This document shows positions 1 to 64,000 of a DNA stretch of 64,000 nucleotides, piece by piece. A model generated the notes under the pieces. It was not told where the DNA came from. It did not search any database and was given only the letters and a program-made list of their open reading frames with translations. Each line of letters begins with the position of its first letter. Positions within the stretch are counted from its first letter, which is position 1. Location: the NCBI GenBank assembly GCA_043821285.1, contig JBDRCZ010000017.1:15947-79946 (forward strand). The letters are read 5' to 3'. Position numbers and translations under genes: made by a program. Origin of the DNA: Candidatus Omnitrophota bacterium. GTDB lineage: Bacteria > Omnitrophota > Gorgyraeia > B26-G9 > JBDRCZ01.

Positions 1-982
1 GGATACCCTGAGGATACTTTCAAAAATACTTGCTCATTCACCCGTTCCCGTTGGAACCGTACCGATATACCAGTCCGCGGTAGCGATGAAACAAAAGAAA
101 AAAAAGATTATCGATATGACGGCAGAGGATATGATCGCAGCGGTAGAAACCCATGCCAAAATGGGTGTGGATTTTATGACCATTCATTGCGGTGTCATTC
201 AGGAAACAGTAGCGCGGCTTAAGGCGGAAGGCCGGATTTTAGATATTGTTAGCCGCGGCGGGTCATTTCTCCTGGAATGGATGGTCCATAACAAAAAGGA
301 AAATCCTTTCTACCGGTATTTTGATAAAATATTGCAGATTGCCAGCAGATATGACATGGTTTTAAGCTTAGGTGATGGATTAAGACCAGGGGCAATTATT
401 GATTCTACGGATCGGGCACAAATCCAGGAATTAATCATCTTGGGAGAACAGGCAAAAAAGGCGCAGGAACGCGGAATACAGGTAATTATTGAAGGTCCCG
501 GACACCTCCCGCTTTCTGATATTGAAGCGAACGTTTTGTTGGCAAAAAAGATTTGCCATGATGCACCTTTTTATGTTTTAGGACCGTTGGTTACGGATGT
601 TGCTTTAGGATACGATCATATCTGCGGAGCAATTGGGGGAGCAATTGCCGCAATGCACGGGGCAGATTTTTTATGTTACGTAACCCCATCCGAACACCTG
701 CATTTGCCAGATGCCGATGATGTAAAAGAGGGGGTAATTGCTTCACGGATTGCGGCGCATGCAGCAGATATTGCCAAGAATGTCCCTGGCGCCAAAGACT
801 GGGATTTAAAAATATCTTTAGCCCGCAGAAAGCGGGACTGGAAAACGCAGATAAAACTATCCCTTGACAAACAACGTGCAAAGAAATACCATAATAAGTC
901 TTCAGCCAGCCATACGGATGTATGTACGATGTGCGGGGAATATTGTTCGATAAAAATAGCCGAAAAGAATTTGCGGGGATAA
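1..982 (+). CDS. thiC: Phosphomethylpyrimidine synthase ThiC, C-terminal part (5' end lies outside the window)
   Basis: Track ORF 86..982 is only the distal part. Translating upstream in the same frame from position 2 gives ...VPVGTVPIYQSAVAM..., containing the GTVPIYQ motif conserved in ThiC. C-terminal CTMCGEYCS tail is typical of ThiC. Stop TAA at 980-982. Confidence 0.8.
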   Translation, partial: DTLRILSKILAHSPVPVGTVPIYQSAVAMKQKKKKIIDMTAEDMIAAVETHAKMGVDFMTIHCGVIQETVARLKAEGRILDIVSRGGSFLLEWMVHNKKENPFYRYFDKILQIASRYDMVLSLGDGLRPGAIIDSTDRAQIQELIILGEQAKKAQERGIQVIIEGPGHLPLSDIEANVLLAKKICHDAPFYVLGPLVTDVALGYDHICGAIGGAIAAMHGADFLCYVTPSEHLHLPDADDVKEGVIASRIAAHAADIAKNVPGAKDWDLKISLARRKRDWKTQIKLSLDKQRAKKYHNKSSASHTDVCTMCGEYCSIKIAEKNLRG

Positions 983-1047
983 TTCAGGGGCAGAATGCAA
1001 GCTTCCCAAGCTTGACGTCGCGGGTTCGAATCCCGTTCCCCGCTCCA
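973..1047 (+). tRNA. tRNA-Gly (anticodon CCC), CCA encoded
   Basis: Hand-folded cloverleaf: acceptor GCGGGGA/TCCCCGC, D-stem ATTC/GAAT, anticodon stem CAAGC/GCTTG with loop TTCCCAA (anticodon CCC), T-arm GCGGG-TTCGAAT-CCCGT, discriminator T, CCA. Overlaps the last 10 nt of thiC. Confidence 0.75.
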
Positions 1048-1121
1048 GTAAAGATAGTGTACAATGAACTATTTATAGTTTACAGCAGGAGAACCAGAAA
1101 AAATGGTTTTTAGGGAAAAAG

Positions 1122-1343
1122 ATGCCAATATATGAATTTGAATGTTTTAACTGTCATAAAGAATTTGAGCAGTTTTTTCATTCGGCAAATCAAGAGTTGA
1201 GCATACAGTGTTCTCATTGTAATTCAAGAAAAATTAAACGAATTTTTTCAATTTTTGGATTTAAATCAAAAGATAAAAGCTCTGGTAGTAATAGTTCAGG
1301 ATGCACGTCATGTACCACTGGTAATTGTAGTAGCTGTCAATAA
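1122..1343 (+). CDS. FmdB-family zinc-ribbon protein
   Basis: N-terminal MPIYEFECxxCxxxFE followed by a second CxxC pair (CSHCNS), then a Ser/Cys-rich tail; classic FmdB zinc-ribbon pattern. Confidence 0.6.
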   Translation: MPIYEFECFNCHKEFEQFFHSANQELSIQCSHCNSRKIKRIFSIFGFKSKDKSSGSNSSGCTSCTTGNCSSCQ

Positions 1344-1593
1344 ATTATTGCCTTCAGCACTAATTTATTGACTACCTTTTCTTTTTCAAAGAAAAGAAAA
1401 AATAAAGTAACGGATTAACACTGATTAAACACAGACCTCGCCTATGCAGAGCTTCGGCGGGTATTTTGGGTAGTATTACTGTTAAGCAGGGGTCCATTAA
1501 AAATCCGTGCAACATCTGTGGCTAAAAAATATATGAAATTCACGCATTATTCAGAATAATCTCCTATAAAATTGTGGAAATCTGTGTATAAAT

Positions 1594-3228
1594 ATGTTTA
1601 GCGAGCCAGTTATAAAAGAAAAATTTTTCGGGCGCAAGCTGCTTCTGGACTTATTGAAAAAACGAATTGAGGCTTTTAAAAATGACTATCGCCAGAATGT
1701 TGCGCTGCTTGGACCGGAATTAATTGGTAAAACTTCCCTGGTATTAGAATTACTTAATCAACATAACGACAAGACGATTATTCCGGTTTATGTAGAGGTT
1801 AAATCAGAACCCCTGCAGTTTTTTGTGCAAAAATTCATTGGTGTCTTTTTAAACCGCTTTATCACCACGGTTGAACATCAATCTCCCGAAGATCTAAATT
1901 TGCTGATTAAAAAATGCCGCCAGCATGCCAGCAAAACTTATCTTGGAATTAAAGATGTTTTTTCCCATTTAGAAAATAATAATAATAATGAAGCCTTTGT
2001 TCGGTTACTGCAATTGCCGGTAATATTTTATGCCGAGACAAATAAACGCTGCCTGATTGCAATAGATGAGTTTCAGAATTTGGAAACTTTAAAAATCAAT
2101 AATCCATTTAAGGTCTTAAGTAATGCAATTATGATGCAAAAGACAACGATGTATATCATTACCAGCTCCTGGGAGGCAAAGGCCAGGCAAATATTGTCCG
2201 AAAAGCTTAGTCTGTTATTTGGAAATTTTGAAACCCTGCATATCACTTCATTTGATATGCCGACCAGTAAGTTTTTTTTGGATAAAAAACTTATGGATAT
2301 CGAAATGCAGGACCTGTGCAAGAAATTTTTATATAATTTAACCATGGGGAAACCATTTTATTTAGATTTGATTGTCGAACGTTTAAAACGCCTTTTTGCC
2401 GCAGATAAAACAAAAAAAATGACCAGAGAATTAATTATCGATGCATTAAATGATCTCTTGTTTGACCCGCGTGGCATATTACATCAGTACTTTGAACATC
2501 ATATCGGAACGTTTTTACAGAATCGTACGTACTGCACATTTTCTTTAATTTTAAATGCGCTTGCCGATGGACAAAAAAGGACAGCCGGTATTTCAAAATA
2601 TACCAATCGGCCGGTAAAAGACATCACACAACATCTCTCGCAATTGATCAATATGGAAATTGTTCAACGTAGCGGAAGCTTTAACCGCTTGCATGATCCG
2701 ATGTTGAAATTATGGCTGAAATATGTATATAAAACACGGCAACAGAATTATTCGACTAATCCACAGATGCTTTCTACCGCATTCAATATGGCGATTGATG
2801 ATAATTTTACCGCTTTTTGTGATACGGACCGTAAAAATTTAGGGGAAATTCTCTTGACACTTTTTGAATCTTTTGGCAATGAAATTGTAGAAATTGGCAA
2901 AAAAAGATTCAAATTGTCAAAATTTAAAAAAGTTGAATTAAAAAATCAATCGGGGTTCTGCTATATTATTGCTACTCCAGCCTCATCACAAAAACAATGG
3001 ATCTGCCTCTTGGAAAATAAACTGATTACGGAACAGGATATTATCGATTTTAGTCAATATCTGCGTAATGCTAAACTGCGCCCAATACGCAAGATTATTG
3101 TTACAATTCGCACGTTGGATGTTAATGCAAAACTGAAAGCATTAGAAGATAAGTTTATAATCTGGGAAATTGAAACTTTGAATTCGCTTTTGGATTTATA
3201 CAGCCGATGCGGCGTTGTTAGGTGGTAA
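1594..3228 (+). CDS. ATPase (archaeal-type AAA ATPase with a DUF234-like C-terminal region)
   Basis: Walker A-like LGPELIGKTSL near the N-terminus and a DExx-like IAIDEFQN motif; 544 aa. Confidence 0.55.
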   Translation: MFSEPVIKEKFFGRKLLLDLLKKRIEAFKNDYRQNVALLGPELIGKTSLVLELLNQHNDKTIIPVYVEVKSEPLQFFVQKFIGVFLNRFITTVEHQSPEDLNLLIKKCRQHASKTYLGIKDVFSHLENNNNNEAFVRLLQLPVIFYAETNKRCLIAIDEFQNLETLKINNPFKVLSNAIMMQKTTMYIITSSWEAKARQILSEKLSLLFGNFETLHITSFDMPTSKFFLDKKLMDIEMQDLCKKFLYNLTMGKPFYLDLIVERLKRLFAADKTKKMTRELIIDALNDLLFDPRGILHQYFEHHIGTFLQNRTYCTFSLILNALADGQKRTAGISKYTNRPVKDITQHLSQLINMEIVQRSGSFNRLHDPMLKLWLKYVYKTRQQNYSTNPQMLSTAFNMAIDDNFTAFCDTDRKNLGEILLTLFESFGNEIVEIGKKRFKLSKFKKVELKNQSGFCYIIATPASSQKQWICLLENKLITEQDIIDFSQYLRNAKLRPIRKIIVTIRTLDVNAKLKALEDKFIIWEIETLNSLLDLYSRCGVVRW

Positions 3229-3718
3229 AATGAAAATTGGTATTTTATCGGATACACACATACATCTGCCAAAAGATAAAATCCCGGCAGCTTTAATTGA
3301 TGGACTAAAAAACGTTGATTTAATTTTGCATGCGGGTGATATATTGGATTTGGCGGTGATTAGAAAATTAGAAAAAATTGCCCAGGTTAAAGCAGTACAG
3401 GGAAATATGGATACCCCAGTGCTTAAAGAGATATTGCCGGAGAGAGAATTAATACGCGCGGAACAGATTAAAATCGGGTTAATCCACGGCTGGGGGCCGC
3501 CGGTCGGCCTATTAGATCGGGTAAAAGAGCTGTTTTATACAATGAAGGTGGATGTAGTTATATTTGGACATTCACATACCCCGATGATAAAAAAAATAGA
3601 TGGAGTTTTGTTTATAAACCCGGGCAGCCCGACAGATAAAATTTTTGCCCCTTACAATTCATATGTTGTTTTAGAGGTCAAAGGGAATAAAGCAGAAGCG
3701 CAGATTGTTAAGATATAA
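3215..3718 (+). CDS. Metallophosphoesterase, YfcE/MJ0936 family
   Basis: Motifs GILSDTH, HAGD, GNMD, FGHSH(TP) in the correct order for calcineurin-like phosphoesterases. The true start is probably the ATG at about 3230 (MKIGIL...), overlapping the upstream gene by a few nt. Confidence 0.8.
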   Translation: MLGGKMKIGILSDTHIHLPKDKIPAALIDGLKNVDLILHAGDILDLAVIRKLEKIAQVKAVQGNMDTPVLKEILPERELIRAEQIKIGLIHGWGPPVGLLDRVKELFYTMKVDVVIFGHSHTPMIKKIDGVLFINPGSPTDKIFAPYNSYVVLEVKGNKAEAQIVKI

Positions 3719-3827
3719 CAACAATTAACAGTTTACGGTTTACAGTGAGATCGTGATGCGTAACTGTTGGCCAGGCAGAAATAAGTTATAACTTATAGGT
3801 AGTGTCAAAAATAAAATGAAAAACCGG

Positions 3828-4201
3828 AAAGCAACCACAGATTACGCAGATAGTTATAAAGATTTTAAGAGGGGAGAAAATCTGTGGTGAATGGATCAGT
3901 GGTGAAAGAAAGAGAAAAAGATTTTCCATATTCAAGGAGATAATATACAAGATAATTGGTGCGGCAATGGAAGTCCACAAGTAGTTAGGATGTGGAATTC
4001 TTGAAGCAGTAGATGAAGAAGGAGTAAGTAGAGAATTTAGAAGAAAATGATTATTATTTAACATAGGTAGAGTTTCTTTAGAATATAAGAGAGTAATAAG
4101 GTAGAAAATACACTTATAACCACAGATTAAATCACCACAGATTTATACAAATAATTTAAAAGAATAAAATCATTTTAATCTGTGAAATCTGTGGTTGCTT
4201 T
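3828..4201. repeat. MITE-like element bounded by 16-bp inverted repeats (AAAGCAACCACAGATT ... AATCTGTGGTTGCTTT), internally rich in CCACAGATT/AATCTGTGG 9-mers
   Basis: Perfect terminal inverted repeats at 3828-3843 and 4186-4201. At least 6 copies of the 9-mer in both orientations inside. No ORF of convincing coding character. It fills the whole intergenic gap before the thyA-like gene. Confidence 0.4.
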
Positions 4202-4221
4202 AAAAGATATACGAAAGATTT

Positions 4222-5079
4222 TTGACAGAACCAACTTATAAACAAGGGGTAGTCGTAATGAATATAAATGGTAACATCCCGGTATTTTTGGTTCAGGGTG
4301 AGACTCTCCCTGAAGTTTGGGAGCGCGCGGTTATTAAAATCTGGGAAAATGGGGTTGATATTAAAACAGAATATGATAAAAAAGACGATCCGCCAAGTAA
4401 AGATGCAACAATGACAATGGTTGTCAATCAACCTTTTTCCGAGCCAAGAATTCACCGTGCGTTTCCCGCAGGGCTGGAGGACCTTGAAATTTACAAGCAA
4501 GAGGTCGTCTATGGCGTTCATGACCATTGGATAAATCCAGAAGAAGGTAAATGGACATATACCTACCATAAACGTTTATTTGAATATGAAATCGAGCAGG
4601 AAATAATCAGACAAATAGATTATATTATTAAAAAATTATCACAAAACGGCTATTCCCGCCGTGCACAAGCAATAACATGGAATCCAAAACTTGACCCGCA
4701 GACTGATGATCCTCCGTGTCTGCAGAGAATTTGGTGCCGGCTTATGACCAATAGCGATGGAAAAAAGGTATTGAACATGAACACCCATTGGCGAAGCCGA
4801 GATGCGTATAAAGCAGCATTTATGAATATTTTTGCCTTGACGGAACTGCAGAAGCTGATTGCCGATAGAATATCCGAAATATTAAAATTCGAAGTTATTG
4901 TTGGCCGCTATGTAGATATAAGCGATAGTTTTCATATCTATGGTTCTTATTATCAGGAATTTCAGAAATTTTTAAATCTTGTTAAAAACCGAACATTTGC
5001 CGAGCGCACCTGGACGACGGAATTTGCCCAGAGTTTTTTTGACGAAGCTGACAAAAAACTACATGATCGTGCGGTGTAG
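4222..5079 (+). CDS. Thymidylate synthase (ThyA) family protein, divergent
   Basis: RRAQAITWNPKLDP...DDPPCLQRIW matches the ThyA signature R-x(6)-WNP-x-D ... PPC (catalytic Cys) but deviates after the Cys (canonical PPCHxxxQF). The real start is probably the ATG at 4258 (MNINGN...), which is preceded by GGGG. Confidence 0.55.
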   Translation: MTEPTYKQGVVVMNINGNIPVFLVQGETLPEVWERAVIKIWENGVDIKTEYDKKDDPPSKDATMTMVVNQPFSEPRIHRAFPAGLEDLEIYKQEVVYGVHDHWINPEEGKWTYTYHKRLFEYEIEQEIIRQIDYIIKKLSQNGYSRRAQAITWNPKLDPQTDDPPCLQRIWCRLMTNSDGKKVLNMNTHWRSRDAYKAAFMNIFALTELQKLIADRISEILKFEVIVGRYVDISDSFHIYGSYYQEFQKFLNLVKNRTFAERTWTTEFAQSFFDEADKKLHDRAV

Positions 5080-5112
5080 AACATCAAAAATAATAAAAAA
5101 GAAAAAGATAAT

Positions 5113-5201
5113 GCCACAGATTTTCACTGATTGAACACGGATAAAAAACAAAAGACAAATATTAAATAAAAATCCGTGTTTCATTCGTGTGAATCCGTGG
5201 C
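5113..5201. repeat. Small inverted-repeat element (GCCACAGATT ... AATCCGTGGC), same family as 3828-4201, 16432-16506 and about 1398-1587
   Basis: Imperfect 10-bp terminal inverted repeats. Shares the internal string CACTGATTGAACACGGATAAAAAA with the copy at 16432 and ATC(T/C)GTGGCTAAAAAA with the copy near 1515. Confidence 0.35.
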
Positions 5202-5289
5202 TAAAAAAATAGTTAAACTACGCGTAACACAAATTAACACGAACAGCAAAGGCTTTATTCTTAAAAGGGTAGGTAATTTTTGACAGAAC

Positions 5290-5796
5290 TTGCTGTCACA
5301 GCGGAGAAGATACGTGGATAGGCTTTGGGCACCATGGCGGATAGCTTATGTTAACAAAAGGGTAAAGAGAAAATGCATATTTTGTATAGAAGCTAAAAAG
5401 ATAAATCTTAGAAAAAACTATATTGTTGAAACAGGCAGGTACAGTTTTGTGATTTTGAATATTTTTCCCTATAACAATGGACATTTGATGATTGTACCAT
5501 ACCGGCACTTGCCTGACGTCTCTATACTGAGAACTGAAGAGTGGAATGAAATGTTAAAATTTATTAAAATATATAAATCTTATCTCTCAAAAATACTTAA
5601 TCCCGACGGCTATAATCTGGGTATAAACATTGGACGCGCGGCTGGGGCCGGTTTTGCCAACCATGTGCATTTACATATTGTTCCGCGCTGGATCGGGGAT
5701 AGTAATTTTATGCCCGCGATAACAAAGACTAAGATAATCTCTCAGTCACTCGATGAATTGTATAAGCAGTTAAAAAAATGGCAGAAAAAGAAGTAA
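5290..5796 (+). CDS. HIT-family hydrolase / Ap4A phosphorylase-like protein
   Basis: HIT motif HVHLHIVPR, upstream CIFC motif, and an N-terminal LWAPWRxxY motif characteristic of the GalT-like/Ap4A phosphorylase branch. Overlaps guaA by 19 nt. Confidence 0.7.
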
Positions 5797-7322
5797 TATT
5801 AATTCTTGATTTTGGCTCTCAATATACCCAGTTAATTGCCAGACGCGTGCGGGAACTGGATGTTTATTCAGAGGTCTTACCGGCAAATGCCGCATTTAAT
5901 CTTATAAAAAAACATAATCCTTGCGGGATAATCCTCTCTGGCGGACCGGCTAGTGTTTATAAAGATTGTGCGCCAGAGTGCCATAAGGAGATCCTGCACT
6001 TAGGAATTCCGATTTTAGGCATCTGTTATGGCATGCAGTTAATCGTAAAATTTTTTGGCGGGCAAGTAATATCAGGACATAAACGGGAATATGGGCCAGC
6101 CAAACTCAAAATTATAGATAAAACGGATTTGTTTTATAAAATTGATACAACAATAAGCTGCTGGATGAGTCATGGTGACCGGGTCAATACTTTACCGGAT
6201 GATTTTAAGGCGCTTGCTTACACGGATAATTCTCGATATGCAGCAATTGCTAATAAAAGGCTTAATATTTACGGCGTACAGTTTCATCCGGAGGTTGTCC
6301 ATACCCCCTGTGGAAAAAAAATTATTCATAATTTTTTATATAAAATCTGCAGCTGTCAAGGTGCATGGTCAGTAACATCTTTTATTAAGGAAAAAATAAA
6401 AGAAATTAAATCAACCGTAAAAAACTCAAAAGTTATCCTGGGATTAAGCGGCGGAGTCGATTCCGCGGTTGCGGCAGTATTAATCCATCAGGCGATTGGC
6501 CGACAGTTAACCTGCATCTTTGTCGATAATGGACTGTTAAGACTTGGCGAGCTGAAAAAGGTTAAGGAAACATTTACCAGAAATTTTAATATAAATTTGC
6601 ATTGTCTGGATGCCCGCAGGCAGTTTTTGAAGAAACTTGCCGGGATTACTGATCCGGAACAAAAACGGAAAATAATTGGTAAGCTGTTTATCCGCGTATT
6701 TGAACAGGAAGCAAGAAAAACCGGCAACATCGAATACCTTGCCCAGGGCACGTTATATCCGGATGTCATCGAGAGCCGTTCCGTGTTTGGCGGACCGACC
6801 GCTAAAATAAAATCCCATCATAATGTCGGCGGGCTTCCGGAAAAGATGCATTTAAAATTGCTGGAACCGTTTAAATTTTTGTTTAAAGACGAAGTACGGC
6901 AAGTCGGTAAAAAAATGGGACTGGCTGCGGAAATTATCTCCCGTCAGCCGTTCCCCGGTCCGGGGCTAGCCGTTAGAATTATTGGTGCGGTAACTGAAAA
7001 TAGACTCGATATTTTGCGAAAGGCAGACCGGTGTGTGCTCGAAGAGATAAAAGCCAGTGGCCTTTATCAGCAGATATGGCAGGCATTTGCCGTGCTCTTA
7101 CCAATAAAAACAGTCGGGGTAATGGGCGATGAACGTACATATGAGAATGTTATTGCATTAAGGGCCGTTACCAGTTTAGATGGGATGACCGCAGACTGGG
7201 CAAGATTACCGTATAATGTCCTGGAAAAGATTTCCAATCGTATTATCAATGAAGTTAAAGGTGTTAACCGGGTAGTATACGACATTAGCACAAAACCACC
7301 GGCAACGATTGAGTGGGAATAA
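5778..7322 (+). CDS. guaA: GMP synthase (glutamine-hydrolysing)
   Basis: N-terminal class I glutamine amidotransferase ([27 protein letters not shown]), central ATP-pyrophosphatase P-loop [13 protein letters not shown]-terminal dimerisation region ending ...TIEWE; 514 aa. Confidence 0.95.
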
Positions 7323-7329
7323 GTAATAA

Positions 7330-7525
7330 AAAGTATTGCGTATCGAGCATTGCGTATTGCGTTTCTTTAAGATAAGAATTTTAATTTTTTTGCTTTTACT
7401 GTTAGCTGCTTGCCCCCAGGATAGGGGTAAACTGAACAGCATGCTCTGTACCCTTTGCTTTATGCTTTGCGTTTTATTCGCAATACTCAATACTCAATAC
7501 TCAATACTTAATACGCGATACGAAA
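7330..7525. repeat. Heptamer-repeat element: inverted arms of GTATTGCG/CGCAATAC-type units with 4-5 tandem ACTCAAT heptamers (7478-7521)
   Basis: Left arm GTATTGCGTATCGAGCATTGCGTATTGCG. Right arm CGCAATACTCAATACTCAATACTCAATACTTAATACGCGATACG, directly read. The same CAATAC units recur in the giant-gene leaders. Confidence 0.45.
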
Positions 7526-7528
7526 AAA

Positions 7529-10500
7529 ATGAAGCATTCCGATTTTGTGCACTTACATGTGCATACACAATATAGTCTTTTAGATGGGGCCTGTATGATC
7601 GATAATTTGGTCGATCAGGCTTATCAGCTGAAAATGCCGGCCTTAGCCATGACCGACCATGGTAACATGTTTGGCACAATTGAGTTCTATCAAGCCGCAA
7701 TGAATAAAGGGGTAAAACCAATAATTGGATGTGAGGTATATATTGCACCGGAAAGCCGTTTAAAAAAAACATCCAAGGCCGGGCGGGATACCGCATATCA
7801 TTTATTACTCTTAGCTAAAGATGAACAGGGATACAAGAATTTAATGAAGCTTGTATCAATTGGTTATCTTGAAGGATTTTATTATAAACCGAGAATAGAT
7901 AAAGAAATCCTGGGAAAATATGCCAAAGGTTTGATTGGTCTGAGCAGCTGCCTTAAAGGAGAAATTCCGGTGTTGATTGCCTCCGGATTAATTGAACAGG
8001 CAAAAAAAACAACCGCAGAATTTATTGATATTTTTGGTAAAGACGATTTTTATTTAGAGCTGCAGGATTCCGGCATCACTCAGCAAAGAACGGTTAACCG
8101 GCACTTACTCGAATTTGCCAGACAATTTGAAATTTTACCCGTTGCTACAAACGATGTGCATTATTTACTTAAAGAGCATGCGCAGGCACATGAAATATTG
8201 TTATGTATCCAGACACAAACAACATTAGCTGATCCCGGTCATATGCGTTTTCAAACCGAAGAGTTTTATCTTAAAAATCCTCAAGAAATGCATAGTTTAT
8301 TTTCGGATGTCCCGCAAGCGCTGAGAAATACCTTGGCGATAACAGAAAAATGCAATTTAGAACTGGATTTTAGCAAAGTTTATTTGCCGAAATATAAGGT
8401 TCCCGACGGAAAAAAACCAGAGATTTATTTATCGGAGTTATGCCACCACAATTTAAAAACACGCTATCCGGAGCCTACGGAGATTATCTGTAACCGCCTA
8501 ATGCATGAATTAAAAGTAATCAAAGATTTAGGTTATGCCAGCTATTTTCTTATTGTTTGGGATTTTATAAATTTTGCAAAACAAAAATCTATCCCTGTCG
8601 GGCCGGGCCGGGGGTCGGCCGCCGGAAGTATCGTTAGCTATCTCTTAGGGATCACGGATATTGATCCTTTAAAATATGACCTATTATTTGAGAGATTTTT
8701 AAATCCCGAAAGAATCAGTTTACCAGATATTGATATTGATTTTTGTTACGAAAGACGGGAAGAGGTTATTAAATACGTTACCGAGGTGTATGGAAAGGAA
8801 AATGTTGCGCAGATAATTACTTTTGGCACGATGGCCGCTAAAGGGGTAATCCGTGATGTTGCCCGGGTTATGGGACTACCCTACGTAGATGCCGACCGTA
8901 TTGCTAAACTTGTTCCTTATGATATCAATATTACCTTGCAGGATGCAATTAATAATGTTTCTGAACTAACAAATTTATATAAAACAGACCCAACCATAAG
9001 ACAACTTTTGGATACATCTTTATCACTTGAAGGGCTTACGCGTCATGCCTCAACGCATGCGGCGGGGGTGGTGATTAGCAGTGATCGTTTGACCGAGCAC
9101 GTGCCATTGTTTAAGCCTAATGACGCGGGCCAAATTTCCACAGGATATCCCATGGGGGCACTTGAAAAAATAGGCCTTTTAAAAATGGATTTTTTGGGGC
9201 TTAAAACTTTAACCGTTATTGATCAAACACTCAAAATTTTAAAACGTACCGGTAATCTTGAGTTAATAATAGAACATATCCCCCCGGATGATAAAAAGAC
9301 ATATCAGATGCTCTCTGAGGGGAATTCCACCGGAGTATTTCAGCTTGAGAGTTCCGGGATGAGGGAAATATTACGGAAGTTAAGGCCAGAAATGTTTGAG
9401 GATTTAATTGCCATATTAGCGTTATATCGGCCGGGACCTTTAGGCAGCGGAATGGTTGATGATTTTATAAAACGTAAACATAATAAGACAAAAATAAAAT
9501 ATGATCACAAACTGCTGGAACCTATTTTAAAAGATACATATGGGATTATTATTTATCAGGAACAGGTGATGCGGATCGTAAATATTTTAGCCGGGTTTAC
9601 CCTCTCGCAGGCAGATACCATCCGCCGGGCAATGAGCAAGAAAATACCGGAGGTTATCGATCAGCTTCGTAATTCTTTTATCGAGGGTGCAGTAAAAAGA
9701 AATATTAATAAACGGATTGCAGAAAAGATATTTAATTTGATTGAATATTTTGCCGGTTATGGTTTTAATAAAAGTCATTCTGCCGCTTATGCGCAAATAT
9801 CATATTATACGGCCTATTTAAAGGCAAATTACCCGGTTGAATTTATGGCCGCATTGCTGACCAGTGAAAAAGATAATACCGATAAGATTGCTTTGTATAT
9901 TGATGAATTGAAAAGAATGAATATAAAAATCTTGCCGCCTGATATAAACGAAAGTTTTGGTAAATTTACCGTAGTTGGCGGCGCAATAAGATTTGGACTT
10001 TCCGCGGTAAAAAATGTTGGCATCGTTGCGGTCGATGCAATCGTGCGTTCGCGTATTGAGAAAGGTGCGTTTACATCACTTTATGATTTTTCTGAGCGAG
10101 TTGATTTGAGAACGGTTAACCGAAAAGTTATTGAGAGTCTGATAAAATGCGGCGCTTTTGATAGCTTTAAAAAATCAAGGGCATGTCTAATAACATCTAT
10201 CGATAATGCACTGGAAGTGGCGACTTCCATGCAGAAAGATAAACAAAATGGACAATTGACCTTTATCGATAACTTCGGGTATAGTTTATTTAATAAAAAA
10301 GAGAATGACAATATCGAGGTTAAGGAATGGCCGCAAGGTCAGCTGCTTTCGTTCGAAAAGGAGATGCTCGGATTATATATCACCGGACATCCCTTAGCAC
10401 AATATGCCAAGATCTTAAGCAAATTTAATCATTGTTCTTTAAAAAATATTGCCGAATTCAATAATAATGACGTTATGCTTGGCGGTTTAATTGTAAAAGT

Positions 10501-10969
10501 TAAGTTTACGGTGACAAAAAGAAAACAGGAAAAAATGGCAGTAATTAAACTGGAAAATCTTGACGGAGCTATCGAAGTAGTGATTTTTCCGGAAACGTTT
10601 AAAAAGGTACAAAATAATGTTCGTGCAGACGCAATAGTATTTGTTAAAGGTAACGTAAACGTTCAGGAGGGATTACGTCCGAAAATCATTGCCCGTGATT
10701 TAATTCCGCTGGAAGATGTATCTTCTTCTCTTACTCAGTCAATAAGTTTACAGGTCGACCGGATAAACCATGAGGAATGTTTAATAAAAATAAAAAACAT
10801 TGTTAGAAATCATCCGGGAAAAGTACCCCTTTATTTAAATTTCAACAGTAGTGTACGCACCCCAACACAAATACTTACGGGAATGAAAGTTAAACCGACG
10901 GAAAAGCTGCTCAATGAGTTAGAAGACCTCATCGGAGCAGATAATATAAAATTCGAGCTCTCTCAATAA
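7529..10969 (+). CDS. dnaE: DNA polymerase III alpha subunit
   Basis: PHP domain start HLHVHTQYSLLDGA, polymerase core motifs (GPGRGSAAGS, NPERISLPDIDIDF), OB-fold region near the C-terminus; 1146 aa. Confidence 0.95.
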   Translation: MKHSDFVHLHVHTQYSLLDGACMIDNLVDQAYQLKMPALAMTDHGNMFGTIEFYQAAMNKGVKPIIGCEVYIAPESRLKKTSKAGRDTAYHLLLLAKDEQGYKNLMKLVSIGYLEGFYYKPRIDKEILGKYAKGLIGLSSCLKGEIPVLIASGLIEQAKKTTAEFIDIFGKDDFYLELQDSGITQQRTVNRHLLEFARQFEILPVATNDVHYLLKEHAQAHEILLCIQTQTTLADPGHMRFQTEEFYLKNPQEMHSLFSDVPQALRNTLAITEKCNLELDFSKVYLPKYKVPDGKKPEIYLSELCHHNLKTRYPEPTEIICNRLMHELKVIKDLGYASYFLIVWDFINFAKQKSIPVGPGRGSAAGSIVSYLLGITDIDPLKYDLLFERFLNPERISLPDIDIDFCYERREEVIKYVTEVYGKENVAQIITFGTMAAKGVIRDVARVMGLPYVDADRIAKLVPYDINITLQDAINNVSELTNLYKTDPTIRQLLDTSLSLEGLTRHASTHAAGVVISSDRLTEHVPLFKPNDAGQISTGYPMGALEKIGLLKMDFLGLKTLTVIDQTLKILKRTGNLELIIEHIPPDDKKTYQMLSEGNSTGVFQLESSGMREILRKLRPEMFEDLIAILALYRPGPLGSGMVDDFIKRKHNKTKIKYDHKLLEPILKDTYGIIIYQEQVMRIVNILAGFTLSQADTIRRAMSKKIPEVIDQLRNSFIEGAVKRNINKRIAEKIFNLIEYFAGYGFNKSHSAAYAQISYYTAYLKANYPVEFMAALLTSEKDNTDKIALYIDELKRMNIKILPPDINESFGKFTVVGGAIRFGLSAVKNVGIVAVDAIVRSRIEKGAFTSLYDFSERVDLRTVNRKVIESLIKCGAFDSFKKSRACLITSIDNALEVATSMQKDKQNGQLTFIDNFGYSLFNKKENDNIEVKEWPQGQLLSFEKEMLGLYITGHPLAQYAKILSKFNHCSLKNIAEFNNNDVMLGGLIVKVKFTVTKRKQEKMAVIKLENLDGAIEVVIFPETFKKVQNNVRADAIVFVKGNVNVQEGLRPKIIARDLIPLEDVSSSLTQSISLQVDRINHEECLIKIKNIVRNHPGKVPLYLNFNSSVRTPTQILTGMKVKPTEKLLNELEDLIGADNIKFELSQ

Positions 10970-10970
10970 A

Positions 10971-10996
10971 AAATTTCTTTTACGAGAAATTTTTTA
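10971..10996 (+). terminator. Rho-independent terminator of dnaE
   Basis: AAATTTCT-TTTACG-AGAAATTT hairpin followed by TTTTTAT immediately after the TAA. Confidence 0.6.
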
Positions 10997-11320
10997 TGTA
11001 TTTTTTACTAAAACCTGTGTTCAAAAGGGCTTGACCAAGTTAGTAAAATCTGCGATCATCCTGTGTTATTGTGTTATTTAGTTTGACAAATTAACAGTAA
11101 TAACTTATTATAGTTATTGCTGAAAAACCCCAGCAATGACTTGATTACAGTGATATTCGTCCTTTACCTTTGCTGAAAGGTCATTGCTTGAACTAATGCC
11201 AAGTTACATCAAGGGAAAAAGCTGCAGCACTTAGAGAAAGCTTGAAAACCGTAGGTTCTAATATCACAAGCTGGACGAGTCAAAAGCAAGCATGATAAAG
11301 AATAATTTGACTCGTCCAGT

Positions 11321-12718
11321 TTGAAAAAAACTACGATTATGAGAATTGAAAGTAGAAAATCTACGCGGCTCCGTACGCGCTTACGAATTAAATATCAGAT
11401 TGTTGCCAGTGACGACAGTTTATCAGGTCCAGTATATACAACTAACCGTGATATAAGCGCAAGCGGGATGCTGTTTGAAAGCCCGCGATTAATACCAATT
11501 GATACAGAACTTTACATAACTTTTAATATCCCGGGAATTGATCATCCCTCCCATGTTAAAGGAAGAGTTATCCGCATTGAAGAAAAAGAATTGGGTAAAT
11601 GGTTTTTAATTGGGGTAATTTTTACGGAAATAACGGATGATAATAAAAATGAGATAATCCGCCGCATCGAATTAATGGATATAATGCGGTTATTGCAGGT
11701 TACACATCAACGGCATGCCTCAGATTTACATTTAACTTATAATCGGCCGCCAATCTTGAGAATACATGGAAATTTAAAATTACTGGAGATGGAACCATTA
11801 GATTGTGATGATTTAAAAAACATGATCTATAGTATAATGACAGATGATCATATAGACAGATTTGAAAAACTTAAAGAATTAGATTTTGCATTTTCCCCTA
11901 ATCCGGAACTGCGTTTTCGCGTTAATGTACATCAGCAGCGCGGTAATATTGAAGCAGCTTTTAGAGCGATTATGCCAGAAATACGCTCGATCAGAGAATT
12001 AGGACTGCCATCGGTAGTTGAAAATTTAGCCAGAAAAAAGAAGGGAATTATTGTAATTGCCGGAGCAACCGGAACGGGAAAAACAACAACCTTAGCATCA
12101 ATGGTTGACTTAATTAACAAAGAAAGAGAAACAGTAATAATTTGCCTGGAAGACCCGATTGAATATGTGCATACTAATATTAATAGCATTGTTAAGCAAA
12201 GAGAAATCGGAACCGATACCCTGTCTTTTGCCGGCGCCCTAAAACAAGCGCTACGGCAGGACCCTGATGTGATTATGATTGGAGAGATGTTAGATGCCTC
12301 AACGGTTCGTACCGCAATAACCGCCGCAGAAACCGGGCATTTGGTAATTACTTCTTTGCATGCACCGGATACGGTACAGGCAATTGATCGATTAATTAAT
12401 ATCTTTCCGCCGCAGCAGAAACATCAATTCAGTTTTCAACTCTCTAATTGCCTCGAAGGAATTATTACCCAACTTTTACTCCCGCGTCGGGACAGGGAAG
12501 GCCGGGTGGTAGCAACCGAGGTTATGACGATTACAGATGCTGTGCGCAATCTAATCCGCGATTGTAATACCGTACAAATTCCTTCTGTTATCCAAACCGG
12601 GGCAAAATATATGATGCATACAATGGCCGAATCCATAAAAAGATTGTATGAAAATGGGTTGATTACCAAACGTGTGGCAATTGACCATTGTCCTGAACTT
12701 GAAGAAATTTTATCTTGA
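11321..12718 (+). CDS. PilZ-domain / PilT-family type IV pilus retraction (twitching motility) ATPase fusion
   Basis: N-terminal PilZ-like RxxxR...DISASGMLFES region fused to PilT ATPase core (Walker A GATGTGKTTT, ITSLHAPDT). Track start is TTG at 11321; the ATG at 11339 (MRIESRK...) is more likely. A 14-bp inverted repeat CTGGACGAGTCAAA/TTTGACTCGTCCAG sits immediately upstream (11272-11319). Confidence 0.75.
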   Translation: MKKTTIMRIESRKSTRLRTRLRIKYQIVASDDSLSGPVYTTNRDISASGMLFESPRLIPIDTELYITFNIPGIDHPSHVKGRVIRIEEKELGKWFLIGVIFTEITDDNKNEIIRRIELMDIMRLLQVTHQRHASDLHLTYNRPPILRIHGNLKLLEMEPLDCDDLKNMIYSIMTDDHIDRFEKLKELDFAFSPNPELRFRVNVHQQRGNIEAAFRAIMPEIRSIRELGLPSVVENLARKKKGIIVIAGATGTGKTTTLASMVDLINKERETVIICLEDPIEYVHTNINSIVKQREIGTDTLSFAGALKQALRQDPDVIMIGEMLDASTVRTAITAAETGHLVITSLHAPDTVQAIDRLINIFPPQQKHQFSFQLSNCLEGIITQLLLPRRDREGRVVATEVMTITDAVRNLIRDCNTVQIPSVIQTGAKYMMHTMAESIKRLYENGLITKRVAIDHCPELEEILS

Positions 12719-12773
12719 CATATATAATTTTATTATGATATATTAATATAACAACTAATAAAATCAAAAGTTT

Positions 12774-13262
12774 ATGATAAGTAAAGCGCTAGAAAATAAA
12801 ATCCAGGCAGTAGAAGAATATTTGGAATTGTGGCTGCGTTTTCACGACTTGTATAAAGAAGTTACACAAACGCAGGTAGTTAACCCCACTAAAGAAAAAG
12901 AATTTATGGATTTAAAAAGCTTGCTAACCCGTAAATATCAGGGACTGTTGGATACTTTAAATATACAATTAACTACGGAAGACCGCACTTTTGATGTTGT
13001 ATCACAACTCCTTTCTTTAAAAGATGTTATAAATATTTCCGAACTGCAAATGCAGAAAATTGAAACAGAATGGCATAATTCATATATTTCCTTAAATAAG
13101 ATGCTCGGGTCATTAGAAAATAGAAAAACAGAACTTGCCAATATAAGCCATGTAAAAGTAATTATTAACAAAATATTTTCTGGCCCATTGGTTTCGTTAT
13201 TATCGGTAATTATTGCCATTATTATCTTTTACTTGATTTATACAAAATTTTTTAATTACTAA
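12774..13262 (+). CDS. Hypothetical protein with C-terminal transmembrane anchor
   Basis: Helical, coiled-coil-like body and hydrophobic C-terminus LVSLLSVIIAIIIFYLIY. No recognisable family. Confidence 0.35.
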   Translation: MISKALENKIQAVEEYLELWLRFHDLYKEVTQTQVVNPTKEKEFMDLKSLLTRKYQGLLDTLNIQLTTEDRTFDVVSQLLSLKDVINISELQMQKIETEWHNSYISLNKMLGSLENRKTELANISHVKVIINKIFSGPLVSLLSVIIAIIIFYLIYTKFFNY

Positions 13263-13382
13263 TGGAGAACCACGAGTATAACCCGTGATTTATCCATATT
13301 CAAAAAATGTTTCGCATTTTTGGGTTAGCTTAACCAATAATTATACAGTAGCAAAAAATACAAGAAAGGAGGCGGGTAATCT

Positions 13383-13655
13383 ATGACAAAAAAAGATATT
13401 GTGATAAAAATCTCGAATGAAACAAAAATAAAACAGCTGGAAGTAAAAAGGGTTGTGCAGAAAATACTTGATGTGATTATTGAAAGTTTAGTAAACGGGC
13501 AAACAGTTGAACTGCGAAATTTTGGCGTTTTTAAGGTAAAGTCCCGCAGAGGACGCACGGGCAGAAATCCGCGTACTGGTGAAGTAGTACCGGTTCCGCC
13601 AAAAAAGATTGCGGTGTTCAAACCCGGGCTGGAAATGAAAAAACAGGTAAAATAA
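13383..13655 (+). CDS. hup: HU-family nucleoid-associated DNA-binding protein
   Basis: 90 aa. GVFKVKSRRGRTGRNPRTGEVVPVP arm motif typical of HU/IHF. RBS AAGGAGG upstream. Confidence 0.9.
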   Translation: MTKKDIVIKISNETKIKQLEVKRVVQKILDVIIESLVNGQTVELRNFGVFKVKSRRGRTGRNPRTGEVVPVPPKKIAVFKPGLEMKKQVK

Positions 13656-13724
13656 ATACGCGATATCGAATTACTATTTATTTATCAATAGGTTAAGATA
13701 AAAGATATTCGTAAAATATAAGAA

Positions 13725-13765
13725 CCCCAATGCATTAATTGGTATGGCAATGGGGTATTTTTCTA
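13725..13765 (+). terminator. Rho-independent terminator after hup
   Basis: CCCCAATGC ... GCAATGGGG stem (one mismatch) followed by TATTTTTCT. Confidence 0.5.
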
Positions 13766-13770
13766 ATTAA

Positions 13771-15063
13771 ATGAAGGAAATTAAGCGGTTAAAAGGTATC
13801 AATGATATATTGCCAGGGGAGGCCGTTGCCTGGCAGTTTATAGAAGATAATGCCCGTACTATTTTTGAGCATTATGGATATGAACAAATCCGCCTGCCGC
13901 TCATTGAATATTTGGATTTATTTACCCGCAGTATTGGCGAAACTGCAGATATTGTCCAGAAGGAAATGTATCGCTTTACAGATCGTGCCGGTAGAGTTAT
14001 TGCCCTGCGGCCGGAAGCAACTGCGGGTGTAGTCCGGGCATATATAGAAAATGATCTAAAACGGGAAGGATTAAAAAAATTATACTATAGCGGAGCAATG
14101 TTTCGCGGAGAAAATCCTCAAGCCGGCAGATATCGTCAGTTTCATCAAATCGGGGTAGAGGCAATTGGGTCATCTAGTCCATATCTTGACTGTGAAATTA
14201 TTGTCATGCTGGATAACTTTTTGCAAAAAAATACCCTGACAAATTATGAAATCATTTTGAATAATGTTGGCTGTTTACAAGATCGAGAGAAATTTTCAAA
14301 GCATTTAAAACAGATTCTTAATCCACAAATTGATCTTCTTTGCATAGATTGTAGAGTCCGTCTTACAAAAAATCCCTTGCGAATTTTCGATTGTAAAAAT
14401 GCGCCGTGCAAAAAATTGCTGCAAAACCTGCCGAAAATTTCTGAAAATATCTGCCCTGACTGTGCCGCACATTTTACAACTGTTACAAAACTTTTGACAG
14501 ATTTAAATATTCGATATATTATTGACCATAATCTTGTAAGAGGATTAGATTATTATACAAAAACCGTGTTTGAAATTACCCATAAAGAATTAAGCGCACA
14601 AAATGCAATATGTGCCGGAGGACGTTACGATAATCTCATCGCAGAACTTGGCGGGACAGCAACTGGCGCATGCGGCTTTGCCCTTGGGGTTGAAAGATTG
14701 ATTATCGCACTTAAAAATACCGGTTTTGGTAAGTTAACGTACAATTATCCCAAAGTATATATTGCCACCTTAGGTGATCAGACAGTAAATGAAGGATTTA
14801 ATATCTGGCATGCCTTACATCAGGAAACTATTTCTACGACAATAAATTATGAAGGAAAATCATTAAAAGCTAAATTACGGCTGGCAAATAAACAAAATGC
14901 ATTATTGGTAATTATTCTTGGGGAAAATGAAATGTCCGCGGGAACCGTCATGGTAAAAGATATGCATACTAAATCACAAGATGTTGTTGCACGGGAAAAT
15001 CTTGTTTCTTATATAAAGGATCGTCTGAATATCCCCCCAATTTGCCGCAGTACTGGTGGATAA
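13771..15063 (+). CDS. hisS: Histidine--tRNA ligase
   Basis: Class II aaRS motifs (RPEATAGVVRAY, GGRYDNLI), Cys-rich insertion, anticodon-binding C-terminal domain; 430 aa. Confidence 0.9.
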   Translation: MKEIKRLKGINDILPGEAVAWQFIEDNARTIFEHYGYEQIRLPLIEYLDLFTRSIGETADIVQKEMYRFTDRAGRVIALRPEATAGVVRAYIENDLKREGLKKLYYSGAMFRGENPQAGRYRQFHQIGVEAIGSSSPYLDCEIIVMLDNFLQKNTLTNYEIILNNVGCLQDREKFSKHLKQILNPQIDLLCIDCRVRLTKNPLRIFDCKNAPCKKLLQNLPKISENICPDCAAHFTTVTKLLTDLNIRYIIDHNLVRGLDYYTKTVFEITHKELSAQNAICAGGRYDNLIAELGGTATGACGFALGVERLIIALKNTGFGKLTYNYPKVYIATLGDQTVNEGFNIWHALHQETISTTINYEGKSLKAKLRLANKQNALLVIILGENEMSAGTVMVKDMHTKSQDVVARENLVSYIKDRLNIPPICRSTGG

Positions 15064-15111
15064 GACCGGGGATAAATTCTCTTCGCCAAAAAGCATAGCC
15101 GGTTATTAAAA

Positions 15112-16263
15112 ATGTTAAGTATCGATAAAATTTATAATATAGAAGAGTTGACGTTAGCGCCCTATGCGATGAAATCGAAAGACAGTCGCGGCCGGGGACA
15201 TAAGGAAAAAGAGCATGCCTACCGGAGTATTTATCAACGGGACCGAGACAGAATTGTCTATTCTACGGCATTTCGACGTTTACAGTATAAAACCCAGGTT
15301 TTTGTTAATTATGAAGGGGATCATTACCGTACACGCTTAACCCATACATTGGAAGTTGCTCAAATTGCAAGATCAATTGCCCGGGCACTACAATTAAACC
15401 AGGATTTAACCGAGGCGATTGCCATGGCACACGATATCGGGCACACGCCGTTTGGTCATGCTGGTGAAGCAGAGCTTCACGAATTAATGAAAGATCATCG
15501 CGGGTTTGAACACAACCGGCAAGGATTAAGAATCGTCGATCTGCTGGAAAAAAAATATCCAAACTTTACGGGACTAAACCTTACATGGGAAGTGCGTGAG
15601 GGGATAATAAAACACCAGACATTATATGACCGGCCGGAAGCAAAAGAATTTGAACCAAACAAGTTTCCTACACTCGAAACGCAAGTGGTCAATTGTGCAG
15701 ACGAAATTGCATATGACAATCATGATTTGGATGATGGGCTGCGCAGTGGTTTGATTTCGATTGCGGAGCTTAAAGATATCAGTCTCTATAAAGACATGTC
15801 AATGCAAATGAAGAATAACGATTTTGATGGTTCTTCGGATATATACCGGCATCAATTGGTACGTAATTTAATAGATTTTCAAATAAATAATCTCCTAATT
15901 TATTCTGAAAAAATATTAAAAGAACTAAAAATAAAATCTGTTTTAGATGTACGAAATGCAAAAAAAACATTAATTACTTTTACTCCGAATATGCTAAGTA
16001 AAAGAAAATATTTACAATCTTTTCTCATGGAAAAACTTTATAAAAATTATAAAGTAATGCGCATGTCTGATAAAGCGCGGCGTTTTATAAATCAGTTGTT
16101 TAAGGTGTATCTTGCAAAACCAAAACAACTCCCGCCAACTGTTCAGCAATGGATTAAGGCAGAATCAAAATACAGAGCAATATGTGACTATATTGCCGGA
16201 ATGACTGACCGTTATGCCCTTGATGAATACAAAAAGCTTTTTACCCCTTACGAGCGTGTCTGA
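15112..16263 (+). CDS. dgt: dGTP triphosphohydrolase-like HD-domain protein
   Basis: RTRLTHTLEVAQIARSIA ... AHDIGHTPFGHAGE (HD motif) and C-terminal GMTDRYALDEY. Confidence 0.85.
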   Translation: MLSIDKIYNIEELTLAPYAMKSKDSRGRGHKEKEHAYRSIYQRDRDRIVYSTAFRRLQYKTQVFVNYEGDHYRTRLTHTLEVAQIARSIARALQLNQDLTEAIAMAHDIGHTPFGHAGEAELHELMKDHRGFEHNRQGLRIVDLLEKKYPNFTGLNLTWEVREGIIKHQTLYDRPEAKEFEPNKFPTLETQVVNCADEIAYDNHDLDDGLRSGLISIAELKDISLYKDMSMQMKNNDFDGSSDIYRHQLVRNLIDFQINNLLIYSEKILKELKIKSVLDVRNAKKTLITFTPNMLSKRKYLQSFLMEKLYKNYKVMRMSDKARRFINQLFKVYLAKPKQLPPTVQQWIKAESKYRAICDYIAGMTDRYALDEYKKLFTPYERV

Positions 16264-16431
16264 TACACAGATGATCAGGAATAATGCGTGAAAACACTAT
16301 TTTTAATAGCCTTTTCAGACGACAACTGTGTAAAAGTTTTTAGCAAAAGTGTAGAATTTATCGAAACTTGATTTTTTGCATGCTCTTAAATGCAAAGGCT
16401 GATGAAACAGGGAAAGATAAAGCCACGGATT

Positions 16432-16506
16432 AACACTGATTGCACTCGGATAAAAAAAGACGAGGCCTAAATATTAAATTCACGTATTATTCAGGATAAT
16501 CTGTGT
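16432..16506. repeat. Small inverted-repeat element of the GCCACGGATT family
   Basis: Begins GCCACGGATTAACACTGATTGCACTCGGATAAAAAAA, ends ...TTCACGTATTATTCAGGATAATCTGTG. Near-duplicate strings at 1405-1420 and 1540-1562 and 5113-5150. Confidence 0.35.
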
Positions 16507-16525
16507 TTTAAGTGGTTTAAAGGGC

Positions 16526-16554
16526 TTGACAAAATATATTGCAAGTGTTAATAT
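16526..16554 (+). promoter_or_regulatory. Sigma70-type promoter for the PilZ / GAF-HD-GYP operon
   Basis: TTGACA-N17-TAATAT read directly. Predicts a leader of about 180 nt before the ATG at 16739. Confidence 0.5.
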
Positions 16555-16639
16555 TAAAATATGAAGTATAAGTTGTAATTAAAGATTTAAAAAGTGTGTT
16601 GTATTCAAAAAAGGGGGATAAATTTCCCGTAAAAGGAAC

Positions 16640-16723
16640 AGGGCGGATCATCAAAGAAGTGCGCGTGATATCCGCCTAACAAACTGGCGGATTAAATTCC
16701 CCGCCAAAAGACATGGCGGGTCA
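16640..16723 (+). promoter_or_regulatory. Structured 5' leader with five alternating complementary segments (GGCGGAT / ATCCGCC / GGCGGAT / CCCCGCC / GGCGGG)
   Basis: Segments at 16642-16648, 16670-16676, 16687-16693, 16699-16705, 16715-16720 can pair 1:2 + 3:4 or 2:3 + 4:5, which are mutually exclusive hairpins. Followed by the RBS AAGGAGGGGG. Confidence 0.4.
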
Positions 16724-16738
16724 TTTAAAGGAGGGGGA

Positions 16739-17125
16739 ATGAAAAAGGGAGGACCAATTGCAGAAAAACGGAAGTTTAACCGTATTATCACCGCGGATGT
16801 TGCTGTAAGCTATAAGCTGTATAATACACAAACACTTCCCATGTATCAAGAAATGATCGAAGAAGATGCAAGAAATATAAGTTTAGGTGGTATTGCATTT
16901 AAAACCCATGCGTTACTGCCTGTTGATACACCAATTGGTTTAACTATTCGTTTTGGAAAAACAGCTCCAATAAAAACTTTTGGCCGTGTTGCATGGATAA
17001 GTCAATCAGAAGGATTATCTCAATATAATGTGGGAATTCGTTTTTCCTGGTGGGTGTCAAATGAAGATCGGAAAATCCTGAACAACTATATTGACAAACA
17101 ATTGCCACCAGGAAGTTCAAACTAA
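16739..17125 (+). CDS. PilZ-domain protein (c-di-GMP receptor-like)
   Basis: EKRKFNRI...DISLGGIAFKT pattern of PilZ (RxxxR ... DxSxxG). 128 aa. Stop overlaps the start of the next gene (ATGA). Confidence 0.6.
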   Translation: MKKGGPIAEKRKFNRIITADVAVSYKLYNTQTLPMYQEMIEEDARNISLGGIAFKTHALLPVDTPIGLTIRFGKTAPIKTFGRVAWISQSEGLSQYNVGIRFSWWVSNEDRKILNNYIDKQLPPGSSN

Positions 17126-18621
17126 TGAGAAATAAATATCAGGAAGAATTATTTAATAAAATCTTTGAATTAAGTGAATGGAAAAAGACACAGCAGCTTA
17201 TTACAACCTATCTTGGTAAAGAAGGAAGATGGTGGTTCATTCCCAAGATTAGCAGAAAAACCCTATATTTGCTTAAAAATACGGTCTGTGTTCGCCAGCG
17301 GATTGCGAGTTGTATCACCAGATGGCTGCGATACCTGCAAACTGCAAAACGTAAACATACCCCGGTAATATTCACTTGTAACAATAGATATGTTTACTGT
17401 TTCCCCTTATGCCGCGGAGATAAATTATATGGCTACGTGGGCACTTGTAATGTCCGAGCAAAGATTTCAGACAATCTTCTCGAGTTTTTTGATCTACTTA
17501 TAAAAACAATCATTGAAAATGCACAAAAAGAGTTGGAACTTTCAAAGTTGTACGAAACAATTCGTCCGCGGGCAATTGCCCTTTCAACGATACATACGGT
17601 AAATCGTATTATCAGCGCAAATCTTGACCTGGATAATTTATTACCGCGTATTGCTAGATTAACTCTGCAGGTTATTAAGGCACAACGTTGTTCGATAATG
17701 TTACTGGATTCAGATAAAGATCAATTACGTCCGATGGCCGTTATTGATCTAAAACAAAAAATAGTAGATCTAAACAAAAAAGTTTTTTTAAAGAAGGGAT
17801 TGCCGGCAAAGGTTGTTCGAACGGGTAGGGCGATATTTAAAAATCAATATATATCAATTCCCATGGTCAGTGACGAAAAAATCATTGGGGTGATAACTGT
17901 TTCTAACAACATTAATAAAAAATCATTTAATTTGTTTGACTTTGAAATACTTTCAACCCTCACCGAACAAGCAGTTATTGCGATAAAAAATGCCAAACTT
18001 CATACGAAACAAAAAGAGATAACCTATGGCAGTATTAAAGCGCTGGCATCAGTTTTAGATATTGGCATGAATGATCGTTCAACTTCACCCGCGATTTTTA
18101 TAAATGTTACTATAGCAATCGCCCGGGAGCTAAGAATGCCAGAATCGGAAATGAAAATTTTGTATTTTGCATCTATGCTGCATCATGCCGGAAAAACAAG
18201 TATCCCGGAAAAAATAATCAAAAAAAGATCGCCGCTTACGGGGAAGGAACTGAACATTATAAAAAAACATCCTATTGTTGGCGCACAGATTATCCAGCCG
18301 TTAGACGACTTAGAGCCAGTGATCCCGATTATTTTACACCACCATGAACGCTATGACGGTACCGGATACCCGCAGGGATTAAAACAGAATGAAATCCCAT
18401 TTGGTGCAAGAATAATGTCGATTGCAGATTCTTTTGAAGCAATGATTTCAAAACGTCCATATCGTAAACCCATGACGGTTAAGCAGGCAATGTTGGAAAT
18501 CACCAGACATAGCGGAACACAGTTTGATCCGCAAGTGGTCGATGCATTTTGCCATGTTATTAAAAGAACCAATTACAAAAAAATATTATACAACGAGAAG
18601 TATTTTCAGAATTTTCTATAA
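17125..18621 (+). CDS. GAF-domain / HD-GYP phosphodiesterase
   Basis: HD-GYP signature HHERYDGTGYPQGL plus upstream HHAG..; central GAF-like region. 498 aa. Confidence 0.8.
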   Translation: MRNKYQEELFNKIFELSEWKKTQQLITTYLGKEGRWWFIPKISRKTLYLLKNTVCVRQRIASCITRWLRYLQTAKRKHTPVIFTCNNRYVYCFPLCRGDKLYGYVGTCNVRAKISDNLLEFFDLLIKTIIENAQKELELSKLYETIRPRAIALSTIHTVNRIISANLDLDNLLPRIARLTLQVIKAQRCSIMLLDSDKDQLRPMAVIDLKQKIVDLNKKVFLKKGLPAKVVRTGRAIFKNQYISIPMVSDEKIIGVITVSNNINKKSFNLFDFEILSTLTEQAVIAIKNAKLHTKQKEITYGSIKALASVLDIGMNDRSTSPAIFINVTIAIARELRMPESEMKILYFASMLHHAGKTSIPEKIIKKRSPLTGKELNIIKKHPIVGAQIIQPLDDLEPVIPIILHHHERYDGTGYPQGLKQNEIPFGARIMSIADSFEAMISKRPYRKPMTVKQAMLEITRHSGTQFDPQVVDAFCHVIKRTNYKKILYNEKYFQNFL

Positions 18622-18910
18622 GGACTTGTACGCCAATTATATCAATCGGCAAAAAAAATTTTTGGTGCTACCAGCTTGACATAATACCCTGCAGTTTTGC
18701 TGAGTGATAGTTAAGCTGAAGGAAATTTTTTATATCTATTTTAATGTTTTATTAAAAGCCTTATTATGATATACTAATAATCCGGGCATAAAAAGGGTAA
18801 TTAAATTGAGTGAGAATTAGAAAAACTTATTCCCAGATGCTTTCTAATGAAAGCAAAACCGTGGAACAAAATTCCCGCGAAAAGGCATTGTGGGAATTTA
18901 GGAGATTAAG

Positions 18911-19534
18911 ATGCATTTTTGGAAAAATGAAATCCAGCCTGATTTGTTTAAAAATGTAGATTCCTCAAAAAAACAGGGACTACGTAATTTTATTTTTAGC
19001 AAAAAAATGGAGTTGACAATACAATATGATTCTATTGTTGTTTTAGTTATCAGTTTTTTAATGATTAATATTGTTGTATATACGTTAGGCGTAGAACGCG
19101 GCAAGAGAATGTCAGGTATTCCTGATTACATTGCTGATTTAAAACATATTGTAGAAAATAAAAAAGATAAAAAAAATATTAATTGCAATCCAACAACGGA
19201 GCAAAAGGAAGATGCTATAAATATAAAAACAACACAACCAGTAGAAAAGAAGAAAATAAAAACAATGCCGGCTGATTCGATTACGGTTAAACAATCCGAT
19301 ACCTGCTACTCAATACAGGTTGCAACATATTTGTCGGATAACTATGCGCGGACAGAAGAATTAAATTGGCGGAAAAACGGGCATAAAACGTTTATTATTA
19401 AAAAGGGGAAATATTACGTGCTTTGTATTGGTGATTTTATAAGTAAAAATGTTGCATCGAACGAGCTTAAAAATTTTAAAAAACGCTTCAAAGATTGTTT
19501 TATCAGAACGATAGCAAAAGAAGATGAAGTTTGA
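18911..19534 (+). CDS. Membrane-anchored SPOR-domain-like protein
   Basis: One N-proximal TM helix (IVVLVISFLMINIVVYTL) and a C-terminal region YSIQVATYLS...YYVLCIGDF resembling SPOR peptidoglycan-binding domains. Confidence 0.4.
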   Translation: MHFWKNEIQPDLFKNVDSSKKQGLRNFIFSKKMELTIQYDSIVVLVISFLMINIVVYTLGVERGKRMSGIPDYIADLKHIVENKKDKKNINCNPTTEQKEDAINIKTTQPVEKKKIKTMPADSITVKQSDTCYSIQVATYLSDNYARTEELNWRKNGHKTFIIKKGKYYVLCIGDFISKNVASNELKNFKKRFKDCFIRTIAKEDEV

Positions 19535-19778
19535 TTAAAAGCATGCAGCATTGACCCTGCCGAGAGTATGGAAGGCGTATCCTTTTAAGTACAGTTGTGT
19601 CGCAAATAACAGTCTGGAAAATACATTGCATATTATGTGTTTAGCCGTGTTAGGAATTATTTTCATAGGTAATACTAATTAGGGTCTGATCGATAAAATT
19701 TATGTTTGTTGTAAAAGTTTCTGTATGCTCCGTTATTTTTTGGTTTTAGCACGTCTATGTTAGGAGGTGTAAACAGTT

Positions 19779-20033
19779 ATGTCTATTCATACGAGTTTAT
19801 CGGCAAAAAAAGGCAGTAAGCACCGTAGTGTGCTGAAAAGATATGAGCGGATTCAATGTTTAAAAAAGAAAGAAAAATGGACAGAAGAAACTTCGGCATA
19901 TAATCTGCCAAAGATTAAAAATATTAAGGTAAAGATAAAGAAGACAAAGACCGCGGCAGCAAAAACAGAAACACCGGCAGCTACTGCCTCTACGAAAGAA
20001 GGCAGCGGGGCAAAAGCAGCAGGCAAAAAATAG
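19779..20033 (+). CDS. Small lysine-rich basic protein, function unknown
   Basis: 84 aa, roughly 25 percent K/R, Ala/Thr-rich tail. RBS AGGAGGTG 8 nt upstream. Confidence 0.35.
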   Translation: MSIHTSLSAKKGSKHRSVLKRYERIQCLKKKEKWTEETSAYNLPKIKNIKVKIKKTKTAAAKTETPAATASTKEGSGAKAAGKK

Positions 20034-20041
20034 CGGTTAAA

Positions 20042-20992
20042 ATGAAAAACAGTAAATCTTTAATTTTGGCATTAATATTTATTTTTCTTGATCCGGCGCA
20101 CCTGGTTGCCGCATCGGATAAATTTGCCGGTATGGTTTGTGCTGACCGGGTTAATGTCCGTGCCGGGCCAAGTACTAATTTTGAGCCGCTGTTTCAATTA
20201 GAGAAATCAGCAATTGTTAAGGTGCTGGGAGAAAATTCCGATTGGTACCGGATTGTCCTTCCAGAAGAGGCATCATGTTTTATTAGCGCTAAATATTTGG
20301 AAAAAATAGATAATAATTATTTTAGAATTACCGGTAAAAATGTGAATGTCCGAGGTGGCCCGAGCACAAACTATAATGTTCTTTGTCAGGTAAATACCGG
20401 TGATACAATTTTTGTTAGAGAAATTAAAGACGATTGGGCAAAAATTTATCCGCCGCAGGACTCAGCGGGATGGATACATAAAGACTATGTAAAGTATTAT
20501 ACTACGCTTGCCAGATATGCAATCGAAGAGCAGAAAGAGCAGGAAACTGTTCAACTGTTTGCTGCCGCTGAAGAAGAATATTGCAAAATGCAGAAAAAGA
20601 CAATGCTTGATGCAGATTTTTCCAGTCTGCTTATCAAATACAAACAGATTTTAGATAAATATAACCCTACGGCAGAACAATCAAGGCTTATCCAACAGAG
20701 AATAGACGAGCTTTGTAATAAAGCAAAAGAGATTGCCTTGCTTAAAAATGATTTATATACCCGTCATACGCCATTGGCGGTCGGGAAAATACAGGATTTA
20801 GGGTGGTATATTAAACGGCCAGGAACGCATAAATTAATTGATCATAATAAAAATACATTATATTATTTAAAAGGCGACCGGAAACTTTTAAATCAATATG
20901 CCAATGAATATGTAAAAATATGGGGCACATTAGAACAAGAAAGACGTTATAAACATTCAATAATTATTGTTGAAAAGATCGAACCAATGTAG
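20042..20992 (+). CDS. Secreted protein with two bacterial SH3 (SH3b) domains
   Basis: Signal peptide (LILALIFIFLDPAHLVAA). Two repeats of the pattern VNVRxGPSTN(F/Y)..L.Q......V......DW..I. Confidence 0.55.
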   Translation: MKNSKSLILALIFIFLDPAHLVAASDKFAGMVCADRVNVRAGPSTNFEPLFQLEKSAIVKVLGENSDWYRIVLPEEASCFISAKYLEKIDNNYFRITGKNVNVRGGPSTNYNVLCQVNTGDTIFVREIKDDWAKIYPPQDSAGWIHKDYVKYYTTLARYAIEEQKEQETVQLFAAAEEEYCKMQKKTMLDADFSSLLIKYKQILDKYNPTAEQSRLIQQRIDELCNKAKEIALLKNDLYTRHTPLAVGKIQDLGWYIKRPGTHKLIDHNKNTLYYLKGDRKLLNQYANEYVKIWGTLEQERRYKHSIIIVEKIEPM

Positions 20993-21569
20993 CAAAATGA
21001 ATAGTATTGCCAGATATATTACCACATTACCGGCCTTTTTAACCGCGGTTGTAATACACGAATATGCCCATGGCTGGATTGCTTATAAATTAGGCGATAA
21101 TACGGCAAAAGACAGCGGAAGACTGACCTTAAATCCACTAAGCCATATTGATCCGATCGGGACAGTAGTATTACCACTATTTTTAATACTAACACGTTCA
21201 CCGATTGTGTTTGGCTGGGCAAAACCTGTCCCAGTTAATATTTATAATTTAAGAAACCCAAAACGTGACATGATTTGGGTGGGATTAGCTGGACCGCTGG
21301 CTAATTTTTTAGGCGTATTTATTTTTTACAACTTTTTCCGCTTACAGATATTTCCTGAATTTAGTGCTGCGGCATATTTTTTAGAGACAGCTGTAGTGAT
21401 TAATTTAATTTTGGGGATTTTCAATCTTATCCCTATGCCTCCTTTGGATGGTTCAAAAATAGTAATTGGACTGTTGCCAAGGAGACTGGCTTATAATTAT
21501 AGCCGTATCGAACCATATGGAGTTGTTATCTTAATCCTGCTTTTGTTATTATTACAATCAATATTTTAG
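20967..21569 (+). CDS. Site-2-protease-family (M50-like) membrane zinc metalloprotease
   Basis: HEYAHG (HExxH) in the first TM helix, followed by multiple TM segments; 200 aa. Confidence 0.6.
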   Translation: MLKRSNQCSKMNSIARYITTLPAFLTAVVIHEYAHGWIAYKLGDNTAKDSGRLTLNPLSHIDPIGTVVLPLFLILTRSPIVFGWAKPVPVNIYNLRNPKRDMIWVGLAGPLANFLGVFIFYNFFRLQIFPEFSAAAYFLETAVVINLILGIFNLIPMPPLDGSKIVIGLLPRRLAYNYSRIEPYGVVILILLLLLLQSIF

Positions 21570-21672
21570 CTTGTGGAAACGAAATAGCATTTGACATTTT
21601 CGTGCTTTAAAAACCGCGTGAACATACCTTGTTATTTTTGATTATAATCTGTCCAAACATGGAGAGATAGCC

Positions 21673-22758
21673 GTGATTAGGGTTAAATTAAATAGCCGTA
21701 GTTATAATATTGTTGTTGAATCGGATAATTTAAAAAAATTTGCAAAAATTGCAAAAAGATTAAGCCTGGGACCGGATGCAGTCATTATAACTAATAATCA
21801 GATAAGACAGTATTATGGACAAAGACTTACAAAAGTATTAATGTTAGAAAAATTTAATACATTTTTTATAACAGTTTTGGATTCGGAAAAAAGTAAATCT
21901 TTGGACATATACAAAAGTGTTATTTCAAAAATTACCCGTTTAGATAAAAAACGAAAACTTTTTCTTATCGCATTTGGCGGAGGGGTAATTGGGGATCTTA
22001 CCGGGTTCATTGCCGCAACGTATAAACGTGGTATTCCATATTTACAACTTCCGTCAACCTTACTTGCCCAGGTTGACTCGGCAATTGGCGGTAAAACGGG
22101 CATTGATTTACCTGCAGGTAAAAATTTAGTCGGGGCAATTTACCAGCCACGCGTGGTATTTTCTGATATTTCACTGCTTAAGACCCTGCCACGAAGACAA
22201 ATTATCAGCGGGATGGCCGAGGTTATCAAATACGCAGTTATTTTTGACCGGAATTTATTTATTTTTTTGGATAAGAACGCAAAGGAAATCCTGAACCTTA
22301 AGCCAGATAAAATCTTATATATAGTTAAAAGATGCAGCCAGCTAAAGGCAGAAGTTGTATCGAGAGATGAATTTGAGAAAAAGGGCTATCGTACTCTGCT
22401 CAATCTGGGACACACCATCGGCCATGCAATTGAGGCGGCAGGTAGTTATTCCTCATCTTACAGCCATGGTGAGGCAATTGCGGTGGGTCTAATCTGCGCC
22501 GCAGAAATTTCACACGCATTGGGAATTATGGAAAAGGGAGAGCTTAACCGTATTGAGGAGTTAATCTTAAAATATAATCTACCAAATAAAATTAAACATT
22601 GTAGCATAAAAGCAATTATGCGTGCGCAGATGCATGATAAGAAATACATACACCGGAAAAACAGATTAGTACTACCGGCTAAAATCGGCCATACCATCGT
22701 CGTAGAAGACATTTCCGAGAAGCTGATTAAGAAAATTATTCAGCAACACAGAGTTTAA
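21673..22758 (+). CDS. aroB: 3-dehydroquinate synthase
   Basis: GGGVIGDLTGFIAATYKRGIPYLQLPSTLLAQVDSAIGGKTGID NAD/metal-binding core; 361 aa. Confidence 0.9.
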   Translation: MIRVKLNSRSYNIVVESDNLKKFAKIAKRLSLGPDAVIITNNQIRQYYGQRLTKVLMLEKFNTFFITVLDSEKSKSLDIYKSVISKITRLDKKRKLFLIAFGGGVIGDLTGFIAATYKRGIPYLQLPSTLLAQVDSAIGGKTGIDLPAGKNLVGAIYQPRVVFSDISLLKTLPRRQIISGMAEVIKYAVIFDRNLFIFLDKNAKEILNLKPDKILYIVKRCSQLKAEVVSRDEFEKKGYRTLLNLGHTIGHAIEAAGSYSSSYSHGEAIAVGLICAAEISHALGIMEKGELNRIEELILKYNLPNKIKHCSIKAIMRAQMHDKKYIHRKNRLVLPAKIGHTIVVEDISEKLIKKIIQQHRV

Positions 22759-22759
22759 G

Positions 22760-23155
22760 ATGATTAGTTTTGAAGTTTCAACTCGATCACGTATAGAATT
22801 TATAGATATCACTGCAAAGATCAATCAAATTATCCAAAAAAATAGCATCAGTGAAGGGATATGTGTGATATTTGTACCACATACAACCGCCGCAATAACA
22901 ATTAATGAAAAAGCCGACCCGGCGGTAGTAAAAGATATAATCAAATATTTAAATAAAACCATTCCTAAAGATGGCGATTATCGTCACATAGAGAGCAACT
23001 CTGACGCACATATAAAATCAACACTTATCGGCAACAGTCAATCCATCGCTATTCATAATTCAAATCTCGCCTTAGGTACCTGGCAGGGGATATATTTTTG
23101 CGAATTTGATGGGCCACGTCGAAGAAAGGTTTGGGTCGAGACTGTTTCTGTTTAA
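22760..23155 (+). CDS. yjbQ: YjbQ/UPF0047 family protein (secondary thiamine-phosphate synthase-like)
   Basis: VPHTTAAITINE ... HIKSTLIGNSQSI motifs characteristic of the YjbQ family; 131 aa. Confidence 0.8.
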   Translation: MISFEVSTRSRIEFIDITAKINQIIQKNSISEGICVIFVPHTTAAITINEKADPAVVKDIIKYLNKTIPKDGDYRHIESNSDAHIKSTLIGNSQSIAIHNSNLALGTWQGIYFCEFDGPRRRKVWVETVSV

Positions 23156-23496
23156 AAAATTGTACCATAATTTCCTGAGGTAATTGATCAGTATTGTAAT
23201 GTGGCAATTAAAGACGGAGCATAGATATCCACCACTAAGATTGACGAATTAAATTCGTATAAATAATTTACGCCGCTTTTTACTCCGTAAATTATACACT
23301 CAATGAAGCTACCCTGCAGCAAGAGACGTGGTATCTTCATACACGGAAAATGCAAGCATTTTTCGGTCATCCGGCCTAGAGGCGATGCAAGCGAAATTGT
23401 CTTCGCCCCGCCACGGCGGCGGATCTTCGACAATTTCGCAAAAAACAAAAACCTTTTACCCTGTACAAGCTACAGGTAATACTCAAGTTTAAGGAG

Positions 23497-23976
23497 GTGA
23501 AAAAGATGTCGCTTGCAATTAAGGAATTTGAATCATGTTATGGATTGGCGGTGAGAAAATTAATCCTGAAAATTTTATTATCGGAATTTCCAGAAACAAT
23601 GGTAGCCTATCCAAGTACAGATCTGGAAGATATTACTGGTAATTATGGCGGCAAACGGGAAAGATTTTTTATTGCATTAGATGAGGAAAAAGTAGTCGGA
23701 ACAATTGCCGTCAAAGAAGATGATAAAAAAAATGCACTACTCCGGCGTATTTATGTACATCCTAATTATCGGAACAAAGGCTACGGCAAAATGCTGCTTA
23801 AGACCGCCATAGATTTTGCTAAAAGCCAAGGTTATCGCCGAATCGTTTTTCGTTCCACAGATAAAATGTCACTTGCTAATTTACTTTGTAAAAAAAACGG
23901 TTTTAATGAAGTATCTCAGGTAGGTTTTGGGGGAATAAAAATCGTGGAATTTGCCCATATTTTTAAGAACAAATAA
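23497..23976 (+). CDS. GNAT-family N-acetyltransferase
   Basis: RRIYVHPNYRNKGYGKMLL acetyl-CoA-binding motif (Q/RxxGxG/A). Track start is GTG at 23497; the ATG at 23506, preceded by AAGGAGG, is more likely. Leader contains the hairpin CCCTGTACAAGCTACAGG just before the RBS. Confidence 0.8.
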   Translation: MKKMSLAIKEFESCYGLAVRKLILKILLSEFPETMVAYPSTDLEDITGNYGGKRERFFIALDEEKVVGTIAVKEDDKKNALLRRIYVHPNYRNKGYGKMLLKTAIDFAKSQGYRRIVFRSTDKMSLANLLCKKNGFNEVSQVGFGGIKIVEFAHIFKNK

Positions 23977-24064
23977 TTACGATATAACTGGCCTGACCAA
24001 AAATCCCCAGTTTTCCCGTACAAACCAACGTAATCAAATTAACAGGTTATGCACAGGAGATATA

Positions 24065-24112
24065 TAACTGCTATAACTTATTTAAAATAAACAAGTTATA
24101 GCAGTTAATCGC
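24065..24112. promoter_or_regulatory. Perfect 15-bp palindrome TAACTGCTATAACTT-N13-AAGTTATAGCAGTTA between the GNAT gene and the membrane glycosyltransferase-like gene
   Basis: Read directly. It could be a terminator of the GNAT gene or an operator. It is not followed by a T-run. Confidence 0.3.
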
Positions 24113-24200
24113 TAATATTGTAGTTAACATAAGATACATTATAGGAAGTTAAGGATGGGCCAAGCAAGGCTGGGTTTGCTTGGGTATTTCGGAGTTTTGA

Positions 24201-25373
24201 ATGAAAAAATATTTAAAAACCTGGTCAAAATCACTGCCAGAACTCCTATTTTCCATAATATTCTTGGCCGGCATCATATTTCGGCTCTTAATGCTGCTAA
24301 AGTATAAAAATGTCCCACTGACATTTGATGCTAAAGGATATTATGACATGGCAGTTAACATGACCAATTTCTATGCAGCAAGCTTTCGGGAGCCTTTTTA
24401 CATTTTAATTGTTAAAATGTTTGTTAAGTTAACCGGATTAGGTGAGTTTGCTGTGCGCATTCAATCTTTTACCTTTTCTGTTTTTAGTATACTAATATTG
24501 TATTTATTAGGGCTAAGATTATTTAACCGTTTTGTCGGTATATGTTCTGCTGTATTCCTGTCCTTAAACCCCTTTTTAATTTACAATTGTACCCGCGGCC
24601 TGCGTACAGAAATTACAATTTTTCTATTACTTATTTTTACCTTTATTGCATTTCCCCTGAACTTTTTGTGCAATAACGCAAAATTAATAATTCTGACATT
24701 TATTGCGGCCGCCTTATCCCTTATAAAAATTTATTATTTACCAATTATGATTTTGCTTATATTTTATATATTTTTTAAAGAAAAATGTCCCGCTTGGTTT
24801 TTAAAAACAATGATTGCATTTATTGTCGTAATTTTATTAGTTATGCCGTTTCTTATCAGCAATAAAAATACATATAATGACATGTTCTGCATTTCTAATA
24901 TGAATGCTGTTTTTTGGCGTAATCAGGAATTTGCTGGTAAACCCGGGTTCCCCACTATTGCAGAAGTCAAAAAAAATCCTTACATTGGGCCAAAAATAAC
25001 TACATTTGATTATTTATTTAAACTGCACAGCATTAGGGAAGTTATTATGCGGTTTATACAAGGGTATTATTTTTGCATCTTTAAATATATTTATCAAACA
25101 ATGTGGATTTTTAGCCCGCTGGTTTATTTTGGTATGATCGGCATAATTGCTATGCTTTTTACCGACAAAAGATTATTTGTTTTATTAATGCTCATTGTAA
25201 TTTTGCCGAATGTATTTATATTACCAATCAATACGATTGGATATATCAGAGTCGACCGTCGTTTTGCAATGGTCATGTACCCATTTTTTTCCATATGTAT
25301 CAGCTATGGGATTTATTTTGTGTTTACAAAAATAAAGAATTTTAGGGATAGCAATGCTAAATTAAAAGCCTAA
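24201..25373 (+). CDS. Polytopic membrane protein, ArnT/PMT-like glycosyltransferase fold suspected
   Basis: About 10 predicted TM helices. The N-terminal arrangement resembles GT-C glycosyltransferases. No catalytic motif securely identified. Confidence 0.4.
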   Translation: MKKYLKTWSKSLPELLFSIIFLAGIIFRLLMLLKYKNVPLTFDAKGYYDMAVNMTNFYAASFREPFYILIVKMFVKLTGLGEFAVRIQSFTFSVFSILILYLLGLRLFNRFVGICSAVFLSLNPFLIYNCTRGLRTEITIFLLLIFTFIAFPLNFLCNNAKLIILTFIAAALSLIKIYYLPIMILLIFYIFFKEKCPAWFLKTMIAFIVVILLVMPFLISNKNTYNDMFCISNMNAVFWRNQEFAGKPGFPTIAEVKKNPYIGPKITTFDYLFKLHSIREVIMRFIQGYYFCIFKYIYQTMWIFSPLVYFGMIGIIAMLFTDKRLFVLLMLIVILPNVFILPINTIGYIRVDRRFAMVMYPFFSICISYGIYFVFTKIKNFRDSNAKLKA

Positions 25374-25505
25374 ATTTTCATCGCTTTGAGGATTAAACTT
25401 GATTATTCCCTGTAGTTTGGCTATATGGTGATCTATTGGATGGAAAGTTTGAAAACCGTAGGTTTTCAAATGGATAAAAAATTTCCGTTGCTGCATTGCC
25501 TCATC

Positions 25506-25568
25506 AGCTTGGCAAAAGACCCTGTAATCTTGCTACAGGGATGGTCAAGCTAATGGAAATTTTTTATT
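25506..25568 (+). terminator. Rho-independent terminator between convergent genes
   Basis: Nested hairpin AGCTTGGC ... CCCTGTA-ATCTTGC-TACAGGG ... GTCAAGCT followed by AATTTTTTATT. Confidence 0.5.
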
Positions 25569-25575
25569 AACCGAT

Positions 25576-26667
25576 TTATTTAGATTTTGTCATTTGGATT
25601 TTGGAATTAGTTTGTGGATTTTCCTGCGTTTCATTAATTGCCCTTATTGGATATGGTATAATTATGCCTTCTTTGGCATAGCGCGCGTGCAGCGCCTTGA
25701 TAAATTCATGTTTTATCAGGTAATTATCGACAAATTCCTTTGCCCGCAGGATGACGGTAAAATCAATACTATAGGCATTAAACGTGTGATAGCGGATAAA
25801 CGGCTTAAAATCAGCAACTCCGCCGGTAACCGTTTTCATAATTTTCTCCCCGACTTCAATCGTAACCCGCTCCACCTGTGTTAGGTCGGAGTCATAATGC
25901 ACGCCTACCTGTACAAGCACCGCCAAGTCAGTTGACGGATAATAATAATTGAGCACTTTGGAGTTGACCAAGACCTTATTCGGGATAACCACAATATTAT
26001 TTGGCAGCATTTTCACCCAGGTAGACCTCCACCCGATCTTTTCAACATACCCCTCTTCCCCTGAGTCAAGCTTAATAAACTGCCCTTTTTGTATTGGCTT
26101 ATCAATAACAATTTGTACCCCCGAGAAAAAATTTTCCAGTGTTGGCTGAAGCGCCAATGCCACGGCTAAAGAACCAATACCTAAAGAAGCAATCAGCGGT
26201 GTAATCGATATACCAAAACTATCCATTAATATAAGAATACCAATAACAATGACAATTGCGCGGACAACTCCCTGGGTAATACTCCCGGAGGTTTTTAATA
26301 TTTCTACTTTTTCAGAATATAGCTGAATTAAGTTTTTAAGTAATTTATCTAAAAAAATAATTACCGCGACAATGGTTGTTGCCTTAAACGCAACAAAGAT
26401 ATATTTTGTAAGTTCGGCGTCTTTTGCCAGTGGGGAGAACTGTTGCAACACCAGTCCCCCGCTAACATAGATAAATAGTGTCAAGGGAAATTGTAATGCG
26501 GCAATAAAGATATCATCAAGCTGGGTATGCGTTCGTTGGGCAAAGCGTTGAATACGGTTGAATACAATCCGGCGGACAATAAAAAGTCCACTTACCCAGA
26601 CAAAATAGATTACTGGTGCATATATCCATGCCGGCACGGAAATTCCAAATAATACTAAGTTTTTCAT
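25576..26667 (-). CDS. mscS: Small-conductance mechanosensitive channel (MscS family)
   Basis: Three N-terminal TM helices followed by the conserved MscS beta-domain region (ILMDSFGISITPLIASLGIGSLAVALALQ ... VIDKPIQKGQFI); 363 aa. Confidence 0.85.
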   Translation of the reverse strand: MKNLVLFGISVPAWIYAPVIYFVWVSGLFIVRRIVFNRIQRFAQRTHTQLDDIFIAALQFPLTLFIYVSGGLVLQQFSPLAKDAELTKYIFVAFKATTIVAVIIFLDKLLKNLIQLYSEKVEILKTSGSITQGVVRAIVIVIGILILMDSFGISITPLIASLGIGSLAVALALQPTLENFFSGVQIVIDKPIQKGQFIKLDSGEEGYVEKIGWRSTWVKMLPNNIVVIPNKVLVNSKVLNYYYPSTDLAVLVQVGVHYDSDLTQVERVTIEVGEKIMKTVTGGVADFKPFIRYHTFNAYSIDFTVILRAKEFVDNYLIKHEFIKALHARYAKEGIIIPYPIRAINETQENPQTNSKIQMTKSK

Positions 26668-26700
26668 TTTTTTAGAATAATATATTTGCTGACGCGGTTT

Positions 26701-26970
26701 TCATGGACAATGGGTCAGGTCGGGTTCTAGTTTTAACGCTAATTCCTCGATCTTAGGAAGAATTGCATTCAAATATCCTGCTATTTCTGAGTGTTCAGCC
26801 CGGGTTATCATGATCAAGAGATTTTCCCGTGGGATAGGATTAATATTTTTAGTGTCATACGGGGGGATCAGCGGCTGAACATGGTCTATACTAAAAAAAA
26901 CACCCTGCGCCTGGGCTACCAGAGGTATAAAAACAAATACAAACAGTAATACAAGGGATATCTTTTTCAT
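26701..26970 (-). CDS. Small secreted protein, unknown function
   Basis: Signal peptide MKKISLVLLFVFVFIPLVAQA. 89 aa. Immediately upstream of and co-oriented with mscS. Confidence 0.35.
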   Translation of the reverse strand: MKKISLVLLFVFVFIPLVAQAQGVFFSIDHVQPLIPPYDTKNINPIPRENLLIMITRAEHSEIAGYLNAILPKIEELALKLEPDLTHCP

Positions 26971-27147
26971 TTTCCCCTCCTATTATTTTTTGGGGTTCTG
27001 TCAAAACTTACCTAAACTTTTAATAAGCAATGCAGATTACAAACGACTAATTATATTATATACTTATTTTCAATGGAAAGTCAAGAAAATAATGCCCTAC
27101 GTGACTTAGGAATATCAAATGTTTAATGACAAATCTCAAATGAATTT

Positions 27148-27954
27148 TTAAATAACTTCAAAGCTAAGCCCCCAGCATAGCTGGGGGCTTAGCTTTGAAG
27201 TTATTTTTTTCTTTTCCTTATCAGATATGCTATTTTCTTCAGTTATAAGTTTCAAAATTAACTGAGAGGGCTTAACGGATTGTTTTAATTTTCTTAGATC
27301 CGGCAAGTCACGTACCTTTTTATTTGTATCTACATATTTATTTTTTATTTTCATGGCAAACGCTTCATCTCCCAGAATACAGCCTTTTAACGTCAGTTTT
27401 TGCAAAGGGAATTTTTCTTTTAACATTCCTGCTGCAACAAACTGCCGATATGATTTTTTGCTCTCAAAAGAAGCCATTATGGTTTTTGTTTCCATGTAGT
27501 TAGGCAATATTTTTGAACCAACATAGTAATGATAACTGCACCAGGGATATTCATAAGGTGTATTAGATAATCCGGCAGCGACGGCGTTAAGATGTATGTA
27601 GCGTGACAGTTCATTAAGGTATGCATCTTTATCAACAACAATTGCTTTATATCTGCCTTGAAAGAGGTGTCCTACCCTCTTTTGTGCTTTATTATAATAT
27701 GTGGTGTAGCTTGAATTTATATACTGCATGCACCGGCTTAAATTAGCATATGGAGTTTCCATAAGCAAGTGATAATGATTAGGCATTAAACAATAGGCAT
27801 GAATTATAAAGCTAAAACGCAGGTATGCATTTTTAATATAAAATAAAAACTTATCTTTATCATAATCAGTAGTAAATATTTCATTTTTATCATTTCCTCT
27901 GGCACTGATATGATAAAAGGCTCCTGGATATTCAATTCTTAATGGTCTAGCCAT
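27148..27954 (-). CDS. IS200/IS605-like HUH tyrosine (Y1) transposase, long form with C-terminal extension
   Basis: N-terminus MARPLRIEYPGAFYHISARGN, HUH motif HYHLL, catalytic Tyr region GHLFQGRYKA; 268 aa. No TnpB partner present. Confidence 0.75.
   Translation of the reverse strand: MARPLRIEYPGAFYHISARGNDKNEIFTTDYDKDKFLFYIKNAYLRFSFIIHAYCLMPNHYHLLMETPYANLSRCMQYINSSYTTYYNKAQKRVGHLFQGRYKAIVVDKDAYLNELSRYIHLNAVAAGLSNTPYEYPWCSYHYYVGSKILPNYMETKTIMASFESKKSYRQFVAAGMLKEKFPLQKLTLKGCILGDEAFAMKIKNKYVDTNKKVRDLPDLRKLKQSVKPSQLILKLITEENSISDKEKKKITSKLSPQLCWGLSFEVI
27154..27202. repeat. Perfect 23-bp-stem hairpin (AACTTCAAAGCTAAGCCCCCAGC-ATA-GCTGGGGGCTTAGCTTTGAAGTT) at the 3' end of the HUH transposase gene
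   Basis: Read directly; overlaps the last ~18 codons of the transposase ORF. Followed on the + strand by ATTTTTTTCTTTT. Candidate IS200-type subterminal hairpin and/or bidirectional terminator. Confidence 0.55.
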
Positions 27955-28035
27955 AACCTCTCTTTCTGATGATAATAACCTTCGTATATATTATAGGCGT
28001 TATAGTCAATTTTGGCAAATGGCGAGGTCTGACCC

Positions 28036-28449
28036 CTACTTATTTTTATTTACTACTGATACCAGCTTTTTATTATCATGGGAGTCAATAATTATCATAC
28101 AGGTGTTAGAGTTTGTACATTTACAGGTTGTACCGTATATGTAATTAATATTAATTCCCGCGGCCTTTATTTTTCCGGCCATTTGTGCGGCTTGTCCGGG
28201 TTTATCTTCCAACTGTATTAAGACTACCTCCTGTTCGCTGATCGCATAATCTTTGGCTTTTAATGCGGACGCTGCTTTTCTGTTATCAGAAGTAATTAAG
28301 TAAAAATGTGCTTTATCTTGCATTGCGTAGGCACAGATTGCGGATATATTTGCACCAGCTGCGGATATTGCCAGACTTACCTCTTGCAGTATGCCAACCT
28401 TATTTTCCGTAATTACCGTTAGTTGTTTTATAATTTCTGCCTTAGCCAT
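28036..28449 (-). CDS. ACT-domain protein (two ACT-like halves)
   Basis: LTVITENKVGILQEVSLAISAAGANI and VLIQLEDKPGQAAQMAGKIKAAGINI resemble ACT regulatory domains; 137 aa. Confidence 0.55.
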   Translation of the reverse strand: MAKAEIIKQLTVITENKVGILQEVSLAISAAGANISAICAYAMQDKAHFYLITSDNRKAASALKAKDYAISEQEVVLIQLEDKPGQAAQMAGKIKAAGININYIYGTTCKCTNSNTCMIIIDSHDNKKLVSVVNKNK

Positions 28450-28633
28450 ATCTCTCCCCCCTTATTTTTTGCTCCGCAAAAAATAGAGCAATTGAAAATA
28501 GATAATGGAACATAGAGAAATTTTCTATTGTGGTCTATTGTTCAATTTTCTATTTTCAAAACCCTTTTCATGACCTGCCACAATATTATCAGATCTTCGA
28601 CTTGTTAATCAGAAAATGCAACGCATTTTCTAT

Positions 28634-28930
28634 CTATTGTTTAGTACTACTATATAAGTCATCATACCTAAGCTTAAAATCCGCGTTAAGATTTCTAAAT
28701 TCTAAGATAATTGCTCTTAGAGGAATTCTTGCTAAATTACTATACGCAGAGAAGCTATCGGATAATTTTCTCAGTATGGTCCGTTCATCGCCTTTATAGC
28801 TAAGCACGTTACCTTGCTCATTCACTTGAAGCCCCTGAATTTTTAAAACAGCATTGAACGTTTTTTCTTCTCCCAGTAAACGCAGTTCTCTTTGTATCAC
28901 CGCCGTAAAAAATGCCTTATAGTCAGTCAT
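28634..28930 (-). CDS. Hypothetical protein
   Basis: 98 aa, no recognisable motif. Co-oriented with and 38 nt downstream of the H-NOX/V4R-like gene. Confidence 0.3.
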   Translation of the reverse strand: MTDYKAFFTAVIQRELRLLGEEKTFNAVLKIQGLQVNEQGNVLSYKGDERTILRKLSDSFSAYSNLARIPLRAIILEFRNLNADFKLRYDDLYSSTKQ

Positions 28931-28968
28931 TATCCTAACCCTTTTTTTATTTTTCCGGTACTAAATAA

Positions 28969-29508
28969 TTATTTATTAAACTTGATTATGACCTTACAAT
29001 AATCGTCGCCTTTTTTTATACATAAAGGTTCTTCAATCGTTCCTTCTTCCTGATAAGCGTCAAGGGTGAACTGGACAAGGGATTTTAAAAAAACACAAAG
29101 TTTATTTGGCGAGTTATACATATAGGTTAGCTCATTCTCTGTTTCTTTTAAAATTGTAAGTTTTGCGGTTGGTGTGCCGGCTAACGTTGGCAGTTCAATA
29201 TGATGCCCGGGAACACGGCGCAGCGCCTCTTTAGCACTCCCGGCATCTTCAAAATATCCGGGAAAAGTATTGCTGATCACTTGTCCGGCAAATTTGCCAA
29301 ATTTATCTTCAACTACTTCCGGTGCTTCGCTAAAACATGCCGCGGCTTCTCGATAAAGTTTTTGAAACTCTACTTCCGGATATATTCTTTCATCCTGATA
29401 TTTATCAGTTATCCCTATTTTTTTCATCAGGTCGTTTTTTTTATCCGGTCCCTTTTCTTTTTCCACAAAGGCAAGCAATATATTATTGACTATTCCCATC
29501 ATCAGCAA
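28969..29508 (-). CDS. Hypothetical ligand-binding protein, H-NOX-like N-terminus with V4R-like C-terminal DDYCKVIIKF
   Basis: MMGIVNNILLAFVEKEKG resembles the start of H-NOX/HNOB domains. Assignment is weak. Strong RBS AGGGGGG and an upstream consensus promoter support expression. Confidence 0.3.
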   Translation of the reverse strand: MLMMGIVNNILLAFVEKEKGPDKKNDLMKKIGITDKYQDERIYPEVEFQKLYREAAACFSEAPEVVEDKFGKFAGQVISNTFPGYFEDAGSAKEALRRVPGHHIELPTLAGTPTAKLTILKETENELTYMYNSPNKLCVFLKSLVQFTLDAYQEEGTIEEPLCIKKGDDYCKVIIKFNK

Positions 29509-29534
29509 TCCCCCCTTTGTACATGGTTTATTAG

Positions 29535-29563
29535 ATTTTAACAGGATTAGAGGTGATTGTCAA
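29535..29563 (-). promoter_or_regulatory. Consensus sigma70 promoter for the 28969..29508 operon
   Basis: Minus-strand sense reads TTGACA-N17-TAAAAT (the -35 is perfect). A short leader follows, with the SD AGGGGGG. Confidence 0.55.
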
Positions 29564-29620
29564 GGATATATCGTGAAAAAGTAAGAAAAATCGTATTGTG
29601 TATTGAGTATTGTGGTTAAG

Positions 29621-29806
29621 AAATCTATCCACGAATGGTACAAAAAGCAGCGTTAATGACGAATGACGAAATCAGAACATTAAAATAAAAAACTCAAAAA
29701 AAGAAAATTAAATTTTAGCCACGAAATACACGAATCGCACGAAAAAAGAAAAGAGAATAAAAAGAAAAATATTTAACCACGAAGATCACGAAGTTTTTTT
29801 GTGAGA
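29621..29806 (-). repeat. Array of about 9 direct TTCGTG/TTCGTC hexamer repeats, including three at 9-bp spacing
   Basis: On the minus strand: CGTGATCTTCGTGG; TTCGTGCGATTCGTGTATTTCGTGGC; TTCGTCATTCGTCATT; CCATTCGTGG. They lie 60-250 bp upstream of the 29535-29563 promoter, between it and the terminator of giant gene A. Confidence 0.45.
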
Positions 29807-29808
29807 AT

Positions 29809-29834
29809 AATTTTTTGTCATAAGACAAAAAATT
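29809..29834 (-). terminator. Terminator of giant gene A
   Basis: TTTTTTGTC-ATAA-GACAAAAAA hairpin immediately after the stop (minus sense ...GCAATATAA TTTTTTGTCTTATGACAAAAAAT). Confidence 0.55.
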
Positions 29835-32820
29835 ATATTGCTTGCTCTATAAATGTCAGGTTTTGGAATTGCGGTTTTGGAATTGCTGTTGTACTAGGGG
29901 GAAAATTAGGAAGTGGTGGATATCCAAAAAATTCTCTGGCAGTTGGATTTTGAATAGATTCAAAAGTAATCATACTTGGTGTCCCTCTATAAGTAGCTAT
30001 TTCTCCATTTAATTTTATTGTATTTTCATTATAATCATATGTAACAATTACCTGCAGTCTCTTACCTCTCTCTCCGCTTCTTGTGAGAACTAAGACGACA
30101 TTTAGTTCTGTAATTCTGCTTTGCATGGTATAAACTTGTATGCTTCCAATACTTTCAGGTATTTTAAGCTCTTTACTCCCAATTTTTTTACTCTCACTTA
30201 TAACTTCTTCTTCAATAATCTCTAAGCCTTCTGGCGCGTGAATTTCTCGTATCGCTTTCATCACTTCTTGCTTTAAATCTGGTGACAAATTTTGTACTAC
30301 TTCACTATTTTCTATAAATCTTATTTCCCTTGGATCAGTCCTCCGGCGTTCTTTGCCTTTTTTATCATCAAGTTCAAGAAATAGATATCCCCCGGTCGCG
30401 GAATTCCACGAAATCCTTGTTTGACCTTTATCATTGGCAGAAAAATTAATAGTAACATAGTTATTCGGACTGATTGTTAATATTGTTCCTTCACCAAATG
30501 ACGCGTGTTTCACCGTATCCCCTGCCCGCAATAGTGTTCCGTCAGGCAAAATAAGAGTAGGTCGAGCTAAGTTATTAATTACACTTCGTAACGCTATTTG
30601 TAGGTTTCCCTGGGAATTATTTTCAATATCAGGATAATTTTCAAAAAAGTCGTTTTGTGCCTTTTGTATTGCATTATAATGGCCTAATACTGAACAAATA
30701 GCTCCGTGATAGATGTATTCCTGGCGAATTAATGGATTATCCTGTTCACAAATTTGCCTTGATAACACTAAAGCCGGTTCAGGAAATAATTCGTTAAATT
30801 TCGCCTCACCTAAAATATTAATAATCTCTTGTTTTGTTTCTTCTGCATGTGAATAGAATTCAAGCACATAATCATCTTCTTGATTAAACACAACAGCATC
30901 AGTTACAATAATGCGTAATGGTATCTCACTTCCTGCAGTAGTATGCAAATACTTCCTTATTCTTTGTTCTATTTGTTCTATATCTTGCTTAAGATCATCA
31001 GTTTCATCGCGATACTGCCTATGGGAAAGATTATAGAGCATTTGTTTAAACGCACGGTCACCTTTGCGGATAAAGCCGCCTTCATTGTCTGTCGGATTAT
31101 TTTCTTTTGATCCTTCTCCTAATTCAGGAAGAAGGTGATATTGTTCAATTATTGCGGCTATTTCTTCAGGGTCATTTAGATTTCTGTTCCTAATTTTTTC
31201 ATAAACATCCGAATGCCAATTATCAATAGCATCACCTATAGCCTCATTTGACAACTCGCTACCTTGCGTTCGGGTAACTAAAAACATATACGATAATAAT
31301 GATAGTTTCATAGAATTTGGCAGAGTAGGTTCTTTGAGCATTTCTAATGGGGGTAACATACGGTTTTCTAAAACAGTTTTTACTTGTTCTGGAAAATCCT
31401 TCATAATAATAGGCCACAGCTTTAAAAAATTAACCAATGCTTCTTGATTTATTCTTTCAGGTGGAAACGCCTGGGAGTTTTTTTCAACTATTCTTTCTAT
31501 AAAATACAAAACTGCTCTGAGAGAGAAAATTTCTATGTTTGCATTTTGCGGAATTTCAACAGAAGAATTAACCCGTTCTCCATTAACAAGAATTATTGAT
31601 TTTTCAAAAGATAAGTCGTTTGCCTGGTATGTGGCTGAAATATAAGTAAGTAGTTCTGCTACAGTACTGCCTTTAGCAGGAATTCTAATTAATTCGTCAT
31701 TCCTACTGCCAATAAGTGAAGCAGAGATTCCTATTGTGTAAGGTAAAAGACAAACACTTATCCTTTCTTGATAAATTTGGCGTGTCTGTTTAGTTATAAT
31801 TATAGGTTTGCCAGCATTATCCCTTACTTCTACCCTACCCTCGTGTACGGCATGAAGAAGATTAAGAAAATCATCTGTGCTTTTAATTAAATTTTTATCT
31901 TTAGAAGCTAAATCATTCATAAGGCTAAGGGCATTAAGAAGATTTGCCCTATCATAAAGAGGAATCAAGCCTTCATTAATGCAGCGCTCGAGGTCTTCTG
32001 GTGTTTGAATAAATCTTGTATTAACATGAATCTCAAGTATCTTTTTAAGCGGGGCCCCGAGCGGTTCGTATTTACCAAAGATAAAGTTAAGCCCGCTTAT
32101 ATTATACATAGGAATATTCTTTGATATTCTAACTAAAGCATTACCGTATCCAATAAGACAGATTTTGGTCTCTTCAAAATCTTCTCTAGCGATTAAATCC
32201 TGAACCTGTATTAACCCCCTAAGCACCGCCTCTCTCCGAATATCTTGAATGTGTACTATTTCCTCGCGGATTTGCCGCATCGATCCTATCTTGCGCAAAA
32301 TTTGAGTTAATATTTTGGTATAAATTATAAAATGTAATAATTGGTCATCAGCTTCAACAATACCTTGTTTTTCCATTAAATACTGGATTAAAAATGCCCC
32401 ATGTTCAAACACATACTTGTCTTCATCAGAAACGCTATAAAATCTAACCAACCATTTATTAAGCGAACGCTTAAAAGACGATAAGGTATCAAAGCGTTGT
32501 ATAACATTTTTTGTTGCTAACAGGGCACTAAAGATAAGATTATGGATAATGTGACTAATGCCAGTTCTCTTGTTTTCTTGTAAAAGTTTATCAGCATCGA
32601 CTATTATTTTAGCTTCAGCAGATTCTTTTGCTAAAGTATCCGTTGCTTCGCCAGGATCACTAATATCTTTTGCAAAAATATCGCTATTTATGCTTAAGGG
32701 AGGGGCAAGATGGGTGTGTAGGCCTTTTAAATTGTTGCCGGCGGCCCAGGAGAGGTCGAGGCAGAAAAAAGCGTTAATTAGCATAATAACTGTTAGTTTA
32801 AACCAAATACTGCGTTTCAT
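29833..32820 (-). CDS. Giant-family protein A (995 aa): shared signal peptide, ThiS/MoaD-like beta-grasp segment, small UvrD-C-like beta motif, C-terminal FIEQAI
   Basis: N-terminus MKRSIWFKLTVIMLINAFFCLDLSWAAGNNLKGLHTHLAPPL (family motif). VAELLTYI...SIILVNGERVNSSVEIPQNANIEIF resembles ThiS/MoaD. GDTVKHASFGEGTILTISPNNYVTINF resembles the GxxVxHxxFGxG tail of UvrD-like helicases. Confidence 0.7.
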   Translation of the reverse strand: MKRSIWFKLTVIMLINAFFCLDLSWAAGNNLKGLHTHLAPPLSINSDIFAKDISDPGEATDTLAKESAEAKIIVDADKLLQENKRTGISHIIHNLIFSALLATKNVIQRFDTLSSFKRSLNKWLVRFYSVSDEDKYVFEHGAFLIQYLMEKQGIVEADDQLLHFIIYTKILTQILRKIGSMRQIREEIVHIQDIRREAVLRGLIQVQDLIAREDFEETKICLIGYGNALVRISKNIPMYNISGLNFIFGKYEPLGAPLKKILEIHVNTRFIQTPEDLERCINEGLIPLYDRANLLNALSLMNDLASKDKNLIKSTDDFLNLLHAVHEGRVEVRDNAGKPIIITKQTRQIYQERISVCLLPYTIGISASLIGSRNDELIRIPAKGSTVAELLTYISATYQANDLSFEKSIILVNGERVNSSVEIPQNANIEIFSLRAVLYFIERIVEKNSQAFPPERINQEALVNFLKLWPIIMKDFPEQVKTVLENRMLPPLEMLKEPTLPNSMKLSLLSYMFLVTRTQGSELSNEAIGDAIDNWHSDVYEKIRNRNLNDPEEIAAIIEQYHLLPELGEGSKENNPTDNEGGFIRKGDRAFKQMLYNLSHRQYRDETDDLKQDIEQIEQRIRKYLHTTAGSEIPLRIIVTDAVVFNQEDDYVLEFYSHAEETKQEIINILGEAKFNELFPEPALVLSRQICEQDNPLIRQEYIYHGAICSVLGHYNAIQKAQNDFFENYPDIENNSQGNLQIALRSVINNLARPTLILPDGTLLRAGDTVKHASFGEGTILTISPNNYVTINFSANDKGQTRISWNSATGGYLFLELDDKKGKERRRTDPREIRFIENSEVVQNLSPDLKQEVMKAIREIHAPEGLEIIEEEVISESKKIGSKELKIPESIGSIQVYTMQSRITELNVVLVLTRSGERGKRLQVIVTYDYNENTIKLNGEIATYRGTPSMITFESIQNPTAREFFGYPPLPNFPPSTTAIPKPQFQNLTFIEQAI

Positions 32821-32930
32821 ATTACATATATGCTTTCATTCTCGTATTGAGTATCGCGTATTAATGTTTTAAATTCGAAATCCGAATATCTAAATGTTTA
32901 GAATTTGCCATTCGTCATTATAAGTGTTTT

Positions 32931-32958
32931 ATTTTATCTATCTAGTTGATCCTGTCTA
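32931..32958 (-). promoter_or_regulatory. Candidate sigma70 promoter for giant gene A
   Basis: Minus sense TAGACA-N16-TAAAAT. The -35 lies inside the conserved motif GATCCTGTCTA. About 100-nt leader. Confidence 0.35.
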
Positions 32959-33140
32959 ATTCGTTCTCGTATTGCGTTTTTTTATTGTCGTCTACTTGTT
33001 TTTATACTCAATACTCGATACACAATACACAATGCGTTGTTTAATCATTTCTCTCCGTGTTCTCTGCGGCTCTGTGTGATAAATTTTAGCTTTTATTTTC
33101 TGTCTTCTGAATTCTGATTTCTGTTTTCTGCTGTTAACTG

Positions 33141-36100
33141 TTAGATTGCTTGCTCTGCTATAAATATATTAGGTACTGTTATTTCTCCGGCACTTGGTAT
33201 ATCTTCAAGTAATGTGTCCGGTGCAAATACATTTTCATTAGCAGGATTGGCTCTTGTGGCTATATCTTTAGCGTTTATAACACGTTGTGAGCGTCTGTCC
33301 TTATGAGCACTAGTGTCATTCGTTTCCTTTTGTAATTTTGCAAGAAGAACCGGATTATCTTTTATTTCACGGTGATTTTTGACGTTGGGAAAAAAACCTG
33401 TTGTCAGTTTTCTTGCGGCGGTTAAATCATCAACAGTTTGAATAATCATTCCTAATTCACCATTTAAATCTTCGCTATGAACAACACCAGCTTCTAATCT
33501 TACCTGCATGCCTAATTCTGAAATCACTTCATTAACTTTGATTTCGATCGCTTTCAAAGTAGCGGCAATTTTTTCCGAAGTAATTATCCCATCATCTTCT
33601 CTATAAGCTCCTGCAAATTGATTATAAACATTGTTATTAATTGATAGAATTACATCATTTCCAACATTGTGGCCAAATACATCATTAATAACCTTAAATC
33701 CAAAATGCAATTGTGCAAATTGTGCATCTCCATTTAAGTCTGTTTCTCTGTAAAACTCTCTGTTGCCGCTTGCTCTTATGAAATCATTTATATTTATGGA
33801 TGTAGAACTAACTATATAATGTGCTGATAGTTTTATCAGTTGTACACGGTTATTTTCTCTTTTTATAACGAGGTAGAACTTATCAGGCCGTTCATGTACA
33901 ATACTGATTGAAACAGCAGATTTGCCGTCTAAAATGTTTTGAATGGTTTTGCCCAACTTATCTCTTTCTATTACCGGGTAAAACTTGTCTAAATCTTCTT
34001 TCGAAATACCCGCATCTATCATTTCCTGACGTATTCTTTCTCCTTCAACTCCTAATTGAAATTTTTTATCGTCAGCTATTTTAATCGGTGATTTTCTCTC
34101 TTCGCGCTCAGGATCTGGGCGTTCGGATAATCCTATTCCTACTAACTTGTTGGCATATTTAGTCCTGCGCTGGGTGTATTCCGCCTCATCTCTAGCAATT
34201 CTTAGTTGTTCCAATAGACTCATTTGGGAAATATTAGGTATATCACTTATTTTTACTGCTCCTACCGGGGCAAAGGGAACATAAACAGGAAAATAAATCT
34301 TACCATTAATATCAATGTCAAGACATTTAAGATTAGCGAGTATCTCGGATAGAACAGTGTTTTCATCCTCTTCTACATCTTTAGTGAACAGTATAAATGT
34401 TTCCTTAGAAGCCTTTTCTTCTTCTGGCGTTAAAAATACTGATTTTGTGACCGTAGTAATGTTTCTTTTTTTATTTTCTCTTAATTTTTCTATCAACGCA
34501 TCTCTGTTACTATCATTTATATTTTTTAGGATTGCAAAAACGTATTTTCCTTCAATCCGTTCTATGACCTTGCGTTGAATTTGTACGAGAAAGTGCTCAA
34601 TAACTTCTTTTGGCAACATAGGTGGTAACAAACCAACAACCTCATCACCACTAACATGATAAACTGTTCTACCTCTTTCTTCAATTTCTTTACGAGCTGC
34701 CTCAATTAATGTGTTAATTGCAAGTATATTCACATTTTCCCAGCCATATACATCATTTCTACCCCTTAGTTCGCTGATGTCAAAGAATATCACCCAAGCA
34801 TTGTCGTCGTGTCTACCTAAAAATACCACTGCTTCTTTTTCCCATTTTTGTGCATTTTCTGGATAGGCTTCATTAAGAAAGTTTCTTACGCGTGTTGTAT
34901 TATCAAATAAAGTGGTTAAATACATTATAAACTCTTGCAGTTCGTTATAGGGTTCGTCAGTATCTTTTCTACTTAAAAGAACATCTATCACCTTAGTAGC
35001 CGCGTCCCTAAATTGCTGATCATTAATATTTTGGTTAATAATTTTTCTCCACTTCTCACCTAAACGCTTTATTTCAGCCTTCAGAAACATTTCTATTGCT
35101 TCCTCATCTTCGCCTTGTTCTTTACACCTATCTACTTCTAATATTACTTTTTCTACATCTGCGCCCAACTCAAAAGCAAAAAATTCCCCATCTCGTTCCT
35201 GACTGGAATTTTCTCTTGGCAAAATGCTTGCCATACCTAAGCTAAATGCTGCGATTAAACCTGCGGTTCCTCCTCCCATCCCTGATTGAAGCATTGATGC
35301 TGCGGAAAATTCTGGTTGAGATGGGAAATAACCAAGTGCTCGCATTAATGTTCCAATAGATGCTGCTAAAAGCACGATGGATATTTTAGGTTTATTTCCA
35401 AACCATGCAACTAACCTCCTAATTAGCGTACCTAACCTGTTCTCATGGGAAGGACTTTTGTTTAATGCCCTCCAACCAGTTGGATGCATAAATGCTACAT
35501 TAGTTGCTTTGCGTCTACGATGAAGAAGTCCGCTTATATTTGCAGGAAATATTATTTTTCTGCTTATCCACTTTTTTACCTCATAAGCAATATATATTAA
35601 TGTTAAAATTATGCCCAAACCAGGTATTACCATACAATCGCTAATAAAATTATTCCACTGTTTAACACGAGCATAACCTTCTCTTACAGTAAAACTATCA
35701 ATAAAAAACTCTTCTCCCATCGGTGGCATGATACCAAACTTAGCAATAAAATCTGCCTGGTTTTTAAATGCTTCTGTTGTTTCTGGATTGATATCAAAAA
35801 AAGGAATAACTAATCGAGCAATGTTAAAAATCAACGTTACTGGGTTATGTTTTATAAGAAATTCCATTGGGTTTTTAGGCAAATTATCGACATGATGACT
35901 TAAACGCACTAATGTAACAGCGTATTCAAAAATTCCTCGCTTAGTAAAGAAATTTAATCCAATATTAGGATTACCCCATGTTCCATTCCATCTTGAACCA
36001 TAGACAATATCAAAATTGCTTTCACGGATAGGTGGATTATTTGTCATAAGAATTTGGTAAGTTTCGGGAGAAACTAATTTTATCAAAAATAGCGCTGGTC

Positions 36101-39100
36101 CAATATGTTCTGCTCCTTCAGTTCCATCTCTTCGCTCAATAAAATCGTCCAACATGCCCGCAGCTTTATATTCATTGTAAAGTTTAATTACGGCTGTATC
36201 GATTTCCTGAGCTCTTTTTCGTGCTGTTGATTCTATAAATGATCCCGTGTTTTCATCAATTTTTGATGCAAGTGGAGAGTTTTGAAATGTTTCAATTAGA
36301 TTATGGAATTCATTTAAAGCTATTTGTAATTCTCCATTATTTTCTTGTAATGATACAGGTTGTGGTAATTCATTAAGTTTTAAACTGTCAGCTGGTGTTG
36401 GCTGTACTAATCCACTTTTTCCAACTGGTTCTAAAGATACAATGTTTAATGGTGCAGCAATTCCGATTGGTGCTAATATGGTCTGTGATCCGATAGCGAG
36501 GATAGTGAGTAAAGGCAATACTACCTTACGTGCAAAAGAGAAGTTAACACTGTGTTTAAAACCCCAGCCAAAAATAGCTAATCCTATCAGTCCTATTGCC
36601 GCAATTACAGCACCTGGCAAACCAAAAAATAACCCTGCAAACCCAATTGCCATAATTAACCCATCGATTGAAAGTGCTGTGGTTCCATTAGGTAACCTAC
36701 GGCTGGAATTATTATCCGGCGCAGTAATCTCTACATTATCTCCATGATTAAACGTCTGTTCTAAGTCTTCTACGCTTCTGGGCAAGCCGTTAACTTTTAA
36801 CACCAACTCCCCAGACTGGAGCATTTTTTGTGTGGTTAGGATGGCTTTGCGATTACGATCATTATAATAAGAAATCTGTGAAGTAATAGTCTTAATAAAT
36901 AAATATGCCAGCAGATCATAGATATTTGTTGCGGGAATCTGTTCTGCTGATATCAGTTCTCTAATACCATCTTGTTGACTATTACTGGCTTCTTTAGTTA
37001 TTGTTAATTGGATTAATGCTTTTTGTTCTTCTTCTTGCAATTTTTGAGTTTGCTGAGTTATTTCATCCTCTAAAAGAGCTAATCCAGCCCTATGCTGCTC
37101 TAAGATATCTTTTTCAGGATCAAATTCCCCTTCAGCACAAATTATTAACCCATTTGGCATAATATAGTAGACTATATTGAGATAGCCATGTGTGCTTTTG
37201 CCGATCATCAGTGAGTTTTTATTATTTAGCCAACCTTCGTACCTTTCCTTATGAAGCATAATTTGTTGGCTATGTGTATAATATCTTAACGTTGCATTAA
37301 TAAAACCTTGCGCATCGGCTTCCTCTTCTTTACGATAAGTAAGTGTTGTTCCATGCCCAATGAAACCATTTTTATAATGTTCAGGTAAGTTCTTCCATTC
37401 TTTGTTCAAACCACTTTCAATCCTTTGATGCAGTGATTTGTTTCCAGGAGCCGGTATGACACGTTCTGGCTCTGATGCTAATATCTCAAAGCTCGTGAAG
37501 GCATAAAAAATATTTTCTCTATCTGTCGCAATACCCATGCGTGTTTGACCCAAATTATCAGTTACTACCTGCCAGGTTGTTAATCCTATTTCTCGAGTAT
37601 ATGCAATTAGCGCCAGTTCGTATATTTCTTCTGTTAATAGTCCATCATTTACCATCCGCACAAAAAGCTTAAGAAATTCGTTGCTGTGATATATAAACCC
37701 GACCAATATTACTAAAGAAATTTTTCTTAATCTTTCTGTTGCGTTCTCTTCCTTTTTGAGTTTACAATAGATTGCTTCTATTGCAGTAACACAATCACTT
37801 TTGTATTCTGAGCCTATTGGATCGTCTTCTAACAAGATATTCCCTAATATCTGAACCGCGTATTCTGTTCCAATATCACCTAAAAGGTTTTTAACAGCCC
37901 TTAGGCGTAAGTAAAGCGGGTTAGTTTTATCATTCAACGCATTTGTCACAAGTTTTTCTGCAGGTTCACCAATTCCTCTTATAATCTCCTCACCAAGCAA
38001 AAGTAAGTTGGTTAAGTTCATATTAATTATATATCTATTTGGTTGTTGAATTAATGTTCTCATTCGCTTAATACAAGATTCAATCACATGTGCTCCCAAT
38101 ATCTCTTTCCTGCCAATTTCAACTAAATAGTCCTTTAAAAGTTCTTTTCTTATGTTAGCAAGCTCATAAGCTGAATGAAAAAATAAAATTATTAAACTAT
38201 CAGTTATTTTATCAACCATTTGTTTAATAATATTGTTTTGGTTTTCTGCTCTGGGATTTATTTTTAATGCATTGGCAATTTCAGTTATAAACTGTCTATC
38301 TCTATCTGATAATTCATCCTGTTGAATTCTATTGTATAAGACGAATAAATATCTTATAAAATAATTGAGTACCTCAATAACAGTTCTAAGAAAATCTAGT
38401 TCAGTTTCGTTAAATACTTCTTTTTTTTCAAATTTTTCCTGTGTCATTTGCTCAAATATTTCTTTTATCAATATAACCACTCGTATTTCATTACGTTCTT
38501 TAAGTATGTTAATAAGTAAACGTCTTATCCTCAGGTCAGAAGATTGAAGCACGTATTCTCTTATGTGGGGAAATGCCCGCTCGACAATATTACCTAACAC
38601 CGAAGAGGCAATTGTAACACGTGTTCCGCGATATATTAATCCCTGTTCACTTAATTCTGTAACAGCAGATTGAAGATTATCTTCTGATTTTTTTGCAATC
38701 TCCGTCAAAATATCAATAATCACATCTTGTTTTTTTTCTCCATGATCAAGCAGGTGCCGGATAGCTTTTACGCCAAACCCTTTAACCAAAATATCTTTAA
38801 TATCAGATGTTATTTCACGATCTTCACTATGAGCTGATAAGGCATCTGTTAAAAGGTCCATTGCCGTTGCAATTGTATCTTCATCTCTATTAGCAAATTC
38901 ACCAAGTTCAGCCATATTATCAGTACGTGAAGCGCGATCTCTATACGTAGCTAACTTATTAATCACATCCTGTATGTAAGCTCTCGTTGTACTATTATAA
39001 CTATTTCTATTGCTAAAATGCTTTGTTGTATCTTCTCCCGGATTGCCCCAATCTTGTAAACTAGAAAAAGGTAACTTTAATCCACCTATTCCGGCAAATG

Positions 39101-39581
39101 TCAGTTTAGGGTTTATGCATTGCCAAAATAAATAAACTACCCCTGTTATCATTAACAATACATAAGGATTATTAAAATAACCATGAGGTATATTAGAAGA
39201 TAAGGAAATAATTATTTGCTTAAGTGGGTATAAGATTGTGCTTAGCGGTATTATATTGCTTATTACCAACACAGAAAATATTGCTAAAGCAGTTATACCG
39301 GCAATATAAGCTAATGTTCTGAATCTGTTTAAAAAGATTGGTGATTCTGTTGTAGGTTGTTTTGTTGTGATGGTAGCTGGGGCATGAGGTGTCATTTTTT
39401 CTCCTGAAATTATGAAAGCATGTTCCGTTACGGAATTAGCTATTTGCAATTCAGGGGCAAGGTGGGTGTGTAGACCTTTTAGATTGCCGCCGGCGGCCCA
39501 GGAAATGTCCAGGCATAAAAAGGCATTGATTAATATTATGGAAATTAGTCTAAAATAAATTTTACGTGTTAAATTATTCAT
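33141..39581 (-). CDS. Giant-family protein B (2146 aa): signal peptide, several TM clusters, HEAT/ARM-like repeats, two degenerate GGDEF-like nucleotide-cyclase palm domains, C-terminal IAEQAI
   Basis: N-terminus MNNLTRKIYFRLISIILINAFLCLDISWAAGGNLKGLHTHLAPEL. GGDEF-like 1: FFDISELRGRNDVYGWENVNILA...YHVSGDEVVGLLP. GGDEF-like 2: HFGFKVINDVFGHNVGNDVIL...AYREDDGIIT. TM clusters at about aa 85-165, 960-1010, 1290-1420. No terminator between B and A. Confidence 0.7.
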   Translation of the reverse strand: MNNLTRKIYFRLISIILINAFLCLDISWAAGGNLKGLHTHLAPELQIANSVTEHAFIISGEKMTPHAPATITTKQPTTESPIFLNRFRTLAYIAGITALAIFSVLVISNIIPLSTILYPLKQIIISLSSNIPHGYFNNPYVLLMITGVVYLFWQCINPKLTFAGIGGLKLPFSSLQDWGNPGEDTTKHFSNRNSYNSTTRAYIQDVINKLATYRDRASRTDNMAELGEFANRDEDTIATAMDLLTDALSAHSEDREITSDIKDILVKGFGVKAIRHLLDHGEKKQDVIIDILTEIAKKSEDNLQSAVTELSEQGLIYRGTRVTIASSVLGNIVERAFPHIREYVLQSSDLRIRRLLINILKERNEIRVVILIKEIFEQMTQEKFEKKEVFNETELDFLRTVIEVLNYFIRYLFVLYNRIQQDELSDRDRQFITEIANALKINPRAENQNNIIKQMVDKITDSLIILFFHSAYELANIRKELLKDYLVEIGRKEILGAHVIESCIKRMRTLIQQPNRYIINMNLTNLLLLGEEIIRGIGEPAEKLVTNALNDKTNPLYLRLRAVKNLLGDIGTEYAVQILGNILLEDDPIGSEYKSDCVTAIEAIYCKLKKEENATERLRKISLVILVGFIYHSNEFLKLFVRMVNDGLLTEEIYELALIAYTREIGLTTWQVVTDNLGQTRMGIATDRENIFYAFTSFEILASEPERVIPAPGNKSLHQRIESGLNKEWKNLPEHYKNGFIGHGTTLTYRKEEEADAQGFINATLRYYTHSQQIMLHKERYEGWLNNKNSLMIGKSTHGYLNIVYYIMPNGLIICAEGEFDPEKDILEQHRAGLALLEDEITQQTQKLQEEEQKALIQLTITKEASNSQQDGIRELISAEQIPATNIYDLLAYLFIKTITSQISYYNDRNRKAILTTQKMLQSGELVLKVNGLPRSVEDLEQTFNHGDNVEITAPDNNSSRRLPNGTTALSIDGLIMAIGFAGLFFGLPGAVIAAIGLIGLAIFGWGFKHSVNFSFARKVVLPLLTILAIGSQTILAPIGIAAPLNIVSLEPVGKSGLVQPTPADSLKLNELPQPVSLQENNGELQIALNEFHNLIETFQNSPLASKIDENTGSFIESTARKRAQEIDTAVIKLYNEYKAAGMLDDFIERRDGTEGAEHIGPALFLIKLVSPETYQILMTNNPPIRESNFDIVYGSRWNGTWGNPNIGLNFFTKRGIFEYAVTLVRLSHHVDNLPKNPMEFLIKHNPVTLIFNIARLVIPFFDINPETTEAFKNQADFIAKFGIMPPMGEEFFIDSFTVREGYARVKQWNNFISDCMVIPGLGIILTLIYIAYEVKKWISRKIIFPANISGLLHRRRKATNVAFMHPTGWRALNKSPSHENRLGTLIRRLVAWFGNKPKISIVLLAASIGTLMRALGYFPSQPEFSAASMLQSGMGGGTAGLIAAFSLGMASILPRENSSQERDGEFFAFELGADVEKVILEVDRCKEQGEDEEAIEMFLKAEIKRLGEKWRKIINQNINDQQFRDAATKVIDVLLSRKDTDEPYNELQEFIMYLTTLFDNTTRVRNFLNEAYPENAQKWEKEAVVFLGRHDDNAWVIFFDISELRGRNDVYGWENVNILAINTLIEAARKEIEERGRTVYHVSGDEVVGLLPPMLPKEVIEHFLVQIQRKVIERIEGKYVFAILKNINDSNRDALIEKLRENKKRNITTVTKSVFLTPEEEKASKETFILFTKDVEEDENTVLSEILANLKCLDIDINGKIYFPVYVPFAPVGAVKISDIPNISQMSLLEQLRIARDEAEYTQRRTKYANKLVGIGLSERPDPEREERKSPIKIADDKKFQLGVEGERIRQEMIDAGISKEDLDKFYPVIERDKLGKTIQNILDGKSAVSISIVHERPDKFYLVIKRENNRVQLIKLSAHYIVSSTSININDFIRASGNREFYRETDLNGDAQFAQLHFGFKVINDVFGHNVGNDVILSINNNVYNQFAGAYREDDGIITSEKIAATLKAIEIKVNEVISELGMQVRLEAGVVHSEDLNGELGMIIQTVDDLTAARKLTTGFFPNVKNHREIKDNPVLLAKLQKETNDTSAHKDRRSQRVINAKDIATRANPANENVFAPDTLLEDIPSAGEITVPNIFIAEQAI

Positions 39582-40047
39582 AAGTTAATAGCCTATCAGT
39601 TAATTCCAAATGTTCCGCCTATCAAACCGGCGGACAGGCAAATAATAAAATCCAAATGACAAATGAATCATTTAATATCTCAATCTAAAAATCAAAATGA
39701 TATATTAAAATTCAAATATTTTTCTCTTTGACAGGATTTACAGGATTAACATGATTTTTTATCCAGTTAATCCTGTCTATTTTCTTATTTTCTCTGTGAA
39801 CTTTGTGTTCTCTGTGGTTATAAATTTTTTTATTTTTTTTAATCGTAATACTCAATACATGCTACTCAATACGCATTACTTTTTATAGTGTGCTCTCTGT
39901 GGTTAAAATATTTTTTGTTTTTTTATCTACATAATCATCCGTATTCTACGCTCTCTTTTATATGCACTATTTTCATTACAATCATACATATTGTAACCGC
40001 TAATAATTACAATCTGTTAAATATATTTATAACAATTTTAATATATA
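39582..40047 (-). promoter_or_regulatory. Long conserved 5' leader of giant gene B (about 465 nt)
   Basis: Shares several blocks with the 59037-59553 leader of gene E: conserved stem-loop TCCGCC-GGTTTGATA-GGCGGA near the start codon, CTCTGTG(A/G)TGATAAATTTTT boxes (CACAGAG in RNA sense), ACTCAATAC heptamers, AATCCTGTCTAT box. Confidence 0.5.
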
Positions 40048-40054
40048 CAAGTAA

Positions 40055-40082
40055 AGTATACCATATTTTTCTGATTTTTCAA
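40055..40082 (-). promoter_or_regulatory. Near-consensus sigma70 promoter of giant gene B
   Basis: Minus sense TTGAAA-N16-TGgTATACT (extended -10). Same sequence context (GTATACCATAT...TTTCAAGG) as the gene E promoter. Confidence 0.5.
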
Positions 40083-40419
40083 GGATTTTGCTAAAAAAAT
40101 ATAGAAAATAACAGATTAAAAGATTCAGGTGATCACGGTTTTAAAACAGTATCAAGGCATTATTTATAACTTATTTATTTATAATATATTATAAAATAAT
40201 TATCGAATATGCCTACATGTTAATTATTCGTGAAATTCGTGTAATTTGTTGTTTAAAAATAAGCAGTTAAAGTTTTTCTTTGTGTGATAAATTTTATTTT
40301 TTACCGCAGAGAAAATCTAAAAGAAATCTCGTTCACAGATGTATGTAAGTTACATCCACTTTCTATTCTTAGTGCGTTACGTAAACGGTAAACTGCCTGC
40401 CTCCCGTTAGGGAGGTAAA

Positions 40420-40447
40420 CTAAAAAATTGCCATAGGCAATTTTTTA
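40420..40447 (-). terminator. Terminator of giant gene C overlapping its stop codon
   Basis: Minus sense GCAATTTAA-AAAATTGCC-TAT-GGCAATTTTTT: 10-bp A/T-flanked stem. The stop-codon region GGCAATTT can alternatively pair with AAATTGCC. Confidence 0.6.
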
Positions 40448-43400
40448 AATTGCCCGTTCAATTTCAAACAAATCTGCTATCTCTCTCTTCTCCAGTTTTG
40501 TATCTGATCCATTTATGCCTACCCTATAGCCAGTGTGTCTTTCTTGGGGAGCAACTATTAGAGAATAAAGAGCGTGTAGTAACAGCATATCAGAATCAGA
40601 AATATGAGGGTCTATATTTTTTGCTTCTAATATTGATTCATCATCGCTTATTATTTCTTGTATAATTGTTTTTACTATATCTCTATCTTCAGCTCTGCAT
40701 TTTTCATGAATTGCATTCAGACATTGTTCAAAAAATGGTCTGAGCATCATAAGCTGAACATTATCTTCTTGTGTATATGCATTGGCAACTGCTTTTGTAA
40801 CTGTTTCTAAAACAGTTTGCCGGTAATCTGGTCTTACCGTATAGATATTATCAAAAAAGATAAAAGTCCCGGCTGCGGCTTGTGGCATTATTGTCTTGTT
40901 TAGTATCTCATTAATAACATTTCGAGGAAAATATACTAAAATACTTAATAATTTATCTATTGTAGTATTACTTGGGGTTAAACCTTGCTGCTGGATCAAC
41001 TCTTGATATTTTCTTCCTATGATTCTATGCATAGATTCAAGACTTCTTCTATTTGCATTTATCATTAAATTATTTCCTTTAACTGCTGTAACTAAGTCCG
41101 TTAATTCGCTTCGTATCATTTCTCGTTCTTTCTCAAATACATCCGTATCTTCGTTCCTCTGAGATATAAATAACCCTAAAAATTCAAGTTCTAATGCTTT
41201 TTTAAAGGCATCTTCCGAAGTAAATGCGTTTAATCTAACAGTAATATTTTCTAACAACATTAGCTCAAAGCTGGTACCTTGACGAAAAATATGTTTTAGA
41301 AATTTTTCTGCATTAGTAAATTCGGGTGAAAAGATGATTTCTCCACTGACACCATCTACTGTTTTCTCCATCACTTCATTTATCAAATTACCTACTGAAT
41401 CTAAGTTGTGAAACTCGTTTAATCTATTTTCATCTTGTATAACAGCTCTTAAATAAACCTCCATTCTTAAAAGGTAATCAGCCAAAAAAACACCATCAAT
41501 TGCAAAACGTATATTTTCATTCGTATCTTGAGTTCTTGCAGTCAAGGCTTGATAAAGAAAATCATCTATATCGGTCAACATTCTATAAAAGATTTCCATT
41601 GCTGTTTCCTTATCCTGTTTTAGAGCAAGTTCGAGGACATTATTAACATTTGAAAAATCTCGTGAAATATACTCCTTAATTACATCACATAACGCATTGA
41701 ACAGTGGTTTTTTATCACGACGGTAAATAGCAAAACTTAGCCTAATAAATGCTGCTAATATCTCATGGGAATTAAATCCTGAATTTATTAAATAACTTTG
41801 CTCCTTTTCTATATAGATTGGTATAATTTTAGAAACGTCATATCCCGCAATAACTGTGTAAGCAACTGCAGCAAAAATAAGATTATGTGTTTCTGCATCA
41901 TGTTTAGGAATGTTTATTCGTTGTAAGATTTCTCCTAATACTTCTCCTGCCTCAGTAGTTCTCTCCTCTTTTCCTTCAATCTGCGCTTTTATTTTATTAG
42001 TAAAAAATTCAAAAACAAAATCAGGTTCTGCCTTAAGATACGCTTCTATTGTTTCCCAATCTGCTGCTAATAAATTACGCAGTTTTTGGATTTTATCTTG
42101 AACCACGATTAAGTTATTTCGTAGATTGCTTATTTTTTTCTGATTTTTTCTCGTTTGTTTTTGCTCTTTGTTTATGGTTTGCTGAATAGTTCTTTCATTG
42201 CTTTGGCGACGATTAAGTGCCTGCGTCCTTGTAATAACTCCTTCTAAGAGGATTGTTACTTCAGAGAGTTTTTCTCTACGCGCTTTTACTGCCGGGGGCA
42301 TATCTAAAAGTAGAGGTTCCCTTGTTGTCACTGGAGCCTGCCATGCTGGAAGTTCTTCAGATGCTACTTGCATAGCAGCAGCGCCTTGAAGGACCTGAGG
42401 ATATAATGAATGTTTTTGCATTGGGTCTTCAACTAACATAAGCTCACAACTTTGAGGCGGTTTGAGAGCATTAATTCTATTTTGGATAACTACTCCCAAT
42501 CCCCAAGCCCATTCTGCTTGACTTTTATATAAATCAACTAAGGCTTCAATATCCTCACTTTCGTTTATAATTGCGGTTATTCTCTCTACCAGAGGAGCCC
42601 GGCTGTTTCTGTTAGGATAGGTATTAAGCATTTGATATAATTCAGGTATATTACTTAAATCATTATAACCGAGTAATCTTTTTCTCAGTACCTCTGCTAT
42701 TACCCCCCTTATTTGCTTACATCCGTAGGTATATTTATTTATAGAATTATCTGTAAGTAAACGAAGCAGGTTTTCGATATCTAAGGAAAACACTTGCCTG
42801 ATAATACCGAAAATAATATATATTTCTACTTCAGAGTGAATTTTTTTACTAAGTAAATTAGCTAATGCAGCAAGTGCCTCGCCCCCCCATTTACTAACCA
42901 TCTCCTGAGCAATAGCTTGAGCTTGTGTTTTGTCATTATTTTCTGCTTGCTGACGTTTAAATCTATCGGAAATTGCGGTTAATCGTTCAATGCCATCTTC
43001 AATCGAAGAAACAGTTAGGTGTATTTCTGATATTTTTCCTTGAGAAGCAATACTATTACTTAATTGTGCGGCTGCTGCTTGCTTTGTTTTCTGGGGTAAC
43101 CTTGGATTTCGTGACCACTCTGAAAGCAAGCGATCATTTACTTCTGCTAATCTTTTTGCAGTGCTTAACGCCTTAATTCTATACCAAAGATAATTATTCC
43201 AGTATTCATCGTCCCATTCTTGGCTTAGATACACATCAACTAAGGCAACAATATCTTGATTATTTTTTATTATATGTTTCATCCTTCTTCTTGCCAGATC
43301 TTTAATGTCTTCGTTCGGACATAATGTTTCATTATTAATAACATAATATAATGCAGAAATACTTGTTACGTTTCGAGGAATGCTAACAGTTTTTATGATA

Positions 43401-46400
43401 ATTATGCTTTTAATCATACCTCTGGTAACTTCAGCTCCTTTAGTTTCTTGCTGATTCATCGCAGTATATAAATAAAATATTTCTGTAACAGACATTGAGT
43501 TAAGACAATTACCAAGTGCCGACATAGTTATTTCTATTGCTTCTTCATTAAGAAGATTCGTATCAATTTGCTCAGCAAATTGTTTAATAATTTCTAAAAA
43601 CTCATCTTTATCCTTTGTGTTATACATTTCTGTTATAATATTTTTAACTTCTTGAGGAGCGGATGCAATAAAGGCTTGTATTTCTTCGGGTGTCTGATAA
43701 TAATCAGCCAACTCTTTCTCCAGCTTTTCTATTTGTGACGCAATTGTCGTATCTAGTTCTGGTTTATTAATTCGCAGCCACTCTATTATTCTTTTTCTTA
43801 CTGTCCGATCTTGGATGCCAATCAATAATCCTAGTACATGCACTACCTCGTTTTCTAAACACATGTATTGTGACAAGATGTCGTTAAGTTCCGTATTCGC
43901 TGCATTGCTAAAGAATAGGTATATAGTACCAGCAATATGTTTTTGTATGCCCGTAAGTCTAAGGATTTTTTCACTCAAAATATTTCTTATGCTCGAACCC
44001 CAGCTTCTTTCTAAATATAATTCTACTGCTGTCTTTAAATTATCACATTCATTAACCAGTTCTCTTATTCTCATCCTTAGCAGTGCCCGGGTTCCTTCAT
44101 GGTACTCTCTATCATTGAGCAAATCTTGCAGTGGTTCGATACTAGCAATGCCTTGATATTCAGCAAGGCGCTGTTTGATCGCTTCTATTAATTGACTACT
44201 ATTGTCCCCATGATTTAACCTACGCAATAGTTCCTCTAAGGTGAGAGTTTTTATGGGGTCAAAATCTGCTAGTAGTTCTGCAAAAGTTACTTGATTATCA
44301 GAAGGCGCTGCAACTTCTCTTGTCGGGGGGGCATCCCTGTTGGTGTCGGCTCTTTGATTAGCGTTTCGCCATGCTGCTCTTAAGGCACGTGTATCTGACT
44401 GTGATGGTGGCTCTGGAAAATGTACCACCTGAGCTGCATTCGACGGAGCTGTTGTTCGTACAAACCTATCTGGAGGGGATAGTGATAGATCGAAAGCAGC
44501 TGCTAGTTTTTCTAATGAGTTTAGAGTCAAAGGGTTATTGTTTCCTGATGGAGGAACTGTATCTTTTGGTAAAGCAACTTCTGCTGTGTCAGTCCCTTCC
44601 TTTTCTGGTTGTCGCAAGTCACCTGATTGTAATGGTACGGTGTATGCTTGAGGGTTATTTTCTTTTTCCCTTTCCCTTTTCCTTTTCTTTCTTGCAATAG
44701 GAGGACTATCTGCTCTATATTGTTTACGTGCTTTCCTTTTCATTAATACAACTTTATCTTCTTCTTCATCATCATCATATTGGTCACTATCATCTATTGC
44801 ATTTATTAACTCCTCTATTATGAGCATTAAAGCAATCCGTATATTTTCTTCTGATAATTCACCCGAACCCTCTTGCATCAATTGCTCAATTTCTTCCTCT
44901 GACAAAGTTAAATCGTTTATAACACCAATGAGCTGTTCAATGATTTGACCATTCTCGTGTGCGCTTTCAATTATATTATCTATAGCATCTTTTAACGCTT
45001 CATGATATGTATCTTCATCAAGTAGTAAATAAGTTTTTACTAAAAAACTAAGATCTATTTCTAAAGCACTATTTCTCGTTGATCTTACGCCGGTACTACC
45101 AAGCAAGCATAGTAAACTAAATCCCCAAGCCAACCCCTTCCAAATAAAAAATGCCAGTGCATCTGGTCTTGCGGCAACAAAGTGTACTACTGGATATAAT
45201 AATCCTTCATGTCGTGCAAGAGAATTTATGATTGTAAATTCGATGTAGTCGATAATAATGAGCATAGCTGATTTAGCACCAGTAACCGCCTTTTTAACTA
45301 ATTCCCAAACATTTGGTATAAATTGTATCTGCGGTTGTATATATAAAGGAAAGGTCATTATTAAGGAAAGACCTAATATAGCGTGTATTGGTAAATGCCC
45401 TAAGTTTACACTAACCGGGATGCCCGTGATATTACTGATTACCTCTAATATAAAAGGTGCAATCAATAATAAAAAGAGGCCATTTATTAATGGATGGGAA
45501 TTCAGGGTAACACTCTTACCAGCATTACTTTCTTGATAAAATTCTCTTACCGCTCTATTTGTTTTTATTAAAGCACGTAAATCAATAATGATATTTCCAT
45601 TTCTATCTTTACGAAGGTCATGTTTATTTTCCTTGTCAGATAAAAATATCTTATCATCTTCTTTCACAATTTTATATTCCACGTTACCAATCCAAATAAT
45701 ATCATTTTCCCTGAAAGTTACTTCTTTCCTTAAAATATCAATGATTAATTCCTTGCTGTTTGCTTCGTTACGCAGAAGAATAGTATTACCAGCTATTGCA
45801 TATTTTGTATTATCTATCATTCTGTCTTGATGCCACCATGCTATTCTGAGTTTGTAACCATCACCCTTTCCCTCAGTTTTTATTTTTTTTAGACCATCTG
45901 TTGGGAAAAATTCTAACCGTTCTCGTAAACGCTGGATTTTAGTATTGTATTGTCTTATATCTAAAATTCGCTTGTTATGAATGTTCTGAATTACAGCTAA
46001 TAACTCGTTGTCCTTAATACTTGCTAATAATGCGCCATAAAAGGCCAGACCTAAGCTATCTACTCTTAAAACTATTCTTTCTATTTCTGTGTGTTTGTTT
46101 TTGTTAAATAGAGTTGTTAAATAATTAGCCAATATCAGTACAAATTCCCCGCCCCACCACTTTATAACCTCAACCAATTGACCAAGAGACTGCGGTGTAA
46201 TATTTTGATGTTCATTCAGGAGATTTTCAATAATTTGTAATACTGCAGAAACTGAATATACACCAAATTGTTCGGCCAAAGCTTTGATTATTGCCAATCT
46301 TTGCGTTTCATCAAAATTATTAAGATTAGCTTCTTTTTCTTTCATCATCTTAATATAATTTTCGGCTGAATCCCAATCTTGAGTAGACTTATTAGTATCC

Positions 46401-47536
46401 CAATACTGTACTGGTTTGCGATACACTGCTTTTGCTGCTACTAATATATTTTTTTCTTTCTCTGTAAGTGCGGTGTCATCATTTGTCCATATCCTAATCA
46501 TTCCGTGTCTTGGTGCTGTTATATAAAATGAAATTTTTGACGCAAGAAACTCTTCCCATTCTTCTGGAGAAGGCACAGTTGATAAATCAGCACGTAAACG
46601 TATAAAACGGTTATAGTTTTTATTTTCGTTATTAATTATGTCTGCCGGAAGCAGCCGCCGGCCAACATGAATTTCTATATTAGAGTTTTCTGGTATTGGT
46701 TGGGTATAACGGCTTCGATCAGGGGTTGAAACATTCCAGTAGTTTTGTGTTGATATACCAAATCTCAAAGATTCGTTATCTATTTTTATGCTCTCGGGAG
46801 CAAAAAACATCATCATAATTGCATGCGCAGGTAAACGTATTGCATCAATCCAGTAGTGAATTCCTTTACGATAACTATACTCAAGGATAATTTTAATACC
46901 ACGTTCAAACAGAACTTTTAATCCGGGTAAAAAGGCAATATTATTAAATACGCTGTTGGTATTTAATCTAAAGACTTCCATATCCCTGGGGACAGTAAGC
47001 ACTATTCGCGGAGACGCACCTTTAATATCTATTTTTCCATAAGTAGTAATTTCACTTTGCAAATCACGCGCCAACCCAAGCAAACTTAGAAAGTCAATTT
47101 CTTTTAGAACCGGGGGTATTCTTTCAACCGTCTCATCATCTGGACAAGGTATTTCTGGAATTTCCCTAATATTTAATTGATTGTTTTTTTTAGAAATTAC
47201 ATAAGAACGTTGTTTACCAGCTGCGCCTGTTGTTACAAACAATACTATCGAACCATCATTCGCAAATCTTTTCTCGCATGCATCAAACTCAAACTTATCT
47301 TTAATATAACTTACGCCAACATGTCCTTCTGCCCAAGTATATGCATCACTTATTTTTTTGTAAAGCATAATATTTTCTGCAAATAGAGGGTCATTTACTT
47401 CCAAAGGCGGGGCAAGATGGGTATGTAGACCTTTTAGATTGCCGCCGGCGGCCCATGAGATGTCTAAGCATAGAAAGGCATTGATTAATATTATGGAAAT
47501 TAGTCTAAAACAAATTGTACGTGTTAAATTATTCAT
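40445..47536 (-). CDS. Giant-family protein C (2363 aa): signal peptide, TM cluster, poly-acidic/poly-basic linker, helical-repeat C-terminal module paralogous to F, C-terminal FEIERAI
   Basis: N-terminus MNNLTRTICFRLISIILINAFLCLDISWAAGGNLKGLHTHLAPPL. DDSDQYDDDEEEDK ... RKKRKREREKE. C-terminal 700 aa align clearly with gene F, e.g. LIFAAVAYTVIAGYDVSKIIPIYIEKEQSYLIN versus LFAVIVYTFIAGGDVSKIILIYIEKEISYLIN. Confidence 0.7.
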   Translation of the reverse strand: MNNLTRTICFRLISIILINAFLCLDISWAAGGNLKGLHTHLAPPLEVNDPLFAENIMLYKKISDAYTWAEGHVGVSYIKDKFEFDACEKRFANDGSIVLFVTTGAAGKQRSYVISKKNNQLNIREIPEIPCPDDETVERIPPVLKEIDFLSLLGLARDLQSEITTYGKIDIKGASPRIVLTVPRDMEVFRLNTNSVFNNIAFLPGLKVLFERGIKIILEYSYRKGIHYWIDAIRLPAHAIMMMFFAPESIKIDNESLRFGISTQNYWNVSTPDRSRYTQPIPENSNIEIHVGRRLLPADIINNENKNYNRFIRLRADLSTVPSPEEWEEFLASKISFYITAPRHGMIRIWTNDDTALTEKEKNILVAAKAVYRKPVQYWDTNKSTQDWDSAENYIKMMKEKEANLNNFDETQRLAIIKALAEQFGVYSVSAVLQIIENLLNEHQNITPQSLGQLVEVIKWWGGEFVLILANYLTTLFNKNKHTEIERIVLRVDSLGLAFYGALLASIKDNELLAVIQNIHNKRILDIRQYNTKIQRLRERLEFFPTDGLKKIKTEGKGDGYKLRIAWWHQDRMIDNTKYAIAGNTILLRNEANSKELIIDILRKEVTFRENDIIWIGNVEYKIVKEDDKIFLSDKENKHDLRKDRNGNIIIDLRALIKTNRAVREFYQESNAGKSVTLNSHPLINGLFLLLIAPFILEVISNITGIPVSVNLGHLPIHAILGLSLIMTFPLYIQPQIQFIPNVWELVKKAVTGAKSAMLIIIDYIEFTIINSLARHEGLLYPVVHFVAARPDALAFFIWKGLAWGFSLLCLLGSTGVRSTRNSALEIDLSFLVKTYLLLDEDTYHEALKDAIDNIIESAHENGQIIEQLIGVINDLTLSEEEIEQLMQEGSGELSEENIRIALMLIIEELINAIDDSDQYDDDEEEDKVVLMKRKARKQYRADSPPIARKKRKREREKENNPQAYTVPLQSGDLRQPEKEGTDTAEVALPKDTVPPSGNNNPLTLNSLEKLAAAFDLSLSPPDRFVRTTAPSNAAQVVHFPEPPSQSDTRALRAAWRNANQRADTNRDAPPTREVAAPSDNQVTFAELLADFDPIKTLTLEELLRRLNHGDNSSQLIEAIKQRLAEYQGIASIEPLQDLLNDREYHEGTRALLRMRIRELVNECDNLKTAVELYLERSWGSSIRNILSEKILRLTGIQKHIAGTIYLFFSNAANTELNDILSQYMCLENEVVHVLGLLIGIQDRTVRKRIIEWLRINKPELDTTIASQIEKLEKELADYYQTPEEIQAFIASAPQEVKNIITEMYNTKDKDEFLEIIKQFAEQIDTNLLNEEAIEITMSALGNCLNSMSVTEIFYLYTAMNQQETKGAEVTRGMIKSIIIIKTVSIPRNVTSISALYYVINNETLCPNEDIKDLARRRMKHIIKNNQDIVALVDVYLSQEWDDEYWNNYLWYRIKALSTAKRLAEVNDRLLSEWSRNPRLPQKTKQAAAAQLSNSIASQGKISEIHLTVSSIEDGIERLTAISDRFKRQQAENNDKTQAQAIAQEMVSKWGGEALAALANLLSKKIHSEVEIYIIFGIIRQVFSLDIENLLRLLTDNSINKYTYGCKQIRGVIAEVLRKRLLGYNDLSNIPELYQMLNTYPNRNSRAPLVERITAIINESEDIEALVDLYKSQAEWAWGLGVVIQNRINALKPPQSCELMLVEDPMQKHSLYPQVLQGAAAMQVASEELPAWQAPVTTREPLLLDMPPAVKARREKLSEVTILLEGVITRTQALNRRQSNERTIQQTINKEQKQTRKNQKKISNLRNNLIVVQDKIQKLRNLLAADWETIEAYLKAEPDFVFEFFTNKIKAQIEGKEERTTEAGEVLGEILQRINIPKHDAETHNLIFAAVAYTVIAGYDVSKIIPIYIEKEQSYLINSGFNSHEILAAFIRLSFAIYRRDKKPLFNALCDVIKEYISRDFSNVNNVLELALKQDKETAMEIFYRMLTDIDDFLYQALTARTQDTNENIRFAIDGVFLADYLLRMEVYLRAVIQDENRLNEFHNLDSVGNLINEVMEKTVDGVSGEIIFSPEFTNAEKFLKHIFRQGTSFELMLLENITVRLNAFTSEDAFKKALELEFLGLFISQRNEDTDVFEKEREMIRSELTDLVTAVKGNNLMINANRRSLESMHRIIGRKYQELIQQQGLTPSNTTIDKLLSILVYFPRNVINEILNKTIMPQAAAGTFIFFDNIYTVRPDYRQTVLETVTKAVANAYTQEDNVQLMMLRPFFEQCLNAIHEKCRAEDRDIVKTIIQEIISDDESILEAKNIDPHISDSDMLLLHALYSLIVAPQERHTGYRVGINGSDTKLEKREIADLFEIERAI

Positions 47537-47853
47537 ATGTTAATACCCTGTTAGTTAATTCCAAATGTTCTAATTCAAGATTTAAAAATTCCAAGATTCC
47601 AGATTCTAAAATTATAAAATTCCCCGCTACAAGGTCGAAGATCCGCCATCGTATTAGTGAAGAACGCTGGCGAACAGGCAAATTCTCTAACCTTCGGCAA
47701 GTAAAACGTTTTGAATCGTTAAATCTTAAAATATTCAAATTTTGGAATTGTTTGTTTTATTCTTCTGTCTTCTATTCTCTACCTTCTGTTTTCTGCTTTC
47801 AATCAGCTGTATCAGTAAACGGTAAACTGCCTGCCTTCCATTAGGGAGGTAAA

Positions 47854-47881
47854 CTAAAAAATTGCCGCAGCAATTTTTTAG
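47854..47881 (-). terminator. Terminator of giant gene D overlapping its stop codon
   Basis: AAAAAATTGC-CGCA-GCAATTTTTT hairpin; minus sense ...GCAATCTAA AAAATTGCTGCGGCAATTTTTTAG. Confidence 0.6.
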
Positions 47882-50800
47882 ATTGCTTGTTCTACTGCCA
47901 ACATTTCATTCCACTCTAACTCTGTAAGTGCAGGGGGTTGTTTAGGCATTGTTGTCAATTGTCCTGGGTTATTATCATGAGGATCCAGTCTTTGCTGCTC
48001 TACAATCTTTATTGCTGCTTCAATAATCGCTGCAGTGTCCATCTTATGTGCACGGTATAATATCTCGTGACTTCTTGCGGATTGTCCCCAACCTTGGATT
48101 CCTAACGAAGTTACAGTTGAACCAGTTGTAAGCAGAGATGAAGTTACTACCTTACTTACTGCTCCGCTTAATATTTTTGGAGAAGCGTCTTGAACAGTAA
48201 TTATTGGCACTCCCCGTTCAAGAAGAGGTGGTAAAGCTTCATCGATTAAATCCAATCTGGTCAAATTTATTACTTTTGCGGTAATATCTTGACTTTCCAA
48301 TTGTTCGCTCGCGGCAATTGCAAATTCCACCATTGCTCCGGCAGCAATAATAATAATATCGCTATTTTGTCCGTTTTCTCTTGGATCTTTAATTACATAA
48401 GCACCTTGTTCTGGACTGGGATTTTCTCCTCTATTTAAAACTGGAACATTTTGACGGGTAAGCTGAAGATAAGAAGGTCCTTTACCATCTAATGCCCTGT
48501 GCATAGCAAAATCTACTGCTTCTTCAGCCTCACGGGCATCTGCAGGTATAAAACCAGTCATTTTTTGCAAAAAAGAAATATAGCGAATAACGCCAGCAAC
48601 GATTACTGACTGATGAGTAGAACCGTCTGGCCCAACGCCTAAGCCGGCATGACTTAACGCAACAATTACCGGTAGTTTTGCCCGGGCAATCACAATTATT
48701 TGACTAATCATTCGGTTAGCAAAACAATCAAAGGTTGCGATAACTGGTATCTTACCATATAATGCTAATCCAGCAGCAATTCCTGCCATTGCTTGTTCTC
48801 TTACTCCGGATGGAACGTATCTTCCATTGGTGTTATGACGAGAAAAAATGCCAAAGTCCCTAGCAAACCAATTCAGTCTTGTAGAACTGGCAATGTCCGC
48901 GCAGAAAGCAATAATCTTTTCGACGCGTTTTCCCCAGTCAAGCATCCTGTTACCAAAACCATCACGTGTAGCAAAATTCCTATTTGCTTGGTATCTAATT
49001 TCTGCCGGTGTTTGTAGCATTGTCATTTGAACCGGCTCTGGCTCTTGTGTTTGTTTAATGTTGCTATAAATAAGCAGATTGAATTCCCCAATCTTATAAG
49101 GAACCATTCCATTCAATGCTTCCATAATTGTTGTGGCCATGATGTGTTCATCAAAACCCCGGGTAATAATTAAAACAGGTTTTCCTGTATTATCCTTGTT
49201 TAGCTGTTCAAAGGTTTGACCTAAGATTTCAGCCTGTTCTTGATTATTATTAGCATTGAGCTCAATCACTCTCCAACCATAAGCTTGCCAAATATTAACT
49301 AATTCCGTGTTTGTCTCTGAAGCTTGAAGGACTAAGCAGAGATTATCTATGCCATTGTGTGCGGCGAATCTAGCTGTTTCTGCAAACTGACCTTCTCTTT
49401 CTTCTTTTTCCGTGGCTAAAGCAATAACTCTGCCAGATGCTGTATCCATTTTAGCTCCAAAAGCTATACCTGCGGCCAGAGAAAGACGCATACCCGCAGG
49501 GAATATTTCTTGAGGACTAAAATCTATTTTCATAAGCCCGTCCGTGGGTTTTTCTTTTCCATCAACTAATTCTTTTGCTACTTCTATTATATTTTCAATA
49601 TCCTTGTCACTCATGGACCAAACAACGGAACCTGCGGTTTTAGAAGATGAAGTTACAGTCCTGCTTACCGCATCACCTAAACATACTGGCAATCCATCAT
49701 AAATTGTAAGAATACGGCTTCCTGGCTCAATATACTCTAAGAGCTCACTTCCTGCACCTAATGAGTCTAATTGCGTAACATTTATGATCTTAGTCATCGT
49801 ACCTTGTGATTCTAACTCATTACTGACTTTTATGGTTTGATGAAGACTTTTACCTGAAGAAATAAGAATAACCCTCTTTTTTGCCGTGTCCCACCCTTCA
49901 GATTGACTTATAACATAGGCACCTTGCTCTGGCTGGGGATTTTCTCCTCTATCTATAACCGGAAGATCTGCAGAACTTAAACGAATATAAGAAGCAGTGT
50001 ACTCATCTGGGATATTAAGTGATGTAGGGGCTTTATTTGTTATTTTAGCCAATAATAATGCATTTTTTATTGCCATATCAGTCAACTCATTAGTTTCATT
50101 AGGATCCCCTGGTTCTAACGCAATTACATTATGCATCAGGTCCATAACTCCTGGGGTAAAACTTAACTCTTCAGATTCAGCCGCTAAAATAAACGGTACC
50201 CTTGCCTGAGCATTTATCCTTAATTGGTCTAACATTTTCATCGCATCATTTTCCGGCAGAAAGACAATCGGCAGCATACCCGAATAACCAAACCCAGCAG
50301 CAAAACTGGCTAAGTGCTGTTCTCTATCCTCAACTAAGAAACATCGCTCGATGAGTTTATTTCTTATATCTTCATCAGTAATCTGTGCAATAAATTCATC
50401 AATAAATCTTTGTTTAGAATCGGAATTATTAAAAATAAATACTATCCGTTCATCTTTTTCTGCCCACTGGAGTAGTCTATTTTTAAATGCAACAGATGGA
50501 GAGACTTCCTCATCCTGTGCATAGTTGGTTCTATCTGGTATTGTTGTCGTGTCTGTTTTTTGTAGAGTACTCTCTTTTGATAAATTGTTTTCTTCTTGTT
50601 CTGTCATTTGGTTATCTGAAATAAATCTATCTACATCTGTTGAAAATCCATAAAAATTCATTTGTTGACTAATATTTTCAATTGTGTTTTCTATTTGGGG
50701 GATAGCTTCAGATAGTTCTTTATCATTTAATGCTCTACCGTGAAACGCGGTTGGATCATCTTCCATAAAATCTACGCCTTTACCTTTTTTTGTCTTGGCA

Positions 50801-53553
50801 ATAATTGCTGTTGGCTTGTTTTTAATGTTTCTTGCTTCTTCACAAGCCGCGATAATTTCTAATGGTTCATGGCCATTAATTTCAATAACATGCCAGCCAC
50901 AACCTCTCCACGAACCTGCGACATCCGCACTATCTACTTCTTTAGTCAAGCTATCAATTTGTGCGCCATTAGCATTTACAAATAAGGTAAGATTATCTAA
51001 CCCTAATTCCGCAATATGCCTGGCAGCCTCTGCATATTGTCCTTCCTGTTCTTCCCCATCACCGGCAATAGCAAAGACGTTGGAGTCACGTCCATGCATT
51101 TTAGCTAGAAGCGCCATACCCGCGGCATTGGAGAGTCCCATACCTAAGGAACCGGTCAAGGCTTCTATACCACGAGTACAAATCCAGTCAGTATGTCCAG
51201 GAAGTCCACTGTTTAACTCTCTTAAATGGGATAATTGCTCTTTTGAAATATAGCCAAGTTTAGCTAAAATAGAATAAACTGCTGGCGCTATATGCCCTTC
51301 AGAAATAACTAACCGGTCACGGTCTGGCCAGCGCGGGTCATTTGGTGTATGATTCATAATCCGCGTTCCATCGGAATATCGTCCAAGATATAAAGTGACC
51401 AGTATCTCAGCCGCAGAGAGCGAACCTCCTGGATGTCCTGAACCAGCTATATTAATCATCTCCAGAATATCATTACGGCACATTTCTGCGATTTTCTTTA
51501 ACATCAAGCTTTGGCGCTGCTGTTCTATATAGTCTTTTCGCCAAAAAGCACCAATTATCAAAACACCAACAAGAAATATAGTATATGCGATCAATAAATG
51601 TATTGGAGATTGAAACAGTGTCATTATTGGTATTGAAATGGTTTCAAAACGATGGCTAAATGTTTTTAGTAGTTCGACAAAAGCTAATAAAATCGCACCA
51701 ATTGTGCCCAATAAGGCATAGGGGTTGAATTGTCGAAGGGTTAAATCTTGAGGAAATATATCTGAATTGTGGGGTGAAACATTAGAATCATCCCCTTTCC
51801 TTTTTAAATATTCTATTGCTCCATTAACCACCAAAAGAGCCCTAAAATATGCCTCTAAATAATCTTCTGCTGTTGTAAGAATAATTTTTTGATCATCTAA
51901 TCCAGAACGTGCTATCGGGTGACCTAAAATGTTTTCGTTTTCAGCCATTCTTTGTGAAGCAATCTTCCGCATATGTGTCCAGTTATGAAGTTGATTTACG
52001 CCTTTCAGCGGTAATAAGAGAGGGTTTCTTATACCCTGTGAGGTATAAAATTTTTCAACATCCTCGTCTTTGAGACCTGTCTGCTCTGGCACAAAATGAG
52101 GAGTATCACTAGGATATGCAGCCTCTGCCAAAAAAACATTTGCTGTTATTCTCCCCGAAGAATAATGTTCTGTTACACATTTTAGGTAAAAAACCAATGT
52201 TCCATTTAAAGCAGAGTCAATAAAGCATACTTGCGATGTATTATTATCAATAATTCCTTCATCAATTAACTGCTCATAAGTTTGTTTTGCTTGTTCAGCA
52301 AAAACCGTGTTTGTTTTTAATGTTTCTTCAAAGGATTGTCTTAATTGTGGATAGAAATTTTCCGGATCTCCTTGTTCTGTAGTATTGCGGCGAACTTTTC
52401 GCAATGTGTCTTCAATAATCTTAAAATTGTCGCGTTTTCTTTTTTCCGGAGTAGGATGATCATCTCCTATATAACCTAACATTTTTCGATCAAGATAAAA
52501 TACAAAAGAATTATCAGGGGGAGCCCCTTTTGTCAAAAGACTCAAATAATACTCGGACTCATAGTAAATTGCTCCATCACGTGCTAAATAAACTCTTCGT
52601 CCTTCAGCAGGTAATTGTTCTAATAAATAAGGGATGATTTTAGCTGTGCCTATTAACCACATAAAAGAATCTTTTTTTTGTCTTGAAGTCAAAAAATGGC
52701 AAAGGCTTCTTAGCTTTATATTCAAACTTCCAGTAAATAAGCCTTGATTTCTTACACCTTGTTCTGTCATTACCAATAACTCTTGCTCTCTTCTTCGTAA
52801 TTCTTCTGCTATTTCTACGTTACTTCTCCATCTCAATTGGTCTGGTTTAAGAACTTGATAATGCGTGCGTACCTCATGCCCTTCGATCGGGCTTAAAAAA
52901 TGTATCGGAAATGTTGGACTTATTTCTGGTACATTAATAGAGGTTAACATCATTTCTAAATCCATGGCTATACCTTCTTCGCCGAGTGGATGTCTTAATA
53001 CTGATAATGCGCGCTCTTTAACTTTATCATTGGGGTCTTCCAATATTATTTTTTTCAAAAATTCAACAACCTTTGTTTTAGCTGTCTCACTTTTGTTCCC
53101 AACAATTCCCAAGAGCCGTATTAAATTACTGCGTGGATTGTCTAACACAACACCACCACGATAAAGAAGATCATCAGGGTCAATAATGGTTGGATCATCC
53201 CAAGCAGCGATTAAGGCATTTATCAGTATAATAGCATCGAGACTTAATAATTTTGGAGCTTCATTTCGTCTCCAAATATTAAACTGCGAAAAAGTTAATC
53301 TTAAAACTTGCGTTAGTTCTTCCCTTTTTATCTCTATAGGGTACTTATTTACTGATTGTGTAGATATACCAAGTGTATTTTGTTCAAAAGGCTCTGTAAG
53401 TGAAGACTTACTTATCTCTAAAGGAGGCGAGAGGTGGGTGGACAAATTTTTCAAATTACTATTTGCCGCCCATGAAATGTCAAGACATAAAAAAGAGTTG
53501 ATTAATATAAAGGCTGTTAGTTTGAATAAAATGTCCCGTTTTATTTTTTTCAT
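47878..53553 (-). CDS. Giant-family protein D (1891 aa): signal peptide, HEAT-like N-region, TM cluster, two tandem transketolase-like modules, C-terminal AVEQAI
   Basis: Module 1: SGHPGGSLSAAEILVTLYLGRY ... IAGDGEEQEGQYAEAARHIAELGLDNLTLFVNANGAQIDS (TPP/PP domain) plus a Tkt-C-like segment RGENPQPEQGAYVISQSEG. Module 2: degenerate PP domain (ATEKEEREGQFAE...), then a Transket_pyr-like FATRDGFGNRML...GVREQAMAGIAAGLALYGKIPVIATFDCFANRMISQIIV...GPDGSTHQSV and a Tkt-C-like RGENPSPEQGAYVIKD. Confidence 0.75.
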   Translation of the reverse strand: MKKIKRDILFKLTAFILINSFLCLDISWAANSNLKNLSTHLSPPLEISKSSLTEPFEQNTLGISTQSVNKYPIEIKREELTQVLRLTFSQFNIWRRNEAPKLLSLDAIILINALIAAWDDPTIIDPDDLLYRGGVVLDNPRSNLIRLLGIVGNKSETAKTKVVEFLKKIILEDPNDKVKERALSVLRHPLGEEGIAMDLEMMLTSINVPEISPTFPIHFLSPIEGHEVRTHYQVLKPDQLRWRSNVEIAEELRRREQELLVMTEQGVRNQGLFTGSLNIKLRSLCHFLTSRQKKDSFMWLIGTAKIIPYLLEQLPAEGRRVYLARDGAIYYESEYYLSLLTKGAPPDNSFVFYLDRKMLGYIGDDHPTPEKRKRDNFKIIEDTLRKVRRNTTEQGDPENFYPQLRQSFEETLKTNTVFAEQAKQTYEQLIDEGIIDNNTSQVCFIDSALNGTLVFYLKCVTEHYSSGRITANVFLAEAAYPSDTPHFVPEQTGLKDEDVEKFYTSQGIRNPLLLPLKGVNQLHNWTHMRKIASQRMAENENILGHPIARSGLDDQKIILTTAEDYLEAYFRALLVVNGAIEYLKRKGDDSNVSPHNSDIFPQDLTLRQFNPYALLGTIGAILLAFVELLKTFSHRFETISIPIMTLFQSPIHLLIAYTIFLVGVLIIGAFWRKDYIEQQRQSLMLKKIAEMCRNDILEMINIAGSGHPGGSLSAAEILVTLYLGRYSDGTRIMNHTPNDPRWPDRDRLVISEGHIAPAVYSILAKLGYISKEQLSHLRELNSGLPGHTDWICTRGIEALTGSLGMGLSNAAGMALLAKMHGRDSNVFAIAGDGEEQEGQYAEAARHIAELGLDNLTLFVNANGAQIDSLTKEVDSADVAGSWRGCGWHVIEINGHEPLEIIAACEEARNIKNKPTAIIAKTKKGKGVDFMEDDPTAFHGRALNDKELSEAIPQIENTIENISQQMNFYGFSTDVDRFISDNQMTEQEENNLSKESTLQKTDTTTIPDRTNYAQDEEVSPSVAFKNRLLQWAEKDERIVFIFNNSDSKQRFIDEFIAQITDEDIRNKLIERCFLVEDREQHLASFAAGFGYSGMLPIVFLPENDAMKMLDQLRINAQARVPFILAAESEELSFTPGVMDLMHNVIALEPGDPNETNELTDMAIKNALLLAKITNKAPTSLNIPDEYTASYIRLSSADLPVIDRGENPQPEQGAYVISQSEGWDTAKKRVILISSGKSLHQTIKVSNELESQGTMTKIINVTQLDSLGAGSELLEYIEPGSRILTIYDGLPVCLGDAVSRTVTSSSKTAGSVVWSMSDKDIENIIEVAKELVDGKEKPTDGLMKIDFSPQEIFPAGMRLSLAAGIAFGAKMDTASGRVIALATEKEEREGQFAETARFAAHNGIDNLCLVLQASETNTELVNIWQAYGWRVIELNANNNQEQAEILGQTFEQLNKDNTGKPVLIITRGFDEHIMATTIMEALNGMVPYKIGEFNLLIYSNIKQTQEPEPVQMTMLQTPAEIRYQANRNFATRDGFGNRMLDWGKRVEKIIAFCADIASSTRLNWFARDFGIFSRHNTNGRYVPSGVREQAMAGIAAGLALYGKIPVIATFDCFANRMISQIIVIARAKLPVIVALSHAGLGVGPDGSTHQSVIVAGVIRYISFLQKMTGFIPADAREAEEAVDFAMHRALDGKGPSYLQLTRQNVPVLNRGENPSPEQGAYVIKDPRENGQNSDIIIIAAGAMVEFAIAASEQLESQDITAKVINLTRLDLIDEALPPLLERGVPIITVQDASPKILSGAVSKVVTSSLLTTGSTVTSLGIQGWGQSARSHEILYRAHKMDTAAIIEAAIKIVEQQRLDPHDNNPGQLTTMPKQPPALTELEWNEMLAVEQAI

Positions 53554-53756
53554 GATTTGTAGATATGTTTATCCATTCCAGATTTTAAAATTCCCCGCCA
53601 TAATGCGTTGACAGGCAGATTCAAAATTTAAATATTTTCTTTGAAACAAGTGTCACATGATTAATCTGATTTTTTATCCTTCTTTATCCTATTAATCCTG
53701 TCTATTTTTTCTGCTTTTTTGTCTTCCAAATTCTGACTTCTGTTTTCTATCACAGT

Positions 53757-55227
53757 ACTTTGTTAAAAATCAGGTCTTTTCAAAAAAATCATTTACGTAA
53801 GTCGTGAAAACTCATAACTTATGTAATTTCAATACTTTACGTTAATTTTTTCCTTGACAATATCCACAACTCCTGCTATGGTATATAGTTGTAATCAAAC
53901 CACCGTAACACACAACAGGAGGTGGATATGGGTATTTTTAATCTCACTATTTCGGTAATCAATAATTTCTTATTTCGTTTTAAACCTGCCTTCTCAAAAA
54001 AACAATTTATCGTTTTCTCCTTCCTGATCTATGCTTTGTTTAAAGACTACAAGAGAAATTCCCTTTATGCCCTCGCCTCTAAAACTCCAATCAACTATCA
54101 GGCTTGTCAGTACTTCTTATCTGAAGGAAAATGGAGTATCGATGATCTTAATAATATAAGGTTAAAAATTATTGAACATCAAAGAACTACTTCTGCTACT
54201 TCCTCCGGCGTCTTAGTTATTGATGATACTTCTCCTAAGCCTTTTGCTAAAGCTACCGCCGGTGCTAAACGTCAACACTGTGGTGTCTTAAATCGTGAAG
54301 AAATCTGTAATGTTGCTGTATTCTCTGCCTTCGCCTCCAAAACTAAACGCTTCCCGATAAACCTTAAATCTTATCTCCCCGCTGAAAAATTCTTATTTGG
54401 CAAAGAGGATGTAGATTTTAAAAGTAAGCTCGATCTTGCCCAAATATTAGTCGATGATGCCTTAGAAAGAAAAATTAAATTCTCTTCCCTCGTCATAGAT
54501 GCATGGTATGCTCAGTCTTCACAATTCCTTGAGTTTGTTCACTGCCAGAGAAAACTGCCCTTCATTGGTGAATTAAAGTCCAATCGTAACATCTTCTTTT
54601 ACCATCCGCTAAAGCGGAAACACTGCTGGATCCAGCAGGATGAGCTGGTGAAACTCATCAAAAAACATTATCCGCATAAGTGTAGGTTTTTTACCTCCAC
54701 GAGCAAAGATGGTAAGAAGAAGTCTTGGGTCTTCTACACCTTCAAGGGACTGCTGAAAGATTGTTCTGTTCCCTTAAGCATAGTGGTGATCTTTGGTAAG
54801 TGGGATAATCAGGATGATAAGAATGTTCATATCCTTATCTCCAATCAGACCCGCCTGGCTACTAAGACCATCATTTCCACCTACCTGCTTCGTTGGGGAA
54901 TAGAGCTTATCTTCAGGGAGCTCAAGGATGTCTTCTCCTTTGACCAATACCAGGTTAGACATACCAAACAGATCGAACGTTACTAGACACTATGCCTTAT
55001 TGCATGGAGCCTGTTATATTGGGTCAAACAAAATGCCTATCTTACCAAAATCCTTGAGCATAAACCTGCTACCTTCTATGACTACAAACAGGCCATTGAC
55101 TCCTTACTCCTTTATGATGCTCATCAGTCTCTTTCAAAGAACAGTCATCTTGCTCAGAAATATTTTAAAATTAAATCGGATAATTTTAAACAGCAAATCG
55201 CTCGCGTTGCCTGATTTTTAACAAAGT
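53757..55227 (+). mobile_element. IS element (IS4/IS701-like DDE family), 1471 bp, perfect 18-bp terminal inverted repeats ACTTTGTTAAAAATCAGG
   Basis: Left repeat at 53757-53774 and its exact reverse complement at 55210-55227 (extendable to about 24-29 bp with 2 mismatches). Single transposase ORF inside. Inserted within the leader of giant gene D, between D and the terminator of E. Target-site duplication not clearly resolvable (CTAT/TAT). Confidence 0.7.
53922..55212 (+). pseudogene. DDE transposase of the IS, interrupted by an in-frame TAG at 54984-54986
   Basis: Track ORF 53922..54986 ends ...YQVRHTKQIERY*. The same frame continues TLCLIAWSLLYWVKQN...QQIARVA to a TGA inside the right terminal repeat (about 55212). 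The Y-x2-R-x3-E ... K tail typical of IS4-type transposases straddles the TAG. TAG is a genuine stop elsewhere in this window. Confidence 0.5.
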
Positions 55228-55285
55228 CCTGTTCTATCATTTAAAACATATAGTAGACAGCAAACTGTACACTGTAAACGGTAAA

Positions 55286-55313
55286 CTAAAAATTGCCGAT
55301 GGCAATTTTTTTA
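55286..55313 (-). terminator. Terminator of giant gene E overlapping its stop codon
   Basis: AAAAATTGCC-GAT-GGCAATTTTTTT; minus sense ...GCAATCTAA AAAAATTGCCATCGGCAATTTTTAG. Confidence 0.6.
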
Positions 55314-58300
55314 GATTGCCTGTTCCACGGCCAAAACCGTATTCAATCCTACTCCTTCAAGTAGCGGAAGTAAAGACATCAATTTCTGCATAGGCTTTTC
55401 ACCCTGCTGTCTGCAACCATCTGGAGTGTCTTTTCTTTCTCCATCTTCCATGAAACTCTGAGAAGCTAAATATCTCATTAGTTCTCCTGTTTGATTAGGA
55501 TTGGTTACTCTTACTATCGTAATATTTTCAACTTTAAGAACTAATCGATCATTACCTCCACTCCAAAATTCATCACCAATATATATGTCAGCTGCTGCAT
55601 CTATTACAGCCGCGGCTTTATCTTCTAAGTTTTCAGTATGTTCTTCTACAAAATCTCCCATTTTTTCATCATAGATGAATTTATGATACCCCGGTTCAGA
55701 GGATATGGTATAAAGAACAAGATTTTTTAATAAACCCTGCTTATCTTTCGGGATAGCAAATAATACCTGGCCTTTTACATTAAATATGTTTCCGCCAGTA
55801 ATTATTCTTAGCTTATATCCAACCTCAAGTAAGTTAAGGAATGCATCCAGATTATCTTCTCCGATTATTCCCCAGTAAGGAACAAGTGTGCCATCCATAT
55901 CTATTCCTATAACCTGAATTTCTTCTAACGGTACATGGCCATTTATAATATCATGGACATTTAATGGAGTATTTTGGGTTGTATCTACTGGGGATAGCGT
56001 GCCAAGTGTTTGTTTTGGGACAAAACTGTTTTCTTGCTCACGCTTTGCTATAAATTTACGGTGTGCAAGGACAATAAAGGTAGAAAGTGCAAGACCTTTA
56101 CCCTGCAATTCTTCTACTGTTTCACGGTTATCTTTAAGCTGCGGATCTAAATATGCCGCCAATAATTGCATAAGCAAAGGTTCATTAAGTAATAAATCTA
56201 CTCCCACGTTAACTTCTTGATAAAGTTTTTTTGCCTTTACATAGTCTGAAAAAAGTTCTCCTAATAACGAGGATTCATTGGTTAATTCCGCATACAAATT
56301 ATCGAATATTTCTTCTACAGATATTAATATATCATTGTACATTTCATCAGAAAGATGGCTTCTTAAAAATTCTTCTTGTTCTTGTACTTTCCACGGAGGT
56401 AGATATTTACTTCTCAAACCGTATTGATTTAAACATTGCTCTAACTTATAAAAGATTATTTGTTCAAGAACACTCTCATTATCAACTTTACTGATCAAAT
56501 TTTCTGGCAAGCGGTTTTTAATAAGATTTTTAAGCAGTGTACCAGTCGCCGATGTACTCAATCCGGTTCCATCAGCAAGTGAGTTTGGTGTCCATTCAAA
56601 AGGCAGCCATTCTGACACAACTATTCCGTGAAGATACTCTCTTCCAAAAGATATTCTTCCTCTTGTTCCTAAACCAAAAGTGTGAAGTTGAATGCCAAAT
56701 TGTTCGTTAAGCTTAGCATTTGTAACAGTGGAAGAGTCAGAATTTTTAAGAAGAGCAGCGAAATGTGCTTCAACCTCTGCTAATGAATCAAGCAAACACC
56801 TTGCTTTATGAAGAGTTACACCAGTTTCAACAATATCATCAATTATAAGAACGTTGCGGTGTTCTCTGAGATACTCGACGACCTTTGTATCATTTAGAAA
56901 TAACCGCAGGTCTTCAGGAGAATCTAAAGAGTATACATCTCTTTCAAAACCCAAACGCACCCTTTCAGCTTCTGTCAATAATGACCAAATTATTGTTGTT
57001 AAATTTAACTTTTGAGTAATAATCCAACTTTGGAATTCAGGTATTTCCTTATTAAATAAGTTATTCGCTTTTAACTGAGTAAGCAAAATTTCCAATGCTT
57101 TGGCAATTGGATCAGCTCCTTTTGAGGGAAAGATAACTAAATTTATATCGTGTTGGATTAAATATTTAACAATAGGAAGAAGTATAGGAGCAAATTGCAA
57201 AACTTGTATGTCTGTTCCTAAAGAATCTATGTCTCCAATTTCTTCACCTAATGCAGCTTCGACCGCCTGCCGAAGCTTTCCAGTATATCTGGAGCGATAA
57301 GGACTACGCAGATATCCTTCAATCGTTGGCAAGTTTTTTGCGATCTCCTTTTCAAGCTCTTCTTCAGCCCTCAAAAACATCTGATGCCCTGTTTCTGTCC
57401 TGAATAAAGTTTCACCCAGAAAATTGCCGTCATCTTTGCCTGATTTTTCATAAAGTCTATACTCTTCTTCAAGGCGCTCTTTATTAGTTTTAAATCTGGC
57501 TCGGATCTGTTCAGGTGTTATTTCTATTCCCGCAGCTTCTAAATCAGCAATAATCCCTTGATAAGTACACATAAATAATCTGTCTGCCTCACGCCATACT
57601 GTTATTAATCTATAAAAAGAAGAAGCATTAGCAAAAGGCCCTTCAAAATTAAACAAAAACTGTCCTTTTTCATATAAAGAAGTATCAACACCCATATTTC
57701 TAAGCTCTACTAAGGCCTGTTCAATAGAAGGATTATCATGAGCTTTTACCACACCACAGATTAAATTTACATTTACATCAGTTGCACTTAAAATACCGGT
57801 TGAAATTAATTGTTGGATTAATTCCCTAATCATTTCGGGGGCTTTTTTCATATGCGCAAGCCTAAACGCGATTGTGTTCTGCGCTAATTCTTTTGCCTTT
57901 AACGAATTTCTCTGTTCAATTTTCTTGCGTATTTGAATAATTCTTGCCCGTGAGCCTTCTAACTTGGCGTACCCAATATCATGTAATAAGGCTAATATTG
58001 CTGCGTTTTTAAATTCTTCATAGGTAAAATCTTCTCCTAATCCAATCTGCACCGCGTTCTCTAAGACTTGAGTATGATGATTTACAGGGTTGCCATTTGC
58101 TCCAGCTTTAAAATGAGGTAAGGCGCTCCAAAAAAGTGTGAAGAGAATATTTTGAATTTCTTGTTTTTGCTGGTCTGTAAATGTGCGGTCTTTTTCAATG
58201 CGGCTTAGTGCATTTTCCAAATTCTGAACTGCTAAACTTTTCTTACACTGAACAAGATAGTAGCCATTCTTTTCTTCAATTACTGCTTCTAATCCATTGT

Positions 58301-59036
58301 CTGTAAGAAATTGTTCAAATTCTGCTTTATTAGAAAAACTAAATCGACCACGTCCAGCGTTTATTGGTTCGGCAATCAATATTTCACCTTCTGAACTAAC
58401 TGCCCGAATATACTCCTTTAATAACTGATCACGTTCTTCACGATTACTAAACATGGTAAAGAACCGAATGCTGACCACTTTAGAAAAACTTCCGTCTTTA
58501 AACCGCATGTCCAAGGCACTGGCTTTTACCAAATCAACATTTTTGCTATCTTGCTTTCTATTTTGAGCAATGTTAAGTAAAATTTCATTGGTATCTAACC
58601 CTGTTATATGTTTGCAAAATTGAGAAATATAAAAAGTGAAATGTCCGGAACCACAACCTATTTCTAAAACTTCATCATCATTATCAATATTAGCTTCAAG
58701 CCAGTCTTTAGGGAAGTCTACAAGATAAGATGCAAGCGTACGATCATAAAAATAGGAAAAATATATCTTTTTGAGCCAATCAACGAGTCTTTCAGTCCAA
58801 GACCTGTGAGGAGAAATATCTCGTGTATCGTTAGGCAGCTTTAGCTGAGTTATATTTATTGTTTCTGCAACGTGTTCTTTAAGAATAGAATTATTTATTT
58901 GCAAAGGCGGAGCAAGGTGGGTGGACAAATTTTTTAAATTACCATTAGCAGCCCAGGAAATATCTAAGCATAAAAAGGCGTTAATTAATATAATCGCTGT
59001 TAGTTTGAATAATATATTTTTTTTAATGTTCAACAT
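55311..59036 (-). CDS. Giant-family protein E (1241 aa): signal peptide, class I SAM methyltransferase, HD domain, type I phosphoribosyltransferase-like and HAD-like phosphatase domains, C-terminal AVEQAI
   Basis: MTase motif I VLEIGCGSGHFT; HD: H..H ... LLHDIGYAK; PRTase: VLIIDDIVETGVTLHKA; HAD motif I VIGIDMDGTLVPYWG. N-terminus MLNIKKNILFKLTAIILINAFLCLDISWAANGNLKNLSTHLAPPL. SD GGAGA 8 nt upstream. Confidence 0.75.
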   Translation of the reverse strand: MLNIKKNILFKLTAIILINAFLCLDISWAANGNLKNLSTHLAPPLQINNSILKEHVAETINITQLKLPNDTRDISPHRSWTERLVDWLKKIYFSYFYDRTLASYLVDFPKDWLEANIDNDDEVLEIGCGSGHFTFYISQFCKHITGLDTNEILLNIAQNRKQDSKNVDLVKASALDMRFKDGSFSKVVSIRFFTMFSNREERDQLLKEYIRAVSSEGEILIAEPINAGRGRFSFSNKAEFEQFLTDNGLEAVIEEKNGYYLVQCKKSLAVQNLENALSRIEKDRTFTDQQKQEIQNILFTLFWSALPHFKAGANGNPVNHHTQVLENAVQIGLGEDFTYEEFKNAAILALLHDIGYAKLEGSRARIIQIRKKIEQRNSLKAKELAQNTIAFRLAHMKKAPEMIRELIQQLISTGILSATDVNVNLICGVVKAHDNPSIEQALVELRNMGVDTSLYEKGQFLFNFEGPFANASSFYRLITVWREADRLFMCTYQGIIADLEAAGIEITPEQIRARFKTNKERLEEEYRLYEKSGKDDGNFLGETLFRTETGHQMFLRAEEELEKEIAKNLPTIEGYLRSPYRSRYTGKLRQAVEAALGEEIGDIDSLGTDIQVLQFAPILLPIVKYLIQHDINLVIFPSKGADPIAKALEILLTQLKANNLFNKEIPEFQSWIITQKLNLTTIIWSLLTEAERVRLGFERDVYSLDSPEDLRLFLNDTKVVEYLREHRNVLIIDDIVETGVTLHKARCLLDSLAEVEAHFAALLKNSDSSTVTNAKLNEQFGIQLHTFGLGTRGRISFGREYLHGIVVSEWLPFEWTPNSLADGTGLSTSATGTLLKNLIKNRLPENLISKVDNESVLEQIIFYKLEQCLNQYGLRSKYLPPWKVQEQEEFLRSHLSDEMYNDILISVEEIFDNLYAELTNESSLLGELFSDYVKAKKLYQEVNVGVDLLLNEPLLMQLLAAYLDPQLKDNRETVEELQGKGLALSTFIVLAHRKFIAKREQENSFVPKQTLGTLSPVDTTQNTPLNVHDIINGHVPLEEIQVIGIDMDGTLVPYWGIIGEDNLDAFLNLLEVGYKLRIITGGNIFNVKGQVLFAIPKDKQGLLKNLVLYTISSEPGYHKFIYDEKMGDFVEEHTENLEDKAAAVIDAAADIYIGDEFWSGGNDRLVLKVENITIVRVTNPNQTGELMRYLASQSFMEDGERKDTPDGCRQQGEKPMQKLMSLLPLLEGVGLNTVLAVEQAI

Positions 59037-59553
59037 AATAAATATCTCCAGTTATTTAATTTTAAATGTCCCGCCTATCAAACCGGCGACAGGCAAATGA
59101 ATCATTAAATAATTCAATCTTTAAAATTTATTTATGTAATTTGTGTGATTTGTTGTTAATAAAATAAGTACTTGAAATCTTTCTTTGTGTGCTCCGTGTC
59201 TCTGTGTGACAAATCTAATATTTTTGTTTCGCTTGTCCGCCGTGCTCTGTTTGGCGGGTCATTCTGGTTTCGTTATTCGTTATTAAATTATCCTGTCTAT
59301 CATCCACAATGATTGGCGGATCTTCAATTTTTTATATTTTCTCTGTGAACTTTGCGAGCTCTGTGGTGATAAATTTTTTATTTTTTTTTACCGCGATACT
59401 CAATACTCATTGCTTTTTATAGTGTGCGCTCTGTGATGATAATTTTTGTTTTGTTTTTTTAGCCACAATGCTCAATACACAATACCCGATACTTAATCAT
59501 ATTACTTTTCATAATGCCTTGTTATAAATAAATTTATAACATCTTTTAAATAG
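59037..59553 (-). promoter_or_regulatory. Long conserved 5' leader of giant gene E (about 515 nt)
   Basis: RNA sense contains at least 6 CACAGAG motifs, TATTGAG/TATTGTG heptamers, an AATCCTGTCTAT box, and the stem-loop GTCGCC-GGTTTGATA-GGCGGGAC 50 nt before the ATG. Collinear blocks shared with the gene B leader. Confidence 0.5.
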
Positions 59554-59560
59554 TTTTATA

Positions 59561-59589
59561 AGTATACCATATAATTACGCAATTTTCAA
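59561..59589 (-). promoter_or_regulatory. Near-consensus sigma70 promoter of giant gene E
   Basis: Minus sense TTGAAA-N17-TGgTATACT, read from + strand AGTATACCATATAATTACGCAATTTTCAA. Confidence 0.55.
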
Positions 59590-59933
59590 GGGTTTGGGGA
59601 AATTTTTTTTGATTTTGTGATTTCTATGCTTATTGTTTTAACTATTTGGTATTAAAAAAGATATGGCATAGAAAATTAACAACAGCATTATTTAGGCAAG
59701 AATTGATTATATTTTTATTAAAGAAATAAATTGTAAGAGAAAATAATTATTACGATTAGATTTTATTGATTCTAAAATTTTAAATAAATTTTAACTTTAT
59801 TTTTCACCACAGAAAACACTGAGCCCACAAAGAAAAACTTGATACAAATCATACAAATATTTACATGCATAGCCTTCTTCCGTATAATCTGATTCTGCCT
59901 GCCTCCGGTAGGACGGTAAACAGTAAACGGTTA

Positions 59934-59961
59934 ACAAAAAGTTGCCATAGGCAACTTTTTA
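59934..59961 (-). terminator. Terminator of giant gene F overlapping its stop codon (covarying stem)
   Basis: AAAAAGTTGCC-ATAG-GCAACTTTTT. Relative to the C, D and E terminators, the A:T pair is replaced by G:C on both arms, a compensatory change. Confidence 0.6.
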
Positions 59962-62900
59962 AATTGCCTGTTCTATAGCATACACCATATCTAATTCAAA
60001 CAAGTTAATCTCTGGCGCATCATCCGGTTGAGATACAATCATTAGAGCAGTGCTTGGTTTTATAGGAGGATTATTTTGATCTAACTCATCTGGGTCATTG
60101 CGGAAAGACCCATATTCATCTTCGCTCCAGGGATAACAATATATTGAAGTTCCCCCATCCTTTTTTTTCTCAAGAAGACCGTATTCTGATAATCGATTAA
60201 GAACTGTCCTTACCCTGTCTGTGCCCATATATCTATAATTGCGGAATTCATCTCTCAATACCTCAGCAACCTCTGATGCTTTAAACTCCCTACCGTTAGC
60301 AAAATTCGCCCAGACTGTACGAAGTATAACTTTTTCATTACCGGGCTGATTGTTCTCCTGTAGTGTAATATTGTCCCAGTAAGATAAATATGATTGGTCA
60401 AATTCCTCTTTTGACAAATCCCGCAATTCCCGTTTATGTTCTTGGTCAATTGCTGCCATCTCACGATATACAATGCATTTGTTTAAGTGTGCGAGTGACA
60501 GCAATAACGGCACATTTTTTATCTGCCCCTTGTTTATTCTTTGCGTTTCTGATATTCTTAAAATCTGTTTATAATATTCTATTGTTTTGTCATAACACGA
60601 TAGTGCTTTTATATATTCTTCTTTATCATTTTGCTCAAAACCATTTTCCGCATATTCAGCGCCTTCTTCAGCATACCATGCAGCTGCTTCTGTAAAAATA
60701 TCTACTGCACCAGCAAAATATTTTTCCTTAATATATTTACTAGCTAACGCTTTATAAACATTAGCGGACATTGGCATACTGCTATCTGGATAAAATTGTT
60801 TTCCTGTTGACTGGTTACTAGTTCTCGTGTGTGATGGTATTATCATTCTTGCAGGTGTGCTACTTTGGGGAGAAACTCCATTATATGTTGTATCAAAACC
60901 CCTAGTATATGCGAATTGCCATTTTTGTGGTATGATATTTCGTAATACCTCCGCGATAAAGGCAGGTGGGGTTAAAATCCAATTTGCTACCTTGATTAAG
61001 GCTTCAGAATATCTTTTACCTTCTAATTTATCCTCCATCCATTTTAGTACTGTAGCGCGCTGCCAGAAGCCAAGATATTCTCCAAAGAAATAGAAAAATA
61101 CTACTGCTGCCCATCCTCCCACACCCGCCAGGTCAAAAGGTATAATTAAACGGCCCGCACCTCTATTTCTGAGTCTATCTTGTATAACAAAATGCGGCAG
61201 TGGGACATTAAACCTTAATATCTGCCTTTCTCTACTTAATATTAAATCAGCATTGCCTAAATTTGCTTTACCGATAACTTCATCTATAATACTCCTCACA
61301 ATCACTTTTTCTCGATTATTACACCCGCGGTAAATCGCTCTAAAATATTCTCTTAGTAGAGAACGGATCATTATAAGCTGAACATTGTCTTGTCTTATGT
61401 ATACTTCAGCAGCTGAACGTACTGCTATTTCAAGTGCTTCTTGTTTGTGCGCTGGCAATATTCTGTATGTCTGATTAGCCACTGTGCCCCTATCTTGTGT
61501 GACATAAGGGGCTATCACTTTAAAAAGTACATGCCGTGCATCTGCTTGAGAAAGATATACTAATCCTTTTAATGTGTCATCCATGACCGCTTTAGTTAAC
61601 GGGTGTTGTCCTGGATTTTGAATAGAACTGTAAATTCTAGCGATAATTTCTATATTAATTCTCTCTATAGGTGTAGAATCTATTTTAAATTCATAGCTTC
61701 CTACATCGTCTTTTCTAACGGTCTGCACAATTTCATTTACTTTTTGAATAATCTCTTGTCTTTCATCTTTTAAAAGGCCTATATCTTCTCTTGATAAAAA
61801 GCTTGCTAAAAACTCCAGTTCTAATGCTTGCTGAAGAGCATTTTCTGGAGAAAAATTATTAATCCCTTGTTTAAGAGCATCCATCATGGAAACTTCTAAG
61901 TTTATACCAGGGCGATAAGTGTGTAAAAAAAACCTTTTGATATTGATAAATTCTGGCAAAAGAATAACCTCTTTAGTGTCTAAATTTATAGTCTCATTTA
62001 TAGTTTCTTCTAATATAGAGCTAAACGGGCGAAGAAGTACTAATCTTTCATAAAGAGTCTCATCTGAATGAAAAAATGTTAAATAGATCACAAGTCTTAA
62101 ATAATAATCCGCCAGAAAAACACCATCTACAGTAAACTCTATGTTACCATCTTTATCTCTACGGCTTACAGTTAAACATTTGTACAAAAAATTATCTATC
62201 TCTGTAAGCATCCGATATAAGATTTCCATCGCGGTTTCTGTATTCTGTTCTAAGGCAAGCTCAAGAACATTAGTGACATTTGAGAAATCTTGCAAAACAA
62301 CATATTCTTTAAGAACACCCCATAGACTATCAAACAACTCATGGTCTTCACGATGATAAGCAAATGCAGCCAGGCCAACAAATGACGCTAAGTTTGCTTT
62401 TAAATTTAAACCGGTATTTATCAAATAGCTTATTTCCTTTTCTATATAAATGAGTATAATTTTAGAAACATCACCTCCGGCAATAAAGGTATAAACAATC
62501 ACTGCAAAAAGGGCGTCGTGTAATTCCTCATCTTCCGGAGATATATTTAATCGTTGAAGTATTTCAGCCAACACTGCTATTACCATATCAATTTCTTCGA
62601 TATTATCTTGTATATGCACGCGCATTTTATTAATAAAAAATACCAAAACATGGCGAAGTTCATTTTTTAGATGACTGTCCAATTTTTCCCAGTCTCCTTC
62701 TTCCGTTTCTGTTAAACTTTGTATTTCAGCTTGGACACGGTCTAATTCTTCATTCAACGAGTTTATTCTTTCTGTATTTGAAGGGGCCGGACTTCTCTGT
62801 CTCTGTCTTTGTCTCTGCCGCCTTGAGCTTCTTGGTTCTGACCTACGCTGTAAGTTTTGTATTTCCCGGGTAATCTCTTGCTCTCGCCCTTTCAGCGCCG

Positions 62901-64000
62901 TTAGTTCTTTTCTGCTGGCAATAATATGCTCTAATAAATTGCTTATATCTGTTTGTAATCGGTCATCTGCTGGTCTAACGACCGATGGTTGCTTATCTTC
63001 AGCAGTTGGTTGTTCTGTAGGAATTAATGCTATTGATACTTTTATCGGGTCATCAAACGGCCAATCAATACTTTGGCTTAGCATTCTCTGAAACTCCACA
63101 AATAATTCTTTACTGTTTTTTTGCCCATTAACCTGCTCTGCAAAAATTTCAAACATATCTTCTCTGGTAAGACTACCTTCAATTAACGGTCTAATATCGG
63201 CTGTAGATTCTACAAGAATCATACTAACCGAGCGCAGTGAATTTTCGATTGTATCAGCCTTAATAACCCTATCTTCTTTATCTTGCAAATATTCTCTGAT
63301 TAAATATTGCAGTGCTTCTCGGTTAACACTAAGGGTTGAGCTGGCAAAATACATTACTATCTCTAAATAGTACATCCGCATCTCTTGCTTTCTTGCCCCG
63401 GCAATTTTTTTGATAATTTCTTCAAAATAATCTTTATCCTCCTCAAGTTTATCTTGCCAGAGATTTGCTAACTGGTAAAGAGCCGTCCTTCTTGTATTTT
63501 CATCTCTACTTTCTCTTAGTTTTCTGATAAGCTGTGCTTCGCGCTGTGTAGCAAGATTTTGATAGATTTCATCTATTTCAAACAATATCTCCAATTTTTC
63601 TCTTAATTTTATTCTTTCATTACCCAAACGGCCATCATCCGTGCCTTGGAGAACTAAATTCCCTAATATCTCAATGGCACATCTCTTGCGCATCTTATTA
63701 AGCGGTGTGAAGTTATTAAAGGATGCTTCTATTAATACTAAACCCATTCTTTCTAAAGAAGCGCCTTGAGCAAAAAGGGTTCTAAAATATAGACCGATAT
63801 TATAGTGGTCCGGCGGCAGTTCTGTAAACATCTCTATTTCAGAACGGTCAACAATCTCTTGAAACAATATTTCGATTAAGATAGTTAGCAATCTGTAACG
63901 TCTATTTTCAACCCCAGTAAGATAGAGTACTAAACTATTAGTAAACTCCGCTAGACCAATTATTACTTCTTCTGGTAATTCGGCTGTTTTCAGTTCGGGT
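59959..64000 (-). CDS. Giant-family protein F, C-terminal 1347+ aa (N-terminus beyond window edge): helical-repeat module paralogous to C, TM pair, TPR-like and winged-helix-like C-terminal region, C-terminal AIEQAI
   Basis: Track start 63891 is a TTG artefact. The frame stays open to position 64000 (...PELKTAELPEEVIIGLAEF...). Contains a coiled-coil SR/QR-rich stretch (RRQRQRQRQRSP). FKASEVAEVLRDEFRNYRYMGTDRVRTVLNRLSEYGLLEKK resembles a winged helix. Confidence 0.7.
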   Translation of the reverse strand, partial: PELKTAELPEEVIIGLAEFTNSLVLYLTGVENRRYRLLTILIEILFQEIVDRSEIEMFTELPPDHYNIGLYFRTLFAQGASLERMGLVLIEASFNNFTPLNKMRKRCAIEILGNLVLQGTDDGRLGNERIKLREKLEILFEIDEIYQNLATQREAQLIRKLRESRDENTRRTALYQLANLWQDKLEEDKDYFEEIIKKIAGARKQEMRMYYLEIVMYFASSTLSVNREALQYLIREYLQDKEDRVIKADTIENSLRSVSMILVESTADIRPLIEGSLTREDMFEIFAEQVNGQKNSKELFVEFQRMLSQSIDWPFDDPIKVSIALIPTEQPTAEDKQPSVVRPADDRLQTDISNLLEHIIASRKELTALKGREQEITREIQNLQRRSEPRSSRRQRQRQRQRSPAPSNTERINSLNEELDRVQAEIQSLTETEEGDWEKLDSHLKNELRHVLVFFINKMRVHIQDNIEEIDMVIAVLAEILQRLNISPEDEELHDALFAVIVYTFIAGGDVSKIILIYIEKEISYLINTGLNLKANLASFVGLAAFAYHREDHELFDSLWGVLKEYVVLQDFSNVTNVLELALEQNTETAMEILYRMLTEIDNFLYKCLTVSRRDKDGNIEFTVDGVFLADYYLRLVIYLTFFHSDETLYERLVLLRPFSSILEETINETINLDTKEVILLPEFINIKRFFLHTYRPGINLEVSMMDALKQGINNFSPENALQQALELEFLASFLSREDIGLLKDERQEIIQKVNEIVQTVRKDDVGSYEFKIDSTPIERINIEIIARIYSSIQNPGQHPLTKAVMDDTLKGLVYLSQADARHVLFKVIAPYVTQDRGTVANQTYRILPAHKQEALEIAVRSAAEVYIRQDNVQLIMIRSLLREYFRAIYRGCNNREKVIVRSIIDEVIGKANLGNADLILSRERQILRFNVPLPHFVIQDRLRNRGAGRLIIPFDLAGVGGWAAVVFFYFFGEYLGFWQRATVLKWMEDKLEGKRYSEALIKVANWILTPPAFIAEVLRNIIPQKWQFAYTRGFDTTYNGVSPQSSTPARMIIPSHTRTSNQSTGKQFYPDSSMPMSANVYKALASKYIKEKYFAGAVDIFTEAAAWYAEEGAEYAENGFEQNDKEEYIKALSCYDKTIEYYKQILRISETQRINKGQIKNVPLLLSLAHLNKCIVYREMAAIDQEHKRELRDLSKEEFDQSYLSYWDNITLQENNQPGNEKVILRTVWANFANGREFKASEVAEVLRDEFRNYRYMGTDRVRTVLNRLSEYGLLEKKKDGGTSIYCYPWSEDEYGSFRNDPDELDQNNPPIKPSTALMIVSQPDDAPEINLFELDMVYAIEQAI

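Follow-up and report, generated by a model that had tools for sequence, protein, structure and literature searches.

A predicted family-specific promoter and predicted repeat-built leader upstream of giant genes in an Omnitrophota gene array

The spacer in front of gene B (ABH952_01580, 100% identity), a member of a head-to-tail array of very large genes on a contig of an Omnitrophota metagenome-assembled genome (locus tags ABH952_; proteins MFH1776048-MFH1778349), holds a predicted sigma-70-type promoter with an extended -10 element, CCTTGAAAA-N-ATATGGTATACTT, of a class that, judged from its distribution, is specific to the giant-gene family, whose products are very large secreted proteins. 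The favoured reading, to which a probability of about 0.6 was assigned, is that this family promoter is real and that the leader behind it is a mosaic of the genome's own dispersed repeats, derived from an old duplication and consisting of blocks that are most likely constrained. Positions refer to the window, by which the whole analysed stretch of 64,000 nucleotides is meant, and the features are collected in Table 1.

Both the gene B and the gene E promoter scored 10/12 with the TG in the consensus scan, a quality reached by just four sites in the 35 kb scanned, all four of them intergenic and pointing at a gene; promoter-like consensus matches as a class were not commoner than in shuffled sequence (85 versus 77 and 65 versus 56). 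Between B and E, the -10 block was identical at 13/13 positions and the -35 block CCTTGAAAA at 9/9. The original prediction had assigned a TTGAAA-N16 module to both junctions; the element was located where expected, but the 16-bp hexamer spacer applies only to B, that of E being 17 bp. Its identification as a promoter was borne out by the retention of the hexamers alongside a variable spacer sequence, a pattern seen in the B/E comparison and among 13 aligned instances from seven genomes, in 12 of which the distance from the -35 to the TGG is 14. In at least six other genomes, family genes are preceded by TTGCAA or TTGAAA, a 17-bp spacing and the extended -10 TATGGTAYACTTTA, the motif lying upstream of family genes in each of the relatives L121-L126. 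B, E and 10/11 of the relatives' instances have the TG separated from the -10 hexamer by one base (TGGTATACT); L121 reads TAG. The pattern TTG(C/A)AA-N17-TATGGTA(T/C)ACTTTA was found 12 times in 190 kb of family loci (seven genomes) versus once in 754 kb of unrelated loci, and every motif instance was intergenic and directed at a gene of the same family, as recognised by the N-terminal signal and/or the ..xAI tail. Neighbouring housekeeping-type genes carry CTTGACA-N17-TGTTATAAA instead, and within the window the promoter core is restricted to giant-gene spacers. This cross-genome conservation backs the promoter alone, because family genes of the six other genomes have leaders without the B/E blocks.

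Extended -10 (TGn) sigma-70-type promoters are known from E. coli and B. subtilis. The predicted element shares with them the -35 hexamer TTGAAA or TTGCAA, a spacer of 16-17 bp, a TG one base before a TATAAT-like hexamer, an A/T-rich upstream flank and the direction toward a gene. Unlike the E. coli and B. subtilis promoters, it conserves non-consensus positions across genomes (the C of TATACT, the G of TGG and the TTTAT after the hexamer), and unlike extended -10 promoters in general, the motif is restricted to one gene family. The conserved non-consensus bases and the restriction to one family together suggest either a dedicated factor or a promoter inherited with the family.

The giant multi-domain proteins of the uncultivated Omnitrophota are believed to serve in predation or host dependence. 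The products of the array have just three things in common, namely a ~55-residue N-terminal signal, a C-terminal ..(E/R)(Q)AI tail and the junction DNA. A profile of the gene B N-terminal region retrieved 83 representative proteins, N-terminally in every one. Proteins with both the conserved N-terminal signal and the C-terminal ..xAI tail number at least 26 in this genome and reach 6278 aa in relatives; at least 21 of the family genes of this genome are on other contigs. Scans of genome contigs and metagenome contigs with the N-terminal signal peptide pattern, and a word-indexed protein search in which the last 660 aa of gene C served as query, yielded no relatives and no match, respectively. 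Giant proteins with a signal peptide, transmembrane helices and embedded metabolic enzyme domains have been described in Omnitrophota (bioRxiv 10.64898/2026.06.07.730766, with 176 complete genomes; 10.1101/2023.11.21.568195), and those of the array are like them in phylum, size, signal peptide, transmembrane helices and embedded enzymes (transketolase, methyltransferase). The words 'promoter' and 'intergenic' are absent from the main text of both reports, and neither was found to describe the promoter motif or the combination of a shared N-terminal signal and ..xAI tail.

Table 1. Features of the gene B junction and of the related junctions, in window positions.
Feature	Position	Strand	Description
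Short spacer before gene A	32821-33140	-	CAGAANN heptamers, one CACAGAG box, GTATTGN heptamers, AGACAGGAT
First 56 codons of gene B	39414-39581	-	Conserved signal peptide and family ..HLAP.L.. motif
Predicted 5' leader, gene B	39582-40048	-	~467 nt; transcription start placed from the -10
Start-proximal block	39600-39643	-	GCCTGTC, CCGCC-GGTTTGATA-GGCGG hairpin (39615-39633), AACATTTGGAATTAA; 44 nt, 91% identity to E 59098-59056
Block AGATTGAGATATTAAATGATTCATTTG	39660-39686	-	With palindrome AAATGA-T-TCATTT; 27 nt, 89% identity to E 59120-59094
Hairpin ACAGGATTAAC..GTTAATCCTGT	39730-39777	-	20-nt arms, 85% complementary, 8 nt apart; not conserved in E
AATCCTGTCTATTTTC site with ATAGACAGGAT box	39769-39784; box 39770-39780	-	AGACAGGAT box
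Block 2	39786-39858	-	GTATTGA heptamers, A-tract, TTTATAACCACAGAGAACACAAAGTTCACAGAG; 73 nt, 88% identity to E 59406-59335
CTCTGTG..ATAAATTTTT-type boxes	39790-39830; 39893-39915		Found where predicted
ATACTCAATAC-type heptamers	39843-39872		Found where predicted
Block 1	39874-39925	-	A-run, then TTTTAACCACAGAGAGCACACTATAAAAAG; 54 nt, 85% identity to E 59461-59408
AT-rich palindrome TGTTATAAATATATTTAACA	40015-40034	-	Starts ~21 nt after -10; candidate operator or 5' stem-loop
Predicted promoter, gene B	40052-40085	-	CCTTGAAAA, 16-bp spacer, ATATGGTATACTT
Gene B promoter hexamers	-35 40082-40077; TGG 40063-40061; -10 40060-40055	-	TTGAAA, TATACT; 10/12 with TG
Box-plus-tail element	40224-40312	-	..AAAATTTATCACACAAAG.. 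then CACGAAT repeats; upstream of B promoter
Heptamers and hairpin after gene C	40381-40420	-	GTTTACN heptamers, CCTCCC/GGGAGG hairpin, GGCAGGCAG; 89% identity over 65 nt to copy after gene D
Terminator-like hairpin AAAATTGCCTATGGCAATTTTTT	40422-40444	-	Directly after gene C stop codon; 5' edge of B spacer
Short spacer before gene C	47537-47877	-	Terminator, GTTTACN and CAGAANN heptamers, GCCTGT with GC hairpins
Proximal D spacer	53554-53751	-	Remainder 55244-55310, beyond the IS
IS701-family element	53752-55235		22-nt terminal inverted repeats, 8-bp target duplication TTCTATCA
E copy of module	59037-59958	-	17-bp promoter spacer; predicted leader ~518 nt
Predicted promoter, gene E	-35 59589-59584; -10 59566-59561	-	TTGAAA-17-TATACT; 10/12 with TG

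From the B promoter onward the sense strand is A-rich (A 42%, T 32%), A being equal to T upstream of it. The boxes, the heptamers, the AATCCTGTCTATTTTC box and the start-proximal CCGCC-N9-GGCGG stem-loop that had been predicted for the leader all lie at their expected places, but the CTCTGTG box consensus given for them is that of E, the boxes of B reading CTCTGTGGTTATAAAT and CTCTGTGGTTAAAATA. Block 2 contains three CAC-word units with a 9-nt period. The AT-rich palindrome is identical to E 59541-59525 at 16/17 positions and at an equal distance from the -10, a match of 27.6 bits that is not significant alone, and a palindrome CTTTAWAAAG occupies the same position in L121, L122, L123 and L125. 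Within the window, AGACAGGAT is confined to the A, B, D and E spacers and the AAATGATTCATTT palindrome to giant-gene spacers. In B as in E, the start-proximal block begins 62 nt before the ATG, and local folds around its hairpin were no more stable than those of shuffled sequences (z = -0.2 to -1.8).

In the favoured reading, transcription would start near 40048, with the E counterpart near 59554, and produce the mRNA for gene B, probably extending over gene A as well, because no terminator hairpin lies between B and A (hairpins follow C, D, E and F). The transcript would open with the A-rich leader of ~467 nt, built as a mosaic of an A-tract with the three CAC-word units, GTATTGN heptamers and, between 62 and 19 nt ahead of the start codon, a GC-rich hairpin. 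Two palindromes, the AT-rich one ~20 nt behind the -10 and AAATGATTCATTT, are preferably read as protein-binding sites, and the start-proximal hairpin may be a 5' mRNA element acting on stability or translation initiation; the occurrence of this hairpin before another gene in the opposite orientation argues against a loop-specific RNA function. Candidate regulators that might bind the AT-rich palindrome or the box arrays include the BlaI-like winged-helix domain at the C-terminal end of gene F and the PilZ proteins encoded beside giant genes in relatives. Leader peptides were considered and dropped, the small leader ORFs having no conserved frame or start, and a Rho-loading site was rejected on account of the excess of G over C in the sense strand. 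An antisense ORF of 37-45 aa is common to B and E and is most simply read as a by-product of the T-rich antisense strand. CsrA-type GGA sites (e.g. ACAGGAT) were also considered, most CAC-words being without GGA, and TTATCACCACA resembles a DnaA box, the match being partial and the boxes dispersed.

Alignment of the B spacer (39582-40444) with the E spacer, the two long junctions of the array, yielded same-strand blocks of 27-73 nt with 85-91% identity, which scored 35-83 bits and thus exceeded the strongest match in any of 200 shuffles (best chance match median 23.8 bits, maximum 33.4 bits). As wholes the two spacers are unalignable; ~200 nt of leader blocks, corresponding to ~40% of the leader, are kept at this identity. 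At least seven blocks occur in the same order in B and E, and the boxes at matching positions form the most similar pairs (B1-E1 0.88, B2-E2 0.90). The proposal that the B region reproduces the E module in the same order therefore stood as regards blocks shared above chance, but one 64-nt block (81%) is not collinear, lying upstream of the promoter in B (40286-40224, within the box-plus-tail element) and inside the leader in E (59191-59128). At about -19, on the border with the diverged coding region, B/E identity drops from 91% to 64%.

The two modules had been regarded as independent copies with unrelated flanking coding sequences, and neither description was upheld. They are paralogous gene junctions, with a terminator, spacer and signal-peptide codons in common: the upstream genes C and F are paralogues (590 aa at 36% identity), genes A-E share ~55 N-terminal codons, and the C-terminal (I/V)E(Q/R)AI is common to A-F. 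Paralogy of the genes upstream of B (C) and of E (F), along with the first 55 codons shared by B and E, could mean that the B/E similarity stems from a recent segmental duplication that took in a gene pair and its spacer. However, this explanation is scarcely credible given the low C/F protein identity (38%) and the dS values (C/F core, 1.5; B/E N-terminal codons, 2.3), and the original prediction was right in holding it unlikely. Synonymous sites are saturated at these values, which indicates that the duplication from which both junctions would derive is old and that the blocks have been kept by constraint or by homogenisation. Constraint on the leader blocks is considered the most likely, because they are 85-91% identical while nearby synonymous sites are saturated, a divergence at which neutral sequence would have been randomised. 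The earlier claim that the blocks, rather than the whole region, are under selection is consistent with this, but gene conversion can also keep blocks alike. Gene conversion acts in the array, the 5' ends of B and C being 89% identical over 175 nt with a dS of 0.39, so that selection is not the sole way of maintaining the similarity.

A rival possibility, judged somewhat unlikely, is that only the promoter is functional and that the leader blocks are dispersed intergenic repeats (REP-like hairpins, STRR-like heptamers and CAC-word hairpins) without regulatory work, which spread or are homogenised in the genome, perhaps via a RAYT-like transposase, an inherited set and gene conversion keeping B and E alike. 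GTATTGN arrays, tandem CAC-word boxes and the CCGCC/GGCGG hairpin including its loop do recur in other, unrelated intergenic regions of the window in both orientations. Fifteen of the 17 tandem CAC-word matches are non-coding, though non-coding DNA makes up 14% of the window; CCGCC-N6-14-GGCGG occurs four times in the 64 kb versus 0.07 expected, with a near-copy in E in addition; and the start-proximal hairpin recurs with the same loop, reversed, at 16671-16691 before a PilZ gene. The differing positions of the 64-nt block in B and E, the absence of the blocks from relatives' leaders and the recent conversion between the B and C 5' ends point the same way, as do a REP-associated tyrosine transposase-like gene (NCBIfam NF047646) at 27148-27954, scoring 75.7 bits with the cutoff at 80, and, in the relative L125, a perfect REP-like hairpin in front of a Y1 transposase gene, with another copy at a distance of 3.6 kb. 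However, none of these repeats or hairpins was found in the flanks of the RAYT-like gene of the window, and spread alone accounts poorly for the preserved block order, the exact distance of the start-proximal block from the ATG and the greater similarity of copies at matching positions; the abrupt fall in identity at about -19 would call for multiple short conversion tracts, which is less economical than constraint.

The repeats were compared with known systems. Cyanobacterial STRR sequences are heptanucleotide direct repeats. The GTATTGN, GTTTACN and CAGAANN arrays, detected with Tandem Repeats Finder and motif scans, lie in spacers with the exception of a CAGAANN doublet in gene F (62247), sometimes form inverted pairs (7333-7362 / 7481-7521) and have units that also occur in the relatives L122 and L123. 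GTTTACN doublets in the window follow gene ends only. The arrays resemble STRR and the TAACTGA repeats of Beggiatoaceae, Cyanobacteria and Bacteroidetes (PMC4679880) in consisting of 2-5 tandem 7-nt units, in being intergenic with 7-nt indels and often near start codons, and in that the function is not known in either case, but differ in the units themselves, in the phylum and in occurring in both orientations. Direct TAACTGA or STRR units were not found, a lone, unrepeated TAACTGA standing 23 nt before the gene B ATG. More than 120 metagenome contigs of 20%-67% GC matched (GTATTGN)x3, none of them with the other motifs, so the array alone is no lineage marker. The GC-rich hairpin is like REP/REPIN elements in being short, present between genes in either orientation within the 64 kb and accompanied by a RAYT-like gene in the same window; unlike them, its ~5 copies seen in 64 kb are all in 5' leaders and not between convergent genes, and a GTAG-type head is absent at every copy in the window.

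A structured cis-regulatory RNA (attenuator or riboswitch-like) gating transcription or translation of the giant genes was considered an improbable account of the long leader. The whole leaders fold more stably than shuffled sequences (z = -3.0 for B, z = -2.7 for E), and in L122 the promoter is followed by four to six ~105-nt tandem modules, each with variable-sequence hairpins and a terminator, before giant genes, which makes it seem that leader-based control exists in the group. However, Rfam gave no match at the gathering score in the 64-kb window, nothing relevant in L121-L123 and, with the E threshold raised to 1, no credible hit in either the B or the E spacer; the sense strand of neither leader has a terminator-like site; of the hairpins, only the GC hairpin, which also occurs inverted elsewhere, is kept between B and E; and a pair of sequences is too few for usable covariation. 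A doubtful extension of the favoured reading is that TTGMAA-N17-TATGGTAYACTTTA defines a lineage-wide Omnitrophota regulon of N-signal/..xAI proteins with a dedicated sigma factor or activator, in which the leaders would gate expression as binding arrays (repeat arrays here, tandem terminator modules in L122) for an RNA- or DNA-binding protein.

It is very improbable that the promoter lies on an invertible segment between inverted CACAGAG boxes and acts as a phase-variable switch. Inverted arms are present in E (59337-59374 / 59799-59836; 38 nt, 74%) and in B (39808-39825 / 40296-40313; 18 nt, 83%), but the best long-range inverted match of B is at chance (25.7 bits, dinucleotide-shuffle 95th percentile 27.6) and that of E borderline (27.6 bits, 95th percentile 25.7, highest shuffle 29.5). 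Both promoters are directed at their genes, and the scan of ORFs of at least 100 aa in the 64-kb window revealed no serine or tyrosine invertase gene, an IS701 transposase and the Y1 transposase-like gene being the only recombinase-type genes found. The invertible promoter was dropped, the flanking inverted repeats not being above chance. Mycoplasma vlp and vsp are surface-protein multigene families with a shared 5' expression cassette, and the array is like them in combining unrelated coding bodies with a common upstream region and signal-peptide codons, the promoter being present in some members only. It differs in having no homopolymer tract in the promoter spacer and in encoding multi-enzyme giants rather than lipoprotein antigens, and promoter capture by inversion is impossible, because all giant genes of the array have the same orientation.

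On the basis of their shared parts, all five spacers are homologous junctions differing by insertions and deletions. The order common to them is terminator hairpin, GTTTACN, CAGAANN, boxes, AGACAGGAT, GC hairpin and signal-peptide codons. The hairpin after gene C (23 nt) is 91% identical to the copy after gene F, folds far more stably than shuffles (z = -5.0) and belongs to a family of four copies, after C, D, E and F. At the 3' end of gene B the fold has z = +1.0, so no hairpin follows this gene, and the A spacer has neither this terminator nor the family promoter; the C spacer has no boxes and no family promoter. Partial versions of the module had been proposed before A, C and D. Homologous spacers are indeed found there, that of C without the promoter, but the D spacer is interrupted by the IS and not truncated; minus the IS it measures 265 nt and is of the short type seen at A and C. 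Genes C and D are without the family promoter yet stand behind terminator-like hairpins, and a simple operon picture fails to explain them.

A promoter signature that travels with the giant-protein family would permit a sequence-only listing of probable regulon members and provide a concrete bait for the factor that reads the family promoter. The repeat-built leaders indicate that short tandem units organise the intergenic DNA of this Omnitrophota lineage, a pattern also known from cyanobacteria and large sulfur bacteria; this would extend an unexplained phenomenon to another phylum.

Six giant genes (A to F), all on the minus strand and arranged head to tail, occupy the window (G+C 36%) from 29.8 kb to its end; of these, B and C are 100% identical to ABH952_01580 and ABH952_01585 of one Candidatus Omnitrophota metagenome-assembled genome at NCBI. 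Their central regions are unrelated, save for 590 aa common to C and F (36% identity), while about 55 N-terminal residues, M..K..I.FKL..IILINAFLCLDISWAA.NLK.L.THLAPPL, are common to A-E and a C-terminal (I/V)E(Q/R)AI is present in all six. Out of 1.84 billion, 83 representative proteins matched a profile of this N-terminal signal, in every case over residues 1 to ~56; at least 26 belong to the source genome, five being encoded within the window, and the remainder include members from other assemblies. Six loci with family genes, also ending in ..xAI, were retrieved from other assemblies: L121 (Logan ERR15087788), L122 (JGI Ga0366832_1000890), L123 (NCBI GCA_043805415.1), L124 (NCBI GCA_018817585.1), L125 (Logan SRR33089659) and L126 (Logan SRR25012955). 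The family is definable by its ends alone, ..LINAFLCLDISWAAGGNLK.L.THLAPPL.. within the N-terminal ~55 aa and ..xAI-COOH (EQAI, GQAI, ESAI, ETAI, NNAI), across window positions 29833-63999, proteins P0001-P0084 and L121-L126. The bodies between are unrelated, with lengths of 65-6278 aa and domains including transketolase, methyltransferases, phosphoglycerate kinase, site-2 protease and HTH regulators, and the two ends look like an undescribed two-ended sorting signal.

The spacers upstream of B and E were compared in gene orientation, and the original prediction of a second promoter-plus-leader module before B proved correct: shared blocks of 27-73 nt (85-91% identity) score 35-83 bits, against a median of 23.8 and a maximum of 33.4 bits for the best match in 200 shuffles. 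These blocks are, serially, a terminator hairpin; GTTTACN heptamers; the -35 block CCTTGAAAA; the -10 block ATATGGTATACTT; an AT-rich palindrome ~20 nt past the -10; CACAGAG box 1 preceded by an A-run; GTATTGA heptamers; an A-tract with box 2 (three CAC-word units, 9-nt period); ATAGACAGGAT; a block containing the palindrome AAATGATTCATTT; and, beginning exactly 62 nt ahead of the start codon in B and E alike, a 44-nt block that contains the CCGCC-N9-GGCGG hairpin. The predicted identity of order holds for this series but not for a displaced 64-nt block. A family promoter followed by regulatory leader blocks is the main reading, to which a probability of roughly 0.6 was assigned.

The promoter is the well-supported part and very probably real. 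Promoter-like consensus matches were not commoner than in shuffles of this AT-rich DNA (85 vs 77, 65 vs 56), and only four sites in 35 kb had at least 10/12 matches plus TG, all intergenic and correctly oriented (before the haem-NO-binding-domain gene, the IS transposase gene, B and E). As had been claimed for B, the promoter is genuine, and what decides this is its recurrence upstream of family genes in the relatives' loci (for example TTTGCATTATCCCAAAACTCATGGTATACTTTATCGC in L123 and TATTGAAAAAAATAAAAATCTATGGTACACTTAATC in L124): family loci (190 kb) contain 12 instances of the motif TTG[ACT]A[ATC]-N12-16-T[GA]GTA[TC]ACT, unrelated contigs (754 kb) one. Of 13 aligned instances, 12 have a -35 to TGG distance of 14 and B has one of 13, across a spacer of variable sequence, and the consensus surrounding the -10 is TATGGTAtACTTtAt. 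Hexamers conserved at fixed spacing across a variable spacer are the classical promoter signature. All instances are intergenic and directed towards a gene whose product has the signal, the tail or both; non-family neighbours have CTTGACA-N17-TGTTATAAA promoters in relatives and GGGCTTGAC.. within the window. Conservation thus identifies a predicted family-specific class of sigma-70-type extended -10 promoter, one copy driving B and its twin driving E. It passed all sequence-level tests and would work as an ordinary extended -10 promoter does, differing in its conserved non-consensus positions and its restriction to one family. The word 'promoter' is absent from the main text of two papers on Omnitrophota giant genes (bioRxiv 10.64898/2026.06.07.730766, 10.1101/2023.11.21.568195).

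The giant genes share an upstream region and signal peptide, and mycoplasma vlp and vsp cassettes likewise combine these, common to otherwise unrelated genes, with switching devices, which are lacking here. An invertible promoter is a very remote prospect, since inverted repeats were no better than chance in B and only borderline in E, and no recombinase was found among the scanned window ORFs of 100 aa or more.

The predicted leaders measure ~467 nt (B) and ~518 nt (E), and in relatives the -10 mostly lies 58-230 nt from the next start codon. The sense strand is A-rich past the promoter (A 42-43%, T 26-32%) and has A = T upstream of it, which fits transcription of the leader region. That the leader is a structured regulatory RNA is improbable: folds of the entire leader do exceed shuffles in stability (z = -3.0 and -2.7), while local windows around the start-proximal hairpin showed no extra stability (z = -0.2 to -1.8), no Rfam match was found for the window or the B/E spacers, and no terminator-like sites were found on the leader sense strand. 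The B/E leader blocks are absent from relatives' leaders, although CAATACT and GTTTACG, the same units as in the heptamers here, are present in the relatives. Only in giant-gene spacers were the promoter core, AGACAGGAT and the AAATGATTCATTT palindrome seen. In L122, four to six tandem ~105-nt modules (..ATGTGAGCG..variable hairpin..TTGAGAG..GGTTAGAGTG..hairpin..AACCTTTTTT) come after the family promoter and ahead of giant genes, every module ending in a terminator, with interspersed small ORFs of 61-87 aa (MIKIKNDELIGAYITI..); hairpin sequence varies with pairing maintained, Rfam gave no match, and the modules are a candidate new leader RNA. The antisense ORFs in the B and E leaders have the same end point and common residues (..IFSVNF..SVVINF.FFF..LNTH.FL); most probably they merely reflect conservation of the T-rich antisense strand, a small hydrophobic peptide being the less likely reading.

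Each of the five spacers before A-E holds a subset of one element set in constant order, long with promoter in B and E and short without it in A (320 nt), C (341 nt) and D (265 nt); the partial versions foreseen before A, C and D are such subsets, that of D being interrupted by an IS701-family element. The flanking coding ends, taken as unrelated in the original prediction, are homologous, and C (upstream of B) and F (upstream of E) are paralogues, so that the B/E likeness points to duplication of a junction. This duplication is judged old from the dS values, 1.5 in the C/F core (38% protein identity) and 2.3 in the B/E N-terminal codons; the same values contradict a recent segmental duplication as the source of the likeness, which had rightly been thought unlikely and has a very low probability. 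Inter-block stretches of B and E are unalignable, as expected of neutral DNA of that age, and position-matched boxes are most alike (B1-E1 0.88, B2-E2 0.90; other pairs 0.76-0.89). The B and C 5' ends (89% identity over 175 nt, dS 0.39) and the terminator regions that follow C and D (89% over 65 nt) are, by their similarity, recent homogenisation patches between neighbouring junctions, signs that gene conversion operates in the array; homogenisation of the leader blocks is therefore possible. The argument from independent copies to selection on blocks consequently stands only in part: the blocks are alike despite dS of 1.5-2.3, but the copies are paralogous junctions and conversion could homogenise them.

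Most leader blocks are members of repeat classes spread over the source genome's intergenic DNA. Tandem CAC-word boxes (TTTA(G/A)CCAC-xxx, 2-3 repeats, 8-11 nt period, frequently in inverted pairs) are non-coding in 15 of 17 matches, the non-coding share of the window being just 14%. The CCGCC/GGCGG pattern occurs 4 times vs 0.07 expected, a reversed copy, loop sequence included, lying 50-70 nt before the PilZ gene. A regulatory role for the leader blocks is proposed tentatively, at somewhat under even odds, and their being functionless dispersed repeats kept similar by turnover or conversion is rather unlikely.

CAC-word elements form long imperfect hairpins with arms of 2-3 tandem CCAC + word (CACAGAT, CACGGAT/CACTGAT, CACGAA), the word being constant within an element and different between elements; two copies (1530-1560, 16480-16510) have the common tail AAATTCACG.ATTATTCAG.ATAATCT. 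In the guaA-dnaE gap, GTATTGC x4 and inverted CAATACT x5 flank 120 nt, the latter ending 8 nt ahead of the dnaE start codon, and the A spacer has a similar inverted array pair. An HD-GYP gene lies behind the PilZ gene, whose leader has two CCGCC/GGCGG hairpin copies; in three relatives, small PilZ-domain genes come straight after giant family genes, with heptamer arrays ahead of them. TAACTGA direct repeats are found in Beggiatoaceae, Cyanobacteria and Bacteroidetes (PMC4679880); the window's arrays are similar with other unit sequences, and a lone TAACTGA before B, followed by two loosely related heptamers, is probably coincidence. Although similar to REP elements, the GC hairpin lacks the defining REP head and the REP-type flanking arrangement around a RAYT gene, and no leader-type repeats were found flanking the window's Y1 transposase-like gene. 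In L125, a perfect hairpin AACCCAATTCTGACC..GGTCAGAATTGGGTT lies ahead of such a gene, with a second copy at ~5600. The IS701-family element is bounded by terminal inverted repeats of 22 nt, CAG(T/G)ACTTTGTTAAAAATCAGG, and has an 8-bp target duplication TTCTATCA; its transposase frame apparently stops early, at 54986.

Coordinates of genes, spacers and repeat elements (window positions unless a locus is named)
Feature	Position	Strand	Remarks
Gene A		minus	995 aa
Gene B	33141-39581	minus	2146 aa
Gene C		minus	2363 aa
Gene D		minus	1891 aa; transketolase domains
Gene E		minus	1241 aa; SAM-methyltransferase domain
Gene F		minus	>1340 aa; continues beyond window
Haem-NO-binding-domain gene	28969-29508		
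B spacer	39582-40444		863 nt
E spacer	59037-59958		922 nt
Inferred starts, B; E	near 40048; near 59554		
Displaced block, B	40286-40224		upstream of promoter
Displaced block, E	59191-59128		within leader
Antisense ORF, B	39751-39888	plus	45 aa
Antisense ORF, E	59309-59422	plus	37 aa
TAACTGA	39602-39608		23 nt ahead of B start codon
B vs C 5' ends	39441-39615 vs 47396-47570		
Regions after C vs D	40381-40445 vs 47815-47879		
End hairpins, C, D, E, F	40422-40462, 47855-47895, 55288-55328, 59936-59976		
IS701-family element	53752-55235		E-D spacer
Y1 (HUH) REP-associated tyrosine transposase-like gene	27148-27954	minus	75.7 bits, cutoff 80
CAC-word boxes	1405-1545, 3830-3905, 4118-4200, 5110-5205, 16424-16520, 29720-29800		
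GTATTGN arrays	7333-7362, 7481-7521, 29593-29614		second inverted, just before dnaE
A spacer array pair	33004-33033, 32844-32862		
PilZ gene	16739-17125		
Relatives' PilZ genes	L122 3112-3474, 33148-33510; L123 6817-7176; L125 5207-5566		
L122 tandem modules	8940-9440, 28480-29230		
L125 Y1 transposase-like gene	9283-9951		

A stable A-tract/T-tract hairpin lies downstream of each of C, D, E and F (z = -2.0 to -5.0) and none was found after B (z = +1.0), so that B and A would form one transcription unit. The last codons and stop of C, D, E and F (..CAG GCA AT. TAA) lie within a conserved alternative hairpin pair (GGCAAT..ATTGCC..GGCAAT inside A and T tracts), and the conserved QAI tail and terminator therefore overlap in DNA; the EQAI ending is kept in B although the B-A spacer has no such hairpin. 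In the proposed mechanism, the AT-rich palindrome (TGTTATAAAT..ATTTAACA in the window; CTTTAWAAAG in L121, L122, L123 and L125) is a candidate operator, the GC hairpin at constant distance to the ATG a candidate 5' mRNA stability or translation element, and the boxes and heptamers could serve as binding arrays or simply be repeats that are tolerated. What is newly found is a predicted promoter signature that accompanies a giant signal-bearing protein family across Omnitrophota genomes.

What the first reader, a model, noticed from the sequence alone, without database searches (positions are those of the whole stretch)
39597..39645. Conserved start-proximal stem-loop with invariant loop GGUUUGAUA and compensatory stem changes
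About 40-60 nt upstream of the start codons of B and E, the RNA reads UUUGCCUGUC-CGCC-GGUUUGAUA-GGCGG-AACAUUU in B and UUUGCCUGUC-GCC-GGUUUGAUA-GGCGGG-ACAUUU in E (59060-59100). The loop is identical and the stems differ yet still pair. C (47640-47700) and D (53600-53625) keep the flanking UUUGCCUGU and GGCGGGGAAUUUU but have different or longer hairpins. A conserved loop on a variable stem is the hallmark of a sequence-specific protein or RNA recognition site, possibly controlling translation of these Shine-Dalgarno-poor genes.
Basis: seen in the sequence. Interest (0 to 1): 0.6.

Follow-up and report, generated by a model that had tools for sequence, protein, structure and literature searches.

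The report
Tiny mobile hairpin repeat, not translation switch
The stem-loop upstream of two giant genes is real, but it is one copy of a previously undescribed 25-base hairpin element that is scattered through intergenic DNA of this Omnitrophota genome and of marine anammox bacteria (Scalindua), so it is not a control device specific to these genes.

Summary
B and E carry GCCTGT-(C)CGCC-GGTTTGATA-GGCGG 33-34 nt upstream of their ATGs. The "compensatory stem changes" are one deleted C and one A-to-G change, so they are not covariation.

The hairpin is not specific to these genes. A third copy (CCGCC-AGTTTGTTA-GGCGG, 16672-16690) lies antisense to its neighbouring gene, and a fourth, opposite-strand variant sits inside E's own leader. 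An exact-pattern scan of metagenomes returned at least 120 loci, and about 105 of them share flanks that were not in the pattern (CCTGY ... GRA). Most are Candidatus Scalindua. The window itself is Omnitrophota.

- **Position:** the element is about 95% intergenic and occurs in all four intergenic types.
- **Orientation:** it occurs in both orientations relative to flanking genes.
- **Nesting:** in four loci a whole unit sits inside the loop of another copy.
- **Mobility:** orthologous sites differ by exactly the 25-nt unit, with no target duplication.
- **Known families:** no Rfam family matches, and the sequence appears in no searched paper.

Best reading: a miniature mobile palindromic repeat, like REP elements or cyanobacterial small dispersed repeats (SDRs). 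It was carried along in the duplicated 5' module of the giant-gene family. A RAYT-like transposase gene lies in the window but is not flanked by the hairpin. A local effect on mRNA remains possible.

The parts
39614..39638 (-). B copy of the 25-nt unit: CCTGT CCGCC GGTTTGATA GGCGG A. It is preceded by TTTG and followed by ACATTTGGAATTAAC, and its 3' end lies 33 nt upstream of the ATG of gene B (39581).
   Evidence: Sequence. Pattern hit 39614-39638. Covariance-model hit 39609-39645, 39.6 bits, E = 1.2e-7.
59070..59093 (-). E copy: CCTGT CGCC GGTTTGATA GGCGG G. It is 24 nt long because one C of the 5' arm is missing. It lies 34 nt upstream of the ATG of gene E (59036).
   Evidence: Covariance-model hit 59066-59100, 23.4 bits, E = 1.1e-3.
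16672..16690 (-). Third copy, CCGCC AGTTTGTTA GGCGG. Its core is identical to the Scalindua consensus. It lies antisense to the adjacent plus-strand PilZ-like ORF (16739-17125) and lacks the CCTGY tag.
   Evidence: Covariance-model hit 16671-16691, 29.6 bits, E = 3.2e-5.
16700..16720 (-). Companion hairpin of a second type (CCCGCC ATGTCTTTT GGCGGG). It forms a doublet with the 16672-16690 copy. The same doublet type is seen in loci L048 and L068 from a 2.17-Mb metagenome contig.
59237..59257 (+). Variant family member on the opposite strand inside E's leader: GCTTGT CCGCC GTGCTCTGTTT GGCGG GTC. The tag and stem are kept, and the loop is a different 11-nt sequence.
   Evidence: Covariance-model hit 59225-59263 (+), 12.8 bits, E = 0.42. 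Pattern hit.
47642..47682 (-). C variant: TTTG CCTGT TCGCC AG[CGTTCTTCACTAATACGAT] GGCGG A. The tag, stem and first loop bases (AG) are kept and the rest of the loop is replaced. It is followed by the dispersed module GGCGGATCTTCGAC, which also occurs at 23418-23431.
   Evidence: Not detected by the covariance model.
53587..53619 (-). D variant: TCTG CCTGT CAACGC ATTAT GGCGG GGAATTTT. Its 5' arm is degenerate.
   Evidence: RNAfold z = -3.6 for its context.
27148..27954 (-). RAYT-like Y1 (HUH) transposase gene. It is a candidate trans-acting mobiliser; that role is inferred only, because the gene is not flanked by the hairpin.
   Evidence: Pfam Y1_Tnp, 54.2 bits. NCBIfam REP-associated tyrosine transposase, 75.7 bits against a cut-off of 80. 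Flanks read.
40055..40082 (-). Sigma-70-like promoter with extended -10 (TTGAAA-N16-TG-TATACT). It would put the B hairpin at the 3' end of a leader of about 470 nt.
   Evidence: The homologous site for E is at 59561-59589. Consensus match only; not evidence of function.

Best explanation
The stem-loop is a copy of a miniature dispersed palindromic element. Its unit is 25 nt: CCTGY-CCGCC-RGTTTGWTA-GGCGG-R, usually preceded by YG. The element populates intergenic DNA of this Omnitrophota genome and, in near-identical form, of Candidatus Scalindua.

Shown: it is multi-copy and intergenic. It occurs in either orientation relative to genes. It can sit inside the loop of another copy. It is present or absent as an exact 25-nt block at orthologous sites, without target-site duplication.

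Inferred:
- One copy landed in the 5' module (leader plus signal-peptide coding region) of the giant secreted-protein gene family before that module was duplicated or converted among paralogues. B and E therefore share it at the same site, and C and D carry rearranged versions.
- The strict conservation of stem, loop and CCTGY tag reflects recognition of the folded single strand by a sequence-specific trans-acting protein that inserts or excises it.
- A Y1/HUH (RAYT-like) enzyme such as the one encoded at 27148-27954 is the most plausible candidate, because that enzyme class moves hairpin DNA without duplications.
- When transcribed inside the B and E leaders, the element forms a 5-8 bp G+C-rich hairpin that may incidentally affect mRNA stability or processing, as REP elements do. 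It is not a dedicated translational operator.
For: - 94 non-redundant copies share flanks that were not in the pattern. The base at -5 is C in 86/94, -3 is T in 83/94, -2 is G in 86/94, -1 is C or T in 93/94, +1 is G in 78/94 and +3 is A in 76/94. The roughly 10 high-GC hits lack these flanks, which is about the number expected by chance.
- **Taxa:** the window is Omnitrophota (DnaE 100% to an NCBI MAG; next relatives about 62% and all Omnitrophota). The loci are Scalindua or Brocadiales by clusters at 90% identity.
- **Position:** only 4 of 92 copies lie inside ORFs. Among copies with both neighbours defined, the intergenic types are >M> 17, <M< 11, <M> 10 and >M< 9.
- **Neighbouring genes:** no gene family recurs next to the element.
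- **Nesting:** in L029, L043, L056 and L113 a complete unit sits in another copy's loop directly after RG. The inner copy in L043 has CCACC/GGTGG, a compensatory change.
- **Empty sites:** L057 reads ...CTCCCCG[CCTGCCCGCCAGTTTGTTAGGCGGA]GACAAAC..., and L052 reads ...CTCCCCG|GACAAAC... in otherwise about 90% identical flanks. L014 against L052 shows AAATTCTTT[25-nt unit]AATCACTC against AAATTCTTT|AATCACTC.
- **Window:** three good copies and one opposite-strand variant, plus other dispersed intergenic modules shared between giant-gene leaders and unrelated intergenic regions.
- **Structure:** the -1:+1 pair is CG 42, UG 24, UA 9.
- **Candidate enzyme:** a RAYT-like gene lies in the window, with a 54% identical homologue in Scalinduaceae.
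Against: - The RAYT-like gene is not flanked by the hairpin in the window, and neither are homologues in one Scalinduaceae contig and two near-identical Omnitrophota contigs. The REP-RAYT link is therefore unsupported.
- Insertion sites share no common target tetranucleotide (CCCG^GACA, CTTT^AATC, CCRG^TTTG, ACTA^AAGT). This is unlike IS200/IS605-type insertion.
- The element is perfectly conserved in orthologous cstA leaders, while their flanks are far more diverged. About seven independent copies sit 30-35 nt upstream of a start codon. There is a mild bias towards sense orientation. All three points hint at a cellular function beyond selfish spread.
- Core covariation cannot be judged, because the copies were collected with an exact core pattern.
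- Three other Omnitrophota dnaE neighbourhoods (70 kb) have no copy, so the distribution is patchy and its cause is unknown.
Confidence: 0.65

Rival explanations
1. The hairpin is a cis-regulatory RNA element. Its invariant loop is bound by a conserved RNA-binding protein or RNA that tunes translation or stability of the downstream mRNA. The many copies would form a regulon, not a repeat family.
For: In orthologous Scalindua cstA leaders the element sits at a fixed 32-34 nt from the ATG and is 100% conserved, while the flanks have diverged. B and E have it 33-34 nt from their ATGs. About five further independent copies lie 27-35 nt upstream of a start codon. There is a mild excess of sense orientation. 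Two mutually exclusive helices share the 3' arm GGCGG, as in a switch, and the distal helix shows some covariation at -10:+2 (CG 18, UA 15).
Against: - About 40% of copies are antisense to their neighbouring genes, and 9 of 47 lie between convergent genes.
- Distances to the next start codon range up to more than 1 kb.
- The copy at 16672 is antisense to its neighbouring gene.
- Nested copies and exact 25-nt presence/absence differences are not expected of an operator.
- The downstream genes are functionally unrelated.
- There is no Rfam match.
- The distal helix cannot form in the AAGTGA-flanked subfamily.
Confidence: 0.15
2. The element is a DNA operator. The inverted repeat CCGCC-N9-GGCGG would be the binding site of a dimeric transcription factor or nucleoid protein that acts on double-stranded DNA in either orientation.
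For: The arms are palindromic, use is orientation-independent, the location is intergenic and copies are often near gene starts. The B/E plus-strand loop TATCAA resembles the first half of the IHF consensus WATCAA-N4-TTR; this comparison is from memory and was not tested.
Against: - The asymmetric 9-nt spacer and the one-sided CCTGY tag are as conserved as the arms, which is atypical for a dimeric operator.
- Copies occur between convergent genes and directly after stop codons.
- Nesting and precise 25-nt indels are seen.
- No -10 or -35 partner lies at a fixed distance.
Confidence: 0.08
3. The element is a neutral relic. B and E look alike here only because their upstream regions were duplicated recently, and the hairpin has no identity of its own.
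For: The five genes share a duplicated 5' module (leader blocks plus 48 codons), and blocks are exchanged in a mosaic fashion.
Against: Between B and E the element is about 95% identical, against 52% for the 100 nt upstream and 71% for the CDS. The same unit occurs at an unrelated site in the window and in more than 100 loci of another phylum.
Confidence: 0.03
4. The element is an intrinsic terminator or attenuator, or a sigma-70 promoter whose -35 box (TTGATA or TTGTTA) lies in the loop.
For: It has a G+C-rich stem. The loop contains a TTGACA-like hexamer, and a TA-starting hexamer follows 17 nt later in several start-proximal copies. This was seen by inspection.
Against: T is not enriched at +4 to +12, and no position downstream is conserved like a -10 box. 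The scans call neither a terminator nor a promoter at these sites. Many copies are far from any start codon.
Confidence: 0.04

Closest known systems
Small dispersed repeats (SDRs) of heterocyst-forming cyanobacteria (Elhai et al. 2008, Genome Res 18:1484). The paper is not held in the library. It is known to me from memory and from citations in PMC5861425 and PMC3116915.
   Same: Both are very small units (21-27 nt there, 25 nt here) and some are imperfect palindromes. Both are intergenic and multi-copy. Both are found nested within one another. Both are inferred to be mobile from presence/absence at orthologous sites, and neither has a known transposase.
   Different: The taxa differ (Omnitrophota and Planctomycetota here, Nostocaceae there). 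The sequences are unrelated as far as I can tell, and I could not compare them directly. Here the same unit is shared across two phyla. PMC5861425 reports that HIP1 may be an insertion site for SDR5, and no comparable target is seen here.
REP elements and REPINs mobilised by RAYT (Y1/HUH) transposases (PMC3116915, PMC3733652).
   Same: Both are short G+C-rich extragenic palindromes with an unpaired tag on one side. Both are high-copy and can form hairpins in ssDNA or mRNA. A RAYT-like gene is present in the same genome. Insertion occurs without target duplication, as expected for HUH enzymes. Some copies form doublets (16672-16720; L048; L068).
   Different: - The tag is CCTGY, not GTAG or CGTC.
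- The unit is shorter, with a 5-8 bp stem and a conserved 9-nt loop.
- Most copies are singlets.
- The RAYT-like genes examined are not flanked by the element.
- Copies are as common in divergent (promoter) spacers as elsewhere, whereas REPs lie mostly downstream of genes (PMC3733652 abstract).
Intergenic heptamer direct repeats (TAACTGA) of marine Beggiatoaceae, cyanobacteria and Bacteroidetes (PMC4679880).
   Same: Both are short sequence units shared by distant phyla without an evident transfer mechanism, often close upstream of start codons. The hairpin here is embedded in arrays of comparable short tandem repeats (GTATTGA, CACAGAGnn, AATTCTAAA, GAAGTGAnCTAAAGTTT).
   Different: Those are tandem direct repeats without a hairpin. 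The element here is a single palindromic unit.

Membership tests
REP / REPIN-RAYT system | Short (20-40 bp) imperfect palindrome, extragenic, many copies per genome | tested here: met
   The unit is 25 nt. At least 3-4 copies lie in 64 kb of the window and more than 100 loci were found in metagenomes. Only 4 of 92 copies lie inside ORFs.
REP / REPIN-RAYT system | Unpaired GTAG or CGTC tetranucleotide at one end (PMC3733652) | tested here: not met
   The conserved unpaired tag is CCTGY at the 5' end (RCAGG on the other strand). No GTAG or CGTC is seen in the position counts.
REP / REPIN-RAYT system | The RAYT gene is flanked by copies of its REP | tested here: not met
   The flanks of 27148-27954 were read and hold no copy. 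The covariance model finds none around homologues in L125/L126 (Scalinduaceae) or L127/L128 (Omnitrophota). The sample is small.
REP / REPIN-RAYT system | A RAYT (Y1_Tnp) gene is present in the genome | tested here: inconclusive
   Pfam Y1_Tnp scores 54.2 bits, above its cut-off. NCBIfam REP_Tyr_transpos scores 75.7 bits, just below its cut-off of 80. The family is widespread in many phyla, so its presence is weak evidence.
REP / REPIN-RAYT system | Copies occur predominantly as inverted doublets (REPINs) | tested here: not met
   Most of the 94 copies are singlets. Doublets with a second hairpin type occur only in the window at 16672-16720 and in L048, L068 and a GC-50% group.
Cyanobacterial small dispersed repeats (SDRs) | Unit of 21-27 nt, dispersed, nested within other copies, present or absent at orthologous sites | tested here: met
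   The unit is 25 nt. There are four nested cases. There are two exact 25-nt empty sites and one composite one.
Cyanobacterial small dispersed repeats (SDRs) | Sequence identity to SDR1-8 consensus sequences; restriction to Nostocaceae | not testable with these tools
   The defining paper is not held. The taxa here are Omnitrophota and Scalindua, so by taxon this is not a member.
Curated cis-regulatory RNA families (Rfam 15) | Match to a covariance model at the gathering score | tested here: not met
   The only hit in the window at the gathering score is a tRNA. Nothing relevant appears at E <= 5 in 39500-40460 or 16250-16800.
Intrinsic terminator | G+C-rich hairpin followed by a run of T | tested here: not met
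   T is not enriched at +4 to +12. No terminator is called at 39.6 kb or 59.07 kb.
Integron attC site | Paired R'' (RYYYAAC) and R' (GTTRRRY) cores 50-140 nt apart on one strand | tested here: not met
   Only one core-like GTTAGGC spans the loop and 3' arm, with no partner on the same strand. This is from inspection. The attC consensus is quoted from memory.

The most novel reading that the evidence does not exclude
A 25-nt self-nesting hairpin is an active mobile element that inserts without target duplication and without a fixed target. It is shared almost base-for-base between a deep-branching Omnitrophota lineage and marine anammox Scalindua. This would imply one of two things. Either the element was recently transferred horizontally together with its still unknown mobilising enzyme between co-occurring organisms, possibly predator or epibiont and host. 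Or a conserved hairpin-reading protein exists across PVC bacteria. It would be among the smallest mobile DNA units known, and the first shared across phyla.
Probability: 0.2. Interest if true: 0.75.

Novelty: new variant of a known kind. Interest (0 to 1): 0.5.

Why it matters
If the reading holds, intergenic regions of two poorly studied PVC lineages (Omnitrophota and anammox Scalindua) are shaped by a 25-nt hairpin element. That is far smaller than MITEs or REPINs. It moves as an exact unit, nests in its own loop and lacks the tags that define known REP superfamilies.

- It offers a tractable substrate (one short oligonucleotide) for finding the enzyme that moves such elements.
- It is a possible marker of DNA exchange between Omnitrophota and anammox bacteria.
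- It is a caution for RNA-motif discovery. A conserved loop on a G+C-rich stem near start codons can be a repeat family and not a riboregulator.
- For the giant secreted-protein genes, their long leaders appear to be mosaics of dispersed modules, not one dedicated regulatory RNA.

Tried and rejected
- **Orthologues of the giant genes.** A profile of their shared 48-aa N-terminus found nothing in genome contigs or metagenome contigs. It found one 67-aa protein among 5.8 billion (P0001), whose contig could not be fetched. Orthologous giant-gene leaders could therefore not be compared.\n- **Exact look-ups of window proteins.** Protein E and DnaE (P0102) are not on record.\n- **Rfam.** No family matches at the gathering score or at permissive thresholds.\n- **Literature.** A search for the sequence in either strand, as RNA or DNA, gave 0 papers. 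'Scalindua' together with 'repetitive extragenic palindromic' gave 0 papers.\n- **Viral contigs.** One hit, high-GC, judged to be chance.\n- **Other Omnitrophota.** The dnaE neighbourhoods L122-L124 hold no family member.\n- **RAYT-like gene flanks.** L125-L128 hold no family member.\n- **Recurrent neighbouring gene.** Clustering of 653 ORFs from the loci found none.\n- **Promoter and terminator readings.** Rejected.\n- **Replication-strand bias.** GC skew flips at about 25 kb together with gene orientation, so the two cannot be separated. Copies on the same contig agree in orientation in 8 of 10 pairs, which is only a weak trend.\n- **Taxonomy of two further hit groups.** The doublet-bearing loci with GC near 50% and the 2.17-Mb contig could not be placed.\n- **SDR paper.** The Elhai 2008 paper could not be read.

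Full report
**What is at the coordinates.** The motif lies on the minus strand, as do six large tandem genes: A 29833-32820, B 33141-39581, C 40445-47536, D 47878-53553, E 55311-59036 and F 59959 onwards. These genes share only three things. The first is a signal-peptide-like N-terminus of about 48 aa. The second is a C-terminal ...EQAI tail. The third is a conserved terminator. Their middle parts are unrelated: D contains transketolase domains and E a methyltransferase domain.

Upstream of B the RNA-sense strand reads TTTG CCTGT CCGCC GGTTTGATA GGCGG A ACATTTGGAATTAAC, ending 33 nt before the ATG. Upstream of E it reads TTTG CCTGT CGCC GGTTTGATA GGCGG G ACATTTAAAATTAAA, ending 34 nt before the ATG. 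C and D keep TTTGCCTGT or TCTGCCTGT on the 5' side and GGCGGGGAATTTT on the 3' side, around different interiors.

**What is not correct in the observation.** A pairwise alignment of the two upstream regions shows that B and E differ here by one deleted C and one A-to-G substitution. That shortens E's core stem from five to four pairs, so it is not a compensatory exchange. RNAfold gives unremarkable z-scores for the leader 3' ends, -1.3 for B and -0.9 for E. As RNA, both copies prefer a competing helix in which the same 3' arm pairs with the upstream TTTGCCTGTC.

The block nevertheless stands out. It is about 95% identical between B and E. The 100 nt upstream are 52% identical and the first 150 coding nucleotides are 71% identical.

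**The element is not confined to the giant genes.** A scan for small CGCC...GGCG hairpins found 9 in the window, against 1.0 +/- 1.0 in shuffles, and eight of the nine are intergenic. One of them, at 16672-16690, reads CCGCC AGTTTGTTA GGCGG. That is 17 of 19 bases identical to B. It lies on the minus strand next to a plus-strand PilZ-like ORF, so it is antisense to its neighbour.

Other pieces of the giant-gene leaders also recur in unrelated intergenic regions of the window:
- heptamer GTATTGA repeats
- the module GGCGGATCTTCGAC
- CACnGAT-type repeats

The leaders are therefore mosaics of dispersed modules.

**The family in public data.** The N-terminal profile of the giant genes found no relatives in genomes or metagenomes, and only one short protein among 5.8 billion. 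I therefore scanned metagenomes with the DNA pattern CCGCCRGTTTGWTAGGCGG.

About 105 of the loci are low-GC contigs (0.32-0.47) in which flanks outside the pattern are conserved. Among 94 non-redundant copies the consensus is T-N-C-C-Y-R-C-C-T-G-Y | core | G-R-A. About ten high-GC hits lack these flanks, which matches the number expected by chance.

Proteins encoded on the loci fall into 90%-identity clusters named Candidatus Scalindua or Brocadiales. The window itself belongs to an NCBI Omnitrophota MAG. Its DnaE is 100% identical to P0102, and the next relatives are all Omnitrophota at about 62% identity. The same unit therefore occurs in two phyla.

A covariance model built from the copies gave four hits in the window:

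| Site | Strand | Bits | E-value | Note |
|---|---|---|---|---|
| B, 39609-39645 | - | 39.6 | 1.2e-7 | |
| 16671-16691 | - | 29.6 | 3.2e-5 | |
| E, 59066-59100 | - | 23.4 | 1.1e-3 | |
| 59225-59263 | + | 12.8 | 0.42 | tag and stem kept, 11-nt loop, inside E's leader |

**Behaviour of the family.** Only 4 of 92 copies lie inside ORFs of at least 120 aa. The copies with both neighbours defined split as follows:

| Intergenic type | Copies |
|---|---|
| Co-oriented tandem | 17 |
| Anti-oriented tandem | 11 |
| Divergent | 10 |
| Convergent | 9 |

Distances to the next same-strand start codon range from 23 to more than 1800 nt. There is a small cluster at 27-35 nt. The downstream genes are unrelated in function (cstA, a U32-type gene, a glpD-like gene, murA and others), and no gene family recurs nearby. 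No T-run follows the hairpin and no -10-like position is conserved. The promoter and terminator scans call nothing at the B and E sites. Rfam has no match, and the sequence appears in no paper searched.

**Evidence for mobility.**
- **Nesting.** In four independent loci (L029, L043, L056, L113) a complete unit sits inside the loop of another copy, always directly after the loop's first two bases RG. The inner copy in L043 has CCACC/GGTGG, a true compensatory change.
- **First empty site.** L057 has CTCCCCG[CCTGCCCGCCAGTTTGTTAGGCGGA]GACAAAC where L052 has CTCCCCG|GACAAAC, within about 90% identical flanks.
- **Second empty site.** L014 has AAATTCTTT[CCTGTCCGCCAGTTTGTTAGGCGGG]AATCACTC where L052 has AAATTCTTT|AATCACTC.
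- **Composite case.** In a third pair (L104 against L045) the element is missing together with adjacent short repeats.

No target duplication is seen. The insertion sites share no obvious target sequence.

**Evidence for constraint.** In three orthologous Scalindua cstA leaders, the element plus the next 14 nt are identical. The surrounding intergenic DNA is far more diverged there, and the CDS is less conserved than the element.

The closing pair -1:+1 varies as CG 42, UG 24, UA 9, and -3:+3 is UA in 57 of 79 sequences. Position -2:+2 is almost always a G-purine mismatch. A distal alternative helix (5' YCCYGCC with GGCGGGRA) is strongly favoured energetically in two subfamilies. It shows covariation at one pair (CG 18, UA 15), but a third subfamily cannot form it. 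The core pairs cannot be assessed, because the copies were collected with an exact core pattern.

**A candidate enzyme, not linked.** The window encodes a RAYT-like Y1 transposase at 27148-27954. It scores 54 bits against Pfam Y1_Tnp. Against the NCBIfam REP-associated tyrosine transposase model it scores 75.7 bits, below the cut-off of 80. Homologues at 50-60% identity occur in Omnitrophota, Scalinduaceae and several other phyla.

Neither this gene nor homologues in Scalinduaceae and Omnitrophota contigs are flanked by the hairpin. The element's tag is CCTGY, not the GTAG or CGTC tag that defines the known REP superfamilies (PMC3733652). Three other Omnitrophota dnaE neighbourhoods have no copy.

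**Interpretation.** The best-supported account is a miniature mobile palindromic repeat. Its behaviour is closest to the cyanobacterial small dispersed repeats, which I know from memory and from citations in PMC5861425 and PMC3116915. Its form is closest to REP elements (PMC3116915, PMC3733652).

B and E share the copy at the same site because it lay in the 5' module that was duplicated or converted among the paralogues. C and D carry rearranged versions. Three steps are inferred and not shown:
- recognition of the hairpin by a trans-acting protein
- a Y1/HUH mechanism of movement
- any effect of the transcribed hairpin on the B and E mRNAs

The main rival is a generalised RNA operator. It is kept alive by the fixed spacing in the cstA, B and E leaders and by the orthologous conservation. 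It is weakened by antisense, convergent, nested and polymorphic copies.

**Verdict.** The element family appears undescribed. I rate it a new variant of a known kind, of moderate interest.

Noticed in passing
window 29833-64000 (minus strand): Six tandem giant genes (995 to more than 2363 aa) share only a signal-peptide-like N-terminus of about 48 aa (MNNLTRKIxFRLISIILINAFLCLDISWAAGGNLKGLHTHLAPPL), a C-terminal (I/V)EQAI tail and a conserved terminator hairpin. Their middles are unrelated and include cytoplasmic-type enzyme domains (transketolase in D; methyltransferase and a weak, below-cut-off phosphoribosyltransferase match in E). The N-terminus has a single homologue among 5.8 billion proteins (P0001).
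   Followed up: partly
window 27148-27954 (-): A RAYT-like Y1/HUH transposase gene of 268 aa. Its C-terminus overlaps a long perfect hairpin (AAGCTAAGCCCCCAGC-TATG-CTGGGGGCTTAGCTT). Homologues of 50-60% identity occur in Omnitrophota, Scalinduaceae, Nitrospirae and Geobacter, many of them on contigs of about 1 kb.
   Followed up: partly
window 53922-54986 (+): A DDE_5-family transposase gene (an insertion sequence) sits between giant genes D and E, on the opposite strand.
   Followed up: no
window 7481-7514, 29593-29614, 33004-33033, 39848-39871, 59396-59409, 59464-59492: Tandem heptamer repeats (CAATACT / GTATTGA and variants) recur in intergenic regions, both inside and outside the giant-gene cluster. 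They are reminiscent of the intergenic TAACTGA heptamer repeats described in Beggiatoaceae and cyanobacteria (PMC4679880).
   Followed up: partly
window 33060-33095, 39790-39816, 39895-39901, 59200-59230, 59341-59365: CACAGAG-type 7-mers (CACAGAGnn, CACGGAG, CACAAAG), some in runs spaced about 9 nt apart, occur in the leaders of A, B and E. A related 10-11-nt periodic CACnGAT series occurs at 5104-5148 and 16413-16457.
   Followed up: no
window 1410-1426 / 16425-16441 / 5104-5148 and 1531-1562 / 16471-16502: Two further dispersed intergenic modules, ACGGATTAACACTGATT and AAATTCACGYATTATTCAGRATAATCT, are shared by the upstream regions of unrelated plus-strand genes.
   Followed up: no
window 40055-40082 (-) and 59561-59589 (-): Homologous sigma-70-like promoters with extended -10 (TTGAAA-N16/17-TG-TATACT) lie about 470 and 520 nt upstream of the B and E start codons. 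This implies unusually long leaders built of repeat modules. A, C and D lack this promoter block.
   Followed up: partly
window 16700-16720 with 16672-16690; loci L048 426-462 and 759-795; L068 5909-5945: A second hairpin type (CCCGCC-ATGTCTTTT-GGCGGG, loop core AAAAGA/TCTTTT) pairs with the main element as a doublet. This is seen in the window and in a 2.17-Mb metagenome contig (Ga0315338_1000003) of unknown taxon.
   Followed up: partly
window 23385-23440 and 47634-47647: The module GGCGGATCTTCGAC occurs at the tip of a long palindrome (GCGAAATTGTCGAAGATCCGCCGCCGTGGCGGGGCGAAGACAATTTCGC) upstream of the ORF at 23497, and again inside C's leader. An inverted variant (GAAGATCCGCCA) lies in E's leader at 59309-59320.
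   Followed up: no
window about 24000-26000: GC skew, AT skew and gene orientation all change sign at about 25 kb (plus-strand genes to the left, minus-strand genes to the right). This could be a replication terminus or only a coding-strand effect.
   Followed up: no
loci L013, L028, L065, L038, L054, L019, L084: In Scalindua the hairpin units sit inside arrays of short tandem repeats (AATTCTAAA, CTCAATC, GAAGTGAnCTAAAGTTT, GGACAAAAAGCGCC). Long, repeat-filled intergenic regions therefore seem to be a shared trait of the hairpin-bearing genomes. Three other Omnitrophota loci (L122-L124) have compact spacers and no hairpins.
   Followed up: partly

Follow-up and report, generated by a model that had tools for sequence, protein, structure and literature searches.

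A protein-conserved C-terminal tail and a putative terminator hairpin apparently built from its codons in an expanded Omnitrophota gene family

Four neighboring giant genes in the 64,000-nucleotide stretch of DNA analyzed here (the window; “Candidatus Omnitrophota bacterium” contig JBDRCZ010000017.1) have in common what is probably the 3′-end cassette belonging to a family of genes that expanded in a single Omnitrophota genome: a C-terminal tail kept at the level of the protein and, apparently built from the codons of that tail, a hairpin that is a putative terminator or stabilizer of the transcript. In itself the hairpin looks like an unremarkable local addition; of greater interest is the bracket formed by the tail and an N-terminal leader, which matches no curated model and encloses at least 27 genes of this genome.

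A gene family defined by its two ends

Six minus-strand genes, A to F, have only two parts in common, an N-terminal signal-peptide leader of ∼48 aa and a C-terminal [I/V]-E-[Q/R]-A-I tail.

29833 to 32820, minus strand: gene A, 995 aa
33141 to 39581, minus strand: gene B, 2146 aa (NCBI MFH1776243.1, ABH952_01580)
40445 to 47536, minus strand: gene C, 2363 aa; leader, unrelated body, and tail (...EIERAI)
47384 to 47536, minus strand: leader of C (first 51 codons), with an SPase I-type site, [A/S/T]-[W/Y/F]-A, cut after the A
47878 to 53553, minus strand: gene D, 1891 aa; transketolase N, pyrimidine-binding, and C-terminal domains between leader and tail
55311 to 59036, minus strand: gene E, 1241 aa; SAM methyltransferase domain
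59959 to 64000, minus strand: gene F, >1346 aa, 5′ end beyond the window; 36% identity to C over 590 aa

The same leader begins A (to 32820), B (to 39581), D (to 53553), and E (to 59036). In 57 leaders read directly, a K/R-rich start is followed by an F-x-L-I-x-[A/S]-F-L-x-L-D core and the [A/S/T]-[W/Y/F]-A site, and the features of a Sec signal peptide are recognizable by reading (basic n-region, hydrophobic h-region of 15 to 20 residues, small residues at −3 and −1 of the cleavage site). For the minimal member, P0023 (152 aa), AlphaFold2 placed a helix over leader residues 3 to 28 (pLDDT of about 72); the model as a whole (pLDDT of 43.5) is uninformative on whether the N- and C-terminal motifs meet.

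The family genes of this metagenome-assembled genome (MAG) carry ABH952 locus tags, and an exhaustive HMMER scan with a leader profile recovered 62 leader-bearing clusters across the phylum, of which the best 25 besides P0023 all came from the same MAG. Exhaustive scanning was required, word-indexed protein searches with the leader (5 and then 41 sequences) having returned only 1 or 2 short fragments. Leader-based scans of genome and metagenome contig collections retrieved no relatives, and no Pfam or NCBIfam match covered the first 60 or last 60 residues of the family proteins.

Between their ends the proteins are unrelated, with bodies of 0.15 to >6 kaa, some of which contain enzyme domains. 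Proteins marked in this way range from 150 aa to multi-kaa giants and include a transketolase, a phosphoglycerate kinase, a PPDK-like enzyme, and methyltransferases, all normally cytoplasmic. The idea that giant genes are fusions of family genes, or that the tail-intergenic-leader unit is a gene-splitting insert, is unsupported, as internal relics of leader or tail are absent from the long members.

The tail is conserved as a peptide

The tail consensus is L-x-[L/F]-[I/V]-E-Q-A-I-COOH; conservation ends about 9 residues from the C terminus, and the motif is the free end itself. Four other Omnitrophota contigs (L001, L002, L003, and L005) hold 15 tail-bearing relatives, 11 with a significant leader-profile match. 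In L001 to L005 the family genes lie directly downstream of giant genes of 7 to 9 kaa, that of L005 with SecA_DEAD, and three of the four visible giants have tail-like ends themselves (LINNAI in L001, LIGNSI in L002, and LLEQAA in L003). An [A/S]-I ending (PHI-x-x-[A/S]-I-COOH) closes 39 of the 62 leader-bearing clusters, the exceptions being mostly short or partial, and none of about 45 nonfamily open reading frames in the window and the four loci.

The relatives write the end of the tail with GCG, GCT, GCC, TCC, TCA, or TCG, then ATT, ATC, or ATA, then TAA, TAG, or TGA, and their 3′ flanks are unrelated. The AAAATTGCC/GGCAATTTT hairpin found in C to F was present in 0 of the 15, nor were compensating hairpins matched to the relatives' own codons seen among them; the L005 paralogs have a common hairpin of their own (CTTCCGC-CCCCGGA-GCGGAAG), unlike that of C to F. 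Because the tail is kept with other codons, stops, and flanks and without the hairpin, this comparison shows, at the level of sequence, that EQAI is preserved by selection on the protein and persists where codons, stop codons, and 3′ flanks differ between genomes. The original prediction had argued from gene A that the peptide itself is under selection; the 39 clusters and the 15 genes on four contigs bear this out far more strongly than gene A alone.

The prediction had also suggested that part of the EQAI conservation may be enforced by RNA; on the strongest form of this reading, the peptide would be kept because its codons must pair with a terminator arm. Consistent with such a constraint, GCA is used in all six window tails, compared with 41% of Ala codons overall, and three tails use the rare ATC; common descent of the 3′ cassette explains the same bias. 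However, A and B retain the tail codons (GAGCAAGCAAT[A/C]TAA) despite lacking the hairpin of C to F, and tails within the same MAG vary at −2 and −3 and include a Ser-Ile ending (IEASI) that is incapable of forming the coding arm of the structure (arm 1, below). The check proposed was whether orthologues keep the tail where the terminator differs, and the 15 relatives retain it with neither the hairpin nor identical codons, which rules out RNA-enforced conservation of the peptide for practical purposes; we consider it exceedingly unlikely.

A stop-embedded hairpin with terminator anatomy

Gene C ends ATT GAA CGG GCA ATT TAA and continues directly into a hairpin; D, E, and F have corresponding ends.

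40448 to 40462, minus strand: C tail codons ATT GAA CGG GCA ATT (I-E-R-A-I)
40445 to 40447, minus strand: C stop TAA, paired within the extended stem
40447 to 40454, minus strand: C arm 1, coding GGCAATTT (end of the Arg codon, Ala and Ile codons, and first stop base), same as the start of arm 3
40436 to 40444, minus strand: C arm 2, AAAATTGCC, the hairpin 5′ arm, which pairs with arm 1 or arm 3
40433 to 40435, minus strand: C loop TAT (TAT, TGCG, ATC, and TAT in paralogs C, D, E, and F)
40422 to 40432, minus strand: C arm 3 and U-tract, GGCAATTTTTT
47855 to 47895, minus strand: D end, with tail codons V-E-Q-A-I (47881 to 47895), stop (47878 to 47880), and hairpin TAAAAAATTGC-TGCG-GCAATTTTTTA (47855 to 47880)
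55274 to 55328, minus strand: E end, with tail codons (55314 to 55328), stop (55311 to 55313), hairpin AAAAATTGCC-ATC-GGCAATTTTT (55288 to 55310), and GTTTAC heptads
59902 to 59976, minus strand: F end, with tail codons (59962 to 59976), stop (59959 to 59961), and hairpin TAAAAAGTTGCC-TAT-GGCAACTTTTTG (59935 to 59961), carrying an A-U to G-C double change

In all four genes TAA lies inside or abuts a hairpin made of an A-tract, a stem of 8 to 10 bp, a loop of 3 to 4 nt, and a U-tract (5 to 6 U), and in C, D, and F the A-tract:U-tract pairs extend the stem through UAA. Downstream of TAA, F reads AAAGTTGCC-TAT-GGCAACTTTTT and D reads AAAATTGC-TGCG-GCAATTTTTT; the post-stop stem of D is 8 bp with a 4-nt loop, not the AAAAATTGCC previously assigned to it. 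Predicted energies are −7.0 to −10.0 kcal/mol over the 30 nt past the stop and −8.8 to −11.9 kcal/mol when folding starts from the stop codon. The stems contain just 2 to 4 G-C pairs, and the free U-tract remaining after A:U pairing is short. Judged by their sequence, the C to F hairpins are built like Rho-independent terminators whose symmetry would make them bidirectional, and stop and tail codons do lie physically within this predicted terminator, as had been claimed.

The unrelated dnaE-like gene has the same stop-embedded anatomy (10966 to 10997) and, at −9.6 kcal/mol, a stability in line with that of the C to F hairpins in this 35% G+C genome, and the MscS gene has a canonical terminator. 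A generic terminator scan of the window found 11 candidates against 11.3 expected, i.e., no enrichment, and called the C to F palindromes on the plus strand only, not on the gene strand, because full extension of the stem consumes the T-tract. The window holds 35 perfect hairpins of ≥8 bp, whereas shuffles matched for composition average 6.2 (a 5.6-fold enrichment); among 21 distinct hairpins, 14 lie outside open reading frame bodies, in a window that is 84% coding, and 7 lie on or at a stop codon. The three-arm arrangement occurs at family gene ends only, apart from one AT-only intergenic palindrome (59520 to 59541), compared with 0.2 in shuffled windows. The exact tail-plus-hairpin pattern, GCAATYTAAAAARTTGCN{4,5}GCAAYTTTT, had no matches in genome and metagenome collections, and Rfam gave no match at E up to 1 over 39500 to 40600 and one tRNA only in the whole window. 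Readthrough or −1 frameshifting stimulated by the hairpin was rejected by reading, as there is no in-frame X XXY YYZ heptamer and the readthrough extensions (about 50 codons in C, 7 in D) are unconserved.

The shared 3′ module and the ends of genes A and B

Genes C, D, E, and F have in common a 3′ untranslated region of 65 to 75 nt with simple indels.

40400 to 40415, minus strand: second hairpin of C, CCTCCC-TAAC-GGGAGG, lacking a U-tract, with SD/anti-SD-like arms, followed by CAGGCAG
40381 to 40393, minus strand: heptad repeat of C, GTTTACC GTTTAC, the end of the shared module
47815 to 47849, minus strand: second hairpin of D (one mismatch) and GTTTAC heptads
33141 to 33158, minus strand: B end, with tail codons A-E-Q-A-I and stop; hairpin absent, TAA joined straight to CAGTTAAC and CAGAAAA heptads
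29807 to 29850, minus strand: A end, with tail codons I-E-Q-A-I (29836 to 29850), stop (29833 to 29835), and an unrelated 13-bp hairpin (29807 to 29836)

The 65-nt module of hairpin 1, hairpin 2, and heptads is 89% identical between D (47815 to 47879) and C (40381 to 40445). In E the second hairpin is missing, with a 27-nt deletion between AGTTTACC direct repeats, and F has extra GTTTAC heptads and a degenerate second hairpin. The end of B can be read as the loss of about 49 nt holding both hairpins; no hairpin of ≥6 bp occurs within 80 nt of its stop, in agreement with the prediction that B has no terminator. Gene A was said to use an unrelated terminator: its hairpin (AUAAUUUUUUGUC-UUAU-GACAAAAAAUUAU, −11.6 kcal/mol) is indeed unrelated, but with the U-tract 5′ and the A-tract 3′ it lacks a 3′ U-tract and is a canonical terminator on neither strand. 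A GAGGCAGG motif, considered as a feature in common with other loci, was not enriched.

Covariation and the alternative helix

In the hairpin alignment 97.8% of cells are paired, compared with ≤63% when slid, and variation falls mostly in the loop. The mirrored substitution reported for F is real: an A-U to G-C double change on both arms (alignment columns 26 and 40) is the sole compensatory pair among the four copies. The step from there to a selected hairpin does not hold, as one such pair in four paralogous sequences is equaled in 134 of 500 shuffles and the same concerted pattern can arise without selection through quasipalindrome template switching, a documented mutational process (PMC7202029). 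With only four copies in one genome, selection on pairing is inseparable from recent common descent or palindrome homogenization.

The hairpin 3′ arm (GGCAAT..) repeats the Ala-Ile codons, so that the 5′ arm can pair with either copy but not both; all four genes can form the competing helix with coding GGCAAT(TT) that had been predicted. Its energy is −9.1 kcal/mol in C and F (GGCAAUUU:AAAUUGCC, with a U·G pair in F), −7.0 kcal/mol in E (GGCAAU:AUUGCC), and −4.4 kcal/mol in D (AGCAAU:AUUGCU). At equilibrium the probability of arm 1:arm 2 pairing is 0.73 in C, 0.014 in F, and below the 0.01 reporting threshold in D and E, so this helix dominates in C only. That C prefers the alternative fold is hard to reconcile with a simple terminator. 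The synonymous base before GCA, set against its arm 2 partner, is G/C in C, E, and F and A/T in D, and it is A in the hairpin-less A and B; at most, this position tracks the partner base of the 5′ arm. The covarying wobble base and the U·G pair of F hint that the alternative helix or the DNA palindrome may not be entirely neutral.

Alternative explanations

The two exclusive helices could constitute a translation-sensing attenuator at the gene 3′ end, in which a ribosome positioned a few codons upstream of the stop would sequester arm 1, leaving arm 2 available for the terminator, whereas in untranslated RNA arm 1:arm 2 would form first as an antiterminator and allow readthrough into the next paralog. 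The alternative helix is kept in 4/4 genes (U·G in F, A-U in D for the G-C of the others), is 90.3% paired compared with ≤59% when slid, and is the local minimum-energy fold in all four before arm 3 is synthesized, and the tracking wobble base and the equilibrium dominance in C are also in keeping with it. Set against this, the terminator helix wins at equilibrium in D, E, and F (probability of ≥0.986), and a ribosome on the stop also covers arm 2 (about 10 nt downstream of the A site; PMC4824070), leaving a narrow window of positions. A formal compensatory pair for the alternative helix is absent from the automatic alignment, nothing of it is conserved outside this genome, and homogenization of the palindrome by template switching explains the same covariation, so that we regard an attenuator as improbable.

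Somewhat less probable still is a purely DNA-level role as a binding or recombination site at cassette borders, either a REP-like element served by a Y1 (IS200-like) transposase or a homology patch for body exchange between tail-intergenic-leader units. In its favor are the perfect palindromes (9+3+9 to 12+3+12), a Y1_Tnp gene at 27148 to 27954 with others adjoining family genes in L002 and L003, and homology that spans entire intergenic units (D>C, C>B, and F>E) but not the gene bodies, which are unrelated. However, there are four copies only, all exactly at family stops, with none elsewhere in the window or in the collections, and the Y1 gene bears a different 27-bp palindrome (27150 to 27206); a REP/RAYT element was rejected on these grounds. 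The flanking A- and T-tracts suit a terminator rather than a REP, and the U·G pair of F's alternative helix functions in sense RNA only.

Origin and possible role of the hairpin

We favor instead a terminator or stabilizer that was made from the tail's own codons, probably through a small inverted duplication or triplication by template switching, because the 3′ arm repeats GGCAAT(TT) and the hairpin, unlike the ancient peptide motif, is restricted to this genome. Arm 3 equals a coding 6- to 8-mer, and by our estimate the chance of an ancestral 8-mer match is about 1e−4. The original prediction had offered RNA shaping the peptide “or the reverse”; the first half fails, and the second is the better one, the hairpin having likely been copied from the tail codons.

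The hairpin would end or stabilize the transcript. Because it begins 0 nt past the stop, a ribosome that followed RNA polymerase closely to the stop would occlude both arm 1 and arm 2 and inhibit termination; the hairpin may therefore act chiefly when the polymerase has run ahead of the ribosome. There is a precedent in tR2 (Li et al. 2016, PMC4824070), at which termination fell from about 90% to <10% once the stop was placed 5 bp ahead of the terminator, a loss that was relieved by uncoupling translation. Pairing of arm 1 with arm 2 would be mainly a by-product of the hairpin's origin that may weaken the terminator in C.

Implications

These gene ends suggest that a conserved coding end can seed its own terminator, and they illustrate that hairpin covariation among paralogs is weak evidence for selection, as palindromes can be homogenized by mutation. 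A terminator starting at the stop is expected to sense transcription-translation coupling, which is relevant to genes of 6 to 7 kb, where polymerase and ribosome may become separated.

The protein side may prove the more important. When a short C-terminal motif recurs throughout a phylum, always together with one leader, on unrelated large proteins, it bears the mark of a sorting or recognition system not yet described. The phylum here consists of ultra-small and probably predatory bacteria with unexplained giant proteins, and the leader-plus-tail bracket provides a simple sequence rule for listing the cargo of such a system. Tentatively, and as a reading we consider less likely than not, leader and PHI-x-x-[A/S]-I-COOH may form an Omnitrophota-specific two-ended address label. 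Each genome would have dozens of proteins so labeled, destined for export, surface attachment, or delivery into prey by a dedicated route in which the free C terminus is recognized after Sec translocation; the codons of the label would here have been co-opted into a three-arm stop-embedded hairpin, with termination depending on the ribosome reaching the tail.

Comparison with known systems

The C to F elements resemble ribosome-repressed, stop-abutting intrinsic terminators (PMC4824070) in having a stem-loop and then a U-tract at the gene end, 0 nt from the stop compared with 5 bp for tR2. They differ in that the stems are AT-rich (2 to 4 G-C pairs), the stop itself is paired, the 3′ arm repeats the last sense codons, and their role is predicted from sequence.

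Bidirectional terminators combine an upstream A-tract, a symmetric stem, and a downstream U-tract and can be read on both strands. The C to F palindromes are likewise symmetric with A- and U-tracts, and their plus-strand versions are those called by the scan; unlike the usual setting, their neighbors are codirectional rather than convergent, and the second direction could stop only antisense transcription. As in the trp and his attenuators, there are three arms, the middle one pairs either way, and one arm is translated, so that ribosome position could decide the fold. In contrast to those attenuators, the element lies at the 3′ end of a gene of 6 to 7 kb rather than in a 5′ leader, there is no leader peptide or regulatory codons, and three of the four copies have the alternative helix as a thermodynamically minor fold.

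Motifs at the extreme C terminus are known from type I-secreted metalloproteases (acidic plus hydrophobic), ligands of PDZ domains and tail-specific proteases, the ClpX C-motif-2 (MuA ...KKAI), and eukaryotic PTS1. The family tail is similar in being a free C terminus of 5 to 8 residues, with a small and then a hydrophobic residue preceded by an acidic one, on unrelated proteins, but its carriers always have a cleavable-looking Sec signal at the N terminus as well, a feature missing from type I substrates and cytosolic degrons. The Sec-type leader with [A/S/T]-[W/Y/F]-A on all members and the absence of ABC/MFP genes from the window and loci argue against type I secretion. T9SS CTD, PEP-CTERM, LPXTG, GlyGly-CTERM, and similar signals do not fit either, with no Pfam or NCBIfam match and a motif that is the free end rather than a transmembrane segment with a basic tail or an 80-aa beta-sandwich.

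Although the origin proposed here is inferred from the pattern only and intermediate forms were not observed, quasipalindrome template switches and inverted triplications (PMC7202029, PMC13334657) produce the same copy, inverted copy, and copy of a short segment, with concerted arm changes arising by mutation alone. Term searches of two reports on giant Omnitrophota proteins (West-Roberts et al. 2023, 10.1101/2023.11.21.568195; 10.64898/2026.06.07.730766) found no shared leader or C-terminal motif; the proteins described there are, like those of our family, large secreted or membrane proteins of the same phylum that embed normally cytoplasmic enzyme domains.

The leader-plus-tail family

Genes A to F, six minus-strand genes of the window, have in common only their first ~48 residues (leader pattern M..R.I.FKL..IILINAFLCLDISWAAG.NLK.L.THLAPPL) and their last five ([I/V]-E-[Q/R]-A-I). 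The bodies between are unrelated, except those of C and F (36% identity over 590 residues); gene D contains all three transketolase domains and gene E a SAM methyltransferase domain. From its basic start, hydrophobic core, and [A/S/T]-[W/Y/F]-A site, the leader is predicted to be a Sec signal bearing a signal-peptidase-I site. Exhaustive HMMER scanning with the profile of this leader returned 62 protein clusters. P0023 aside, the best 25 of the 62 all belong to a single NCBI MAG, Candidatus Omnitrophota bacterium (ABH952 locus tags), the source of the window, and with D and F they give at least 27 family genes in this genome; the rest of the 62 are from other Omnitrophota MAGs, JGI metagenomes, and Logan assemblies.

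Transketolase (gene D, 47878-53553), phosphoglycerate kinase, PPDK-like, and ROK kinase/PHP enzymes (proteins P0022, P0053, and P0063) lie behind a cleavable-looking signal peptide. These enzymes are normally cytoplasmic and cofactor dependent; either their topology or their site of action (a prey cell?) is unusual. In four loci from other Omnitrophota contigs, a giant gene (7-9 kaa; SecA_DEAD in L005) is followed by a PilZ protein gene and then by leader/tail family genes, with an MFS transporter and a GH2-like glycosidase after the family genes in L001, L003, and L005. In place of the small PilZ protein, the window encodes a PilZ-T2SSE ATPase fusion (11321-12718).

PilZ genes (~120 aa)
L001, 3657-4019
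L002, 9207-9566
L003, 8411-8770
L005, 887-1249

Hairpins at the gene ends

The original prediction placed the stop codon and tail codons of C, D, E, and F within a terminator hairpin, and sequence and folding together confirmed a hairpin of terminator anatomy at each of these four stop codons.

Features at the family gene ends
40445-47536, minus strand: gene C, 2363 aa, ending ATT GAA CGG GCA ATT TAA
40422-40444, minus strand: gene C hairpin, AAAATTGCC-TAT-GGCAATTTTTT, directly 3' of TAA
stop at 47878, minus strand: gene D hairpin, AAAATTGC-TGCG-GCAATTTTTT, layout as in C
stop at 55311, minus strand: gene E hairpin, AAAAATTGCC-ATC-GGCAATTTTT, layout as in C
stop at 59959, minus strand: gene F hairpin, AAAGTTGCC-TAT-GGCAACTTTTT, layout as in C
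40400-40415 (C), 47834-47849 (D), and 59902-59916 (F), minus strand: second hairpin, 8-20 nt past the first

On folding, the A-tract, to which the AA of UAA belongs, forms pairs with the U-tract, and this places the stop codon of C, D, and F within the stem. Folded from the stop codon onward, the hairpins have energies of -8.8 to -11.9 kcal/mol, a stability that is equivocal for a Rho-independent terminator, and the anatomy of one. Identity as a REP element was rejected on REP criteria. No hairpin occurs in the 80 nt after the stop codon of gene B, in line with the predicted absence of a terminator there. Gene A had been credited with an unrelated terminator; its 13-bp hairpin (AUAAUUUUUUGUC-UUAU-GACAAAAAAUUAU) is indeed unrelated, but because the U-tract is 5' and the A-tract 3', neither strand gives a canonical terminator. 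Another hairpin of this reversed polarity (UAUUUUUUGC-GGA-GCAAAAAAUA; 28463-28485, minus strand) lies directly upstream of the strong Shine-Dalgarno sequence and ATG of a small gene. Such 5'-U-tract/3'-A-tract hairpins may belong to a class of their own and not be terminators.

Perfect hairpins of ≥8 bp are 5.6-fold more numerous in the window than in composition-matched shuffles (35 versus 6.2). Coding sequence occupies 84% of the window; 14 of 21 distinct hairpins fall outside ORF bodies, and 7 of the 21 are on or at a stop codon. Stop-embedded AT-rich hairpins are a habit of the window's genome, not a peculiarity of the family, because a dnaE-like gene ends in the same style.

The dnaE-like gene and its hairpin
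7529-10969, plus strand: dnaE-like gene, unrelated to the family, ending TAAAAAATTTCT-TTTACG-AGAAATTTTTTAT
10966-10997, plus strand: stop-embedded A-tract/stem/U-tract hairpin, ATAAAAAATTTCT-TTTACG-AGAAATTTTTTAT, -9.6 kcal/mol

The MscS gene has a textbook G+C-rich terminator. A generic terminator scan of the window detected no enrichment (11 found versus 11.3 expected) and calls palindromes of the C-F type on the plus strand only. A competing upstream copy of the 3' arm occurs only at these family gene ends and in one AT-only intergenic palindrome (59520-59541); the three-arm arrangement numbered 0.2 in shuffles.

Conservation of the tail

Thirty-nine of the 62 leader clusters end in [A/S]-I, most exceptions being short or partial. 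The tail consensus is L-x-[L/F]-[I/V]-E-Q-A-I-COOH, with conservation fading ~nine residues from the end; variants in the window's own MAG are VERAI, IEASI, VQEAI, IEMAI, and IDQAI. Enforcement of EQAI at the RNA level had been proposed, with orthologues as the check. On four independent contigs (L001, L002, L003/L004, and L005), 15 genes with unrelated 3' flanks keep the tail: 11 match the leader profile significantly, 2 have diverged leaders, and 2 are giants whose starts lie off the locus. Their penultimate residue is encoded by GCG, GCT, GCC, GCA, TCC, TCA, or TCG, each of the three Ile codons and of the three stop codons is in use, and the AAAATTGCC/GGCAATTTT hairpin was found in none of the 15. 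Pairing in the RNA as the force holding the peptide in place is thereby ruled out; judged from these sequences, the tail belongs to the protein. In the same loci, giant genes of 8-9 kaa also end in LINNAI or LIGNSI, and none of ~45 non-family ORFs ends in the tail. Paralogs in L005 have a common hairpin of their own (CTTCCGC-CCCCGGA-GCGGAAG), 8-15 nt past the stop codon.

Pairing and origin of the hairpin

The terminator helix joins arms 2 and 3, the 5' and 3' arms of the hairpin, and is 97.8% paired in the four copies (≤63% with partners slid). The mirrored G:C substitution noted in F is present, as the one compensatory pair (A-U to G-C) in this helix among the four sequences. The loops vary (TAT, TGCG, ATC, and TAT) and the stems do not, which with the single pair makes a suggestive case for selected pairing. 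The claim that covariation demonstrates selection was not supported, since 134 of 500 shuffles of the four sequences scored as high and template switching at a quasipalindrome, which copies one arm from the other, gives mirrored changes without selection (PMC7202029). The alternative helix joins arm 2 to arm 1, the coding copy at the gene end, and the automatic alignment contained no compensatory pair for it. Aligned by hand, D pairs AGCAAU with AUUGCU and the others GGCAAU with AUUGCC, the helix being kept in F via a U.G pair. Directly before GCA, genes C, E, and F have G, whereas D has A, as do A and B, which lack this hairpin; in D, E, and F this position is synonymous. Because its base tracks the alternative pairing, this silent site may be shaped by forces at the nucleic acid level; the amino acids would not be.

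The hairpin looks derived from the tail codons, because the tail motif is phylum-wide, the hairpin was found only in the window's genome, and arm 3 begins with the same 6-8 bases that end the coding sequence. The exact tail-plus-hairpin pattern had no match in genome or metagenome collections. The order of the unit, copy/inverted copy/copy, is expected where template switching has caused a small inverted duplication or triplication (PMC7202029, PMC13334657), and such an event at the tail codons would have created the hairpin. The next ~50 nt are also common to C, D, E, and F, with a second hairpin (CCTCCC-TAAC-GGGAGG) and GTTTAC heptads. The differences among these 3' modules are simple indels: in E, 27 nt are missing between AGTTTACC direct repeats, and B looks like a ~49-nt deletion joining TAA to CAGTTAAC. 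GCA, which makes up just 41% of Ala codons, is used in all six A-F tails, and the rare ATC in three of the six, which fits common descent of the cassette. The arms of the second hairpin are similar to anti-Shine-Dalgarno (CCUCCC) and Shine-Dalgarno (GGGAGG) sequences. This hairpin precedes CAGGCAG, has neither a U-tract nor a start codon after it, and carries a single mismatch in D; its copy in F is degenerate, and E has lost it by deletion.

Neighboring DNA

Other features of the window
27148-27954, minus strand: IS200-like Y1 transposase gene, ending inside a perfect inverted repeat of 27 bp, spacer 3 nt (27150-27206)
53922-54986, plus strand: DDE transposase (DDE_5/DDE_Tnp_1) inside the E>D intergenic region, on the strand opposite to the family genes
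33090-33135, 33000-33035, 39795-39900, 47770-47800, and 59330-59480: examples of 7-nt-period blocks
3720-3760 and 7325-7365: 7-nt-period blocks after plus-strand genes
40055-40082 and ~59565-59593, minus strand: near-consensus promoters, TTGAAA-N16/17-(TG)GTATACT

The 3' arm of the Y1 gene repeat codes for the nine C-terminal residues (...WGLSFEVI), its final base being the T of the stop codon; further Y1_Tnp genes adjoin family genes in L002 (13283-13951) and L003 (8891-9529). The 7-nt-period blocks, of which the intergenic DNA is composed (units CAGAAAA, GTATTGA/GTATTGC, CACAGAG, GTTTACC, and CACGAAT) occur in either orientation and are common to several intergenic regions (repeat families D4-D8 and D13-D17). 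The promoters are confined to the two long intergenic regions (C>B and F>E), and their position ~500 nt upstream of the next start codon would imply long 5' UTRs or an unannotated transcript. Whole intergenic units of tail, 3' module, 5' UTR, and leader are homologous from one neighboring gene pair to another (39582-40444, 47537-47877, and 59037-59958), with ≤89% identity at both ends, and the gene bodies that they separate are unrelated. Kinship of the 5' and 3' modules is discordant, B5 being closest to C5 and C3 to D3; these patterns suggest gene conversion or cassette-like exchange of bodies among family genes.

Function and significance

A ribosome at the stop codon covers ~10 nt downstream (PMC4824070); here arm 1 is translated and those ~10 nt are arm 2. 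In Escherichia coli, termination at tR2 fell from ~90% to <10% when a stop codon was moved to a site 5 bp ahead of this terminator, and uncoupling translation restored it (PMC4824070). Given this coverage and precedent, the hairpin is most likely a terminator or 3' stabilizer that would be active when the polymerase has outrun the ribosome and would leak when the two are close. A true three-arm terminator/antiterminator switch at the gene ends is unlikely. Until arm 3 has been transcribed, the predicted local fold in all four genes is indeed arm 1:arm 2, but at predicted equilibrium it persists in C only (P=0.73), the terminator helix accounts for ≥98.6% in the other three, and a ribosome at the stop would cover arm 2 as well as arm 1. 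An alternative helix that competes in all members, as in an attenuator, was thus not found among the four. The alternative helix is most likely a by-product, and it may further weaken the gene C terminator.

The observation behind the original prediction therefore stands, and its interpretation is supported only in part: the hairpin is an RNA element of an ordinary kind whose origin looks unusual, and the case for a regulatory role is weak. The part worth pursuing is the leader-plus-tail bracket, found on at least 27 genes in the window's genome and on giant genes elsewhere. Term searches of two papers on Omnitrophota giant proteins returned no common leader or C-terminal motif in the text searched, and the tail matched no curated sorting signal. 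In contrast to type I secretion motifs, the Omnitrophota tail always occurs with a Sec leader.
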